Of a stretch of 52,384 nucleotides of DNA, positions 1-52,384 are shown piece by piece. The stretch covers positions 1-52,384 of the forward strand of contig CANFNX010000001.1 in the NCBI GenBank assembly GCA_947448495.1, written 5' to 3'. Origin of the DNA: Bacteriovoracaceae bacterium. Its GTDB lineage: Bacteria > Bdellovibrionota > Bacteriovoracia > Bacteriovoracales > Bacteriovoracaceae. The notes under the pieces were generated by a model that was not told the DNA's origin, made no database searches, and was given only the letters and a program-made list of their open reading frames with translations. Each line of letters opens with the position of its first letter. Position 1 is the stretch's first letter. The translations under genes were made by a program, and so were the position numbers.

Positions 1-70
1 GGAAGAGAGAAACCCTGATTAACATACTTAAGCTCTCTCACAACTTAAAGACCAAATAATTGCCTATAAG

Positions 71-1039
71 TTATATTACATTCCACTTAAATGTTTTCGT
101 CGCTTTATTGCCGACGATATCTTCAACAGTGACCTCTACTTCATGAGGCCCGAGAGGTAAAGACATGACTCCACGAGGCTTTTCCGGACTAAAATTTAAA
201 TTAAAGAGAAGCTTGCGACAAGAATAGTCTCCACAAGTCCCTTTCATATAAAAATCTTCAATAAAGTCGATATCATTTTTACCCGAGGGTAAATTCACAA
301 AGGCCCAGACTAGCTTTTCTTCACCCTTGTCGATGCGATAGGAAATTTTATGAGGAGGGAGAATAAATTTTTTATGCATGACGAGGTCACTGGCCTCGAC
401 AAACAGAGCATGCTCCCCTGCCACCTGGCCTCCGTCAATCGGCTTATGGTTTTTTGCCAGACCAATACGATTAATCACTGGGGCCTGTGTATCCGCCAAT
501 GGTTCCATCATCAGGAAGGGATTAATATAGCGACCATCTTCGGCCACGACGAGTAAATGCAAATGATGATAGACTTCACCGAAACTCGACATCGGCCATT
601 GAACAATATTACCTATGAGAGTGCCTTCGGAAATTTTCTCTCCATTCTGATAGGATCTTTTGATTTCTTCTGTGATCGATTCTTTTGAAATGTGATGATA
701 TTTCCAAACAAAGCCCTCTTCATCTAAGATGGCAACTTCCCAATAAAGTTCATTCCCATGAATATAGTTTTCAATATTAACGACTTTCCCGCCTGCAGCT
801 GCGAATACGCTCTGCTCTTGTTGCCCCCTGATATCGAGACCGTCGTGCCAATAGGGAGAGCCAGAATAATCTTGATAAGACTGCATATTATGACCGATTG
901 AGAGCAGAGCAAAAGGCCATGGATGGTGTTTTTGTTCCGTGAACTTCCCGAAGGCAAGTTTATCGGCTTTGGTTCTTACTACTTTTTCATGGGCCATAAC
1001 ATGAGTTGATAGGAGCATAAAAAATAATAGGTATCTCAT
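71..1039 (-). CDS. Secreted M23 family metallopeptidase with C-terminal Ig-like domain
   Basis: Signal peptide; HDGLD (HxxxD) and HLH zinc motifs; C-terminal DTQAP...VEDIVGN beta domain. Confidence 0.85.
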   Translation of the reverse strand: MRYLLFFMLLSTHVMAHEKVVRTKADKLAFGKFTEQKHHPWPFALLSIGHNMQSYQDYSGSPYWHDGLDIRGQQEQSVFAAAGGKVVNIENYIHGNELYWEVAILDEEGFVWKYHHISKESITEEIKRSYQNGEKISEGTLIGNIVQWPMSSFGEVYHHLHLLVVAEDGRYINPFLMMEPLADTQAPVINRIGLAKNHKPIDGGQVAGEHALFVEASDLVMHKKFILPPHKISYRIDKGEEKLVWAFVNLPSGKNDIDFIEDFYMKGTCGDYSCRKLLFNLNFSPEKPRGVMSLPLGPHEVEVTVEDIVGNKATKTFKWNVI

Positions 1040-1046
1040 AATATCC

Positions 1047-1736
1047 TTAAGATAAATAATTGTGAAAAACGGATGATGGGAATGTTTCAGAAAGCTTAAG
1101 ACCGGCCTTGAGAAGCTTTTGTTTGTTTTTTAGATAATGAGCATCGACTTCATTATTGATGTAGAGGACTTCAGCAACAATTGGATTTTCTAATAATGTA
1201 TCACTTAAGGCCGTGATCCATAAAATGCGATTATTTTTTAAAAACTGACGATTGTTTTCAGAGACGACAAGTCCAATCCCATCAAAAGAGATATCACTTA
1301 CGCGAACCTTTAGCTCACTCCCCAACTCTCCAAAAGATCCTATTAAGGAAGATCTCAATGTGACTGTTTTCTCCTGCAGCGGTAAAAACTGATGACGAGG
1401 ATTTGATCTCAGTTCAGGTGTTTTAATCAGCTCGGGGAAAGAAAAATGAAGGGCATTTTGGCCGACTCTAAATTCAGAAACCTTGAATACACTCATTCTA
1501 TGTCCAAGTTTAACAAATACAGGTTTCGATTTTTCAATCTGAAATGAATCAGCATCGAAAATCACCTGTACTTCTCTGGCGATAAAATCGATTTCTAAAT
1601 ATTGAACAGGAATGACAGCTTTACTCGAGACGTGCGACTGCCATAGGATATTATCCTGAAGCATAGTGGATTTTTGTAAAATCCTGAGAATTTCCCGGTA
1701 CTCCGTACTGGATCGGTAATTTTCCAAATTGATCAT
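1047..1736 (-). CDS. PilZ-domain c-di-GMP receptor
   Basis: RSNPR (RxxxR) and DISFDG (DxSxxG) motifs after an N-terminal PilZN-like region. Confidence 0.75.
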   Translation of the reverse strand: MINLENYRSSTEYREILRILQKSTMLQDNILWQSHVSSKAVIPVQYLEIDFIAREVQVIFDADSFQIEKSKPVFVKLGHRMSVFKVSEFRVGQNALHFSFPELIKTPELRSNPRHQFLPLQEKTVTLRSSLIGSFGELGSELKVRVSDISFDGIGLVVSENNRQFLKNNRILWITALSDTLLENPIVAEVLYINNEVDAHYLKNKQKLLKAGLKLSETFPSSVFHNYLS

Positions 1737-1928
1737 CCTTTAAGATTGCTAGATCTACTACAGATTGACAATCTTTGTCTCTTTACCCGACTGCGACGAT
1801 CAAGTCATGTATCCCAAGCCCTCAAAAGTTCATTTGTGCCCTTAGGAATGGAAAATCGCCCCGCCTTCAATCCAAATTTTCGAAACTTATTCCTGGCATG
1901 TTCTTTGGTAATTGAAACTGGGGGCGAA

Positions 1929-2069
1929 ATGAGAAAAAGTTTGATTATGTTTTTCCTAATGGGTGTCTTTCTCTTCGGATTTGGGATGGCCAGTCAGCAG
2001 ATCTTAAATGCTCTTAATCCGTCAAACACTCAGGGCCAACCAGATACTCCCCTTTTAACCATGCCTTGA
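1929..2069 (+). CDS. Small exported or membrane peptide (46 aa)
   Basis: ATG at 1929 after GGGGG; MRKSLIMFFLMGVFLFGFG is signal-like; 3' end overlaps the convergent gene by 56 bp. Confidence 0.4.
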   Translation: MRKSLIMFFLMGVFLFGFGMASQQILNALNPSNTQGQPDTPLLTMP

Positions 2070-3063
2070 TATCCAAAGCGATAGGAGAATGGTCATCTTG
2101 CAGTTCAGTTACCATGGCGTGCTTTTGATCCGCTGTAAGCTGATCAAGACCCAGCTTAAAAAAATCATCGCGATGATATAAAATAAATTGCGCAAGCTTG
2201 GGTGAGCACAATTCAAAGCAGCTCGCCTTAAATGATTCCTCTGGAGAGAGATTTTTCTCTATCGCCCACAACGAAGAAAGATAAACTAATTGCGAAAGAT
2301 AAGGCTGATTCATGAGATTAAAACCAACCGCTTGAGTTGAGCGAAGCAACTTCGAGCTTCGCCCAGTAAAATACCGCAGCTTTAAAAATTTGCAGTTCCT
2401 TGGCCCATCATTAGCGTAAAGATTTTCCCAGATATAAGGCTTACGCCCCAGGAGGTCCGTGACTTCGGCCAGGTGTTCATCGGAAAGCTCTTCGGAAATA
2501 ACCTTCGGTCCCGTCCAGCAAATATCCACCTGCTCGAGCATAGCATCTTTTAGACCTTCTACATAACCGGCCGGACGCTGACCAAAAACTTTATCGAGAA
2601 TGGGATCATAGGTGTAATAACTAGGACAAAAAATAAGTCCTTTAGGAAAAAAACGAAGAGCGAGATTCACCACTTGAGTCTGCACATCCAAGAGTTTGTC
2701 AGTGCTTGGCATATCATCAAAAAAGAGACCGAGATAATCGATATTAAGATCAGAGAGAATTTGAAACCTTTTCTCTAAATGCGACCAATCATCAGGAGTG
2801 ATGGTGCTCCCTAGCCCAAAGGGACTAAAGGCCACTCCAAATTTGAGGCTTTTTTGTTGGAATGAATCACGAAGATTTTTTAGTTCTTGGATATAAGTGT
2901 CTGACCAAACATCGCGCCAGGCCTTGCGCAAATTCGCGTCTCTTTTCGGGGCGTAGATGTAAAAGTCCCCACCATAGGTTTTAAGAAAGGAAGCAAATGA
3001 GACTCTCGCCTCATGACTCCAGGTGGGACCAAAAAAACCTTCTACAATACCAAGTTCACTCAT
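2014..3063 (-). CDS. GH84 beta-N-acetylglucosaminidase (O-GlcNAcase/hyaluronidase-like catalytic domain)
   Basis: GIVEGFFG, YIYAPKRD, catalytic FFDD, FCPSYY, WTGPKV, WENLYAND. Confidence 0.88.
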   Translation of the reverse strand: MSELGIVEGFFGPTWSHEARVSFASFLKTYGGDFYIYAPKRDANLRKAWRDVWSDTYIQELKNLRDSFQQKSLKFGVAFSPFGLGSTITPDDWSHLEKRFQILSDLNIDYLGLFFDDMPSTDKLLDVQTQVVNLALRFFPKGLIFCPSYYTYDPILDKVFGQRPAGYVEGLKDAMLEQVDICWTGPKVISEELSDEHLAEVTDLLGRKPYIWENLYANDGPRNCKFLKLRYFTGRSSKLLRSTQAVGFNLMNQPYLSQLVYLSSLWAIEKNLSPEESFKASCFELCSPKLAQFILYHRDDFFKLGLDQLTADQKHAMVTELQDDHSPIALDIKAWLKGEYLVGPECLTD

Positions 3064-3096
3064 GAACCTAGTTTAAACTTTTCTCTCTCAATAAGC

Positions 3097-3118
3097 AAAG
3101 CCCTGCATTGTGCAGGGC
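3097..3118 (-). terminator. Intrinsic terminator of the 3140-3853 gene
   Basis: GCCCTGCA-ttg-TGCAGGGC stem with a short T run on the minus strand. Confidence 0.6.
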
Positions 3119-3139
3119 CTTGTGTGAGCGATGGAGCTG

Positions 3140-3853
3140 TTAATCTTTACCACCGGAAGTATGGGAACCGTCCTCAGTGTCTGCGACCTTAATCAAAGTT
3201 CCGCAGGCAATTGGGATTGAGACATGTTTAAGCTCGCCATTCATAGTGGCCACCGAATCAGGTAGCTGGGTATCTGAGGCCACACCATAAATAACAACCT
3301 GACGACCGGCCAGATCCAGTGCCGATTTGAGTTTGGTCATGCCAGCTTGTGGTGCAGGATTTTTACTCATGAGATCTTTCATCATTTCTAGCATCGAGAC
3401 ATTTTGGCGATAAAAATAATCACCCGAAAAATCGGCCGATGGGAAAGTTTCACTGGCCTCAATTTGTGTTTTCAAATCTGCATCAAGCGGAATGATCGCT
3501 GGACCATAGGAATTCATCCCTTCGACCGAGTCAATAATCCCATCCTTATTCGTGTCTGATGCAAGAGTCGGGCACTCATCAGCGATGTGAATATTCTGCA
3601 TATGAGTCACCTGAGCGGCTGCTCCACCCACATGAACCTCAACTTGAAAGTCATCTCCTTTAACTCTCACCACGGCCTTTCCGGTAACATCACCACCGAG
3701 ATGGCTATTCATCGAGATCAACGATGCCTCATAATGGCCAGTCGTAGCCTGAAGAGAATCTCGTAAGGGAACATTGGAACTCGACTTGTGATCTCCACAG
3801 GCCGTTAGAGATAAAAGACCAGCACCTAAAACAAGTGAACATACATTTTTCAT
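3140..3853 (-). CDS. Lipoprotein, Cu/Zn-SOD-like or CHRD-like fold with a DxNxDG loop
   Basis: Lipobox LTAC; HMQNIH, DTNKDG and C-terminal PIACG; GGAGG RBS. Confidence 0.6.
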   Translation of the reverse strand: MKNVCSLVLGAGLLSLTACGDHKSSSNVPLRDSLQATTGHYEASLISMNSHLGGDVTGKAVVRVKGDDFQVEVHVGGAAAQVTHMQNIHIADECPTLASDTNKDGIIDSVEGMNSYGPAIIPLDADLKTQIEASETFPSADFSGDYFYRQNVSMLEMMKDLMSKNPAPQAGMTKLKSALDLAGRQVVIYGVASDTQLPDSVATMNGELKHVSIPIACGTLIKVADTEDGSHTSGGKD

Positions 3854-3889
3854 TTAAAGAACCTCCGTGTTAAAACACGTTGGGCTCAA

Positions 3890-3906
3890 AGCAAGCTCAG
3901 GGCCAG
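3890..3906 (-). promoter_or_regulatory. Sigma-54 -24/-12 promoter
   Basis: Minus strand CTGGCCCTGAGCTTGCT (GG-N10-GC); IHF-like TTTCAGTGCTTTA at 3924-3936. Confidence 0.55.
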
Positions 3907-4058
3907 ATTTGAATTCCTGTGTTTTTCAGTGCTTTACGAGATGAGACATGAAAGATTGTCCCAAATGACTTGATGTGTGCCGGGAATTTTGTCCGATTCC
4001 CCCACCTAAAACCATTGACAGATAGGGCTAAAGCATCGAAACTAGTGAAAATTCTTTT

Positions 4059-4136
4059 GGAGACGTGCCCGAGTGGCCCAAGGGAGCAGTTTGCAAAACT
4101 GTAAAGCCGGCGGTTCAAATCCGCCCGTCTCCTCCA
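4059..4136 (+). tRNA. tRNA-Cys (GCA)
   Basis: Acceptor GGAGACG/CGTCTCC, anticodon arm GCAGT-TTGCAAA-ACTGT, T arm GGCGG-TTCAAAT-CCGCC, U discriminator, encoded CCA; TTGACA at 4015-4020. Confidence 0.97.
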
Positions 4137-4143
4137 AATAAAT

Positions 4144-4184
4144 AAGCCTCTGAAAGTGAAAACGATCAGAGGCTTTTTTATTTT
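4144..4184 (+). terminator. Intrinsic terminator after the tRNA
   Basis: AAGCCTCTGA...TCAGAGGCTT followed by a T tract. Confidence 0.8.
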
Positions 4185-4358
4185 GATTAATGACTCAATT
4201 CTATAAATAAGAAAAAGTCAGTTTATGGTTTTATAAAACGTTAGAATTCGTCTTCCGAAATCCATAATCAAGTGAGCAAGAATATCTAGCTCACTAATTC
4301 TTTAACTTAAATTTCAACTATCATTTATAAAACTAGGGCTTCTTATGTTCTTCGCTTT

Positions 4359-4622
4359 TTATGGCTGATAGCAAATGCCTTCTTTCCTTAGGGAACCAAC
4401 CCAATCAGAATATTCATTAATTTTTTCAGTCAATTCTTTGGTTGTTTTATATGGAGATTGTAAGAATACATCGGTTTCAAAATTATCAAGGCGCTGTAGA
4501 GTTAATCTAATTTCTCTCTGAGTAACCTCTATTTTACATGCAGATTGAATATTTTTGTTAGCATCTGCAGAAAAAGAAACAGTTGCATTTAGTAGTATTA
4601 ATCCCAGTACTAATATTTTCAT
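4359..4622 (-). CDS. Small secreted hypothetical protein
   Basis: Signal peptide MKILVLGLILLNATVSFS; GAGGAG RBS. Confidence 0.7.
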   Translation of the reverse strand: MKILVLGLILLNATVSFSADANKNIQSACKIEVTQREIRLTLQRLDNFETDVFLQSPYKTTKELTEKINEYSDWVGSLRKEGICYQP

Positions 4623-5066
4623 TCAACAGATCTCCTCTAAAAACTAATGTTTTCAAAACATAGTTTATTAACATTTCCCTCGTTTTAAAGGACCATAAAC
4701 TTCTTGCTCGATGTTTATACAACACAAGTTAATAATAAGTTGATTTGAGGAAACACTTTCAAAAAATCAGGAATTTTTTACAGCAGGGAAAACGATATTA
4801 ACCGATTCTGACTAAGGCTTTTATCGATTGTAGGCACTTTATTAAAATCTAAGCTTCAACTATTTTTTTTGAAAAATTGCGCAGAGATAAATCTTAAGAT
4901 TCAAAGATGAAAAATACAAGCGCATCGAAAGGAAGATACTGGCGTACAGTTCAGATCAATAGTAGTTTGCGAAATCTGATTTTAGAAATCAGAGCATGTG
5001 CCTCCGCAAATGTAGACCATGCCTAGGCAATAACGTGGTAAGTATTTTCGATAAAGGAAATAAACA

Positions 5067-5585
5067 ATGAATCCAGTTACAATACCTTCAGTTGAAAAAA
5101 TGATATACGTTATCCGTAGCCAGAAAGTTATGCTCGATTCAGATCTGGCCAAACTTTATGAAGTTCCGACAAAGGCCTTTAACCAAGCGGTTAGAAGGAA
5201 CCTTGATCGATTTCCAGAAGATTTTATGTTTCAGCTTACAGATACTGAATTTGATGGATTGAAATTATTCTTAGGTACAACTGAGAGCTATGGTGGTCGT
5301 CGACATTTACCAAATGTTTTTACGGAATGCGGAGTAGCTATGCTTTCGAGTGTTCTAACAAGTGGTAGAGCAGCCCAAGTGAACATCTCCATCATGAGAA
5401 CATTCATTAAACTGAGAAGCTTTTTAGCGATGGAATCTAGCTTGGCGGAACGAGTAGGAAAACTTGAAAAGAGCACAAACCACCTTTTCAAAGTGGTGTT
5501 TGAACGTCTGGATAGTCTTGAAGAAGAGCTACCCAACCACCCTAAAGATCGGAAAAGAATTGGTTTAAAGCCCAAAGTCGAGTAA
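5067..5585 (+). CDS. ORF6N-domain DNA-binding protein
   Basis: KVMLDSDLAKLYEV, NQAVRRNLDRFPEDFMFQLT, GGRRHLPNVFTECGVAMLSSVL, C-terminal RIG. Confidence 0.92.
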   Translation: MNPVTIPSVEKMIYVIRSQKVMLDSDLAKLYEVPTKAFNQAVRRNLDRFPEDFMFQLTDTEFDGLKLFLGTTESYGGRRHLPNVFTECGVAMLSSVLTSGRAAQVNISIMRTFIKLRSFLAMESSLAERVGKLEKSTNHLFKVVFERLDSLEEELPNHPKDRKRIGLKPKVE

Positions 5586-5589
5586 ACTA

Positions 5590-5626
5590 AAAAACTTGAG
5601 GTCACAAATTGTGACCTCAAGTTTTT
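5590..5626. repeat. Perfect 37-bp palindrome; possible bidirectional terminator or operator
   Basis: AAAAACTTGAGGTCACAA-A-TTGTGACCTCAAGTTTTT, 18-bp arms. Confidence 0.95.
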
Positions 5627-5648
5627 AAAAATCTATTTTTCTTACTCT

Positions 5649-5675
5649 TTTGATATCGCATATTGAGATCTCAAA
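5649..5675. repeat. Degenerate second palindrome with the same geometry
   Basis: TTTGATATCGCATATTGAGATCTCAAA, 10 of 13 arm pairs complementary. Confidence 0.7.
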
Positions 5676-6139
5676 CATCGCTCTGCTTCTTTGGCCCCAT
5701 TATGAAGATGTTTATTTGGAAAAAATTTGTCCCGTCGCTAACTTGCAGAGGCCTACGCAAATGAGGCTTCAATCGAATCCAGCAAATAAACTGAAAGAAC
5801 TAAAACTGATATCTGACAAGTACAAACAAGTTTAAGACTGCCGCATTGAAATGTGAGTCATATGAATTCACACCATCTGTATCTGATACATGAGTCGGAA
5901 CGTTACCTGCAAGGTAGTTAACTTCGGGCTTAAGAAAAAATCCATTCTATAACCATTCATATGAAACAAATGCTTCTAACCCCATAATTTTTTTGCCAAA
6001 AACAGACCTATTATTGGCCGAAAGGTCGAAAAGTTAGAATTAAGGAATCCTTGATTGGAGGTCACAATCTCGCATCGTGAATTTTTCTTTCCTACTAACT
6101 TGCCCCATTTGTTAATTTGAATGAAATCTAGGAGGAGTT

Positions 6140-6574
6140 ATGTTGAAAGTTTTATTTTGTGTACTGGTTCTTGGAAGTTCTTCCATTTATGCGCAGGTGA
6201 TTAGCGGAGGAAATGGTGAGATAAAAGATCCCTTCGAGTTCAAAATTATGAGTAAGGCACCGAGTTCAAATTATGGTGACTCAACAGGAATTTTAACTGA
6301 TAAAAACTCGATGACTTCAGACATCATTTGCTTGGATGACTTTTATAAAATTCTTTACCGTAACAAAAACGATGAGAGAAAAGATTTTAAATTTAGCAAT
6401 ACTGATAATTGCAGTGTTGTTCTTGCTTGCGTGAAAAGTCTTAAAAAAGGGGAATTTATCAAAATTCTCATAAATAGAGGAGATAACACAATTAAAGAAG
6501 TGGTTCTACCTGCATCCTGCTCAATCGATTCTTGGGCTTATGAAGGCGATATTGAGCAAAAGGTTAACGTCTAA
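6140..6574 (+). CDS. Secreted hypothetical protein
   Basis: AGGAGG RBS, signal peptide, four Cys in the mature part. Confidence 0.75.
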   Translation: MLKVLFCVLVLGSSSIYAQVISGGNGEIKDPFEFKIMSKAPSSNYGDSTGILTDKNSMTSDIICLDDFYKILYRNKNDERKDFKFSNTDNCSVVLACVKSLKKGEFIKILINRGDNTIKEVVLPASCSIDSWAYEGDIEQKVNV

Positions 6575-6677
6575 AAATGGATTTAATCCATGAAATCGAA
6601 AACTTCTTTATGAAGATAAACACAGAATTAAAATTACTATCAGAATTTTTTGATCTTTCAGGGGCTTAACGCTGGAA

Positions 6678-6707
6678 TTGACTCACGGCACGATTCTCTG
6701 TTATAAT
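6678..6707 (+). promoter_or_regulatory. Sigma-70 promoter with extended -10
   Basis: TTGACT-N18-TATAAT with TGn before the -10. Confidence 0.65.
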
Positions 6708-6778
6708 AAGAAATCTAATGATTTTAAACTTGTTTCTTATTTAAGATTTAATGAATAATTTTTACAAGGTAGCTAATT

Positions 6779-7090
6779 ATGAACAATTCACATATTACAA
6801 AAGAAAATGAAGCCTTATTAAGTGGTTTATTAAAAAAAATTTACGACGCTGGTGGTGAGGCTGCACTAAAAGAATTTATAAGTAGCAAGGGAGAATCTTT
6901 CCCTCCCATGAAAGTTAGCAACAAGGAGCTTGAATTATTAAAAGGGGGCAAAGCGTCCAGTATTCTCAACGATTTTATGGCCGGCATGCAATCCAGGGGT
7001 ATTAGCGACGGAAAACACTCTGGAAGTGTAGCCTATTTTATTGGTCTCGGCCTAGGTAATGCCATTAGTGGCCATGGTCACCTAGAATAA
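6779..7090 (+). CDS. Putative double-glycine-leader bacteriocin/RiPP precursor
   Basis: MKVSNKELELLKGG ends at residue 57; 46-aa Gly/Ser-rich core with AYFIGLGLG. Confidence 0.55.
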   Translation: MNNSHITKENEALLSGLLKKIYDAGGEAALKEFISSKGESFPPMKVSNKELELLKGGKASSILNDFMAGMQSRGISDGKHSGSVAYFIGLGLGNAISGHGHLE

Positions 7091-7191
7091 TTTTTCCCTC
7101 GCTCATTGTTATTAAATATATAAATTCTAATAACATAAAAACAGTCCTTAACTTTTTCAAAATTTAAATTTTTGATTCGATTCTTTGAACT

Positions 7192-7231
7192 TCATTCTCA
7201 TGTCATAATTTTTCCTTCCACTGGAAGGCCC
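7192..7231 (+). repeat. 40-bp upstream repeat, copy 1 (promoter/operator)
   Basis: 32/40 ungapped identity to 8038-8077; contains palindrome CCTTCCACTGGAAGG; TACGAT follows at 7239. Confidence 0.75.
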
Positions 7232-7268
7232 AGTCCAATACGATGACCCTAACAAAAAAGATGATCGT

Positions 7269-7934
7269 ATGATGCTAAGACGTTTCGTTTTAATTTTACT
7301 CAGTTTTCTCTCCGCACTCAGCGCCTTTGCCGGACAATTTGATAAGCTTACAGAGGCCCAAATCCAGGCCTTGCCTCAAGATAAATTAGAAAAGATCTAT
7401 TTGAAGGAGAACTGTCCAAATCCAGAATGTGAATTTGGCTATGGAACTAGAAATAGTGCCAAACTCTCCAAGGCCCAGACCCTGGCCCTCTTTAACTACA
7501 CTCTTGGCTATTTTGATACCCTCAATCCTGCTCTTTATGCTGAAAAGCTAACAAATGATCAGCTGGCACTCACAAGAGTTCTTGATTCAGCGCTGGCAAA
7601 ACTCCCCTCACACAAAGTCACCGTCTACCGAGGAACATCTAAGAAGTTTAAGGCGAAAGTTGGCTCAGTTGTCGAGTTTAAGGCCTATACCAGCACTTCG
7701 ACTGAAAGAGACGTTGCTGAAGGTTTTGTTCGCGATCGACTCATCATTTTAAAAGTTAAAACGGGCAAGGACATTCAAGACTACTCCAACGCCGGCAATG
7801 AAAGAGAGATTCTCCTTCCACGAGGTTCAAAGTTTAAAGTCGATGGAGTCACTTCTGAAGAACTCCTTATTGGTGAAGACCCATCAGACTTAAAGCGAGA
7901 AAAAGTTGAAGTCGTAACATTGAAAGAAATATAA
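7269..7934 (+). CDS. Secreted mono-ADP-ribosyltransferase (VIP2/C3-like fold, R-S-E class)
   Basis: Signal peptide; LNPALY...LDSAL, VYRG, YTSTS, NEREILLPRG. Confidence 0.9.
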   Translation: MMLRRFVLILLSFLSALSAFAGQFDKLTEAQIQALPQDKLEKIYLKENCPNPECEFGYGTRNSAKLSKAQTLALFNYTLGYFDTLNPALYAEKLTNDQLALTRVLDSALAKLPSHKVTVYRGTSKKFKAKVGSVVEFKAYTSTSTERDVAEGFVRDRLIILKVKTGKDIQDYSNAGNEREILLPRGSKFKVDGVTSEELLIGEDPSDLKREKVEVVTLKEI

Positions 7935-7949
7935 AAAACAGCTGCACCC

Positions 7950-7976
7950 AAACCTTGGTCTTAAAGGCCAAGGTTT
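7950..7976 (+). terminator. Hairpin after the ART gene
   Basis: AAACCTTGGTC-ttaaa-GGCCAAGGTTT. Confidence 0.65.
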
Positions 7977-8037
7977 ATTCTATTTACCGCCAATACCCCA
8001 TTGAAAAGATGAACTCTAGTCTCAGCACTTTCGGCCA

Positions 8038-8077
8038 TCATTCAGATGTAATAATTTTTTTTCCTACTGGAAGACCC
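8038..8077 (+). repeat. 40-bp upstream repeat, copy 2
   Basis: 32/40 identity to 7192-7231; TACTAT at 8085, same offset as in copy 1. Confidence 0.75.
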
Positions 8078-8136
8078 CCTCACTTACTATCGCTCTAGAA
8101 CAGTAACTACCCAACGGCCAGTGGCCAGGAGAATTT

Positions 8137-8451
8137 ATGCATAAACTATTAATTGGACTTCTACTAATTAGCTCCGTTTCAGCTTTCGCAGGCTCACTGG
8201 AAGAATGTGCTTATGAGGCGACCACAAGGGCCCTAGAATCGGACAATGCTGGACTCCTCAGTAAGGATCTACTGGAACTTAAAATCCTAAACACAATTGA
8301 AGTAGATTGTCTTATGAGAGAAAAAACGACTATTCAGCGTCAATCCCACAATCCTTTTCTGGCCAAAGGAATTAAAAACGCCATCGCTGACTTTAAAAAA
8401 ACACACAGGCCACAAGACGACATTCGAAACATCATTTCGGATCTCCTTTAA
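8137..8451 (+). CDS. Small secreted helical hypothetical protein
   Basis: AGGAG RBS; signal peptide ending SAFA. Confidence 0.75.
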   Translation: MHKLLIGLLLISSVSAFAGSLEECAYEATTRALESDNAGLLSKDLLELKILNTIEVDCLMREKTTIQRQSHNPFLAKGIKNAIADFKKTHRPQDDIRNIISDLL

Positions 8452-8472
8452 GAAAACGATTTAATTGATAGA

Positions 8473-8505
8473 ATCTGGTCTTGGCCTTGATGGCCGAGGC
8501 CAGAT
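8473..8505. terminator. Hairpin related to 7950-7976
   Basis: ATCTGGTCTTGGCC-ttgat-GGCCGAGGCCAGAT; 20-nt core 16/20 identical to the previous hairpin; no U tract. Confidence 0.5.
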
Positions 8506-8664
8506 GCCCCCTCGCCCTAATCAGATAACCCCATGAAATTCCTCTCAAATCCCAACTTTATTCAACATTCTCCTCCAATTGACAAAAATCAAGGTGCTCC
8601 CGGGTAGCGAGTGCTATTTCTACGCCCACAAACGCTTAACCAATTTTCAAACGGGAGACACACC

Positions 8665-9717
8665 ATGAAAATGCTTATGATCATAATCACTCTGATGCTT
8701 AATCTGACTGCGTGGTCACAAACCACTCCACCCAAAACCACAATAGATACTGTAAAAGAAGTTTTCCTTAAAGGCAGTATTGATGGGGACAGTATGTTCA
8801 TGGTTCTAGGGACTGCTGATGGCTTCAAGATGTCAAAAGACATGATGAAAGACGCCATCAACATGGAGGATCTCACAAAGCTTGGTGATGAAATTGATGA
8901 TGTCAAAGACGCCGCTAAAGGTTTTCAAAATGTTCTCAAAAAGCCATGGAAGTCCTTAAAGAAAATACCAAAGGCCTACAAGGTTGATTTACAGAAAGCT
9001 CAAGACGCTTACTACAGTGCGGACACACAAATTTCAGGTGTTTTAAAATATAGTGGGTGGGCGGTATGGGCGCAAGTTGAAGGTGCTTACTACCTTGTGA
9101 TTGAGGCGCCAGTGGTGATGGCGGCCCAAACCATCGGTCACTCTGTGGCAGTTGCCTGGGAAATCACTGCTCTTAGCTTACGAGTGACTTGGGATGTGAT
9201 TAAACCGGCCTTTGCTTTTATCGCCTCTACTGCCGTAATGACTTATGCCACGCTTTCGTCAGGAATTGCGACCACGGCAACACTTATTGCCGCCGGTGGT
9301 GTCGCGGCCTTCAAAGGTGGAAAATGGTTAATTGTTGAAATGCCAAGCAAACTCTTCAAACCCGTCTCTGTTGAAATCGCCACCAACTATAATTACGACG
9401 AGCAAGAAAAACTGGCAGAAAAAGTGAAGTCATTTCTTGAAAATCACGGTGATGTTTTTGGAGATAAGGTATCTGTCGAATCAGATGTCAAAAAATACAA
9501 ATCAGACTTTTCGATCACTTTTGAAAAAAACGGTATGAACGCTTTTGAATTAAGAACTGTTATTAAGAATAAAAAAGTTGATCTTAAACTCGAAGTAAAA
9601 AGGGCCTATTTAAAGGCGATGAGAGCTGAGAATCCAAGCTTAGGCCGTAAAGAAGTTAAAGAAAAATTGATGAATGAAATGAAAGAAATTCTCTCCCAAG
9701 TGGTTGAGCAGGCGTAA
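8665..9717 (+). CDS. Secreted hypothetical protein with a long central hydrophobic Ala-rich segment
   Basis: GGGAG RBS before ATG 8665; signal peptide; long open frame. Confidence 0.8.
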   Translation: MKMLMIIITLMLNLTAWSQTTPPKTTIDTVKEVFLKGSIDGDSMFMVLGTADGFKMSKDMMKDAINMEDLTKLGDEIDDVKDAAKGFQNVLKKPWKSLKKIPKAYKVDLQKAQDAYYSADTQISGVLKYSGWAVWAQVEGAYYLVIEAPVVMAAQTIGHSVAVAWEITALSLRVTWDVIKPAFAFIASTAVMTYATLSSGIATTATLIAAGGVAAFKGGKWLIVEMPSKLFKPVSVEIATNYNYDEQEKLAEKVKSFLENHGDVFGDKVSVESDVKKYKSDFSITFEKNGMNAFELRTVIKNKKVDLKLEVKRAYLKAMRAENPSLGRKEVKEKLMNEMKEILSQVVEQA

Positions 9718-9733
9718 AACAACATCCCGCGAG

Positions 9734-10315
9734 CTAACCCTCGCGGGATTTTTTTATGATTCTATTCAACGTTTCAGGGCTGATTCCCAAAAAAGAGGCC
9801 ACATGCAACTGAGGCAAGCGCTTTAACAAATGAGGAAAATTCTTGCAAAAGTTTTCATACCGCTCCTGAGCACTAAAAAGCAAAAGCTGCTCTTCCCTTT
9901 TGGTCTTAATAATAAAATTAAATTCCGCAATTCGACGACCGAGCTCCTGCCACCCAGGATGCCTCTGATAAAGATCTTGAATATTCTTATAATCCGTAAC
10001 AAAAATTGATGAATCTTCTAGCGCCTGGATACTAAAATTTGACTGCTCACCAACGAGTATTGAAGTAAAGGACATAACGAGCTCATTTTCAACTTTAAAG
10101 GTTTGGTTAAATTCCTCACCTTCAAAGGTCGTGTAAAAATAACGAACAAGTCCTTTTTCTACAAAACCAAAATCCGTAGAGAAGTTTCCTGACAAAAGGA
10201 AGTAATCTCCCTTTTTGAAGTGCTTCAAATGAAAAAGAGACAGAAAAAAATCCCACTCTTTTTGCGGAAGAGTCGTGAGCTTCATCAGGTCTTGGATCAC
10301 AATCTCTAGACTCAT
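9734..10315 (-). CDS. Crp/Fnr family transcriptional regulator
   Basis: cNMP-binding GFVEKGLVRYFY...IQALEDS; C-terminal HVASFLGISPETLNRI HTH. Confidence 0.92.
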   Translation of the reverse strand: MSLEIVIQDLMKLTTLPQKEWDFFLSLFHLKHFKKGDYFLLSGNFSTDFGFVEKGLVRYFYTTFEGEEFNQTFKVENELVMSFTSILVGEQSNFSIQALEDSSIFVTDYKNIQDLYQRHPGWQELGRRIAEFNFIIKTKREEQLLLFSAQERYENFCKNFPHLLKRLPQLHVASFLGISPETLNRIIKKSREG

Positions 10316-11493
10316 GCTTTTTTTACAACCTTATAAGTCCCTTGCTGAGAGGCAACCTCGAGTCCAGTTTTTTTCCGGTAGTTATAGATCAGTTTGCGGA
10401 GTCTGCCTTCAGTCTGTTCACTCAGCTCCTCTTGCCAGAGAAGATGAATCAATTCAGATTTTTTTAAAGAGCGATGCACTTGCTCAAAAATATAGGCAAG
10501 CTTATCGCCATCTGTTTTTAACGATTGAAAGTGTCCCCTATCCAACTCCAAGGACTCATCTGATCGGGCAAGGACCAGCGCCTCGGAGAAGAGATTCTTC
10601 TCCCCCGCGTAAGTAAATCCTGAGGTATAAAGATCCGGATGATGGTGGGCCAATTTCTCCCAGATTTTTTCGGCGTCTTTATGATCTCCCGCAATTAAGG
10701 CCTTCAACACTTCAACTTGCTGGGCCATCTCGGGAAAGTCCGCATAATCTTTAGAATAGAGATAAAGCGGCCGCTTTTTGACGATAAATTCAAAAAGGCT
10801 TTTCATGTAAGGATAATTAACTTTGGCAAGAAAGCCTGCACTGACTCGGTAGTTTTCCAGCACCTCTTCACACTCTTTAAATTCACCGTAAAAAAAATGA
10901 TAATAAAATTTTAACACCAGCAGTGAAGGCCGGTAAAAGTCCACGAGCTCAGTTTTCTGCGATAAAATGCTCTCAAGTTTATCAATTCCACTTTCAAAAT
11001 GGCTCTTATGAGAAGCATAAACGAGTAAGGCATGCTCTTTCATAAGATGCAAGGACTCATAAGAAGCAGTGAGTTTTTCTAACTCCCTGGCAACTGGATC
11101 AGCTTGAGAGAGCTGTCTCTTATTAGCATAAGCGAGAATGATCGCTGAGTAGACATGAATCAAAAAGAGATCAGATTCTGCCTCATGAAATTTTTTAACC
11201 GAAGCATAGAGATGCTCTAGACTGAATTCAAAGGCCCCATAATGGTTGTGAGTGCGGCCGAGAAGATAAAGTCTCACGCCTTCATAAAAAGCGTCAGGGG
11301 ATTTGAAACTTTTAAGAATGTCAAAGAGCTCTTTTTTTTGATTTTTTTTATAAAGATGCGCGGCATGAAGTAATTTCTTTTCGTGCTGACTCCAGCTCCC
11401 TGTTCGGAAGCGATAAGTAAATTTTCGAGGGTCCTCGGTAAGTGCCAGGTAAGTTTCAAAAAAATAGTGATAGGATTCTTTAGTTGAAGCCAT
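10312..11493 (-). CDS. TPR-like protein with C-terminal winged-helix DNA-binding domain
   Basis: Helical repeats; KSELIHLLW...RLRKLIYNYRKK...GTYKV resembles the OmpR C-terminal domain. Confidence 0.65.
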   Translation of the reverse strand: MASTKESYHYFFETYLALTEDPRKFTYRFRTGSWSQHEKKLLHAAHLYKKNQKKELFDILKSFKSPDAFYEGVRLYLLGRTHNHYGAFEFSLEHLYASVKKFHEAESDLFLIHVYSAIILAYANKRQLSQADPVARELEKLTASYESLHLMKEHALLVYASHKSHFESGIDKLESILSQKTELVDFYRPSLLVLKFYYHFFYGEFKECEEVLENYRVSAGFLAKVNYPYMKSLFEFIVKKRPLYLYSKDYADFPEMAQQVEVLKALIAGDHKDAEKIWEKLAHHHPDLYTSGFTYAGEKNLFSEALVLARSDESLELDRGHFQSLKTDGDKLAYIFEQVHRSLKKSELIHLLWQEELSEQTEGRLRKLIYNYRKKTGLEVASQQGTYKVVKKA

Positions 11494-11902
11494 AGAGACT
11501 CACCACTTCTTCCAAAAGTGGTATTTTGCGAAGTCTTTCATCAAAAGAATGACAGACCATGGAACTTTCTTTGACCGACTTGTATTCTGCAAGAATTTGC
11601 TCTAAGACAGCGTGCTCTCTATCTCCACACAACATAGGTAATTTATCCGGAGATTTTTGAAGGACTGAGGAATATGACTTAATTTTCATGACTTCGAGGA
11701 ATGCAAAAAAATCATCTAATTTTGAATAGTCTCTCTTCATTTCTAGCATAAAGAGTTTTTCAAGCCGCGTGACGGACTTCAAAGCATCCTGACAGCGTTC
11801 AACATTCGGATTGGTATCAGGTCCACCTGTATGGACTTGTGCCTCAACACAGTTCGCTGTTAATCCCAAGATGATGACAAAACACGGGGCAAGGTATTTC
11901 AT
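11480..11902 (-). CDS. Secreted hypothetical protein
   Basis: Signal peptide; overlaps the next gene. Confidence 0.7.
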   Translation of the reverse strand: MKYLAPCFVIILGLTANCVEAQVHTGGPDTNPNVERCQDALKSVTRLEKLFMLEMKRDYSKLDDFFAFLEVMKIKSYSSVLQKSPDKLPMLCGDREHAVLEQILAEYKSVKESSMVCHSFDERLRKIPLLEEVVSLYGFN

Positions 11903-11909
11903 AAGGAGC

Positions 11910-11936
11910 TTATCGGAAAAGTGGCTTAGAACTTGA
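11910..11936 (-). promoter_or_regulatory. Sigma-28 (FliA) promoter, probably giving a leaderless mRNA
   Basis: TCAAG-N15-CCGATAA ending 7 nt before the ATG. Confidence 0.65.
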
Positions 11937-12021
11937 GCATTTCAATTTTGACTTAGGACGACTGGAAATTGCATCAATTGAATCATTTATAGTTCTCAAG
12001 GCCCTGAATGGGAGATGACCT

Positions 12022-15000
12022 TTACTCAAGTTCTTTGATTTTTTTACCTAGTCGCTCTATTTCATTTTGAATATCAATTGGAAAATCTTTTTTATCCAGC
12101 TCACCCGATGTGATTCTTTTTTCCAAACGTTGCAAATCTTCTATCTTCTCATTCAGCTCATTTTTAAATTTAACTTTGCCAGCAGGATTCTCATTATAAA
12201 AGCTCACCTTGCGATCTAACTCTTTCGGAGCAAAGCTTCCAGAACTGACATCATCAGAAACTGTTTTGTAGTTGTCGATCAATCTTTTAGTATCGGCCCG
12301 CTCAGAACGCAGCTTATCTAATTCTTGGTCTATATTTTTCATCCCATTATTGAGATTGATGGCTTCATTTGATCGGGCCTCATCAAGGGCTTTCCCAGAG
12401 CGATTTCTAATATCTAAGAGATCTTGCTTTTGTTTTAAAAGCTTTTCCTCAAGTCTATCGAAAGCGGCTCCTTTTTCTTTAAGTGGTTTTTTACTGATCT
12501 CTCCTATTTCGGCTTCTATTTTTTCATACTTAGATGATGAATAAATGTCGTTAATCATTTTTTTATCATGAGCGAGATCAACTGCAACTGGAGCTTGGGT
12601 TGCGCTTGGAGATGCTGAAAGGCCAGGTGCATTTTTATAAGTCGCCTTAATCTCATTTAATTCTAGGGATTTTGGATACATAATTTCTACATACTCGAGC
12701 TGCTGATCAATCTCTTTTTTCATCTTTCTATATTTTGGATCAGAAACCATTTTCTTCATGCATTCGTCTTTCTGTAGCAACAAATTTCGATACTCATCTT
12801 TTAAATGAGACGCCTTATTTGGGTCCGCCTTATATTCATTCTTAAGTTTGCCCAAATCCGATTCGCTGTACTTAGGCTTAAACTCATCCACATTGACTTC
12901 GCCGAGAATGCGATTCTCTTTACTGGCCAAGTTTCTCACTTGCTCCCTTGCCACATCATCAGGAACTCCCAGTTTCTTTAATTCAGTCTGGAGGTCTACT
13001 AAATCACGCTTCTTGCCCATCAGAACTTCATCAACCGCACCATTATTATTCTTATGAACAGCGTACATCTTATCTAAAAGATCTTTTTGCTTATCAGCAG
13101 GTAATTTATTAAAGTTTGATTTTTCTTTGAAATCATTCCAAGCGTCTTTTTTGTGACCCTCGAGACCATCAAAGTAAGCTTTAGATTCATCCACCTTCCC
13201 AACATTTTTAAGCTCTTCGGCCTTCTCCATTTTTTCTGCGCCAGAGGCAATCTTTTCAACTGTTTTACTTCCGCCACCTGCGGCTTCATAACCTAATTGA
13301 TAAGACTTCTCACTAATTCTATTCATGACTTCAAGAGGCTTTTTGATAACGGCTACTGGCCTTGATTCAAGAATTTTTGTCGCGATTTCTTGAGTTTTAA
13401 TAAATGATTTAGTCGCCTTTAATTTTGAAAATGATTCTTTGGCGACATTGAACGACTCACGTAAAATGGCACGAGTTTTGGTACCAGCTTCCGCAATTTT
13501 TGTCAGGACAGAGAGTTTTTTTAATTTTTGTATATCATATAGGCCTTCAACGGCAGAAACGACTTTTTGGTATTTTCCGGATGCTTTTAGGCTGACGCGT
13601 AATGCGCGCAGTCCTTCAGCGGCTTTTTCACCTACTGCAGCTGCAGCTCCTGCTCCTGTCATAAAAGCACCGGCCTCAGCGAGAATTATCCCTCCGGCAC
13701 GACAAAGCCCCTGCGCCAGAGCGCCACACCCGACGCAACCAAAGTCTTTGAGAGGCTCCATGCACTTTTTGTCTGGATTGAGATTATTTTCCCAACCTGA
13801 ATCTTGGCAGAAGATATCTGACTTCACAAAATTTGTGATCAAATTCCAAATCCCACTTGCTTTCTCTTTCACCCATTCTAAAGGACTATGAGACGCATGA
13901 TCTTTTTCAGCATTACTCATCTGATTAATGTGATTCTGCTTATCTGATGTTACATCCTCCACACCAGTGAGTTTATCCCACATCCAATTGGCGCCAGTTT
14001 TAATCATCCCCCAAATATCCTTCACCATACCAATGAGGTACTTCACCATCGCTGTTGCCAGCTGGGCCATGCAATTATTTTCTCGCGTAAGGCAATTTTG
14101 ATTTTTTGGAGTTAGCCCTAAAAATGTCGCTGCTCCTCCAACAGTTGATGAAAGCAGCATACACCCCATTTCAGCACCACATTTCTTCGAATGTTCAACT
14201 TTCTCTTGGGGAGTGCAATCCATTTTTCCGGCAGCGTCGATGGCCTTGGCCGCCAAGTCATCATGCTCACTATTAGGCCCACAATGAGTTTTGAGATCAT
14301 GATCAAGACTGGACTCTAATTTTGTTAGAACATCGCCTGATTTTTTGATCCGAGTCGCAAGAGCATGACAGAGTTTTTCTTTTTCTGGTTTTATAGGTGA
14401 AGTAAGACAACTGTGATCAAATTTATTTTTGTCTTCCTGGAGGTCCCCGAGCAGTGATTCAAAAGCACGGTTCTTATCCTCTTCATCACCATGAGCGAGC
14501 GCCTGCTGAGCTTCGGGCAAGTGAGTGGGCCGCAGATTAGGAACGTATTTTTCCATTTTCTGTTTAATCGCCGCACACATTCCACTTCCCATCTGTGAGC
14601 CATTTCCAGCATTACAAACTTCATTAATGGTTTGAGTGGCGTCCACAAATTCGCTATCGGATACTTGATCGACGATCTGGTCTAATTGCCGGTCTTCAGT
14701 TCTAAATTTATTCTCACACTGCTGGTAAGCTCCACTAACTTTAGAACCAGAAATATCGACACATAAATCAGTTCCAAACAGGGCCGGATTACAAAGCAAT
14801 TGGCCTTCACCGGAACATTGATTGTAATTTTTGTAATTCTCATTCGCCTTACGAGGGTCAGTACAATATCGTTTCCCATTGATAGGACCGCCCAAGGTTG
14901 ACGGCCAGCCACCATATAAACAGTCGTAAGAGGCGTCTGAGGCATAGGCATAGAAAAAATTCGGAGTTTTCATCTTCCAAACTGAACTAGTAAACTTTTG

Positions 15001-15171
15001 AAATTCATAGTCGCTTGATTCGGATTGGGATTTCAAAAATTCACGATAGATTTTTAAGACTTCTATGCGCTGTTCGCGGGGCAGTTCCGACAAACGAAAA
15101 CTCTCAAGAACTTCGACCGCCATCACTTGGAGGGAGTTCAAAAATAGGAGGAAAAATAAGCACCATTTCAT
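12022..15171 (-). CDS. Large secreted Cys-rich protein with toxin-like architecture
   Basis: Signal peptide; Cys-rich N-terminal half (CLYGGWPS, LCNPALFG); hydrophobic Gly/Ala segment; charged helical C terminus. Confidence 0.8.
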   Translation of the reverse strand: MKWCLFFLLFLNSLQVMAVEVLESFRLSELPREQRIEVLKIYREFLKSQSESSDYEFQKFTSSVWKMKTPNFFYAYASDASYDCLYGGWPSTLGGPINGKRYCTDPRKANENYKNYNQCSGEGQLLCNPALFGTDLCVDISGSKVSGAYQQCENKFRTEDRQLDQIVDQVSDSEFVDATQTINEVCNAGNGSQMGSGMCAAIKQKMEKYVPNLRPTHLPEAQQALAHGDEEDKNRAFESLLGDLQEDKNKFDHSCLTSPIKPEKEKLCHALATRIKKSGDVLTKLESSLDHDLKTHCGPNSEHDDLAAKAIDAAGKMDCTPQEKVEHSKKCGAEMGCMLLSSTVGGAATFLGLTPKNQNCLTRENNCMAQLATAMVKYLIGMVKDIWGMIKTGANWMWDKLTGVEDVTSDKQNHINQMSNAEKDHASHSPLEWVKEKASGIWNLITNFVKSDIFCQDSGWENNLNPDKKCMEPLKDFGCVGCGALAQGLCRAGGIILAEAGAFMTGAGAAAAVGEKAAEGLRALRVSLKASGKYQKVVSAVEGLYDIQKLKKLSVLTKIAEAGTKTRAILRESFNVAKESFSKLKATKSFIKTQEIATKILESRPVAVIKKPLEVMNRISEKSYQLGYEAAGGGSKTVEKIASGAEKMEKAEELKNVGKVDESKAYFDGLEGHKKDAWNDFKEKSNFNKLPADKQKDLLDKMYAVHKNNNGAVDEVLMGKKRDLVDLQTELKKLGVPDDVAREQVRNLASKENRILGEVNVDEFKPKYSESDLGKLKNEYKADPNKASHLKDEYRNLLLQKDECMKKMVSDPKYRKMKKEIDQQLEYVEIMYPKSLELNEIKATYKNAPGLSASPSATQAPVAVDLAHDKKMINDIYSSSKYEKIEAEIGEISKKPLKEKGAAFDRLEEKLLKQKQDLLDIRNRSGKALDEARSNEAINLNNGMKNIDQELDKLRSERADTKRLIDNYKTVSDDVSSGSFAPKELDRKVSFYNENPAGKVKFKNELNEKIEDLQRLEKRITSGELDKKDFPIDIQNEIERLGKKIKELE

Positions 15172-15200
15172 ATCTCTTCATTTCGGCTAAAATACTAAAA

Positions 15201-15734
15201 ATGATTAAATTTTTTGTGATTTTTTGCTTATTTAACTTGAAGCTCTTTGCTCAGACCCTAAAGCCTTGGTCTACCGAGGATGAAGGGATCAGGTTATCAA
15301 CCATTTACCCCTCTTCACTGAGTTTTGATAAAAATCTTCTTGGCCTACCTAATGTTTGGACAAGCCCATTTGTGGAGGGCAAAGGCCGATCTTCCCTCAG
15401 TCTTACAATAACTCCTGCCTCGAGTTCAGGATGGAATGCAGAGCTTTTGAAAAAAACAGAAGCCGAATATCAGGATGGTAGAAAGAAATGGGCCAGTGAG
15501 AGAAATTATAAAATCATTTCTTTCCTCCCTTTATCAACTGCAAAAAATAAAAATGGCATTCCCATGCATACCGTAGGCCTTAACTATGAAATTAATGGTG
15601 TAGAGCAAATGGAAATCAGTATCTTTTTGGAAGTTAAAACAAAATTAGCTCATGCAAAATTTATAGGTCCAAAGTCATCAGATCAATGGAAGCAAATGAA
15701 AACAATTTTAGATGAACTTAAAATCATTCCTTAA
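15201..15734 (+). CDS. Secreted hypothetical protein (possibly PsbP/DcrB-like)
   Basis: The signal peptide begins at ATG 15201; the longer ORF overlaps the divergent gene. Confidence 0.7.
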   Translation: MIKFFVIFCLFNLKLFAQTLKPWSTEDEGIRLSTIYPSSLSFDKNLLGLPNVWTSPFVEGKGRSSLSLTITPASSSGWNAELLKKTEAEYQDGRKKWASERNYKIISFLPLSTAKNKNGIPMHTVGLNYEINGVEQMEISIFLEVKTKLAHAKFIGPKSSDQWKQMKTILDELKIIP

Positions 15735-15745
15735 AAGAAGAGATC

Positions 15746-16243
15746 ATGAAAAAGAAATTAGTACCCGTCATCATTACGACCTTAACACTCATCTGTGTCT
15801 CAGTGCTCGTTTCGCTACCACGTAATTGGGAAGAAGCCATAATTGGTGCAACCTCGGAAACAGCTTTTATCATGCCAAAAGCGTTTTATAGATCCTATAT
15901 CTCTCTCACTCATCCTTTTAAGGGTGATGATTATAATCAGCTCGGGCTCGCTCCATTACACTCTGCGATTGCTTCCTGCGCTGGTCATTTTCGGCATGAT
16001 CCATATTGTCCAGAGCTCATTGAAAATATTCTTAAAAGTGGCGCCAAAGTAAATTCGCCTCTAAAAAACAAGCTTGGACTTTGTCCACTTCATCTCAGTG
16101 TTCTTCATAATGACCAAGACCTCTTTAATTTTCTCATCAAACACGGAGCCGACCCTGAAGCCAAAGCCGAGGGTGAAAAATTTAAGGATCAAAATGTGTA
16201 TCAATTCGCCCAAAAACTAGAAAGTCCAAATTTTCTTAAGTAG
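15746..16243 (+). CDS. Membrane-anchored or exported ankyrin-repeat protein
   Basis: N-terminal TM; GLAPLHSA, GLCPLHLSV, LIKHGAD. Confidence 0.85.
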   Translation: MKKKLVPVIITTLTLICVSVLVSLPRNWEEAIIGATSETAFIMPKAFYRSYISLTHPFKGDDYNQLGLAPLHSAIASCAGHFRHDPYCPELIENILKSGAKVNSPLKNKLGLCPLHLSVLHNDQDLFNFLIKHGADPEAKAEGEKFKDQNVYQFAQKLESPNFLK

Positions 16244-16248
16244 TCGGA

Positions 16249-17067
16249 ATGAAAATCTTCTCTATTTTAAATTTATGCGCTTTAATTTTTTATGCCTCAG
16301 ATAGCTGCGCACTCACAAATTCGGTTGTTGAAGCTCTTGACTATCAAAAATCAGAAATTAAAAAAGCGATCGGAATTGAAGTGAAGATAGAGGTAAGAGG
16401 CGAAGAAACTCAACTTGCGCAATCTGATAGAAACCTCATCTATGCTATAAACCAAATCGGATCGAGTATACCCTACCTCTGTCACGATTACTTTAATAAA
16501 CGTTGGTTTGAAAAAAATTTAAAAAATATTACTTTCCTCTTAGATAATGGTTCAAACATTGTGGACTTAAACTTTGAGGCAGGCAGTATTAAAGCTAAAT
16601 TAAATCCTAACAAAGAAACGGTCGTTGCCGGAGTTCAAGAAATTGAAAATAAAATACGGCAGTGGATTCCTCGATTAGGACCAGGACCACTTTGGGGAAA
16701 AAATCATTTTGAGTATCTGCAGAAAGAATTTAAAACTTATTTAAAAAGAAATATTGAAGTCAATATCGACTGGAACAGTTTAGAAAATCACCCTTTTGAG
16801 TCTTCAGAAGCACTTGTCTCAATTGGTAAACAAGTTCTTGAAGCAATGACTCGATTGGGAACGACACCAGCCAAAATGAACTTCGTGAAGAAATTCCCGG
16901 AACGTATAGTGCTTAAAGTCGATTCATCGATAAAAGAAGTCTCTTACTCTTGGGATAAAGAATATCAAATGTTGATTAAGGCTTCGGGAACCTGGCTTTC
17001 ATCAGAGGCCGGGAAATTTTATGTTTTACCCAACCAAGTTTTAGAAGACTTACTTTCTAAACCATAA
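16249..17067 (+). CDS. Secreted hypothetical protein with an apparent internal two-fold repeat
   Basis: Signal peptide; EIKKAIGIEVKIEV resembles EFKTYLKRNIEVNIDW. Confidence 0.7.
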   Translation: MKIFSILNLCALIFYASDSCALTNSVVEALDYQKSEIKKAIGIEVKIEVRGEETQLAQSDRNLIYAINQIGSSIPYLCHDYFNKRWFEKNLKNITFLLDNGSNIVDLNFEAGSIKAKLNPNKETVVAGVQEIENKIRQWIPRLGPGPLWGKNHFEYLQKEFKTYLKRNIEVNIDWNSLENHPFESSEALVSIGKQVLEAMTRLGTTPAKMNFVKKFPERIVLKVDSSIKEVSYSWDKEYQMLIKASGTWLSSEAGKFYVLPNQVLEDLLSKP

Positions 17068-17078
17068 ATAGGAGTCCT

Positions 17079-17591
17079 ATGAAAAAAATTCTTTTCTTTT
17101 CACTTTCTTTGCTTTTTTCACAACTCATTTTTGCTGATCCTAATATTGGCGGGGTAAAAATGGGAGCATCTACCGAAGAATTAATAAAAAATTTACATCC
17201 AAAATTTGAATGCAAACTGAATGAAGCTGGATCTACCAAGGAAACTTGTAGAATTAGTTATTGTAACAATATGGAAGATAAAAAATGCAATCTTTGGGGT
17301 CATTCAGCTTTGGGCATAGTACGCGTTTACGCAGCACTAGAAAATAAACAGCTTTATAAAATGATCGTTGATTTGGATTATCTAAACATGCGCCCAGACC
17401 AGGCGATAAAAGTCTTAGAAGGCATTGATAAAAATGTAGGTGCAAGCACAACCTGTCCATTGAAAGATTTTATAAAAGATCAGAAAGCAACGAACCCTAA
17501 CATCCATTGTGAATGGAAATCCAAAGCAGATACACTATCACTCTATGTAGATGAAGGAAGGATGAAGCTCAAATTAGAAAAAAATAACTAA
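17079..17591 (+). CDS. Secreted Cys-containing hypothetical protein
   Basis: AGGAG RBS; signal peptide; IGGVKMG start; six Cys. Confidence 0.75.
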   Translation: MKKILFFSLSLLFSQLIFADPNIGGVKMGASTEELIKNLHPKFECKLNEAGSTKETCRISYCNNMEDKKCNLWGHSALGIVRVYAALENKQLYKMIVDLDYLNMRPDQAIKVLEGIDKNVGASTTCPLKDFIKDQKATNPNIHCEWKSKADTLSLYVDEGRMKLKLEKNN

Positions 17592-17662
17592 ATCAAAGAA
17601 TAATTTACACTCTTTTTCATAATTTTCACCCCGGCCCTTGAGATTGTATTATCTTAGGGGCC

Positions 17663-18337
17663 ATGGGCCAGAAAGCGATCTTCTTCCTCCTTTTGTTTCA
17701 TTGCTATAGCTGTTTTTCATCAACCTTGGTTGAAAAGGCCAATAATCTACTCAATGCCTTAAAGCCTGAATCAACCCATTATCAACATGGTGATCAGATT
17801 GTGCGTTGGGCGGATCAAGAACATGGTATCTCGGCCATTAGCCTAAGCGATTGCAGCGGATTTATGAATGCTCTTTTTCGCGAAACTTATGGATTTTCAC
17901 ATGAGATTTTTTTAACTTGGTCCGGAACCGAGCGGCCTTTGGCAAAAACCTATCATCAGTTAATAGAGACTCAGAATCAGTTTCAAAATATTGAAACTCT
18001 TAATGAGGTTCAGCCTGGTGATGTTGTTGCTGTTGAATACAGGGATGGAAGCGATGATACGGGACACGTGATGCTGGTGACGAGTTATCCTTTTGAGGTC
18101 AAATTGAATGAATGGAATGTTGAAATTATAGATTCCAGTAAAAGTGGTCATGGGAATACAGATTCTCGTTATGATCCTATCGAGCATCATTTTAGGGATG
18201 GACTTGGCAAGGGAACTCTCAGAATTTTTTCAAATGACCAAAAGAAAATTATTGGGCATGCCTGGAGTGATAGCATGAATTCAAAAAGACAAAATCAAGC
18301 GAACCGTCACATGGTGATCGGCCGATACGGTCATTGA
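17663..18337 (+). CDS. Secreted NlpC/P60-like cysteine hydrolase (putative peptidoglycan hydrolase)
   Basis: SDCSGF catalytic Cys; QPGDVV...TGHVML catalytic His. Confidence 0.8.
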   Translation: MGQKAIFFLLLFHCYSCFSSTLVEKANNLLNALKPESTHYQHGDQIVRWADQEHGISAISLSDCSGFMNALFRETYGFSHEIFLTWSGTERPLAKTYHQLIETQNQFQNIETLNEVQPGDVVAVEYRDGSDDTGHVMLVTSYPFEVKLNEWNVEIIDSSKSGHGNTDSRYDPIEHHFRDGLGKGTLRIFSNDQKKIIGHAWSDSMNSKRQNQANRHMVIGRYGH

Positions 18338-18743
18338 TAAGGTTAAGAAAAAACAAGAAAAACAAATTTACTCATGTTTCACTTCAATCTTACCTTCTGA
18401 AGTCTGATTGTAATATAACTCAGATTTACTTCATTGTTCAGTGTTTAGAGGGAAAACACTTCTCAATAATTTTTAAAAATCTTGTTCTAAATGCTTTCTT
18501 TTTAAATCTTAAATTCACAACGAAAGTGAGTTGATAAAAAAATTATGGTATCCATGGCCGAGGTAGCTCCCCCAAAAGCATAGGGGCAAAATGCAAGGGG
18601 TCTTGCGAAATTGGATGGATCAAAATTGATGAACTCAAAAAGAAATTAGTATTATTTAATGGCTAACAAGTCGAAGTGTTATTAAAATATTTCTTAATGA
18701 GTCATATCTTGAGTTTTCACACACTTTATAAAGGGGAGCTCCC

Positions 18744-19760
18744 GTGAATTATTTATATCTTTTTCTACTACTTTTTATCGCATCTTGTTCTTCATCCAGA
18801 AAAGGCGAAGTCATTTGCGATAAGCAAAGAGCTGTCATCGAAATAGGCACAAGCAGGATCAAAATGACTGTCGCCCAGGTGAATGTTTGCCAAAAAAAGA
18901 TCGTAAAGATTCTTGCCTCTGAATCTGAGCCGGTCGCCTTTGATCATTACCACGATCTAACTCATGAAAGACTCAAGCTTTTAAGTCATAAATCAATGGA
19001 CCAAGGGCTTGTGACTCTCGGACGATTCGCCAAGCAAATAGCTGCGCTCGGTATTAAAGACGAGAATATAAATGGTATTGCGACAGGTATTTTCCGCAAA
19101 GTCGATAACTCAAAAGCCTACCTTGAAAAAGTTCGTCAAGAAACAAATATCTCTTTTAAAGTTTTAAGCTCTTTGGAGGAAATTTCTTCGGCGATTGAAA
19201 TCACGAAACTAACTCATCAGAAGCAAGATTTTATGGTATGGGATATCGGTGGAGAATCTATGCAGCTGGGTCTTGTTTCACCCGATGGTCGATCTGATTA
19301 TCTGGTTGGTTTTGATGGATCACAAAAATTACGAAAGAAATTATTGTCCAAATTCAAATCGCTTCAAGACGGAATTGTTCATGAATCAGACTACCCTCGC
19401 CTTAGAAAAATGGTAGATGAAAATTACACCGGGATTAAACTTGATAGCATTAAAAATAAAATTCCAAAAACTGTTATTGGGCTTGGTGGAGTTCACAACA
19501 GGGCGATTCTTGAAACTCTTGTAAATTTGAATATGATTCCAAAAGAACAAAAAGAATTTTCATTGGGAGAAGTAAAAAATCTTCTCCACGTGTACCTGAA
19601 CCAATCAAAAGCTGAGATTCAAGGGGCCTATGCTGAAAATCAAACTCTGAACCTTATTTTGGTTTCCACATTGATGGAAAAACTTAATATCCAAAAAGTG
19701 ATTGTCAGCTCAAACAAGCCAGCTGACATCCTTCTTGTTGAAGGGCAAATTAATCCTTAA
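18744..19760 (+). CDS. Ppx/GppA-family (ASKHA) phosphatase-like lipoprotein
   Basis: Lipobox IASC; AVIEIGTSRIK, IATGIFR, LEE, WDIGGESMQL. Confidence 0.8.
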   Translation: MNYLYLFLLLFIASCSSSRKGEVICDKQRAVIEIGTSRIKMTVAQVNVCQKKIVKILASESEPVAFDHYHDLTHERLKLLSHKSMDQGLVTLGRFAKQIAALGIKDENINGIATGIFRKVDNSKAYLEKVRQETNISFKVLSSLEEISSAIEITKLTHQKQDFMVWDIGGESMQLGLVSPDGRSDYLVGFDGSQKLRKKLLSKFKSLQDGIVHESDYPRLRKMVDENYTGIKLDSIKNKIPKTVIGLGGVHNRAILETLVNLNMIPKEQKEFSLGEVKNLLHVYLNQSKAEIQGAYAENQTLNLILVSTLMEKLNIQKVIVSSNKPADILLVEGQINP

Positions 19761-20188
19761 AAAAACTTAATTAGCCGAATGATTTGCTGATTGCTCTTTT
19801 GTGATTCGACTTCAAAAGCGCATTCAGCAAAATTTGGTGCTGAAAAATTGATCTTTGGATTCATTGAAAATCCAAATCTTTCTTTGGGAGCTCCCACCAA
19901 ATTCGTATCGAGATGTTGATTATTATTGTGGTCTAAGAATGCCGCGAGAGCATAGCGCCCAGGTTTTAATTCTATCATCAATTCCATTTCATTAGCTTGG
20001 GCGTTCACAGGAACATATTTTTTAACAATCGCTTTTTGAGATCTTTCAGGAAAACTGTCAGGATCATCAAAAACGGCAATAGCAACTTGCCCTGACTCTC
20101 CCCCAAGATTAGATATTTTTAATTTCACAACTTCGGCCTGGGCAAAAATGGAGAAGATAAAAAAGCTAACATAGATCAGCTGACGCAT
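19757..20188 (-). CDS. DUF2141 family secreted protein
   Basis: GQVAIAVF, PGRYALAAFLDHNNN, GAPKERFGFSMN. Confidence 0.88.
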   Translation of the reverse strand: MRQLIYVSFFIFSIFAQAEVVKLKISNLGGESGQVAIAVFDDPDSFPERSQKAIVKKYVPVNAQANEMELMIELKPGRYALAAFLDHNNNQHLDTNLVGAPKERFGFSMNPKINFSAPNFAECAFEVESQKSNQQIIRLIKFF

Positions 20189-20325
20189 AAAAAACCTCGC
20201 TTGCAGATAACTCTAGTGGCATTTTAAACTCCGTAGGAAAAAAAACTCCTCACTGTGAAAGAATAACAGTCCCGAGATTTCAGCCTCTTACGCCCTTTTG
20301 AGTCCCCTCTACCTACTCGAGATCA

Positions 20326-20354
20326 TTGACATTATGTGACCGCCATCGTTCAAT
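20326..20354 (+). promoter_or_regulatory. Sigma-70 promoter of the YtkA/redoxin operon
   Basis: TTGACA-N17-TTCAAT. Confidence 0.45.
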
Positions 20355-20391
20355 TCAAGCATCGAGAAAATACGTTTTCATTGGAGACTAC

Positions 20392-20772
20392 ATGAGAGTT
20401 GCGGCCCTTATATTTCTTTTTCTTTCAACCTCAATCTGGGCCAATGATTGCCTCTACCAAACTCAAGAGCGTCTTTGCGTTGGTCTCACTTGGGTGGAAG
20501 GTCCTTTCCTTGATGCTTACTCAAAAAACGTTGTGACCTTTCAAAACATTGATACAAAAGAATTCAAATCACCGTCTTCACCAGTGAAATTCTATGCCTG
20601 GATGAAAATGGGAACTCACGAGCATGGATCAAGACCAATCCAAACAAAAATGACTCAAGAGGGAGTTTATGAAAATTCTCAGATCTTTTTTATGGGTGGC
20701 ATGATGGGAACCTGGGAGTTTAAGCTTAAAGTTGGAAATGAGGATGTCGTTCTTTTCAATCTTAGAAGTTAA
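20392..20772 (+). CDS. YtkA/FixH-like secreted metal-binding protein
   Basis: GGAG RBS; signal peptide; WMKMGTHEHGSRP; FFMGGMMGTWEF. Confidence 0.7.
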   Translation: MRVAALIFLFLSTSIWANDCLYQTQERLCVGLTWVEGPFLDAYSKNVVTFQNIDTKEFKSPSSPVKFYAWMKMGTHEHGSRPIQTKMTQEGVYENSQIFFMGGMMGTWEFKLKVGNEDVVLFNLRS

Positions 20773-20784
20773 TCTGGTGCACCT

Positions 20785-21339
20785 GTGAAAATTTTATTTT
20801 TTATCCTTTTTGTCATCTCATCAGCTCTGCTTCAAGCTGCAGTTCCATCTCTCATCCAAGGAAAAATGGCGATTGATCAAAAATCTTTTGAACTAAATTT
20901 AGCTCAAACCGAGACGGCAACGGTGGTGGTATTCCTCTCTGCGACCTGTCCCTGTTCTGATAGCCACATTCCATATTTAAAAAAATTAAAAGCAGAATTT
21001 CCACAAATAGCCTTTGTTGGGATCCATTCCAATATGGATGAGGATGCAAAGACGACTGAAAATTACTTCAAAACTGTCAATCTCCCTTTCACTGTTATCC
21101 AAGATGACAAAGCAAAACTCGCAGACACCTTTAAGGCCTATAAAACGCCTCATGCCTTTATTATCTCAAAAGATCAAAAAATTCTCTACGAGGGTGGTGT
21201 GACAAGCTCGGCGAAAGCCCATGAAGCAAGCCATTTCTATCTTCGGGATGCTCTCCAAGATCTTACACATGGAAAAGAAATTAAAGTGAAAGAAGTTCGA
21301 ACTCTGGGATGTATGATTTCAAGAGAAGAGAACACATGA
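20785..21339 (+). CDS. Exported thioredoxin-fold redoxin (AhpC/TSA-like)
   Basis: FLSATCPCS, AYKTPHAF, LYEGGV, C-terminal TLGCMI. Confidence 0.85.
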   Translation: MKILFFILFVISSALLQAAVPSLIQGKMAIDQKSFELNLAQTETATVVVFLSATCPCSDSHIPYLKKLKAEFPQIAFVGIHSNMDEDAKTTENYFKTVNLPFTVIQDDKAKLADTFKAYKTPHAFIISKDQKILYEGGVTSSAKAHEASHFYLRDALQDLTHGKEIKVKEVRTLGCMISREENT

Positions 21340-21770
21340 AAGGTTTCATTCTTCTCCTTAGCTTATTATTGGGTTGTGCCAAACCTAATTATGTAAGTTC
21401 GGAGGCTGAAAGAGATCGCTATGCTCCTTCACAAAACGCCTGCCCCCTCTATTTTAGCGAAGAAAGACTTTGCCTTTCAATAAAGTGGTCGGTCTATCCA
21501 ACGGAAGAAACACTGGGTGCTTTTACAATGACATTTTTTGCGGAAGAAAATCCTCAAAAACCCATCACCCCTCATCTCACTCCATTCGTTAAACTTTGGA
21601 TGCCAAGTATGGGCCATGGCTCCTCACCCGTTGTGATCACGCAGACGGCAGAAGGAATGTACCTCGTAAGTGAAGTCTATTTTACTATGCTCGGGGCCTG
21701 GGAAATCAGATTCCAATTAAAAAACAATACCGATGTTATCGAAGAACAAATCCAAAAAATTAATCTCTAA
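21336..21770 (+). CDS. YtkA/FixH-like lipoprotein
   Basis: ATGA overlap with the upstream stop; lipobox LLGC; LWMPSMGHGSSP; YFTMLGAWEI. Confidence 0.78.
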   Translation: MKGFILLLSLLLGCAKPNYVSSEAERDRYAPSQNACPLYFSEERLCLSIKWSVYPTEETLGAFTMTFFAEENPQKPITPHLTPFVKLWMPSMGHGSSPVVITQTAEGMYLVSEVYFTMLGAWEIRFQLKNNTDVIEEQIQKINL

Positions 21771-22665
21771 TTTTATATTTTCCATCCTTCTCATTTTGCT
21801 CTTAGATAAATCCTACGGAGCTTCTTGCTGTGGGGCGGGTTTCACCATTCCCTCCATCATCACGTCAGACGATAAGGCGCAACTTGCTGGGATCTACACC
21901 TATTCAAAAGTCCATGCAGACGTACTTCCCAATGGAACCTGGAGAGAGCGCAAACAGGACGATCATACGCAAATTTTTAAACTTGAAGGCGCCCATATTA
22001 TCGAGGATAGATGGCAAGCAGGGCTCTCCATTCCTTTCCAAAAGCGCGAGAGGTCTGGTGCCATGGCCGATAGCTCGACCGGCTTTGGAGACATCACCGC
22101 CCAACTGGGTTACGAATATCTACCCGATTGGAACTATCACCCTTATCGCCCCAAGGGCATCGGGTATCTTTCTATGATTACACCCACTGGGCGATCCATT
22201 AATGAATCCAAGGACGGAACAGGAATTGATTCCCGTGGCAGAGGATTTTGGGGGCTTGGGCTCGGAACGATTCTCACCAAGAACTGGCGCCACTGGGATG
22301 CCAACGCCAATATCGAAGCTCATCAGTCATTTCCTAAGGTTGTTCATAATGCTCGCGTGAATGGCTCTCTTCATCCAGGTCGAGGAGGAAGCTTGGCCTT
22401 GGGGTCTGGATACAATTGGAAGTCATTTCGCTTGGGAGGACTTATAAATTGGATTTATGAAGATCCAATTAATGTCAAAGGAACTCCTGCCTCTTCAGGT
22501 AATCTTCAGCGCTATAGTAATGGAACGATGGTGTTGAGCTACTTATTAGAAAAAAATGCGACAGTTTCTTTGAGTTACACTGATCAAACCATCTTTGGTT
22601 CACCCAGCAATACCGTTTTGAGCAAATCCATCACGATGTTTTTTCAGCAGAGATGGGAGCGCTAG
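21733..22665 (+). CDS. Outer-membrane beta-barrel channel with N-terminal Cys-Cys
   Basis: ASCCG after the signal; amphipathic strands; GFGDIT and PTG motifs of MetA-pathway-like channels; true start uncertain. Confidence 0.7.
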   Translation: MLSKNKSKKLISNFIFSILLILLLDKSYGASCCGAGFTIPSIITSDDKAQLAGIYTYSKVHADVLPNGTWRERKQDDHTQIFKLEGAHIIEDRWQAGLSIPFQKRERSGAMADSSTGFGDITAQLGYEYLPDWNYHPYRPKGIGYLSMITPTGRSINESKDGTGIDSRGRGFWGLGLGTILTKNWRHWDANANIEAHQSFPKVVHNARVNGSLHPGRGGSLALGSGYNWKSFRLGGLINWIYEDPINVKGTPASSGNLQRYSNGTMVLSYLLEKNATVSLSYTDQTIFGSPSNTVLSKSITMFFQQRWER

Positions 22666-23027
22666 TTGTTCCTATGACAATCCAATTCATCCCATAGAGA
22701 AAAGAAGGGGCCACTGACATTGATCCAACCTTTGAGTCGCTGTGGTTGGTCGATGATATCTTGATTTTTAAAAGTCATTTCAATGGGAGAAAATTGACCG
22801 GGATAAAAATGATAGATTGTTTCATTGGCCTTTTTCTCGACAAACCCAGCATTCCCCATCGCCAGCACCTCGTGGTTTAGACTGAACCACATACTGGTTG
22901 AGGTATCTTGGGTCAGTGTGATGTCCACATCGTATTGGCGGACTTCACAACTGTAATCCTCTGAAATTGCAAAAGAGGAATGAGAAACTGAAAGGAATAT
23001 GGCCAAAATTAAAATCTTCATAGTCAA
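22662..23027 (-). CDS. Secreted hypothetical protein
   Basis: Signal peptide; Cys near each terminus. Confidence 0.7.
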   Translation of the reverse strand: MTMKILILAIFLSVSHSSFAISEDYSCEVRQYDVDITLTQDTSTSMWFSLNHEVLAMGNAGFVEKKANETIYHFYPGQFSPIEMTFKNQDIIDQPQRLKGWINVSGPFFSLWDELDCHRNN

Positions 23028-23180
23028 AGAATACCAAATCGATCACTCCGTCACAATAGTTCCTGAAAAGTATTCCAAAACGGCACATCATAAATAATAA
23101 CTATCACAATCATGCATTATTATTATTTTATTTGATAGACAACTCCGCCTAAAGTCTCTTTATGAACTTTGGAGGTTTAA

Positions 23181-23495
23181 ATGAAATTCATGATCTTTAC
23201 GCTCTCAATCGCCTTGTCGCAACCTTTAGTCGCCCAAACTCAGACCGTGCATCAAATTGACATTGCTTACCCCCACCATCAGGAACACTACACGGGATCG
23301 ATTCGCACAACAGAATCCGAGCTGATGGAAAAACTAGTCACCAAGGCATCTACCATCTGTGGAAGTAAAGATCGTATCGAGATGATTGAAAACGTAGAAG
23401 CCAAATTTACTTTTTCAACAATCAACATTGATTCGGTTAACTTTCAAGGGAGCTATCCCCTTTCTTCGGTGACAGCGACTATTCATTGCCAATAA
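23181..23495 (+). CDS. Secreted hypothetical protein
   Basis: GGAGG RBS; signal peptide; terminal Cys. Confidence 0.75.
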   Translation: MKFMIFTLSIALSQPLVAQTQTVHQIDIAYPHHQEHYTGSIRTTESELMEKLVTKASTICGSKDRIEMIENVEAKFTFSTINIDSVNFQGSYPLSSVTATIHCQ

Positions 23496-23496
23496 A

Positions 23497-23516
23497 AAGG
23501 CCCCTACTGGGGCCTT
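23497..23516. terminator. Terminator between convergent genes
   Basis: AAGGCCCC-tact-GGGGCCTT. Confidence 0.7.
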
Positions 23517-23518
23517 CA

Positions 23519-24859
23519 CTATTTCGATTTCTTTTTGAAAAAATAAAAGACCGGAACTCCGGCCAGGATAAAGGCCAGTCCAATCATGGTGGATTTAGGA
23601 GAGGTGTAAACAGTGTTGATGAGCAGTAAAAGTCCCAAGATGATAAAAATCGCCGGCAGAACCGGATATCCCAGGGCCTTATAATCTCTCTTGAGATCCG
23701 GATGGCGCTTCCTCATGGTGAAAACAACTCCCGTCACCATGGCATAGAAAATCCATGCGGAGAAGACCACATAATCTGTTAACTGATCAAATGTACCTGA
23801 GAGGGCGAGCATTATTGAAACGGCAGCTTGAACCATGATTGAGGCCACTGGGACATTCGTTTTCTCATTCACACTGGCCAGTTGCTTGAAAAAAAGTCCA
23901 TCAGCTGCCATGGCATAAGGAACTCTCGCCCCTGTCATGATTGAACCATTCATGGCGCCTAAAGCTGAAAAAACAAAAGCAACAGAAAGGATTCCCATAC
24001 CAGATGAACCAAGAAATGTGAGCGCAGCTTTCGTGGCCACTGGTAATGCATCCGGAAACAGATTTGAATTGGAGTTTAAGATTTCTGAAAATGGCAAAGC
24101 ATAAAAATAGGCCACATTGGCCAGTCCATAGATTCCAAGAATAATCAATAATCCAACACCAAAGGAGATGGGAATATTGCGCTGAGGATTTTTAATTTCT
24201 CCTGCCACCATAGAAAGATTATTCCACCCATCATAGGCCCAAAGGGCAGCAAGGACGGCTGATCCGAAAGCCGACCAACCAGCAAAGCCAGTCATTTCAG
24301 GAGATGATTCAGTTAAATGAGACCAACTCACCTCTTTAGAGAAGAAGAAAATGCCAAAACAGATACCTATAATCATAAAAAGTTTTAGCGCCGTCATGAA
24401 GGAGTTCAATTTCCCTCCAAAGGCAACACTCAAACAATTAAGAAGAGAAAAAATTGTGATGATAAGGACTGCAGTGACTTCTTTGCCTCCAAAGAGATCA
24501 AGATTCACACTTGCACTCATAAAAGTCACGGCCCCGACTGCATAAGCAGCAATAGAACCTGGAGACCCAATCCAGAATCGCATCCACCCAAACAAAAAGC
24601 CCCAAAGCTCTCCGTACCCATTTTTTAAATAGACATACTCTCCACCTGCATCTGGCATCATAGAGCCAAGTTCTGCGTAGGCCAGGGCACCAGTTAAAGA
24701 AAGAATTCCACCAACCACCCACGCCAAGAGGACCCACATAGGGCTTCCCAAGGTCTGAGACATCGTTGCAGTTTTCAAAAATACACCAGTCCCAATGATT
24801 GTACCAATAACAAGCAAAATGGAGTCAGTCAGAGTCAGTCCACGTACAAGTTTACTCAT
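23519..24859 (-). CDS. APC-superfamily amino acid permease
   Basis: GTIIGTGVF, YAELGSMMPDAGGEYVY, WAYDGW, GEIKNPQRN; ~12 TM; likely start MSKLVRGL at 24859. Confidence 0.95.
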   Translation of the reverse strand: MSKLVRGLTLTDSILLVIGTIIGTGVFLKTATMSQTLGSPMWVLLAWVVGGILSLTGALAYAELGSMMPDAGGEYVYLKNGYGELWGFLFGWMRFWIGSPGSIAAYAVGAVTFMSASVNLDLFGGKEVTAVLIITIFSLLNCLSVAFGGKLNSFMTALKLFMIIGICFGIFFFSKEVSWSHLTESSPEMTGFAGWSAFGSAVLAALWAYDGWNNLSMVAGEIKNPQRNIPISFGVGLLIILGIYGLANVAYFYALPFSEILNSNSNLFPDALPVATKAALTFLGSSGMGILSVAFVFSALGAMNGSIMTGARVPYAMAADGLFFKQLASVNEKTNVPVASIMVQAAVSIMLALSGTFDQLTDYVVFSAWIFYAMVTGVVFTMRKRHPDLKRDYKALGYPVLPAIFIILGLLLLINTVYTSPKSTMIGLAFILAGVPVFYFFKKKSK

Positions 24860-24938
24860 AGGATCCTTAAATAAGATTTCGTTCCTATAGAAGACCAGAG
24901 TGGCCGAGAAATTGTCAACCGAAGTGAAGGAAAATAAA

Positions 24939-24961
24939 AAGGGCACTCAGAGAGTGCCCTT
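24939..24961 (-). terminator. Terminator of ihfB
   Basis: AAGGGCACTC-aga-GAGTGCCCTT with a minus-strand T tract. Confidence 0.8.
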
Positions 24962-24984
24962 AAAGTAATCTATCGAGTTAGAGA

Positions 24985-25290
24985 TTAGGCTTCTCGGATA
25001 ACGTATTTATCTTTCCCGTCATCCACCATTTCTTTAAGTTCTTTACCCACTTTAAAGAAAGGTACCTTTTTAGGGCTTACTTTAACCACTTTACCCGTTT
25101 TAGGATTTCTCCCTTCATAGGCCTTGTAGTTTCTGTTAGCAAAAGAACCGAAACCACGAATTTCAATTCTCTCATCATCAAAGAGGGCTTGAATCATGCT
25201 ATCAAAGCAGATGTTCACAATCTTTTCTGCTTGATGGTGTGGAAGGTTCGCCTGTTTTTCAATTACGGCAATCAAATCAGCTTTCGTCAT
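24985..25290 (-). CDS. ihfB: Integration host factor beta (HU/IHF family)
   Basis: MTKADLI, RIEIRGFGSF, GRNPKTG, PFFKVGKELK. Confidence 0.85.
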   Translation of the reverse strand: MTKADLIAVIEKQANLPHHQAEKIVNICFDSMIQALFDDERIEIRGFGSFANRNYKAYEGRNPKTGKVVKVSPKKVPFFKVGKELKEMVDDGKDKYVIREA

Positions 25291-25340
25291 GTCCCACTCC
25301 TTCTCTATCGGGGTCTTGAGATTTATATGATTTTGAGAGC

Positions 25341-25367
25341 TTATCGGTCGTTATCAAAAATAATTTA
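25341..25367 (-). promoter_or_regulatory. Sigma-28 promoter upstream of ihfB
   Basis: TAAA-N15-ACCGATAA on the minus strand. Confidence 0.65.
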
Positions 25368-25492
25368 GCCCCTGCCCCAAACTATCGGCAACCAAGCAAA
25401 TCTAACATCGTCTTCCGCCCCCTCTAAGCTCCTGATATAAGGGGAATCCCGACAATCACCGTCTGCTAGATTTTGTAAAGAGTTAGAATAAC

Positions 25493-25520
25493 TTAAGTAA
25501 AAGGCTCATCACATCGATAA
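25493..25520 (+). promoter_or_regulatory. Sigma-28-like promoter
   Basis: TTAAG-N16-TCGATAA, 20 nt before ATG 25541. Confidence 0.5.
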
Positions 25521-25540
25521 GTCGTTGAGGAATAAGGAAT

Positions 25541-27142
25541 ATGCTCTCACGATTGGTTAACATTCAGCTAACGACACTTGGTCTTCTGATCATGTGTGCT
25601 CTCGCCAGCTCATGTCAGGACACTCTTCCGATGCGATCAACGATCTCGCCTGACTCTGGCATCACAACAGATACAACATGCCCTGATGGTGAAGTCAAAA
25701 CAACTGCTGCGGACGGAACTGTGAGCTGTGTAGCCGCTCCTGCCACACGCCCAGACAATGCCGTAAAATTCCAGTCAAACTTTTGTGGATGTAAAGATGG
25801 TAAGGCCATTACATTTGGTAATTGCAGTAGTTTTTGCGCCAGCAAAAACACCGGTGGTGTCGCCATGTTTTATGCGAGCTTTAATCTGACTGAAGCCATC
25901 ACACTGAATTCAACTCTTAAAAATTTAAACGGATGGTGTAATACAAATCTTCCGGCCGATACATCCAATCCCAAATGCGTTATTAAAGCCAGAGATGATG
26001 AGAACAATGAACTCATCCTAGATGTGGATGCCACTGGAGCCAATAATTCGATAAGTGCGAATATGGATAAGATTCCTGAGGATAAAACATTTGTGATCAC
26101 TCTTGTAGAGGGAACTTCGGGCGTAAAATCTGATTCTATTCAAATTATTAAATACTCAAGTGACATTGCCATTTCAACTCTTGGTCCTTTGAAGAACGCT
26201 CCCATTACTCAATATAGCTGTATAAAGCGTCCCCCTTCAGTTGATCAAACAACCGGGGATATTTTTTACGATGTTGCCTTTCGTGTTCACTTTTACTTCT
26301 TACCAAGAATTCCCCCACAACCAATTCCAGCTGGATCGGATATTGTCTGTCATGACTTTTTAAACCCACTTTATGGGGCCATTGATGACATTTTGTACCC
26401 ACGATTAGAGGAAATTCCAGGTATCTTTAATTTATGGGATACCACTGATCCACGTTTTTATGACAACAACAACAATGGTCATGATGACGTGAATGATTTA
26501 ATTATTCAGAAGGCAAAATATTTTGGAGCATCAGGTATTCCTGCCTCGACAACATTTTTTGTAAAATTCACTGGCCTTAGCAGTCCTACGCCGACTAACA
26601 CCAATACAACGACGACAACAACTACCACAACAACAGCTTCTGCCCAATCTATGGGATACTACATGTTTCCTTGGATCGATCAGACAACCTATCGCTCCTA
26701 CTGCCTAAACAGCACCCATTACAATAGTACAAATCCTTTATTTAAAGCGATGAGGGACATTATTGGAGTGGATATGGAAGGTTTATATGTAGGGGCCAAG
26801 GCTCCTGAGACTGTTTTCGATAGATCGAACCAACCTTATCAGGCCCCAGATGATTATGTACTCATTAGGGAGACAGATTTAAAATCTGTTTGGTTTTACA
26901 TGAAAAATGGAGTGCCGACAGTCCCTACGGAGGCCATTGTATCGACTGTGCCCGTCTACTTCTACTATCCCATCAATAAAGCTTCGCCTTTTGTAAAATC
27001 CTCTACCCAGAGAATTTATCAAGTGAAAAGCGCGGCGGAACTTTCCGGCCAAAACGTACAAAATGGAGGAGCAAGTGCTTCAGGCACAAACACATCCTAT
27101 CCTCCTCATGATAGAAAAATCGGCTGTGTCCCTAAATTTTAA
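25541..27142 (+). CDS. Cys-rich surface lipoprotein with a Thr-rich linker
   Basis: Lipobox ASSC; many Cys; poly-Thr stretch; ends IGCVPKF. Confidence 0.8.
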   Translation: MLSRLVNIQLTTLGLLIMCALASSCQDTLPMRSTISPDSGITTDTTCPDGEVKTTAADGTVSCVAAPATRPDNAVKFQSNFCGCKDGKAITFGNCSSFCASKNTGGVAMFYASFNLTEAITLNSTLKNLNGWCNTNLPADTSNPKCVIKARDDENNELILDVDATGANNSISANMDKIPEDKTFVITLVEGTSGVKSDSIQIIKYSSDIAISTLGPLKNAPITQYSCIKRPPSVDQTTGDIFYDVAFRVHFYFLPRIPPQPIPAGSDIVCHDFLNPLYGAIDDILYPRLEEIPGIFNLWDTTDPRFYDNNNNGHDDVNDLIIQKAKYFGASGIPASTTFFVKFTGLSSPTPTNTNTTTTTTTTTTASAQSMGYYMFPWIDQTTYRSYCLNSTHYNSTNPLFKAMRDIIGVDMEGLYVGAKAPETVFDRSNQPYQAPDDYVLIRETDLKSVWFYMKNGVPTVPTEAIVSTVPVYFYYPINKASPFVKSSTQRIYQVKSAAELSGQNVQNGGASASGTNTSYPPHDRKIGCVPKF

Positions 27143-27972
27143 AGATGAGAATTGATAATCTTTAGGACGGGATCTAACTCAACTGAGAACATCAGATAAA
27201 ACACAAAAATCGTAATCACGTTGAGGCACAAGCTTATCGCCAACTTCCAGCGGAAACGTCTAAAAAAAGGCCACTTGGGTTTAACCAGACGATGCTTAAT
27301 GTAAAGTCCAATAAGAAAAATCAAAATAGCAATGTAAGCATAATCCTTTAAATCCTCTTTGCGCAAAAGCAAATCAAGCAGACTTAAAAACGCATTTTTA
27401 TCACGCAAAAGATCCACTGCAATTTCAAGACAAACGGGAAAATGATCAAAGAGATCACCAATAAGATTTCCCTTAGTTTTCAGCTTCAACATGGCCTTCA
27501 CTTCGTCACGCGGAACTCCACTTAGAAGGCCATCTTTAAAAGTCTCTTTCAACAACTTAATAAATTTCTCATCAAGTAAAGTAATTGCTGAAAGCTGACC
27601 TTTTGTAAGCTTTTGCATTTCAGAAATCGGATTCAGGGGTTCTCTTAAGGGATCAACGGATTTATCGATTTGTTTAAATTGAGAGCGCTGCTTTTCTTGT
27701 ACTCTTTTTAATTCCTCTAAATCCCGTTGGTCTTCCTCTTCCGGGGTTAATGGCCGTCCCTCTTCGGTGATGGAGGATTCGGCCGATTGAGTTTCTACAG
27801 GAGTAGATTCTGGAGACGCCTGGGTCTGGGAAGCTGAGACTTCTGTGGTCTCTGTATTCTTGATGATAACCTTTCCTCCATTGGGAGTTAAAGGTTGCTT
27901 TTCTAAATCACCCTGGCAGAAACCAGGGTGAGATTGAATAAGAAAAAAAAATAAAAGGAGAAACTTAGGCAT
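27139..27972 (-). CDS. Hypothetical exported protein with two C-terminal TM helices, coupled to secF
   Basis: Signal peptide, acidic linker, 2 TM; overlaps the secF stop. Confidence 0.75.
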   Translation of the reverse strand: MPKFLLLFFFLIQSHPGFCQGDLEKQPLTPNGGKVIIKNTETTEVSASQTQASPESTPVETQSAESSITEEGRPLTPEEEDQRDLEELKRVQEKQRSQFKQIDKSVDPLREPLNPISEMQKLTKGQLSAITLLDEKFIKLLKETFKDGLLSGVPRDEVKAMLKLKTKGNLIGDLFDHFPVCLEIAVDLLRDKNAFLSLLDLLLRKEDLKDYAYIAILIFLIGLYIKHRLVKPKWPFFRRFRWKLAISLCLNVITIFVFYLMFSVELDPVLKIINSHL

Positions 27973-28861
27973 GTTTTTTCGAAAACTTCTCAGTGAAAAC
28001 AGTCATTGGGACAGCGATAAAAATAGTTGAATAAACACCCAAGACTACACCAATGGTCATCGCAAAAAAGAAGTCATGAATCACACTTCCGCCCCAAAAG
28101 AGCATAACGAGTGAAACACCTAACACAGTTAAAGATGTAATGATTGTACGAGACATCGTTTCATTCAAAGCACGATTCATGATTTCAAAACTTGAAAGCC
28201 CCGGATTCGCATTTTCGATCTCACGTACACGGTCATAAATAACGACCGTATCATTCACTGAGTAACCAATGATTGCTAAAAGTGCAGCGACGATTTGAAG
28301 TGAGAACTCTTTCTGAGTCAGAATAAAAGCACCAATAATAATCGTCACGTCATGAATAAGCGCGGCGATCGCACCTGGGGCAAACTTATAGTCAAACCTA
28401 AGCGCCAGATAAATCATAATCGCCAAAATCGCCCAAGCTAAAGCTTGAAAAGCAGAGACTCTAAGCTGAGCTCCTGCCTTTGGACCCACGATATCATTTT
28501 TGAGGATTTCAAAACTTCCTGCACCGTATTTTTCCGTAAGAACGCTACTGACTTGAGAAGAGATAACGTTTAAATCACCTTTATCTGTTTCAAGTTTTAA
28601 TAAAAACTCATGTTGTGCTTCATCGCCAATGCTCTGTAATTGAGACATCGGAACTTTTTTCTCATCCATAAGAGTTCTTAATTCAGAGAGGCCAACGTTT
28701 TGATTAATCTTTACCTGAATTTCTACCCCACCTCGAAAATCAACACCGTAATTGAGTCCTTTAGTGAAGAACATAACTACTGTTCCTACAATGAGGGCGA
28801 GGGATAATAAACCTGCAACTTTGAATTTTCCAACGTAATCAATATTTTTCATACTCATCAT
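27965..28861 (-). CDS. secF: Protein translocase subunit SecF
   Basis: GLNYGVDFRGG, VGPKAG, IIGYSVNDTVVIYDRVRE, SRTIITS. Confidence 0.97.
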   Translation of the reverse strand: MMSMKNIDYVGKFKVAGLLSLALIVGTVVMFFTKGLNYGVDFRGGVEIQVKINQNVGLSELRTLMDEKKVPMSQLQSIGDEAQHEFLLKLETDKGDLNVISSQVSSVLTEKYGAGSFEILKNDIVGPKAGAQLRVSAFQALAWAILAIMIYLALRFDYKFAPGAIAALIHDVTIIIGAFILTQKEFSLQIVAALLAIIGYSVNDTVVIYDRVREIENANPGLSSFEIMNRALNETMSRTIITSLTVLGVSLVMLFWGGSVIHDFFFAMTIGVVLGVYSTIFIAVPMTVFTEKFSKKHA

Positions 28862-28869
28862 TCCTTCGA

Positions 28870-30576
28870 TTAAATACTTAAGCTCTTCTTCGCACCCTTA
28901 CCCACATACAACTCAAAGAGGATGTGGCTGACGAAGTAAGATGTATAAACGGTAGTGGCGATACCAATTAAAAGTGTCACAGCAAAACCACGAACAGGAC
29001 CAGTACCGAAATTAAGTAAGCAAATACCTGCGAGAGCAGTCGTGATGTTGGCATCTGCGATGGCCCAGAAAGCTTTTTCAAAACCGATTCGAACAGCTTC
29101 TTGAGGTGAAATCCCAGCACGAATCTCTTCACGAATTCTCTCGTAGATCAAAATGTTACCATCAACCGCCATCCCGACAGTCAAAGCAATACCAGCAATC
29201 CCTGGTAATGAAAGAGTTGCACCGATAGCAATCAGGAATGAAAGCGTGAAAAGAACGTTCAAAATGATAGTCACAGTCGCGATGAGACCAGAGAGCTTAT
29301 AGTAAAAGCACATGAACGCCAATACTAGGAACGATCCAATAAGTGCTGCCATCTGAGCTTTCTCAATAGCATCAGCACCTAGTGAAGGACCAACCACACG
29401 TTGCTCTTCAAAAACGAGTTCAACAGGAAGGGCACCCGCTCTCAGAACCAAGGCCAAGTCACGAGCTTCTTGCATGACCGCATTATAGTCGCCTGCACCC
29501 AAAGTAATTTGGGCCGACCCACCAGCAATTCGAGATTGAACAACAGGAGCCGAATAAACGTTACCATCAAGAACAATCGCTAAACGCTTACCAATGTGTG
29601 ATCCCGTAATTTCTTCAAAAATCTTTGCACCATTGGCCTTAAATTCTAAAGCAACATAGGGACGGTTTTGCTCTTGGTCCATACGAACAAAAGCTTCTTG
29701 AAGCTCTTCACCCGTAAGTGAAGCCGCAGTATCCACGAGGTAAGGATCCATTCTCGTAATTTCATTGGTATTTTTGTTTGTTTCTTTTGAGAACGAAATC
29801 TCATAGCCCTTCGGTAGGTCAGCGGCGAGAGTTTCATTTACTTTTCTTACGTACTCAGAAAAACGTGTCCCTTTTGTAAACTCAATACCAGCTTTTTTTA
29901 CTTTATCCATCCAATCAACAAGATTGGCCGCAGGAACCTCATCATTTACAAACTTGAATTCAAGCTTTGCCGTTTTACCGATTAATTCTTTCGCGCGATC
30001 AATATCTTTTACACCTGGTAATTGAACCACAATGCGATCCGTACCTTGAGAGACGATTTCCGGCTCTGTGACACCAAATTCATCAATACGGTTGCGAATG
30101 ACTTCAATCGATTTTGACAGGGCAGTGTCCTCAACTTCTTTAATGAGATCACGACCTAGTCCATAAGTCAGAACACCTTTATCATCACCAGTGAGTCTGA
30201 GAGTATTCCCAAAATACTTTGAGATTAATTCTTTGGCCTTTACCGTGTCTGCCGGATTGGTCAAAATGATAGAATGCTTTGGATCTTTAACATCAGCGAC
30301 AATCAAGTCACCTAATTTGATCTCAATGTTTTCATCCTTAAGAAGGTTTTGCATTTTGCGGGCACTGCCTACAATCTCGTCACGATAAACCTTATTAAAA
30401 TCAATTCCCAATACCATATAGAGTCCACCTTGGAGATCGAGTCCAAGATTGATCTTAGTCTTGAGAGGAAAAGCACTCTTTTCACTGAGTTTTAAGAAGG
30501 TCGGCGTGACCGACATGAAAGCAGCAACTGTTAGTGCTGCTAATAAACTAAAACGAATCCACCATCCCCTGGCCAT
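28870..30576 (-). CDS. secD: Protein translocase subunit SecD
   Basis: LGLDLQGG, RNRIDEFGVTEP, VGPSLG, GMAVDGNILIYERIREE; GGAG RBS before MARGW. Confidence 0.97.
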   Translation of the reverse strand: MARGWWIRFSLLAALTVAAFMSVTPTFLKLSEKSAFPLKTKINLGLDLQGGLYMVLGIDFNKVYRDEIVGSARKMQNLLKDENIEIKLGDLIVADVKDPKHSIILTNPADTVKAKELISKYFGNTLRLTGDDKGVLTYGLGRDLIKEVEDTALSKSIEVIRNRIDEFGVTEPEIVSQGTDRIVVQLPGVKDIDRAKELIGKTAKLEFKFVNDEVPAANLVDWMDKVKKAGIEFTKGTRFSEYVRKVNETLAADLPKGYEISFSKETNKNTNEITRMDPYLVDTAASLTGEELQEAFVRMDQEQNRPYVALEFKANGAKIFEEITGSHIGKRLAIVLDGNVYSAPVVQSRIAGGSAQITLGAGDYNAVMQEARDLALVLRAGALPVELVFEEQRVVGPSLGADAIEKAQMAALIGSFLVLAFMCFYYKLSGLIATVTIILNVLFTLSFLIAIGATLSLPGIAGIALTVGMAVDGNILIYERIREEIRAGISPQEAVRIGFEKAFWAIADANITTALAGICLLNFGTGPVRGFAVTLLIGIATTVYTSYFVSHILFELYVGKGAKKSLSI

Positions 30577-30627
30577 TGTGATCTCCATATCTTAAGAGGG
30601 TTTTAAATAAGTAAATGTATTCGGAAA

Positions 30628-30656
30628 ATTCTAAACAATTTAAAGAGGTTGAGCAA
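30628..30656 (-). promoter_or_regulatory. Sigma-70 promoter of secDF
   Basis: TTGCTC-N17-TAGAAT on the minus strand. Confidence 0.6.
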
Positions 30657-30663
30657 TCAGAAG

Positions 30664-30684
30664 AAAGGGGCGCGAAGCCCCTTT
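30664..30684 (-). terminator. Terminator after tatA
   Basis: AAAGGGGC-gcgaa-GCCCCTTT. Confidence 0.75.
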
Positions 30685-30686
30685 AT

Positions 30687-30962
30687 TTAAGAATGAGTAT
30701 CTTGTTTGTTAGAAGGGAGGACTTCGACCCCATCGGTCGCAGGATGCTGAGCAGCATCAGACAATTTAGGAGTATCATGAACCTCATGCTTCACTTCATT
30801 GACCGTATCTTGCATCTGGTCAGAGAAGCCCTTAGCAGCATTTTGGAACTCTCGAATGCCCTTCCCTAATCCTTTGGCAAGTTCAGGTAACTTTTTTGGC
30901 CCGATAAAAATCAAAGCAATTAAAAAGACGAGTACAAGCTCACCAAAGCCTAAACCAAACAC
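30687..30962 (-). CDS. tatA: Twin-arginine translocase TatA/TatB-family subunit
   Basis: GLGFGELVLVFLIALIFIGPKKLPELAKGLGKGIREF; GTG start. Confidence 0.85.
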   Translation of the reverse strand: MFGLGFGELVLVFLIALIFIGPKKLPELAKGLGKGIREFQNAAKGFSDQMQDTVNEVKHEVHDTPKLSDAAQHPATDGVEVLPSNKQDTHS

Positions 30963-30965
30963 AGC

Positions 30966-31316
30966 TTACTTCTTGTCAGTAGCAAAAATGCTAGCTGCAG
31001 AACCACCGATTTGAGACTTGAGAATTTTAAGCTTTCCCCCATTTTCAATTTCTAGCGTAACAGCTTTTTCAGCAATGGCAGTAACTTTCCCTAGGATGCC
31101 AGACTTCGTATAAATCTCATCTCCATGAGCAAGTTTGTTGATAAAGTTTTGCTCTTCTTCCATACGCTTTTTCTGAGGACGAATCATAAGGAAGTACATA
31201 ACTAAAAAGATTAGAACGAAAGGAATGAATGACATAAATGGTGATTGAGCAGTTGCAGCCGATGCAGCTGCTGTTGCTGCTTCAGCATGAGCAGATGAAA
31301 TAAGTAGATCTAGCAT
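30966..31316 (-). CDS. yajC: Preprotein translocase subunit YajC
   Basis: YFLMIRPQKKR, GDEIYTKSGILG. Confidence 0.96.
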   Translation of the reverse strand: MLDLLISSAHAEAATAAASAATAQSPFMSFIPFVLIFLVMYFLMIRPQKKRMEEEQNFINKLAHGDEIYTKSGILGKVTAIAEKAVTLEIENGGKLKILKSQIGGSAASIFATDKK

Positions 31317-31329
31317 AATTTATCCTTTG

Positions 31330-32442
31330 TTAATCCCAACGATGAGAAGTGTAATCGTTATAAAATTTTAGGTAATATCCGTCAAATTCACATTGAAAAA
31401 TCGACTCCCGGGCCTTTCTCACCATCTCTAAATAAAAGTTGATGTTGTGATAGGTGATTAACTGCCCGGCCAGGTACTCCCCCACATTGAATAAATGCCT
31501 GATGTAGGCCCGAGAGTATCTGGTACAAACTCGGCAGGAACATTCAGGATCGGGCGGGAGCGAGTCCTCGAGGAAGCGTGCTTTTTTAATATTTAAAGGG
31601 CCATGAGTTGTGAGAAACTGACCATTGCGAGCATTTCTGGTTGGAAGCACGCAGTCAAACATATCAAGGCCGGCCTTAATCCCATTTAATACATCCAGCG
31701 GTTTCCCCACACCCATCAAGTAGCGTGGCTTTTCTTTAGGCATAGTGGGGACGAATTTATCACAAAATTCCACCATTTCTTCATTCTTTTCCCCAACGGA
31801 AAGACCACCTAGGGCATAACCATCAAAACCTAATTCAATCAGGCCCTGCATACTTTCAGTACGTAAATCAAAATGAAGTCCGCCCTGAATAATACCAAAA
31901 AGATGTTGGTGCTCTTTAAGCTCAATCGTTTTACAGCGTTTGGCCCACCGGTGAGTGAGCTCCATGCTGGTTCGAAGAGTTTCCTTGGTTGCCGGCAGTT
32001 TTGGACATTCATCGAATGCCATCACAATATCAGACCCAAGTGCGCGCTGAATCTGCATGGATTTTTCAGGAGTGATTAAATGACGAGATCCATCGATGTG
32101 AGACTGAAAAGTGACGCCTTCTTCAGTCAGTTTATTAATATCTGAGAGTGAAAAAACTTGATAACCACCCGAGTCCGTCAGAATGGGACGAGGCCAGCTC
32201 ATAAATTTATGAAGACCACCCATCTTTTCAATCAATTCATGTCCAGGTTTTAGATAAAGATGATAGGTATTCCCAAGAATAATTTGAGCGTTCAGAGATT
32301 CGAGGTCTTCCTGCCAGAGTGTTTTGACCGATGCACGGGTCCCAACGGGCATAAAGATCGGAGTTTCAATCACTCCATGAGAAGTATAAATACGGCCGGC
32401 ACGGGCCTGTCCAGATTGAGCTTCAAGTTGAAAAAATGTCAT
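31330..32442 (-). CDS. tgt: tRNA-guanine transglycosylase
   Basis: TPIFMPVGT, TDSGGYQVFS, DMFDCVLPTRNARNG, Zn motif CSCRVC. Confidence 0.98.
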   Translation of the reverse strand: MTFFQLEAQSGQARAGRIYTSHGVIETPIFMPVGTRASVKTLWQEDLESLNAQIILGNTYHLYLKPGHELIEKMGGLHKFMSWPRPILTDSGGYQVFSLSDINKLTEEGVTFQSHIDGSRHLITPEKSMQIQRALGSDIVMAFDECPKLPATKETLRTSMELTHRWAKRCKTIELKEHQHLFGIIQGGLHFDLRTESMQGLIELGFDGYALGGLSVGEKNEEMVEFCDKFVPTMPKEKPRYLMGVGKPLDVLNGIKAGLDMFDCVLPTRNARNGQFLTTHGPLNIKKARFLEDSLPPDPECSCRVCTRYSRAYIRHLFNVGEYLAGQLITYHNINFYLEMVRKARESIFQCEFDGYYLKFYNDYTSHRWD

Positions 32443-32459
32443 GCTTATCTTTAAATGAT

Positions 32460-32813
32460 TTAGACCGAACTTTCAATAAAACAACGGTATGAAACTGAAG
32501 TTTTATCAGCACTCATGATCTTCATGTCTCGCTCATTACCCTTAGACTGAATTTTTAATATCAACTGCTCTGGGCCCTTCATGGTAATCCAGCGTCCATT
32601 ATTTGTGGAGAAACTAAAATCGAGTTCATTAAGATCATCTTCTGCACTTGAAAAACTTGCTCCTGACCTAAGATCATCGGCATCTGGAATCAAAAGCATC
32701 AGTTTATCAGATATTCTTTCACCAGTGATGACTTGATAGCACTGGAAGTGGTAACTCGCAAAAGTTGAAAAAGAGAACACAAGGGAGATGAGAACGAAAA
32801 TTTTTTTATGCAT
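32460..32813 (-). CDS. Secreted hypothetical protein
   Basis: Signal peptide; Cys near each terminus. Confidence 0.7.
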   Translation of the reverse strand: MHKKIFVLISLVFSFSTFASYHFQCYQVITGERISDKLMLLIPDADDLRSGASFSSAEDDLNELDFSFSTNNGRWITMKGPEQLILKIQSKGNERDMKIMSADKTSVSYRCFIESSV

Positions 32814-32823
32814 AAAACCTTAA

Positions 32824-32846
32824 AGGGGATGAATGAATCATCCCCT
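32824..32846 (-). terminator. Hairpin between two hypothetical genes
   Basis: AGGGGATGA-atgaa-TCATCCCCT. Confidence 0.55.
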
Positions 32847-32866
32847 ACTTAATCAAAAACTAAAAA

Positions 32867-33193
32867 TTATCCGCCAATTTTCTCATCGATACATTTTGTA
32901 GTGAACTCTAAAAAGCTGATTTCGTGATCAATAACAACGTTTTCAAGTTCAAGAACATCACTGTCTAATTCTAATTGCTGAATTTTATCTTTTTTATTTG
33001 TTCTCTTTGCTAATTTAGAAGCGACTTCCTCTCTCACCATTTTTAGTTCATTTTGCTTAACATTCGACATCAGTTTACTCATAAGTTGAATATCATTTAT
33101 CGACAATTCATTACACTTTAGGTTTCCCCATTCAACTGTTGCAAATGCATTAACTGAAGAAAGAACGATTAGAGAAGCGATAATTTTTTTCAT
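32867..33193 (-). CDS. Secreted helical hypothetical protein
   Basis: GGAG RBS before MKKIIASLIVLSSVNAFA at 33193. Confidence 0.72.
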   Translation of the reverse strand: MKKIIASLIVLSSVNAFATVEWGNLKCNELSINDIQLMSKLMSNVKQNELKMVREEVASKLAKRTNKKDKIQQLELDSDVLELENVVIDHEISFLEFTTKCIDEKIGG

Positions 33194-33473
33194 GATGATC
33201 TCCGTATTGATTGTTAAATAAAAGGAAATATTTTTGGAGATCATAGCGGAGATTATTTTATTTCTCAGTGCCTTTGAAAAAGTTATGAGGGTGAATAAAA
33301 AAGTGTAAAGAAATTAGACAGTGATTTCAAAAAATGGACGCTCTTTCTGAGGACTCAGTTCCATTCCAACGACCCATTAACCGAGATAAAGCTTTTGAAT
33401 GCTCCAAGTTATTGAAAATCAGTCGTTTTATTACCCTCCAATGATTTATTCCCACACCCCAATGAAGGTAACT

Positions 33474-33490
33474 TTGGCATCATGTATGCA
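33474..33490 (+). promoter_or_regulatory. Candidate sigma-54 promoter of the biosynthetic cluster
   Basis: TTGGCATCATGTATGCA (GG-N10-GC); IHF-like site 33405-33417; TGT-N11-ACA at 33304-33320. Confidence 0.5.
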
Positions 33491-33492
33491 CT

Positions 33493-34242
33493 ATGAAGAG
33501 TATGAAATCTTTTGGTTTGTTTTGCCTTGGACTCTTTTGCCTGTGGCCCGTATCGGGTCGCTCCAAAGCATTGCCAAATCATAAGCAGTGTTTTTCAAAT
33601 CATATTCAACAGGCCTTGCAGATCAATTCAAAGCGCAAAAAACTTTACCACAAGCTTAGCCACGGGCAATCAGATCTCATTTATACAGAATTAATGACGA
33701 TGGAAAGGCTCACCCTCAAATTGGCCAGGTGGATCGATCAAAGGGCAGAGGTTTATCACAATCATGGAATGAATCTTTTTTGCTCTGAATTCTTACCCAT
33801 GCAAGAAAAAGATCTAGATACTAGTATCCCTGAAAATCCAGGGAGAGAATTTGACTGGAAAAAATATCAGCGTCCCCTGACTCGAGCACTTAAGGCCAAT
33901 CACTTTGATGAAGTTCGTCGTCTCTCCCTTGACGCCCTCGTCGAGTTAAAAGATGGCCCGCAATTTCATTGTCTCTCTCGCCATTTTTTTGAATCCATTT
34001 ATCGCTTTGCCTATTTTGCTCCAAAAAGAATGACTGAGGCCAAGGCACTTCATCTTAAATCACCAAAAAAAATGCTGAAGCAAATTATTCAAGGACACAT
34101 TTTAGGTCTATGGTTTGTAAATCACATTGATAAGAAAGCAATGCCTTTGCAAATGCAGGGAATTCCCATGCTTTGTCATGAATTACCTGAATTATTAAAT
34201 GACATAAAACTTGATGAACTGAGAGCTCTTAAAGAGCAATAG
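33493..34242 (+). CDS. Secreted helical hypothetical protein, first gene of the cluster
   Basis: Signal-like N terminus; 8 nt from the next gene; start may be 33502. Confidence 0.75.
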   Translation: MKSMKSFGLFCLGLFCLWPVSGRSKALPNHKQCFSNHIQQALQINSKRKKLYHKLSHGQSDLIYTELMTMERLTLKLARWIDQRAEVYHNHGMNLFCSEFLPMQEKDLDTSIPENPGREFDWKKYQRPLTRALKANHFDEVRRLSLDALVELKDGPQFHCLSRHFFESIYRFAYFAPKRMTEAKALHLKSPKKMLKQIIQGHILGLWFVNHIDKKAMPLQMQGIPMLCHELPELLNDIKLDELRALKEQ

Positions 34243-34250
34243 GATCTTGT

Positions 34251-35231
34251 ATGGCAAAAATTAGTGTTTATCTCAATTCAAATTCCTCTCAGGGGGATTC
34301 AAGCTTTAGAGCTGAAGAGCTAAAAAAGTTTTTCTTTCGCCATGAGATGCAAGTAAAAAGTCCTCGCTCTATTGAAGAGCTTAATCAACAACTTCACGAT
34401 GATGTTCAAAATGGAACACAATATGTCTTTGCCGCAGGTGGAGATGGAACGATGAATGCTGTTTCTCAAAGCCTCGTCGACAAAAATATAAAATTAATGA
34501 TTCTGCCCGCCGGTACGGCCAATGATTTCGCAAAGGAACTAGGACTAACCAATAATTTAAAAAAAATCACACAGATATTTAATGCCCAAACCACAAAAAA
34601 AATCGACGCCATCAACGTCAATGGCCGCTTCATGATGACCAATGGAGGCATCGGGATGGCATGCGAAGTCGCCGCCACTGTTGATCGGATGAGAAAACAA
34701 AGTTTACTCTTTAAGAAAATGATGAAAACGATTGGCAAAGAGACTTATTCACTAGTCTATGCGCAGAAGATGTTAACCAAGCCTTATCACGCCAGAAGAG
34801 TTTTCATACAATCAAAAGACTCACCTCTTTTAGATCCAAGAGTCTCGACTCCCATGATCCTTATTAACAACCAAGAGTTTATTGGTGGGAAATTTCAAGT
34901 CGCTCCTAAAACACTTAATGATGATGGAAAATTTAATGTGACAATCTTTTTGCATCAGAATCGCATGGACTTTTTGAAATGCACATTGATGATGATGCAA
35001 GGAAAGTGTCCCACAGACGATAAAAATCTCATCAGTTTTGAAACGGATGACCTCAGCTTGCTTTCATTAGACGACAAACCACTTACATTTTTTGGGGATG
35101 GTGAAATCTTCCCTGAACAAAAAGAGATGCATATTTCTATTCGTCCGCAGGCCCTTGAGGTTTGTTCTTACAAGGGCGAATCGATGCTCTGTGCAAGTCA
35201 CTCTCTAGACAAAATTGATATGATCCAATGA
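34251..35231 (+). CDS. Diacylglycerol/sphingosine kinase family lipid kinase
   Basis: AAGGDGTMNAV, LPAGTANDFA, DDGKFNV, GDGE. Confidence 0.92.
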   Translation: MAKISVYLNSNSSQGDSSFRAEELKKFFFRHEMQVKSPRSIEELNQQLHDDVQNGTQYVFAAGGDGTMNAVSQSLVDKNIKLMILPAGTANDFAKELGLTNNLKKITQIFNAQTTKKIDAINVNGRFMMTNGGIGMACEVAATVDRMRKQSLLFKKMMKTIGKETYSLVYAQKMLTKPYHARRVFIQSKDSPLLDPRVSTPMILINNQEFIGGKFQVAPKTLNDDGKFNVTIFLHQNRMDFLKCTLMMMQGKCPTDDKNLISFETDDLSLLSLDDKPLTFFGDGEIFPEQKEMHISIRPQALEVCSYKGESMLCASHSLDKIDMIQ

Positions 35232-36262
35232 ATATTCTCATCATCGGTGGGACTGGTTTTATCGGTCAGCGTTTAGTCAGACGCCTTCATCAAGAAGGCC
35301 AGAAGATTTTTCTCTTGGTTCGACCGAAAAGTATTGAAAAGGCAAAAAGACTTTTTGCAGATCTTTCAGACATCACATTTCTGCGTGGAGATATTGAAAA
35401 CACGGATCTACTTGCAGATGTAGGGCAAACAGGAAAAGTTTCAGATCAAATAGATTGCCTCATACATCTCGCGGCCGTTTACCAACTTGATATATCCCCA
35501 TCAGAGGCCTATATTCAGAATGTCGTCGGGACTCAAAACGTCCTCAAGTTCATAACCCGCTTAAAAAATCTTCGCTACTTTCATTACTTTAGTACTTATG
35601 CAGTCAATCAGGTTCTTTCAGGACAGGTCAAAGAATCTGATCTTATTCCAGAGAGCTCTCATTTTTTTGATGAATACGCCCGAAGTAAAAACCAAGCCGA
35701 GCACCTGGTGCGGGAACTCACTCCCAAATCTATTTACACTATCATCCATCGACCTGGTATTGTGGTGGGAGATTCCGTCACTGGGGAGCGTGATAAGGAT
35801 GATGGTCCTTATTATTTTTTTAACTTCATTCAAAAAATTAAATCACTCGGTAAAATTTCAGAAAAACTGAAAGTACTGCCACTACCTGTTGAGTCGAATT
35901 CTCTGATGCCAGTTATCCCCGTCAACACTTTAATTGAGTGGTCCACACAGATTATTTTAACACCAGTGGAGAGGCCTATCACTTGCTATCATCTCGTCCC
36001 TAAGCAGGAGATTAAGACAAAAGATTTTCTCCAACTTTCTATAGATCTGTTAAACTCTCCCTTAAAGATTGTTGGCATTTCAGTGAGCGGAATGTTCCCA
36101 CCCATCTTTAAGTTGTTACGACTTCCAGAGCAATTAGTCTTTTACATGAAAAGTCGTGCTCGATTGGATCGCTCTCAGCTTGAAGCGGACTATCCCGAAC
36201 TTACTGGTCCTGATTATAAAGAGTATCTGCCGAATTTAATAAAGGCATTTTTGGCCAAGTAA
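35228..36262 (+). CDS. Extended SDR, fatty acyl reductase/thioester reductase-like
   Basis: GGTGFIG, HLAAVY, NVVGT, YARSK (YxxxK), RPGIVVGDS. Confidence 0.88.
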   Translation: MNILIIGGTGFIGQRLVRRLHQEGQKIFLLVRPKSIEKAKRLFADLSDITFLRGDIENTDLLADVGQTGKVSDQIDCLIHLAAVYQLDISPSEAYIQNVVGTQNVLKFITRLKNLRYFHYFSTYAVNQVLSGQVKESDLIPESSHFFDEYARSKNQAEHLVRELTPKSIYTIIHRPGIVVGDSVTGERDKDDGPYYFFNFIQKIKSLGKISEKLKVLPLPVESNSLMPVIPVNTLIEWSTQIILTPVERPITCYHLVPKQEIKTKDFLQLSIDLLNSPLKIVGISVSGMFPPIFKLLRLPEQLVFYMKSRARLDRSQLEADYPELTGPDYKEYLPNLIKAFLAK

Positions 36263-36265
36263 ACC

Positions 36266-38305
36266 ATGAAAGAGATCATCAAACTTAGTTTTGGAAGCTC
36301 ACGAGAAAATTTCGACCAGGTGGTCGAGATGAATGGTGAGCAATTTCATGTTAGAGGTCTTGGCGCCAACTATGACTTTGATCTTGCCCTAGAAATCGTC
36401 AAACGATATGCCTCTGAATGCGACGCCTTTGCTCTGTCTGGGTTTATCCTGGATATTAAGGTCGGCAAAGAAACCTACGTTCACCACATGGTGAAAAAAA
36501 TCAGAGAGGCAGCCCAGGGCAAACCAGTTCTGGATGGTAATATGCTCCGGAAGGCGGCCATCCCTTGGGCGATGAAAAAATACCTCGAGCAAGATAAACA
36601 TTTTCTCTCGAACAAAACTATCGCTTTTTATACGGGACTTGTTCAGTGGAGCTTTCTCCCCTTTTTTGATGAATATCAATGCCACTTACTTTTCGGAGAT
36701 CTTTTTTTCTCATTAGGAATCCCTGTCTCAATTGATGGGATGAAAGGTCTAGAGACTTTTTTGAAAATCAATGCCCCTCTGCTTTCCCGCATGAAACTCA
36801 ACAAGAAAGTGATTCGCGACTTTAGCTCCTATCAAACGAAAAATAAGCTTATGCAGCCGTTTCTAGATGCTGATATCTTTTTTGTGACTGAATCACAACT
36901 CAAGTTTACTGAGCTTAATGACCTACGGGGGAAAACGGTTGTGATTGACCGCCTCACTGAAGAAAATGAAAAGAAAATTTTTCAGGCAAAGGCCGATCGT
37001 ATTCTTAATCTCTTCCCCATCAATACCCATGACAATCAATTAAGTTCATCTGTCATAGAGGCGATTCTCAGTGTCACCCGTGGCAATGGATTTGTAAGTG
37101 AAGAAGATATTTTAGAAAATCTACAAGAGACTCAAATCCGTCCTGTGATGCATGAATCCTCAAATAAACAATTGGGTCACGATCAATTTGCTTTTATCAT
37201 TCACCCACTTTCAAAATCTCAAATCGCTCAAATACCAGGACTGGAATTTTTGAAGAAAACACCTCTCCTGGACGTAGCCGAAAATGTGGCTTCCAAACTC
37301 CCTGGATATCATTACTGCCAGATTACTGGAATCAAGTCAGACTTTAATGGCAAGGAAGTCACTGGAGATCTTTACTTGCTGCCTTCTACGCCCAAAATGC
37401 TGCTCACCAATCCCACTGAGAAAGTTTACGATGCTCTTAATTCAATTTGTGAGATGGCCCATAAAAAAGGGGCCAAGCTGATTGGCCTAGGCGCCTATAC
37501 AAAAATCGTTGGCGATGCGGGAATTACAGTCAATAGACGCTCTCCTATTCCCGTCACGACAGGAAACTCACTTTCCTCAGCTGCCACCCTTTGGGCCGCG
37601 AGTTACGGTATCGATAAAATGGGATTAGTGAAAAAATCCAATAACCACTATCACGGCACCTGTATGATCATCGGGGCGACAGGAAGTATTGGAAAAGTTT
37701 GCGCTCGAATTCTATCCAAGCAGTGGAATAAAGTTGTGGTGGTGGCCCCACGTCCTTATAAGGTGCTAGAACTGGTTTCGCAGCTCAAAGAGTTTGCTCC
37801 TGAAACCGAAATCATTGGAACAACCAATCCAAATAAATATTCACCTGAATCGGATCTGATTATCACGTCGACCTCTGCTCAAGGAGAGCGAGTTCTAGAT
37901 ATTGATTTGGTTAAACCTGGATGCGTGATTTGTGATGTCTCTCGCCCATTTGATATTTCCCTGGAAGATGCGGCCAGAAGACCTGATGTTCTCATTATTG
38001 CCAGTGGTGAAGTTGATTTGCCAGGAGACGTGAAAGTCCAAAAGACCATAGGCCTTGAGGGTGAAACAGTTTATGCTTGTCTGGCAGAAACGGCGTTGCT
38101 CACCATGGAAGGAACCTTTGAGAGTTTTTCTTTGTCACGAGAACTTTCCTATGAAAAAGTCGTGCAAATTGATCGGCTTTCACGAAAGCACGGGATCAGG
38201 CTCTCAAGCATTATGGGCCATACCGGTGAAATCAGTGAACTTGAAATCGCTTCTTGCCGTGAACTTGCGATCCAAAAACTCGCCACCTCAATTATTCCTG
38301 ACTAA
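36266..38305 (+). CDS. Fusion of an unknown N-terminal domain and an acyl-ACP reductase (AAR)-like domain
   Basis: C-terminal half FAFIIHP, GLGAYT, TTGNS, GATGSIG, DVSRP, YACLAE (catalytic Cys position of cyanobacterial AAR). Confidence 0.75.
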   Translation: MKEIIKLSFGSSRENFDQVVEMNGEQFHVRGLGANYDFDLALEIVKRYASECDAFALSGFILDIKVGKETYVHHMVKKIREAAQGKPVLDGNMLRKAAIPWAMKKYLEQDKHFLSNKTIAFYTGLVQWSFLPFFDEYQCHLLFGDLFFSLGIPVSIDGMKGLETFLKINAPLLSRMKLNKKVIRDFSSYQTKNKLMQPFLDADIFFVTESQLKFTELNDLRGKTVVIDRLTEENEKKIFQAKADRILNLFPINTHDNQLSSSVIEAILSVTRGNGFVSEEDILENLQETQIRPVMHESSNKQLGHDQFAFIIHPLSKSQIAQIPGLEFLKKTPLLDVAENVASKLPGYHYCQITGIKSDFNGKEVTGDLYLLPSTPKMLLTNPTEKVYDALNSICEMAHKKGAKLIGLGAYTKIVGDAGITVNRRSPIPVTTGNSLSSAATLWAASYGIDKMGLVKKSNNHYHGTCMIIGATGSIGKVCARILSKQWNKVVVVAPRPYKVLELVSQLKEFAPETEIIGTTNPNKYSPESDLIITSTSAQGERVLDIDLVKPGCVICDVSRPFDISLEDAARRPDVLIIASGEVDLPGDVKVQKTIGLEGETVYACLAETALLTMEGTFESFSLSRELSYEKVVQIDRLSRKHGIRLSSIMGHTGEISELEIASCRELAIQKLATSIIPD

Positions 38306-38361
38306 CTCTTTTTTTTCTTCGTTTCAATTGATTCAAAAATTGAACTACCGATAAGAAACAC

Positions 38362-39186
38362 ATGAAAATTCATCATCTTAACTGTGGATCATTTTGTCCA
38401 CTGTCGCACCCCTTACTTAATCGGGCCGTTCCAGAATTGGATCGCTTCAATTTAGTTTGTCACTGCCTGCTCATTGAAAGCGATCAGGGACTTATTCTTG
38501 TGGATACAGGATTAGGCCTGCAGGATGTGAGAGCTCATTCACGAATGGCGATAAATTTTTCATTTAATCGAATCGCCAAACCCAAATTGGATTTAGAGGA
38601 AACGGCCTTCATTCAAATCTCAAAGCTAGGCTTCAATCCCCTCGATGTAAAGCATATCATAGTGACTCACTTTGATGCTGACCACATTGGTGGATTAGCG
38701 GATTTTCCTTTGGCCAAAGTCCATGTTCTCAAAGATGAGTGGCTAGCGGCCCAAACCCCAAAGAGTGCCAGAGAGAAGGCCCGTTATCGGCAAATCAGAT
38801 GTGACCAAAATAAAGACGTAAAAGTTTACGAGACGCGTGGAGATTTGTGGCATGGTTTTAAACGTGTACAAAACTTAGAAGGGATTGACCCATCCATTTA
38901 TCTCGTTTCTCTTCCTGGACATACTCGGGGCCATGCAGGGGTCTATATTGAACAAGAGAATCCACTCTTCTTTGCAGGTGATGCTTTCATGCTTCAGACA
39001 CAACTCAAAAACGGCAAATCGCCCCTGGCCCTTGAGCTCTATAACCGGCTCGCCCATGAAGACCTTCAACTTGCAAAAGAAACTTTATTAAAGCTTCAAG
39101 ACATAGATCAACAAGAGCCTCAGATCAGCGTTTTCTGCTCACATGACAGAGGACAATTTCTCAACCTTGCTAAGGGGAAGCGATGA
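38362..39186 (+). CDS. Metallo-beta-lactamase-fold hydrolase
   Basis: LVDTG, THFDADHIGG, PGHTRGH, AGDA, CSHD. Confidence 0.93.
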   Translation: MKIHHLNCGSFCPLSHPLLNRAVPELDRFNLVCHCLLIESDQGLILVDTGLGLQDVRAHSRMAINFSFNRIAKPKLDLEETAFIQISKLGFNPLDVKHIIVTHFDADHIGGLADFPLAKVHVLKDEWLAAQTPKSAREKARYRQIRCDQNKDVKVYETRGDLWHGFKRVQNLEGIDPSIYLVSLPGHTRGHAGVYIEQENPLFFAGDAFMLQTQLKNGKSPLALELYNRLAHEDLQLAKETLLKLQDIDQQEPQISVFCSHDRGQFLNLAKGKR

Positions 39187-40565
39187 AACTGGCGCCAGGT
39201 CCAAGCTCCGTTTGGGAAAAAATTAAAATGCTCCTGAGTCGCAGACGTGATCCAATTCAATTTTATGAGGAGACCTTTAATCGATATGGAGACACAGTCT
39301 ATCTCAAATTCGGCAAGCTCGATTTTCTTATGGTTAGAAATCCCGAAGGTATTGAAGAAGTTCTACAAATTGATGCGAAAAATTATATCAAATCAGTCTC
39401 ATATGAAAGATTTCGTCTCGTTTTTGGTAATGGTTTACTTATCAGCAACGGAGAAACCTGGCGCAAGCAGCGTCTTTTAATGGCCAGTGCGTTTACCAGT
39501 AAAAGCATCGAGCGCTTGCACCCTCTTATTATTGAAGAATGCCAAGAGATGATGAAAAACTGGAAAGATGATGGGAAGTTCGATCTAGCCGAAGAAATGA
39601 ATCTTATCACACTACAAATTATCAGTAAATCTATGCTGGACCAACTGACGGATGAAGAAACAAAAACGATTCGTCAATCCGTGCAAGAGATTCTGCGCTA
39701 TCTACAAACATCTTATCACCATATCCTGATGATGATTCTGTCGATTGTGCCCGTAAAAGACAAAATCGCAGCGGCGATCAAAGTTGAATCTTATCTTCCC
39801 TTTCCAAAAGTTAAAAGCTTCTTTCGCGCCATTAAGAATATCGATGATCTTGTCCATTCAATAATTGAAAAAAGAAGGAAACTAAATCGCAATGATAATC
39901 TCCTGGATCAACTCATCAGGGCCACAGATGATCAGGGCCAAGGGAAAATGAGTAATCAACAGTTGCGTGATGAAGTGGTGAATATTCTGCTCGCTGGTCA
40001 TGAGACAACTTCTAATGCTCTGGCGTGGACTTTTCATCAAATTTTAAAATACCCAGAAGTTTATCAAAAGATGAAAGAAGAGATCAATCAAGTGGTCCAA
40101 GGAGAATCTCCTGCTTATGAAGATCTCTCTAAGCTCGTTTATACTCAGGCCGTTTTTAAAGAGTCCATGCGGCTCTATCCGCCCTTTTGGCGGGTCTCAA
40201 GACGCTCGCTTAAAGATACCAAAGTGAATGGTTATGATGTCCCAGCTGGAACCAATGTCATCACCGCCATCTATACTATTCAACGAGATGAAAGATACTG
40301 GGAGCATCCACTTGAATTTCGGCCTGAGCGTTTTCTCATCACTGACCCCAATCAACATCGATTTACCTATCTTCCCTTTGGGGGCGGCCCACGAATTTGT
40401 ATCGGTATTAGTCTTGCAATGACAGAAGCGATTACGATCCTGGCCAGTGTTTTAAAAAATTATGATATCGAAAAAGACTTTGACCAAGATCCAACACTTC
40501 TTTTGAGTATTACCATGCAACCCAAGGAGGGATGTAAGGTGAAACTTAAAAAGGTACAAAAGTGA
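39183..40565 (+). CDS. Cytochrome P450
   Basis: AGHETT, ESMR (ExxR), PERF, PFGGGPRICIG heme ligand. Confidence 0.97.
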   Translation: MKLAPGPSSVWEKIKMLLSRRRDPIQFYEETFNRYGDTVYLKFGKLDFLMVRNPEGIEEVLQIDAKNYIKSVSYERFRLVFGNGLLISNGETWRKQRLLMASAFTSKSIERLHPLIIEECQEMMKNWKDDGKFDLAEEMNLITLQIISKSMLDQLTDEETKTIRQSVQEILRYLQTSYHHILMMILSIVPVKDKIAAAIKVESYLPFPKVKSFFRAIKNIDDLVHSIIEKRRKLNRNDNLLDQLIRATDDQGQGKMSNQQLRDEVVNILLAGHETTSNALAWTFHQILKYPEVYQKMKEEINQVVQGESPAYEDLSKLVYTQAVFKESMRLYPPFWRVSRRSLKDTKVNGYDVPAGTNVITAIYTIQRDERYWEHPLEFRPERFLITDPNQHRFTYLPFGGGPRICIGISLAMTEAITILASVLKNYDIEKDFDQDPTLLLSITMQPKEGCKVKLKKVQK

Positions 40566-42844
40566 ACGCTATAAGTTTATTTCATGAAAAAGCTCAAAAG
40601 CATCCTGACAAGATGGCCATTACAGACATCAAAAATGGTGAACGTACTTTTAACGATCTCCTTGAATTAAGTTCAAAAGTTCAGTTTCTCTTAACACAAA
40701 AAAATATTGTCCAAGGCGACTCCGTCCTGCTGGCCCTTCTTCCCTCGCCCGAAATGTATGGTCTTATTTGTGGCCTCCTGGGCTCGGGTGTGAGAATTGT
40801 TTTTATCGAGCCATGGCTAAAACTTGATCGCATCAATGAGGTCATTAAAAGTATCCGCCCTAAGGCCTTTATCTCCGAAGGTCTTGGTAAGATCTGGGGC
40901 CTTCGCTCAAAAGAAATTAGAGATATTCCTCATTGGATTGGACCTAAAATACTTAAAACGATCACCACACAACATCCATTTAAGATAACTGAGGTCAATT
41001 CAGATCATCATGCTTTTGTTGTATTCTCCAGCGGCACGACTGGGGCCCCAAAGGGCGTGATTCGAACCCATGGCTATCTGACAAGTATCTTTGAGTTATT
41101 CGTACGCCATGAGCCTGAAGATTTTGAAACTCCAGATCTAGCAGTTTTTCCCAATGTCGCACTTTTTCATCTTTCAACAGGTAGAGGATCTATTATTGTT
41201 CCTCACAACTGGAATCGAAAGAATATGCATAAACTCATGGCCTATTGTGAAAAATACAAACCAGAGACCATGACATCAGGACCGGCCTTTCTAAAAAAGT
41301 TACTGGATGAGAAACTCACTGCAAAGTTGTCAAACTTTAAAAGAATCGTGATTGGTGGGGCCCTCACTGATTGCTGGCTCATGGAAAAAACGATCCAAGA
41401 ATTTTCCGGCGCCAGAGTCCTTCACATTTATGGTGGCAGCGAAGCTGAACCCATTGCCACTGCGAGTGCCAAGGAAGCTCTGAAAAGAAGCCAGGCCAAA
41501 GGATATTTCCAGGTTTTAGGGCTAGGCAAACCTATACCTGAAATTAAGTATCGATTCAAAGAAGATATTCTTTGGGTCGCAGGCCCCAATGTCGCCGGAG
41601 AATATGTGGGGGATGCGAGTCTTAATAGAGGCATCAAAGAAAGAGATGAAGCTGGAATTCTCTGGCACTGTATGGGCGACAGGGTCATAGAAGAGGACGG
41701 ATTTTTTTGGATCCAGGGCAGACAAAACCAACTCAAAGAAGATTTTGTTTTAGAGCAAAAGATTTATTCATTCTTAAAATCCTCGAAGGCCTTTATTTAT
41801 CGAGATGCCAATCAGAATGTAATCCTTTGTGGAGAGAATCTCAAAAGTAAGCAAAAAGAGATTCTCGAAAAATTTCCGGAGATTGATTTCATCATAGAAT
41901 CTAAAATTAAACGTGATCGACGTCATCGATCGCGAATTGATCGATTAAAAAGTTTACCATCAAACTATAGGACCCAACAAATGAACTGGTTTTCAAAATG
42001 GAATATCTACTTGCAGGAGCGCTCACCTCTTGCCGCTTTACTCGTTTTAGCGGGTCTTGGGTCTGTTTCCTCACTGGCCTTTAAGCAAAGCTTCGATGTT
42101 GTTCTCTTCTTAATGGGAATGATTTTTAATACCTTCATTTTCATTCAGCTTCGGTTAGGCGATGAGGTGAAAGATTTCGAAAAAGATAAGATCGTAAATC
42201 CAACAAGACCTTTGCCCAGAGGACTTCTAAGGCCATCTGAGGTTTTGCAGGCCATGCATCTCGTTATTGGGACCATTATTTTAGGGAGCATAGCACTTGC
42301 AATTTTTTATAATATCTGGGGCGCCATTCTTCTCACACTCTCCACAGTCTTTGGATTGCTCATGTATCATGAATTTTTCATGAGTAAGGAACTGAATAAA
42401 AGCCCATTGATTTATGCACTCACTCATCAGGTCATTGTTTTCTTTATTTATTCATGGATGGCCGTGGCCCAAGATCCTAGTGTGTTAGAAAATCGCGCCT
42501 ACTTGGGATGGCTCCTGGCCAATTTTGGATCTTCTTTTAGCTTTGAAATCTGCAGGAAACTTAATCCCAACGCACACCCCATGGCCCAAACCTATGCTCA
42601 ACACTATGGGAAAGAAAAAACCGTTTTGATTGCGAGTGTGTTTCTTTTTATTATGGGTATTGGTTCCTTTATCGCTGGTTTTGGTGTCTGGGTAATCTTT
42701 CCTGTGGTCACCGTATTTCTTATGCTTCTCAAATGGACTAAAGATTCATCCAATTTTAAGAAGATCGAAGGCCTCACGGCCCTCAGTGGGCTCATCGTCG
42801 CCCTAGCACCCGCTCTCATCTGGCTATTAAGATCATGGAGATAA
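40562..42844 (+). CDS. OleC-like AMP-forming enzyme fused to a UbiA-like membrane prenyltransferase domain
   Basis: FSSGTTGAPKG, YGGSEAEP, WHCMGD; after residue 474 multiple TMs with DEVKDFEKD...PTRPLPRG. Confidence 0.85.
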   Translation: MNAISLFHEKAQKHPDKMAITDIKNGERTFNDLLELSSKVQFLLTQKNIVQGDSVLLALLPSPEMYGLICGLLGSGVRIVFIEPWLKLDRINEVIKSIRPKAFISEGLGKIWGLRSKEIRDIPHWIGPKILKTITTQHPFKITEVNSDHHAFVVFSSGTTGAPKGVIRTHGYLTSIFELFVRHEPEDFETPDLAVFPNVALFHLSTGRGSIIVPHNWNRKNMHKLMAYCEKYKPETMTSGPAFLKKLLDEKLTAKLSNFKRIVIGGALTDCWLMEKTIQEFSGARVLHIYGGSEAEPIATASAKEALKRSQAKGYFQVLGLGKPIPEIKYRFKEDILWVAGPNVAGEYVGDASLNRGIKERDEAGILWHCMGDRVIEEDGFFWIQGRQNQLKEDFVLEQKIYSFLKSSKAFIYRDANQNVILCGENLKSKQKEILEKFPEIDFIIESKIKRDRRHRSRIDRLKSLPSNYRTQQMNWFSKWNIYLQERSPLAALLVLAGLGSVSSLAFKQSFDVVLFLMGMIFNTFIFIQLRLGDEVKDFEKDKIVNPTRPLPRGLLRPSEVLQAMHLVIGTIILGSIALAIFYNIWGAILLTLSTVFGLLMYHEFFMSKELNKSPLIYALTHQVIVFFIYSWMAVAQDPSVLENRAYLGWLLANFGSSFSFEICRKLNPNAHPMAQTYAQHYGKEKTVLIASVFLFIMGIGSFIAGFGVWVIFPVVTVFLMLLKWTKDSSNFKKIEGLTALSGLIVALAPALIWLLRSWR

Positions 42845-42845
42845 T

Positions 42846-45569
42846 ATGAGTAAGTATATTTTAACTAAAGAGAGCTCAATTGAAGACCTCAAAAGTTGGG
42901 GTGGAGGAAAGGCAACCAATCTCGCCAGACTTGCCAAGACGGGTGTCTCAGTCCCTCCCTGGATCTGTCTCTCAAGCCAAGCCTTTTCACAATTTATAAC
43001 CCAGTTCAAAGGTAAGCAACTTTGGGAATTACCCCACGCGGAAGTGGAAAAACTTTTTCTTTCCGCCTCTATTGATGAGTCCTTTGAGGAGGAGATCAAG
43101 TCTCTGCTTAAAGATAAATACCCACAGGGCTCAACCTTTGCCGTTAGATCTTCTGGTATTGGAGAGGACTCGGAGGACAACTCATTTGCTGGTCAGTTTT
43201 CTAGTTATCTCAATCAGCAGACAATTGAACAGGTCCTGAAAAGTATTAAACTTTGCTGGGCATCCTCATTTACTGAAAGAGCAAAAACCTATCGCCATGA
43301 AAGAGGGATAAAGACTGAAGCGTTTGCCATGGGAGTCGTGATTCAAAAAATGATCTTTGCCGACATTGCAGGGGTTGGCTTTAGTCGAGACCCCATTCAT
43401 CCCACGAAACGTGAACAACTCATCATCAGCTCTGTTTACGGAATTGGAGAAGGTTTAGTCAGTGGGGAGCTTGATGCTGATCATTTCTATGCTCATAGAC
43501 CCTCGTCTCAAAACGAAGATTTTAAGATTGACCCCCATTTGGTGAAAAAAGAGTTTATGTTTATCAAAAGCCCTCTTGGGGGGATTGAAAAAATCCATGT
43601 TCCACTTGAGAAGCAAGAGATTTCAAGTCTCTCATCAGAACAAATTCAAACTATTGCCTCGGCGCTGGTGAAACTTGAGGAAGCTCTTGGGTCCCCCCAG
43701 GATATCGAATGGGTCTTTGAAGGAAATCAATTTTATCTTGTTCAGACCAGACCCATTACAAATCTTCCCCCAGAGACGTTTTTTAATAAAAAAATTCTTG
43801 GGGAGGATTTTATCCTCTGGGATAATTCTAATATCACTGAATCCTACAATGGGGTGACAACACCCCTGACTTTTTCGCACGTCTCTCGTTCCTATCGGCA
43901 AGTTTATCTTCAATACTGTGAAGTCATGGGGGTACCGGCGGATGTGATCAAAGAAAATGAGCCCACATTTAGAAATATGCTCGGACTAATTAGAGGTCGC
44001 GTTTACTATAATCTTGGGAACTGGTATAAAATGATTTTCCTTTTTCCTTTCGCAGGCACATCCAAGGGTTTTATGGAAACCATGATGGGAGTGAAGCAAA
44101 ATCTGCGGCCGGAACTTGCGGCCCTTTTTGACTTTACTAAAAATCCTCCCCGCTACTCTTTTATTCGTAATCTCTATATTTTCTTTCGTAATTTTCTTCG
44201 CCTCATGAAAGTCAGAGCGTTTATCAATCAATTTAAAGAAGATTTTTTTAGAGTTTATAATAAGTCCAAAGCTGAGGACTACTCACAAAAAAGCATCAAG
44301 GATTTACTCGCGGCCTATGAACAATTGAATCAAGATCTCCTGTTTAAATGGAAGGCTCCCATCATCAGCGACACTCGTTGTATGATTTTCTTTGGTCTGC
44401 TTAAATCTCTGACAGAAAAATGGATTAAAAAGGATAATTCCCCCTCTCTCTATAATGATCTCTTAAGTGGTCAAGGAGACCTTCCAAGCACAGAGCCGAC
44501 AAGATGGCTTATGCGTATTGCGAAGAAAATTGATCAGAGAGATGCCGTTTTCAGAGAATGGTTTATTAAAACTCCCTCAGCGGAAATCCTAAAAGCCTTT
44601 AAATCTGGTAAGGGTTCAGAGATTTATAGCGACTTTCAAAAATTTATCGATACCTATGGGTTTCGATGCATCAACGAGCTGAAACTTGAGTCCATTGACC
44701 TGCATGAGGACCCTACCTTTGCCTTAGAAGCGATTATCAGTTTTGTACGGATGAAAAACACTTCCGTTGATGAAATTATAGAAAGAGAAAAGCAAACGGT
44801 AAAAAAAGCAGAAAAAATCATAGAAGACAACTTAGGAGGAGTGAAAATGATCCTCTTTCAATTTGTGCTCAAACAGGCCCGAATTTCGGTTAAGGATCGT
44901 GAAGACTTACGACTTCTTCGAACGAATATTTTTGGGATCATCCGAAGAATCTTTAAGGCGCTTGGGCATCGCTTGTATGAACTTAAATTGATTGAACAAC
45001 CTATGGATGTTTTTTATCTGACGATTGATGAACTCATCGCTTTTCAAGAAGGACGCTCACTTGAAGTGAATTTCAAAGAACTTTCGGCGCTTAGAAAAAA
45101 ACAATTTGCAGAGTTCCGCAAAACACCCCAACCTCCTGATCGCTTCTATACTCAAGGCAGCGTCGGGGCGAATCTCAATTTCGTGCAAATTATTGCAGAT
45201 CAAGACCTCCTGGCCGATGAGGCACCTAAATCTGATGATCCAAAAATTCTAATTGGAACACCTTGTTCACCTGGTGTGGTTGAAGGAATTGTTCGCGTTG
45301 TAAGAGAATCCGAAGATGCTGAAGGTCTCAATGGAGAGATCATGGTTTCTGAGCGCACTGATCCAGGATGGGTTCCGCTTTTCCCGTCTACTTCTGGGTT
45401 GCTGATTGAAAGAGGCTCACTGCTTTCCCATTCAGCTGTCGTGGCCCGGGAACTTGGAATCCCTACCATCGTAGGTATTCATGGGGGACTGATGAAAAAA
45501 TTAAAGACAGGGATGCGTGTGCGCATGGATGCATCCAAGGGCGAAATCAAAATACTGGATGACGAATGA
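42846..45569 (+). CDS. PEP-synthase/rifampin-phosphotransferase/PigC-like phosphotransferase
   Basis: GGKATNL, AVRSS, EDSEDNSFAGQF, DIEW, QTRPIT; C-terminal TDPGW and LLSHSAVVARELGIP phospho-His domain. Confidence 0.92.
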   Translation: MSKYILTKESSIEDLKSWGGGKATNLARLAKTGVSVPPWICLSSQAFSQFITQFKGKQLWELPHAEVEKLFLSASIDESFEEEIKSLLKDKYPQGSTFAVRSSGIGEDSEDNSFAGQFSSYLNQQTIEQVLKSIKLCWASSFTERAKTYRHERGIKTEAFAMGVVIQKMIFADIAGVGFSRDPIHPTKREQLIISSVYGIGEGLVSGELDADHFYAHRPSSQNEDFKIDPHLVKKEFMFIKSPLGGIEKIHVPLEKQEISSLSSEQIQTIASALVKLEEALGSPQDIEWVFEGNQFYLVQTRPITNLPPETFFNKKILGEDFILWDNSNITESYNGVTTPLTFSHVSRSYRQVYLQYCEVMGVPADVIKENEPTFRNMLGLIRGRVYYNLGNWYKMIFLFPFAGTSKGFMETMMGVKQNLRPELAALFDFTKNPPRYSFIRNLYIFFRNFLRLMKVRAFINQFKEDFFRVYNKSKAEDYSQKSIKDLLAAYEQLNQDLLFKWKAPIISDTRCMIFFGLLKSLTEKWIKKDNSPSLYNDLLSGQGDLPSTEPTRWLMRIAKKIDQRDAVFREWFIKTPSAEILKAFKSGKGSEIYSDFQKFIDTYGFRCINELKLESIDLHEDPTFALEAIISFVRMKNTSVDEIIEREKQTVKKAEKIIEDNLGGVKMILFQFVLKQARISVKDREDLRLLRTNIFGIIRRIFKALGHRLYELKLIEQPMDVFYLTIDELIAFQEGRSLEVNFKELSALRKKQFAEFRKTPQPPDRFYTQGSVGANLNFVQIIADQDLLADEAPKSDDPKILIGTPCSPGVVEGIVRVVRESEDAEGLNGEIMVSERTDPGWVPLFPSTSGLLIERGSLLSHSAVVARELGIPTIVGIHGGLMKKLKTGMRVRMDASKGEIKILDDE

Positions 45570-46630
45570 GCCAGTTTACACTTATTAAAATGACTTCCGT
45601 AAGAGATGATTTATTCATCAAAGAGTTTATGGATTTCACTCAAAAAGTTCGCCATCCACCTTACGATGTAGGATTGCCCGGCCGGGAGCAAACTCAAAAA
45701 ATGATCATGTGGGGCCACCATCATGGTTCACAGTTTTGGATGATCAAAGATGAAAGCGATCAGGTTGTTTTGCGCATGAGTTTGAGAATCCATCCCCCAG
45801 ACAAATCCAAAGGGACAATTGGTTTTTTTGAAATTCAATTAGATCATCCTCAGTACCAAGAAGCCTTTCTCTTTATGATGAGAGAGGCCGAACGATGGTT
45901 TAAAGAGCAGAATGTTAAAGAAATTATTGCCCCAATTGATCTCAACACATGGTTCAATTACCGATTCTGTATCCCGAGTCGCAAATTTTTTCCTCGCTTT
46001 AAGTGGGAGCCGACTCAACCACCGGAGTATCTTGACCTCTTTAAAAATTTTCAATACCAACAATACTCGCACTTCAACTCTGTATTTTTTCCTCATATTC
46101 GTATTGGAACATTCGCACCAGGAACAGGACATTTAAAGCGCTCCTACAACCGACTTATAAAAATGGGCTATACTCTTAGACCCTTTGATAACGAAAATTT
46201 TAAAACAAAAGAGCTTCCCATTTTTTATGAAATCTCACATGAAGCTTTTGCCGATTCTCTGATGTTCGATCCAATCGACTTTGAAACATTTGCAGAGCTC
46301 TATGCCAGCGGCAAAACCGTCTATGATTTTTCTCCTTCTCGCGTTCTGGTGAGTCCCGAGGGTGAGATTTGTGGATTCCTCTTTGCCTTTTTTGATGGAG
46401 AGACTTATGTCATAAAATCACTGGCGCTTAAAAAGAAATTCCAAGGACTCAAACTTTCTTCCGGTATGGTTTATCCCGGAATCCTCATGGCCTTTGAGCA
46501 AAAGAAAAAGGCCACTGTCTCCGCCTTAGTTCGAACTGGAATTACCTCAGATAAAATGAATGGTAGTAGTCGAAAATGGACATGGTTTGCATGGACTCAT
46601 GATTATCTTCTTTTAAAAAAGGATCTCTAA
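45566..46630 (+). CDS. GNAT-fold acyltransferase-like protein
   Basis: IGFFE, IIAPIDLNTWFNYRF, VIKSLALKKKFQGLKLS (variant acetyl-CoA-binding motif). Confidence 0.7.
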   Translation: MSQFTLIKMTSVRDDLFIKEFMDFTQKVRHPPYDVGLPGREQTQKMIMWGHHHGSQFWMIKDESDQVVLRMSLRIHPPDKSKGTIGFFEIQLDHPQYQEAFLFMMREAERWFKEQNVKEIIAPIDLNTWFNYRFCIPSRKFFPRFKWEPTQPPEYLDLFKNFQYQQYSHFNSVFFPHIRIGTFAPGTGHLKRSYNRLIKMGYTLRPFDNENFKTKELPIFYEISHEAFADSLMFDPIDFETFAELYASGKTVYDFSPSRVLVSPEGEICGFLFAFFDGETYVIKSLALKKKFQGLKLSSGMVYPGILMAFEQKKKATVSALVRTGITSDKMNGSSRKWTWFAWTHDYLLLKKDL

Positions 46631-46631
46631 C

Positions 46632-47714
46632 GTGGCAGAAGTATATTTTCAGGGTCTTAATTATAGTTTGGCCAATGAAGATACGTGGGTAGAATATAAA
46701 CTGGCCCCAGAAAATGCGAAGTCTTATTTTGCCGTCTGTGGCTCAGGCTCGCGTGTCATTCCCTTGTTGGCAAAAAACCCACAAGAACTTCACATAGTTG
46801 ATCTTTCAGAAGCCCAGTTAAAACTTTTCCGACTCCGTCTCGAGGCCATAAAAAAGCTAACCTACGAAGAATACCTTTATTTTCTTGGCTATGATAACCA
46901 CTCCTCGAAAGAAAGTCGCGCTGATCTCTTTTCGCGCTTAACGCTTTCTGAAGATGATCAGCAATATTGGAAGCATTTTGAAAAAGACTGGCTGCCTTCA
47001 GGTTTGATTTATCTCGGGCGATGGGAGCGACACTTTATGATGTTGGGAAGACTTTTTCAAAGGCTCACTTTTTCAAATCTCCTCCCACTCTTTGCCACCC
47101 ATTCTTTTCAAGAGCAGCAGGCGATCCGTGAGAAGTACTGGAAGGAAAAACTCTTTATCCTCTACACACGAATTGTGATGAATGAGTGGGTGGCCAACAA
47201 GCTACTCTACAAAGGACACTTTGCAGGTGCCACCGATAAAAAGACTATGAAAATGTCTGCTGCAGATTATGTCTCCAGCGAATTCAATGATCTTTTTAAA
47301 AATACCTGGGTCAAATCAAATTACTTCCTTCAGCTTATTTTCCTGAACAAAGTGACTTTCAAGGAAGCCTTTCCAGCTGAATGTGATGAAGCGCTTTTTG
47401 ACAAAATCAAACATGGAACGACGAAGATTTTTTTCCATCAGAAGAATTTACTAGAACTTCTTAAAGAACGTCCCCATGATTTTTATTCTCTTTCGGATAC
47501 TTTTTCATATATGAGTGACTCGGAAGTCGCGAATTTTCTCTCCTCCCTGCCAGAGGAAATTCCCCACAAAACACTCATGGTGATCCGCACCTTTATGCGT
47601 AAACCGAGCTTTCAGGTGGTCTCACCGTGGAGCGAACAAATCGAAAGAAATAAGCAGTTGGCCAAAGAGGATTGCACGCGGATGTATGAATTTAGTGTTT
47701 TAGAAAAAACTTAA
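46632..47714 (+). CDS. DUF3419/BtaA-like SAM-dependent (3-amino-3-carboxypropyl) transferase
   Basis: LNYSLANED, VCGSG, VDLS, GRWE, SLSDTFSY, EDCTRMY; GTG start. Confidence 0.8.
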   Translation: MAEVYFQGLNYSLANEDTWVEYKLAPENAKSYFAVCGSGSRVIPLLAKNPQELHIVDLSEAQLKLFRLRLEAIKKLTYEEYLYFLGYDNHSSKESRADLFSRLTLSEDDQQYWKHFEKDWLPSGLIYLGRWERHFMMLGRLFQRLTFSNLLPLFATHSFQEQQAIREKYWKEKLFILYTRIVMNEWVANKLLYKGHFAGATDKKTMKMSAADYVSSEFNDLFKNTWVKSNYFLQLIFLNKVTFKEAFPAECDEALFDKIKHGTTKIFFHQKNLLELLKERPHDFYSLSDTFSYMSDSEVANFLSSLPEEIPHKTLMVIRTFMRKPSFQVVSPWSEQIERNKQLAKEDCTRMYEFSVLEKT

Positions 47715-48766
47715 CGAGAGCGTGGCTTTCTTAAAATAAGCATACCGTCTCCATACGAAAAAAAACGGTATCTTTTTTCTATCGCATGTTGATAGAGCTC
47801 CAGAACTTTTTCTCGTCCAATCAAGGAGCTCACGAGCATGAGTAATGAAGACTTAGGTAAATGAAAATTCGTCACCAACGCATCGATTGAATGGACTGGC
47901 CTACCTGGATGAAGAAAAATGGAAGTGCTTTTAAGGCCCCCATTGAGGTCAAACTCAATTCCCTTTTCAGCCCAGGAGCTCTCTAGTGTTCTAAGGCTAG
48001 TGGTCCCCACTGCCACAAGACGCTTGGCCTCTTTGATCTTTTTTAAATTTTCCTGGTCGATGGCAAAGAACTCCTCATGCATTTTGTGCTCGAGAATATT
48101 GGCCGCCTTCACTGGAGCAAAGGTTCCTGCTCCTACATGCAGAGTCACTGATGCCAGTGAATGACCTTGCTGGTTTAATTTATCTAAAAGAGATTGCGAG
48201 AAATGCAGACCAGCAGTCGGGGCGGCCACGGATCCCGTCTCACGAGCGTAAACAGTTTGATAGGTTTTCTTATCTAATTCATCACTTTCTCCACCGCGAA
48301 TATAGGGTGGGATTGGGATTTTACCGATGATCTCCAATTGGGTTAGCAACTCCTCATGGGGGAGATTAAATCTTACTAAGAATGTTCCATCGCCACAGAC
48401 CGTCTCTAAAGTCGCCTTCACTCGCCCAAAGTTGAATTCATCCCCCACTTTGCGTTTGCCGGATGCCCGAAGCATACAGGGATAAAGACCTTGCTGATGG
48501 AGAAGAGAGAGAACAAAAACCTCGGCTTCCCCGCCTGAGTTTTTGTGGCCTATCAGCCGGCAGGGAAAGACCCTGGAGCGATTGAACACTAAGGTAGATG
48601 CTGAGGGTAGAAAGTCCCCGATCTGCTCGTAAGTGGAATGAGTGATGAGATCCTGGGCTTCATCATAAACTAAAAGCTTTGAAGAGTGACGGTCGGGTAC
48701 TGGTCGCTCGGCTATAAGCTCCTGGGGCAAATCAAAATCATAACTTTTAAGCTCAAAATCAGTCAT
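47711..48766 (-). CDS. queA: S-adenosylmethionine:tRNA ribosyltransferase-isomerase
   Basis: YDFDLPQELIA, GSVAAPTAGLHF, TLHVGAGTF, TNFHLPKS, YRFFSYGD. Confidence 0.98.
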   Translation of the reverse strand: MTDFELKSYDFDLPQELIAERPVPDRHSSKLLVYDEAQDLITHSTYEQIGDFLPSASTLVFNRSRVFPCRLIGHKNSGGEAEVFVLSLLHQQGLYPCMLRASGKRKVGDEFNFGRVKATLETVCGDGTFLVRFNLPHEELLTQLEIIGKIPIPPYIRGGESDELDKKTYQTVYARETGSVAAPTAGLHFSQSLLDKLNQQGHSLASVTLHVGAGTFAPVKAANILEHKMHEEFFAIDQENLKKIKEAKRLVAVGTTSLRTLESSWAEKGIEFDLNGGLKSTSIFLHPGRPVHSIDALVTNFHLPKSSLLMLVSSLIGREKVLELYQHAIEKRYRFFSYGDGMLILRKPRSR

Positions 48767-48829
48767 TTTTTCATTCTATCTTGTGAAAGCTTCTAAAGGA
48801 TTGCTATTCTTTAACATAGGAGATGCCTT

Positions 48830-49108
48830 ATGTTGAAGATTTTTCTCGTATCGATAATTCTGACCTCTTCTTTAGGAATGGCCCAAGACGCCAGCGAAGA
48901 AGCGATTATTTTAAATCAAGAACTTCAATACTTAGAGGAATCGGCCAATAACGTGAACTTGGGTCAAGGTAGTGCCAACTCGAAGGATGACTTTTCACGG
49001 CCCGTGAGCAAATCAAGAAGTTTAGAAAACGAATACTTTGGAAATGATTCAGAAGAATCCATTTCTACGAAAGCAGCTGCTCCAAAAAGACCAAGACGCA
49101 GTCTTTAG
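48830..49108 (+). CDS. Small secreted hypothetical protein
   Basis: AGGAG RBS; signal peptide; acidic body and basic tail. Confidence 0.7.
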   Translation: MLKIFLVSIILTSSLGMAQDASEEAIILNQELQYLEESANNVNLGQGSANSKDDFSRPVSKSRSLENEYFGNDSEESISTKAAAPKRPRRSL

Positions 49109-49350
49109 GCGAGCGAAAACTTTTTCACAAATCCAAAATACTTCTGAATCAATTCATCCAAGAAGTTTTTCATCGCTATAAAAGTTGGGTAACTCTGAAT
49201 GTTCTCAAGAACCATTTTGAGCATACTTTGAAGAAAGAGAACCACTGGTTCTAAATTAAGCTTTTTAATGACTAGATCAAGCATATCTTTTGCCTCGTGA
49301 ACATCTTTACCTTTAACTACGTAGAGAGGATTTTTAATTTTCTCTTTCAT
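49105..49350 (-). CDS. Small hypothetical protein translationally coupled to ParA
   Basis: ATGA overlap with the ParA stop. Confidence 0.7.
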   Translation of the reverse strand: MKEKIKNPLYVVKGKDVHEAKDMLDLVIKKLNLEPVVLFLQSMLKMVLENIQSYPTFIAMKNFLDELIQKYFGFVKKFSLA

Positions 49351-50207
49351 GAGTGAAGTTCCTTATTCACAGTTTCCGTCATCTGGACAAATTGTCTTTG
49401 GAGATCTTTATATTCAGTAGATTTAAATTGAAAAACAGACTTGCGTTGAGCGAGAGATTTTCCAAATTGAACTTTATTCGTAAAGGCTTCATAAACCGTC
49501 GCCTCACCAAGAGTCTCTTTTATATGCGTGAGATCAGAGCTGGCCTGCTTGCGACGGATATCAAAAAGATTTGGAATATAACCAAGATTTTTTGGAGTCG
49601 AGGTAATTTCCATTTCAGCAATATCCGAAACCACTTGTTGGATATTCTTCAGACCCTGCTCAGAAAAGCGATCAGGAACAAATGGATAAAGCACGCCATC
49701 AGTAGCGCAAAGAATATTCACCACCAAAAGACCTAGCGTTGGTGGACCATCAATCACAATGACATCATATTGAGAGCGAAGTTCGTATTTCTCAATGAAT
49801 TTTTTTAAAATCAACTGACGGGCCCCATTGATGCCGGCAACCGTTAATTCAAAGCCAGAAAGTTCCTGACCTGCAGGAAGAAGATCAATTTGCACTCCCT
49901 CTTCTTGCTCTGTTTTCACCAGAACATCTTGAAGAAGCACTGATGTATGAAGCGCCTTAAGTTCTTTGACCGAATTAATGAGCAAATGATGAATATGATA
50001 GTCTGAAGCTTCCACATCGAAGAGAGAGGTGAAGTTCGCTTGAGGATCCATATCGAGGCAAAGAACTTTTTTTCCTTGATGGGCAAAGGCATGGGCCAAG
50101 TTAAAGGCCATGGTGGTTTTTCCCACACCACCTTTTTGGTTCATAAGAGCAATGACTTTACCTTGAGGAGTTTGAGTCGTCTGATTTGGTTTAAAAAAAG
50201 AAAACAT
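49347..50207 (-). CDS. ParA/Soj family ATPase (orphan)
   Basis: NQKGGVGKTT, DMDPQAN, IDGPPTLG; likely start MFSFF at 50207 after AAGGA. Confidence 0.92.
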   Translation of the reverse strand: MFSFFKPNQTTQTPQGKVIALMNQKGGVGKTTMAFNLAHAFAHQGKKVLCLDMDPQANFTSLFDVEASDYHIHHLLINSVKELKALHTSVLLQDVLVKTEQEEGVQIDLLPAGQELSGFELTVAGINGARQLILKKFIEKYELRSQYDVIVIDGPPTLGLLVVNILCATDGVLYPFVPDRFSEQGLKNIQQVVSDIAEMEITSTPKNLGYIPNLFDIRRKQASSDLTHIKETLGEATVYEAFTNKVQFGKSLAQRKSVFQFKSTEYKDLQRQFVQMTETVNKELHS

Positions 50208-50392
50208 CCGTCTTTCCTTGTTTAGTATGCCAACAAATATGGTCAAAAATGCCGAGAATAAATTCATTGTGCCCGGGGCAGAACTCTTTGTAAATCATCG
50301 AATTTGTGAAGTTTTGGTTAAATAGCCAGAGCTGCTCAGTCACCTATCCCCCACAATCAAGTCAACCCATAATTCTTTATCCGTCCCAAGTC

Positions 50393-50420
50393 TAAGGAAT
50401 TTCACAAAAAGTCCCGATAA
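50393..50420 (+). promoter_or_regulatory. Sigma-28 promoter
   Basis: TAAGG-N16-CCGATAA. Confidence 0.55.
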
Positions 50421-50451
50421 AGCAAGAGACGGAACGAAAAGGAAAGAAACT

Positions 50452-52384
50452 ATGGTCGGTTTCAAATCTATTATTCTCTTGTTTGTACTCCTCTTTTTAG
50501 CGGCGTGTGTGCCGCAAACCAAGCAGACGGAGTGCGGAAGTAATGAAGCATTTAATGCCACACTAAGAACCTGTGTGCCGGTGATGAATGGGCCTAGCTC
50601 GTTTATTGATATTCAATCTTTCTCTCCTACTTCGGCGCTCACAAAATATAAAAATGATCCCACAGTGGTTTCGTTTACAGTGACGATTACCAACCCATAC
50701 GCTCAGACCTATTCTGTTGCCTGGGAGCGAGTTTTCAATGGAGTTCCTGTTAGTTTAACTGCGACAACTTCTGGTGCTACAAGTACATACTCTATGGCCC
50801 CGACTCTTCTGGCTTCGCAAGTGGGGACCCACATTATCACCGCCAAAGTTTTGGATTCAAACAATGAGATCGTTGACTCTCATAGTTTTGAAATCAAGAT
50901 TAACGATAATCCAAAACCCATTATTCAAACGGCGACTGTCTCACCAGCTCTTTATTATTCGAGCTATAATCCAAGTCAATTACCACAAAGCTTTGCTTTC
51001 AATGTTTATAATAATAGTGCCACCATGTCTGGGGCGGGTTATCGAACGGATTGGAAGCTTTATCGATCGGGAGTGTTGATTCAGTCTTTATCTCAAACTT
51101 TCCCGACCACGACTCCTACGGGAAGTTTAAGCAGTACAGGTTATAACTATCCTACGTTTTCATTTGATCCAAGTTCCATTTCTGGGATCACAGTGGTTGG
51201 AGATTACGTCCTCAATGCTCGCGTGACCAATACGGCCAATGAAGTTGTGGCCGAACAGCAATGGAGCATGTCAGTCGCTCATCCAGATCTTAAGAAAGTT
51301 TTACGTCGTGATATTTATGCTTTATCAACGAACCCTGGCTTTACAGCTAACAGTATCGCTTATAACAACATCGCATATACTTCAGCCTCAACTTATAACT
51401 TTATCCCTGCTGCTTTTAGCTCTCAGGGTAATTATTGCGTCACTGTAGAGGATGGAGAAGGAACATATACAGGTGATGGCTATTTTGTTCGAGTTGATTA
51501 TTACATCGATGGAGCAAGTCTCGTTTACAGCACCACCACTGCAGCTTCTTCAAGAGTATGTCTTTCGGATGCAACAGCTGCTGTTTTAAATCTTGTCATG
51601 TTTAGTAACTCCTCATCTTCGTCCACTCAAGCCCACTCCCTTGTGGCACGAGTTGTGGATGAGGCCACTGGGCAAGAGTACACTGCTGCTAATATGAACG
51701 GTTCTCTTGGAACTTATCCTATCACTTGGAACTTTACAGTGAAGCCGGCGAATGCGGCTCCGACGGTGACATTTACCGCCACATCGAATTTGGCCAACAC
51801 GACATGCTCAAGTGCCACGACGACTTCTAAAACATGTAACGTGACTCAGGATCTTCCTTTCACTATTGGTATTAATGCTGTTGATGATTTCTATTCAACC
51901 AGTTCTACCACTGATTCAGTTCAGGCAAAATTCACTTACAATATGGTTCTGATGAGAAATGGCTCACCTGTACCTGGACAAACGTGTAGCAAAACGATCT
52001 CTGATGTCACAGATGGAAATGCTGTTGGCTCAGACTTTGTTGGCCCAGATTATCTATGTGCTTTCAACATCTCTAGTTCTGATGTGAATGGTTCCATCAA
52101 TCCGGCCCTGAATGCTTACAGTGTCTCCATAAACTTTTGCGATCAGGACTCTCCTATTGCAGGAACTAGTGCTGCCTGTGGAACGATGCTAACCTACAAT
52201 TTAATCGTAGCAGAAGCCCAGACGGCCCCTACCATTGTGGCCCAGCAGAACACTTTAGGAAGTATTGGCCCAGATTCATATATTGAAAAAACGACGGCCA
52301 CTGGAACAGTGCTTGACCCAGGGGACTCCGCCGATTTTGCAACTGAAAAAGAATCAGTGAATTTTCATCTTAAAATTTCAGATA
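50452..52384 (+). CDS. Large surface lipoprotein with tandem Ig/cadherin-like domains (partial, absent from the ORF track)
   Basis: Manually translated: MVGFKSIILLFVLLFLAAC lipobox; 644 codons with no stop to the window edge; Ser/Thr-rich beta domains with NDNPKP, NAAPTV and QTAPTI boundaries. Confidence 0.9.
   Translation, partial: MVGFKSIILLFVLLFLAACVPQTKQTECGSNEAFNATLRTCVPVMNGPSSFIDIQSFSPTSALTKYKNDPTVVSFTVTITNPYAQTYSVAWERVFNGVPVSLTATTSGATSTYSMAPTLLASQVGTHIITAKVLDSNNEIVDSHSFEIKINDNPKPIIQTATVSPALYYSSYNPSQLPQSFAFNVYNNSATMSGAGYRTDWKLYRSGVLIQSLSQTFPTTTPTGSLSSTGYNYPTFSFDPSSISGITVVGDYVLNARVTNTANEVVAEQQWSMSVAHPDLKKVLRRDIYALSTNPGFTANSIAYNNIAYTSASTYNFIPAAFSSQGNYCVTVEDGEGTYTGDGYFVRVDYYIDGASLVYSTTTAASSRVCLSDATAAVLNLVMFSNSSSSSTQAHSLVARVVDEATGQEYTAANMNGSLGTYPITWNFTVKPANAAPTVTFTATSNLANTTCSSATTTSKTCNVTQDLPFTIGINAVDDFYSTSSTTDSVQAKFTYNMVLMRNGSPVPGQTCSKTISDVTDGNAVGSDFVGPDYLCAFNISSSDVNGSINPALNAYSVSINFCDQDSPIAGTSAACGTMLTYNLIVAEAQTAPTIVAQQNTLGSIGPDSYIEKTTATGTVLDPGDSADFATEKESVNFHLKISD

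Follow-up and report, generated by a model that had tools for sequence, protein, structure and literature searches.

Gene content of the locus

The window analysed was a stretch of 52,384 nucleotides from a Bacteriovoracaceae bacterium. It contains a ten-gene run (33493-47714, + strand; ten ORFs, all on one strand) with the following features.

g1, 33493..34242, +: 249 aa; orphan with a signal-peptide-like N-terminus, as judged by eye
g2, 34251..35231, +: 326 aa; DAGK/YegS-family lipid kinase; GGDGT at 63
g3, 35228..36262, +: 344 aa; extended SDR
g4, 36266..38305, +: 679 aa; unassigned N-terminal domain (1-300) and PigE-N/acyl-ACP-reductase-like thioester reductase (307-665)
g5, 38362..39186, +: 274 aa; metallo-beta-lactamase-fold (MBL) hydrolase; HxDxDH at 103; accessory
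g6, 39183..40565, +: 460 aa; cytochrome P450; heme Cys406; accessory
g7 N-terminal part (about 1-473), 40562..41980, +: OleC-like adenylate-forming ligase; P-loop at 155
g7 C-terminal part (about 475-760), 41984..42844, +: UbiA-like membrane domain; hydrophobic segments
g8, 42846..45569, +: 907 aa; RPH/PigC-type dikinase with ATP-grasp, substrate domain, and swivelling His domain; His862
g9, 45566..46630, +: 354 aa; tandem (two-domain) GNAT acyltransferase fold
g10, 46632..47714, +: 360 aa; DUF3419 (BtaA family); class I SAM-binding fold that includes a large helical insertion

The successive intergenic gaps from g1 to g10 were 8, -4, 3, 56, -4, -4, 1, -4, and 1 nt, with 4-bp overlaps at 35228, 39183, 40562, and 45566 and the 56-nt gap at 38306-38361. 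Both flanking ORFs are oppositely oriented (32867-33244, -; queA, 47711-48766, -), and the end of queA overlaps that of g10 by 4 bp. The ORF coordinates confirmed the ten co-directional genes, overlaps, and gap described in the original prediction, and its family calls were upheld by domain-profile and structure matches. It had also noted the absence of PKS, NRPS, OleA, and BtaB from the window, and none was recognised among the subset of window ORFs scanned. Tight packing alone is not rare in this genome (packed runs of at least 8 genes, 8/1408; of at least 10 genes, 4/1408; ORFs of at least 150 aa); the above-chance feature of the cluster is its conservation in relatives, the closest of which are Bacteriovoracaceae (Bdellovibrionota). 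The GC content of the cluster (0.416) is near that of the genome (0.407), giving no sign of a recent island.

The accessory gene g5 matched PF00753 (5e-19), with weak AiiA-type lactonase scores under the cut-off, and MBL genes occurred in 6/122 related loci. The g6 product matched PF00067 (2e-96), and a P450 was found in 33/122 loci. No match to g1 was obtained in Pfam, NCBIfam, or the PDB, and its 43 homologues are all unnamed. It was present in 21/122 loci and in 72 of 301 genomes of the phylum, 70 of which carried g8 and 68 a strong g10; the distribution of g1 tracks the system genome-wide.

Conserved core

The cluster is one version of a gene set common to many bacteria. The RPH/PigC-type dikinase and the UbiA-like membrane enzyme together form a fixed core (119/122 related loci), g10 was present in 87 of the 88 genomes that have a strong g8, and all 77 genomes with g4 carried both g8 and g10. 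The ten genes do not always stay together: in several relatives the modules are distant from one another, inverted, or split, and they are rejoined in many orders and fusions. The system is present in about 30% of the Bdellovibrionota genomes sampled.

The g8 protein (PF01326, PF00391) has the RPH domain order (ATP-grasp, substrate, His-swivel) and catalytic His, and it matched RPH in the PDB (5fbs, 3e-66) with the His motif conserved. Its scores (PRK06241.2-2, 850 bits; PigC, 326; RPH, 308) were all under the cut-offs. Identities as RPH (308/999 and 200/1700 bits against the family cut-offs) and PigC/RedH (326/1300 and 321/1350) were rejected, as was PEP synthase, for which the score was under the cut-off and the domain order absent. 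The UbiA-like domain, a separate gene in most relatives, matched PRK13592 (2.5e-13), and PF01040 was matched on its homologues; the nearest solved structures were DGGGP synthase (6m31, 1.8e-6) and chlorophyll synthase. Its first acidic motif, RxxDExKDxxxD, is kept, and the second has become EIxRK, in which Glu is retained, RK replaces KD, and the later Asp residues are absent.

Exchangeable reductases and kinases

The g3 protein resembles the N-terminal domain of PRK07201, a fatty acyl reductase of the AcrB type (positions 1-269, 4.5e-49), matches PF07993 (2e-34), and contains both GGTGFIG and YxxxK; it likely converts aldehyde to alcohol. Matches to g4 were NF053554 (3.2e-47), TIGR04058 (6.5e-14), 4ppm (6e-40), and 6jzu (9e-17). 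It has the Rossmann fold and the catalytic Cys in a YAC/FAC-x-AE motif of the PigE/AAR type, with a score under the AAR equivalog cut-off; Cys605 is invariant across 34 sequences and aligns with the AAR Cys motif. The kinase g2 matched PF00781 (3e-19), PF19279, and TIGR00147.

The SDR, PigE/AAR-like reductase, and DAGK found here are replaced elsewhere by an FcrA-type HMG-CoA-reductase (HMGR) homologue with a phytol-kinase-like or APH kinase. Among the 122 loci, g4 (43 loci) and the HMGR homologue (32) never co-occurred, nor did the g2-type DAGK (44) and the membrane/APH kinases (33). On a tree of 119 g8 proteins, with at least six changes of reductase type and at least eight of kinase type, the two types were concordant in 66/66 loci with both; independent pairs were concordant in 5/5 cases, which is not significant (p 0.0625). 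FAR-like and CAR-like reductases also stand in for g3 and g4, and HMGR-APH kinase fusions occur. Thirteen of the 88 strong-g8 genomes had no g4, and no replacement thioester reductase was identified in six genomes of one family (f15) and in genome G162. Three loci (L151, L211, and L214) carry a TamH-like aminotransferase-reductase fusion with a second dikinase, indicating an amine rather than an alcohol there.

According to the available part of PMC11948995, FcrA is a demonstrated fatty acyl-CoA reductase distinguished by Glu at the human Ser684 position and a bulky residue at the Leu862 position. Judged by sequence motif, the HMGR homologues share these features. The FcrA glutamate was present in 41/41 readable motifs (46 ORFs), mostly with an aromatic residue four positions ahead of the His; five mevalonate-type HMGRs lacked this glutamate. 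The membrane kinase is labelled as a phytol, dolichol, or DAG-polyprenol kinase in database sources and had no match in Pfam, NCBIfam, or the PDB. The ACAD10 kinase is presumably APH-like. Alkylglycerol kinase activity is reported for ACAD10 in the available part of PMC13596139. All three kinase families include glycerolipid-acting members, so the kinase step could follow rather than precede the UbiA step.

Predicted head-group and acylation genes

The g7 ligase (PF00501, 1e-35) has DRRHRSRI at 452 instead of the OleC-type DxRHNxKI. Its identity as OleC was rejected (PRK09274, 175 bits against a cut-off of 478; OleC models, 69-89 against 850-900); it is 24% identical to the OleC-like protein of the same genome, which scores 580 and lies on contig C31, where there is a separate oleABCD-like set. 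By itself, g9 had no Pfam match; its predicted model (pLDDT 91.8) aligned with the tandem GNAT 7q3a (Z 22.0, rmsd 4.1, 300 aligned). The alternative to the tandem GNAT (82/122 loci) is a formyltransferase with a serine hydrolase; the formyltransferase (19 loci) shared no locus with the GNAT, retains N-x-H and Asp, and was accompanied by a Ser-hydrolase-fused ligase in 18/18 loci. The fused hydrolase of relatives has a Ser nucleophile motif, not Asp.

The g10 protein matched PF11899 (5e-43; 148 bits against a cut-off of 28.2) and is a predicted aminocarboxypropyl transferase. A fold search with its model (pLDDT 94.0) tied many SAM methyltransferases at Z 11-12, so the fold cannot separate methyl from aminocarboxypropyl transfer. 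Its identity to two DUF3419 proteins that have a methyltransferase partner is 21-22%, and BtaA-like proteins branch among the cluster DUF3419 proteins. A CarS-like protein is the alternative to DUF3419 and the OleC-like ligase; none of its 10 loci had either, and on the g8 tree this exchange of head-group genes amounts to one change. Sister clusters keep the dikinase, UbiA-like enzyme, reductase, and kinase and add CarS-like and PlsC-like genes. The repeated enzyme swaps in relatives point to a pathway involving a fatty alcohol, a phosphorylated lipid, and an amine that is acylated. Lol-like ABC or MMPL transport genes adjoin the cluster in relatives; no export genes were found at this locus, and profile scans gave no glycerol-handling gene in this cluster.

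Comparison with known pathways

As originally proposed, the cluster belongs to none of the DGTS, olefin, and prodigiosin pathways. DGTS synthesis was rejected because, although g10 shares the DUF3419/BtaA family, no BtaB partner was found. No BtaB-like gene was found in the source genome G000 (E 1e-3; genome 86.6% complete) or the cluster loci (1e-10) with two queries (L208 and L209), which we take to be BtaB-like from context and motifs, and a GNAT or formyltransferase occupies the place of the methyltransferase in the clusters. The OleABCD pathway was rejected since the cluster has no OleA, OleB, or OleD, although the g7 ligase is nearest the PRK09274/OleC family of OleC-type beta-lactone synthetases and keeps the DxRH motif. 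In the prodiginine/tambjamine pathway, the N-terminal reductase of PigE (TamH) resembles the C-terminal domain of g4, which has no aminotransferase, and PigC (TamQ, RedH), like rifampin phosphotransferase RPH, shares the architecture and His of g8, with all scores below the cut-offs; this pathway was rejected, as there were no bipyrrole (MBC) genes and no pyrrole genes among the conserved neighbours.

FcrA and AcrB/FarA supply alcohols for wax esters and ether lipids, according to the available part of PMC11948995; an FcrA-type enzyme replaces g3 and g4 in relatives, and g3 resembles the N-terminal half of PRK07201. Unlike in those systems, the conserved genes include none for a wax synthase, AGPS, or an ElbD-type protein, and the alcohol apparently goes to a kinase. 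The archaeal route to ether phospholipids (GGGP synthase, the UbiA-family DGGGP synthase, and CarS) is similar in that the UbiA-like domain is nearest DGGGP synthase and sister clusters have CarS-like genes. However, the archaeal pathway uses GGPP, whereas the chain source here would be a reduced acyl thioester needing a kinase and a dikinase, and the second acidic UbiA motif is altered. GGGP synthase and CarS are absent from the cluster, and a local profile gave no CarS-like match in the source genome; membership of the archaeal pathway was therefore rejected as well. In plant prenol salvage, two successive kinases (VTE5 and VTE6) convert an alcohol to its phosphate and diphosphate, feeding a UbiA-family enzyme. 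The same order would apply here, with a VTE5-like kinase in the FcrA variant, but the second step would use a dikinase and the chain would be fatty, not isoprenoid.

Proposed pathway and alternatives

No published pathway or paper describing the cluster was found in literature searches. We infer, with a probability of about 40% for the pathway as a whole, a fatty-alcohol-derived, probably ether-linked envelope lipid with a predicted N-acylated homoserine head. Family membership and replacement by FcrA-type, FAR-like, and CAR-like reductases make it very probable that g4 would reduce an acyl thioester to an aldehyde and g3 the aldehyde to an alcohol. With similar confidence, given its replacement by two unrelated lipid-alcohol kinase families, g2 would phosphorylate a lipid alcohol to a lipid monophosphate, probably an alkyl phosphate. 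At slightly under even odds, g8 may convert ATP to AMP via phospho-His862, giving an alkyl diphosphate. More tentatively, the UbiA-like domain could pass the chain on to an acceptor, of which glycerol phosphate is the simplest, to form (lyso)phosphatidic acid in an ether version, as suggested by its likeness to DGGGP synthase and by the CarS-like and PlsC-like genes of sister clusters. UbiA-family transfer normally requires an allylic diphosphate; a saturated alkyl diphosphate would serve poorly as a substrate, and no allylic chain is indicated here. The altered second acidic motif also counts against this step. On balance, g10 would transfer an aminocarboxypropyl group (+101 Da, homoserine) from SAM to a lipid phosphate or hydroxyl, and g9 would probably use an acyl donor supplied by the g7 ligase to acylate the amine and perhaps a second position, with formylation instead in relatives. 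The P450 and MBL enzymes would be optional in tailoring, and the Lol-like ABC or MMPL system encoded by gene neighbours in relatives would export the product.

In the outline originally drawn (acyl chain to alcohol, phospho-activation, UbiA transfer, and homoserine capping), all steps agree with the present results; the first two are supported by the enzyme swaps in relatives, and the later order and the product are what we infer. The export genes, the formyltransferase variant, and the CarS-type sister clusters came to light only through relatives and were beyond its view. The tailoring roles given there fit the P450 and MBL as accessory enzymes but not the GNAT, which is near-core in this cluster type; so is the OleC-like ligase, which that outline had left out.

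The same lipid pathway could have another middle chemistry, in which an alkyl phosphate (or kinase-made glycerolipid phosphate) is the nucleophile or head-group carrier, g10 gives an alkyl-phospho-homoserine, N-acylation by g7 and g9 turns this into a glycerol-free phospholipid with two tails, and a further small group is activated and attached by g8 and the UbiA-like domain. Decaprenyl-phosphoribose synthase, which attaches a group to a lipid phosphate, is an analogue. This route would sidestep the unreactive saturated alkyl diphosphate and agrees with the cluster having no glycerol enzyme, with the extra basic residues of the altered second UbiA motif, and with the DAG and alkylglycerol kinases among the kinase families; the available part of PMC10491745 provides MccD as a precedent for aminocarboxypropyl transfer to a phosphate, which also favours the g10 step of the main pathway. 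We consider this alternative doubtful, as the conserved genes offer no candidate source for a second activated group and the CarS-like and PlsC-like genes added to the shared core in sister clusters suggest a glycerophospholipid intermediate.

A small lipophilic secondary metabolite is unlikely: pyrrole, PKS, NRPS, and aromatic-precursor genes are not conserved among the neighbours, and the three kinds of lipid kinase, the Lol-like/MMPL transporters, and the CarS-like genes of sister clusters indicate membrane lipid handling. In such a pathway, g8 would, like PigC/TamQ, activate a carbonyl for condensation with a chain from the PigE-like reductase, the UbiA-like domain would alkylate an aromatic or other acid activated by g7, and g10 would methylate; the relationship of g4 and g8 to PigE and PigC, the TamH-like fusions with a second dikinase, the optional P450, and the patchy distribution in the phylum are in its favour. 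Chance or co-regulated neighbours (a wax/alcohol module g2-g4, detoxifying g5-g6, and a separate g7-g10, with g8 a plain PEP synthase or rifamycin kinase) would account for the scattered modules, the frequent absence of g5 and g6, and long packed runs elsewhere in the genome, but are very improbable, being largely refuted by the 77/77 co-occurrence; the many ways in which modules are rejoined and the g8 scores and domain order also speak against them.

Implications

Extended to its widest form, which we regard as improbable in full, the ether-lipid reading would give bacteria of many phyla a route with archaeal logic but fatty chains, a dikinase-made non-isoprenoid alkyl diphosphate, and UbiA-like ether formation, to which Bdellovibrionota would add SAM-derived homoserine, so that the envelope would contain an ether lipid with N-acylated or N-formylated homoserine. 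Knowledge of how bacteria synthesise ether and other non-ester lipids is incomplete; these lipids serve as biomarkers and bear on the lipid divide between bacteria and archaea. The gene family is a concrete candidate for such a route, and its chemistry may be new for two enzyme families (a dikinase that acts on a lipid phosphate and a UbiA-like enzyme with a non-isoprenoid chain); it also offers a use of FcrA outside wax esters. Should the product not be an ether lipid, the genes would still imply some exported lipid or metabolite of a widespread kind. The formyl variant is labelled in databases as Bdellovibrio bacteriovorus, a cultured predator, which places knockouts and lipidomics within reach.

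Gene content and setting of the cluster

All ten genes of the cluster (33493–47714, forward strand) were found at the coordinates, and with the overlaps and gaps, of the original prediction. Their products, numbered in gene order, are as follows.

g1: no Pfam, NCBIfam, or PDB match
g2: DAGK/YegS-type kinase
g3: extended SDR, matching the first half of PRK07201
g4: two-part protein with an invariant Cys605 in its C-terminal half, a PigE-N/AAR-like thioester reductase
g5: MBL-fold hydrolase
g6: P450
g7: fusion of an OleC-like ligase and a UbiA-like membrane domain
g8: RPH/PigC-type dikinase with His862
g9: tandem GNAT protein (predicted fold: Z 22.0, rmsd 4.1, 300 residues aligned)
g10: DUF3419 protein with a class I SAM fold; no Foldseek match at E 0.001

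None of the ten genes attained the cut-off of any named pathway enzyme, and a look-up of one UbiA homologue in a protein atlas returned UbiA clusters alone. The roles of PigE, TamH, the AcrB domains, PigC, VTE5, and DPPR synthase are taken here as background.

The source genome (G000; 2.85 Mb, 86.6% complete), of which the window is contig C1, contains gene runs of at least eight in 8 of 1408 cases; such packing is thus uncommon, not unique. The GC content of the cluster (0.416) matched that of the genome (0.407). A scan for promoters and terminators (39 and 27 sites versus 31.7 and 17.0 in shuffled sequences) was uninformative on the operon. The following features were also observed in the window.

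27965–32442, reverse: tgt-yajC-secD-secF, left of the cluster
47711–48766, reverse: queA, right of the cluster
7269–7934, forward: 221-aa ORF with matches to the ADP-ribosyltransferase families PF03496 and PF01129, assigned to a lower-GC stretch (4001–7000, GC 0.33–0.38) with an ORF6N protein (5067–5585)
12022–15171, reverse (1049 aa), and 25541–27142, forward (533 aa): large ORFs with no Pfam match
50452–52384, forward: open-ended Ser/Thr-rich lipoprotein-like ORF with no Pfam match

The genes tgt, yajC, secD, secF, and queA are often adjacent, and the cluster may be an insertion into such an operon. A Lol-like export operon, found after g10 in the close relatives L072 and L074, was absent from the window. 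A Lol-like ABC exporter (two permeases, an ATPase, and a LolA-like protein) lies at a contig end elsewhere in G000 (contig C52, L231:4028–7793) and is a possible stand-in. In the congeners L211 and L214, this position is occupied by a sister cluster that is missing in G000.

Comparison with known pathways

The absence of a match to the DGTS, olefin, or prodigiosin pathways, as originally predicted, was upheld, because membership failed for each: there is no BtaB for DGTS, there are no bipyrrole genes for prodiginines, and G000 carries its own oleA-oleB-oleC-oleD-like olefin cluster on contig C31 (L230:783–5358). The g8 protein scored below the RPH cut-off, and the archaeal ether-lipid pathway was excluded by the lack of GGGP synthase and CarS. 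The cluster nevertheless borrows a part from each of these five systems. Two further candidates were rejected, as far as the accessible parts of the sources describe them. The nocuolin cluster shares a DUF3419 neighbor and a unit derived from methionine, but a FAAL and a ketosynthase form its basis (PMC9486936, PMC7923214), and the bursatellin pathway shares formyl, reductase, and aminocarboxypropyl steps but is NRPS-based and Nat-like (PMC11869996).

No description of the cluster was found in the literature covered, namely the main texts of openly accessible papers. Searches for DUF3419 with UbiA, and for Bdellovibrio with formyltransferase and PEP synthase, returned nothing; Bdellovibrio with phosphatidylthreonine was unmatched, and the ether-lipid matches listed did not include the genus.

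Distribution across genomes and loci

Of 301 genomes from the phylum, 100 contained a g8 match at E 1e-40, and 88 passed 1e-130, a threshold for strong matches chosen once the scores were seen. Strong DUF3419 matches (1e-70 or better; 90 of 98 matched genomes, the eight weak ones being set aside) occurred in 87 of these 88. Both g8 and g10 were present in all 77 of the 301 genomes with g4. Genome G149 had DUF3419 alone. By visual comparison of the lists, 70 of the 72 genomes with g1 had g8 and 68 had strong g10; since g1 co-occurs with them genome-wide, often far from the cluster, it is part of the system. Named g8 relatives at 65–77% identity were mostly Bacteriovoracaceae and Halobacteriovorax records. 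In the phylum of genome G301, 7 of 301 genomes matched, and related clusters were found in Gemmatimonadota and Chlamydiae records and on Brevibacillus and Roseinatronobacter replicons. Metagenomes gave 457 relatives among 600 stretches, of which 80 were kept; these counts, like the genome counts, are samples that include non-independent kin.

We surveyed 122 loci of at least 10 kb, each with a g8 homologue, after merging five duplicates and leaving out the window. Scoring used local HMMs derived from part of this locus set. The UbiA-like domain was present in 119 loci, the ligase in 95 (its profile also picks up other ligases), DUF3419 in 85, and a CarS-like gene in 10. GNAT (82) and formyltransferase (19), DAGK (44), a membrane kinase (26), and an APH kinase (7), and g3-like (47), g4 N-domain (43), and HMGR-like (32) genes were also counted, as were P450 (33), MBL (6), g1 (21), FtsX-type permease (36), LolA-like (30), and MMPL (10) genes; as loci were picked by g8 score and end at about 20 kb, a gene missing from a locus may still be present in the genome. 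Gene order varied, and fusions were seen (ligase-UbiA, hydrolase-ligase, HMGR-APH, and kinase-GNAT).

Exchange of reductases and kinases

No locus among the 122 contained both g4 and an HMGR-like gene. In the HMGR-like proteins (46 ORFs), all 41 readable motifs carried the FcrA signature, a Glu seven residues before the catalytic Lys, which was absent from five mevalonate-type HMGRs of the same phylum. PMC11948995 defines this signature, describes FcrA as converting fatty acyl-CoA to alcohol, and states that it serves pathways beyond wax esters. Single loci carried a FAR-like SDR (L193) or, on the opposite strand, a CAR-like A-T-R protein (L187). Contig C86 of G000 carries a mevalonate-type operon with a class II HMG-CoA reductase (L232:1384–6602; neighbors identified by eye). 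Of the 13 strong-g8 genomes (of 88) missing g4, two had HMGR-APH at the locus (L069 and L070), one was 77% complete, and three were congeners of one HMGR-APH genome. No thioester reductase was identified in the other seven (six f15-family genomes and G162), and a g3-like SDR was present in the four of them searched.

DAGK, membrane kinase, and APH/choline-kinase-like domains likewise never occurred two together in any of the 122 loci. The membrane kinase is named phytol/dolichol/DAG-polyprenol kinase in source records; its profile searches gave no match, and a profile comparison with one CarS-like protein revealed no similarity. Its reading as a VTE5+VTE6 fusion that makes the diphosphate itself was set aside, as only one of about 13 scanned had a weak DUF92 match and several copies consist of just one 220-aa domain.

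On a g8 tree (119 rows, four short ones omitted, quick method), reductase type agreed with kinase type in 66 of 66 loci, with at least six reductase and eight kinase changes; independent pairs were concordant in five of five cases (p 0.0625, not significant). As the same two slots are repeatedly filled by unrelated acyl-thioester reductases and lipid-alcohol kinases, this is good indirect evidence that the pathway would pass via a fatty alcohol and a lipid monophosphate.

Acylation and head group

The acylation slot was filled either by GNAT or by a formyltransferase whose catalytic motifs are intact, the latter accompanied by a Ser-hydrolase-fused ligase (18/18), with two changes on the g8 tree. 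The replacement of GNAT by formyltransferase implies an amine, and the sole source in view is an aminocarboxypropyl group that the BtaA-family enzyme would transfer from SAM. Two DUF3419 genes paired with methyltransferases, which we take from context to be BtaAB-like, were observed elsewhere.

L208:6782–8682: DUF3419 and methyltransferase pair resembling btaAB
L209:7741–9653: DUF3419 and methyltransferase pair resembling btaAB

Their DUF3419 proteins branched between the clade of the window and the other cluster-borne clade in a tree of 34 proteins, unrooted and with long branches, which favors shared chemistry. The pairs suggest that some Bdellovibrionota make betaine lipids; G000, at 86.6% completeness, yielded no BtaB-like gene. 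MccD is a precedent for aminocarboxypropyl transfer to phosphate (PMC10491745), and such activity is described as hard to predict from sequence (PMC11869996).

CarS-like and DUF3419/ligase types were mutually exclusive, and this head-group swap was one change on the g8 tree. At L206, the g2-g3-g4 module was joined with a CarS-like gene. Phosphatidylthreonine has reportedly been detected in Bdellovibrio. Homoserine and allo-threonine lipids share the same 101 Da loss (PMC12221286), and a link to the cluster product is only a lead.

Related clusters

More distant g8 paralogues belong to sister clusters that contain CarS-like, desaturase, PlsC-like, methyltransferase, and thioesterase genes but neither DUF3419 nor ligase. 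Other variants were also observed.

L206, L218–L222, and L225 (G210, G026, G293, G041, G042, and G182): sister clusters, the UbiA-like protein often in a short 195-aa form, some with an FcrA-APH fusion; G210 has three different versions
L151:11824–14346, L211:3832–6747, and L214:3522–6503: aminotransferase fused to a g4-type reductase (TamH-like order) which, together with a neighboring second dikinase, takes the place of an alcohol kinase; a P450 and, as judged by eye, a sulfotransferase-like ORF are further present in L151
L212, L215, and L228: dikinase and UbiA-like genes adjoining ketosynthase/ketoreductase proteins, a ligase, two ICMT-like methyltransferases, an SDR, and a P450

The aminotransferase fusion suggests a fatty-amine variant.

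Proposed pathway

The early steps are well supported by comparative evidence, and the later steps and the product are inferred. The g8 dikinase, spending two phosphoanhydride bonds, would fit the formation of an alkyl diphosphate, the donor type of UbiA enzymes, which the UbiA-like domain would use. Among solved structures, this domain comes closest to DGGGP synthase; its first metal motif is kept and its second is altered. The CarS-like and PlsC-like partners in the sister clusters suggest a phosphatidic-acid analogue. These dikinase and UbiA-like steps are the weak part of the pathway. Saturated alkyl diphosphates are poor donors, which counts against the ether-forming core. Alternatively, a glycerolipid may be the substrate of the kinase, by analogy with ACAD10, which reportedly phosphorylates alkylglycerols (PMC13596139). 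For these three reasons (poor donors, the altered motif, and the possible glycerolipid substrate), the full model, in which a fatty alcohol would be phosphorylated, passed through a UbiA ether step, and given an acylated homoserine head, is graded below its early steps, at a probability of about 0.4, and its ether-forming core is rather unlikely.

The cluster represents a real and conserved lipid-type biosynthetic system that apparently has no published description. The present analysis contributes a third solution (the DAGK/SDR/PigE-type module), the exchange of GNAT for formyltransferase, the finding that CarS-like and DUF3419 types exclude each other, and the inclusion of g1.
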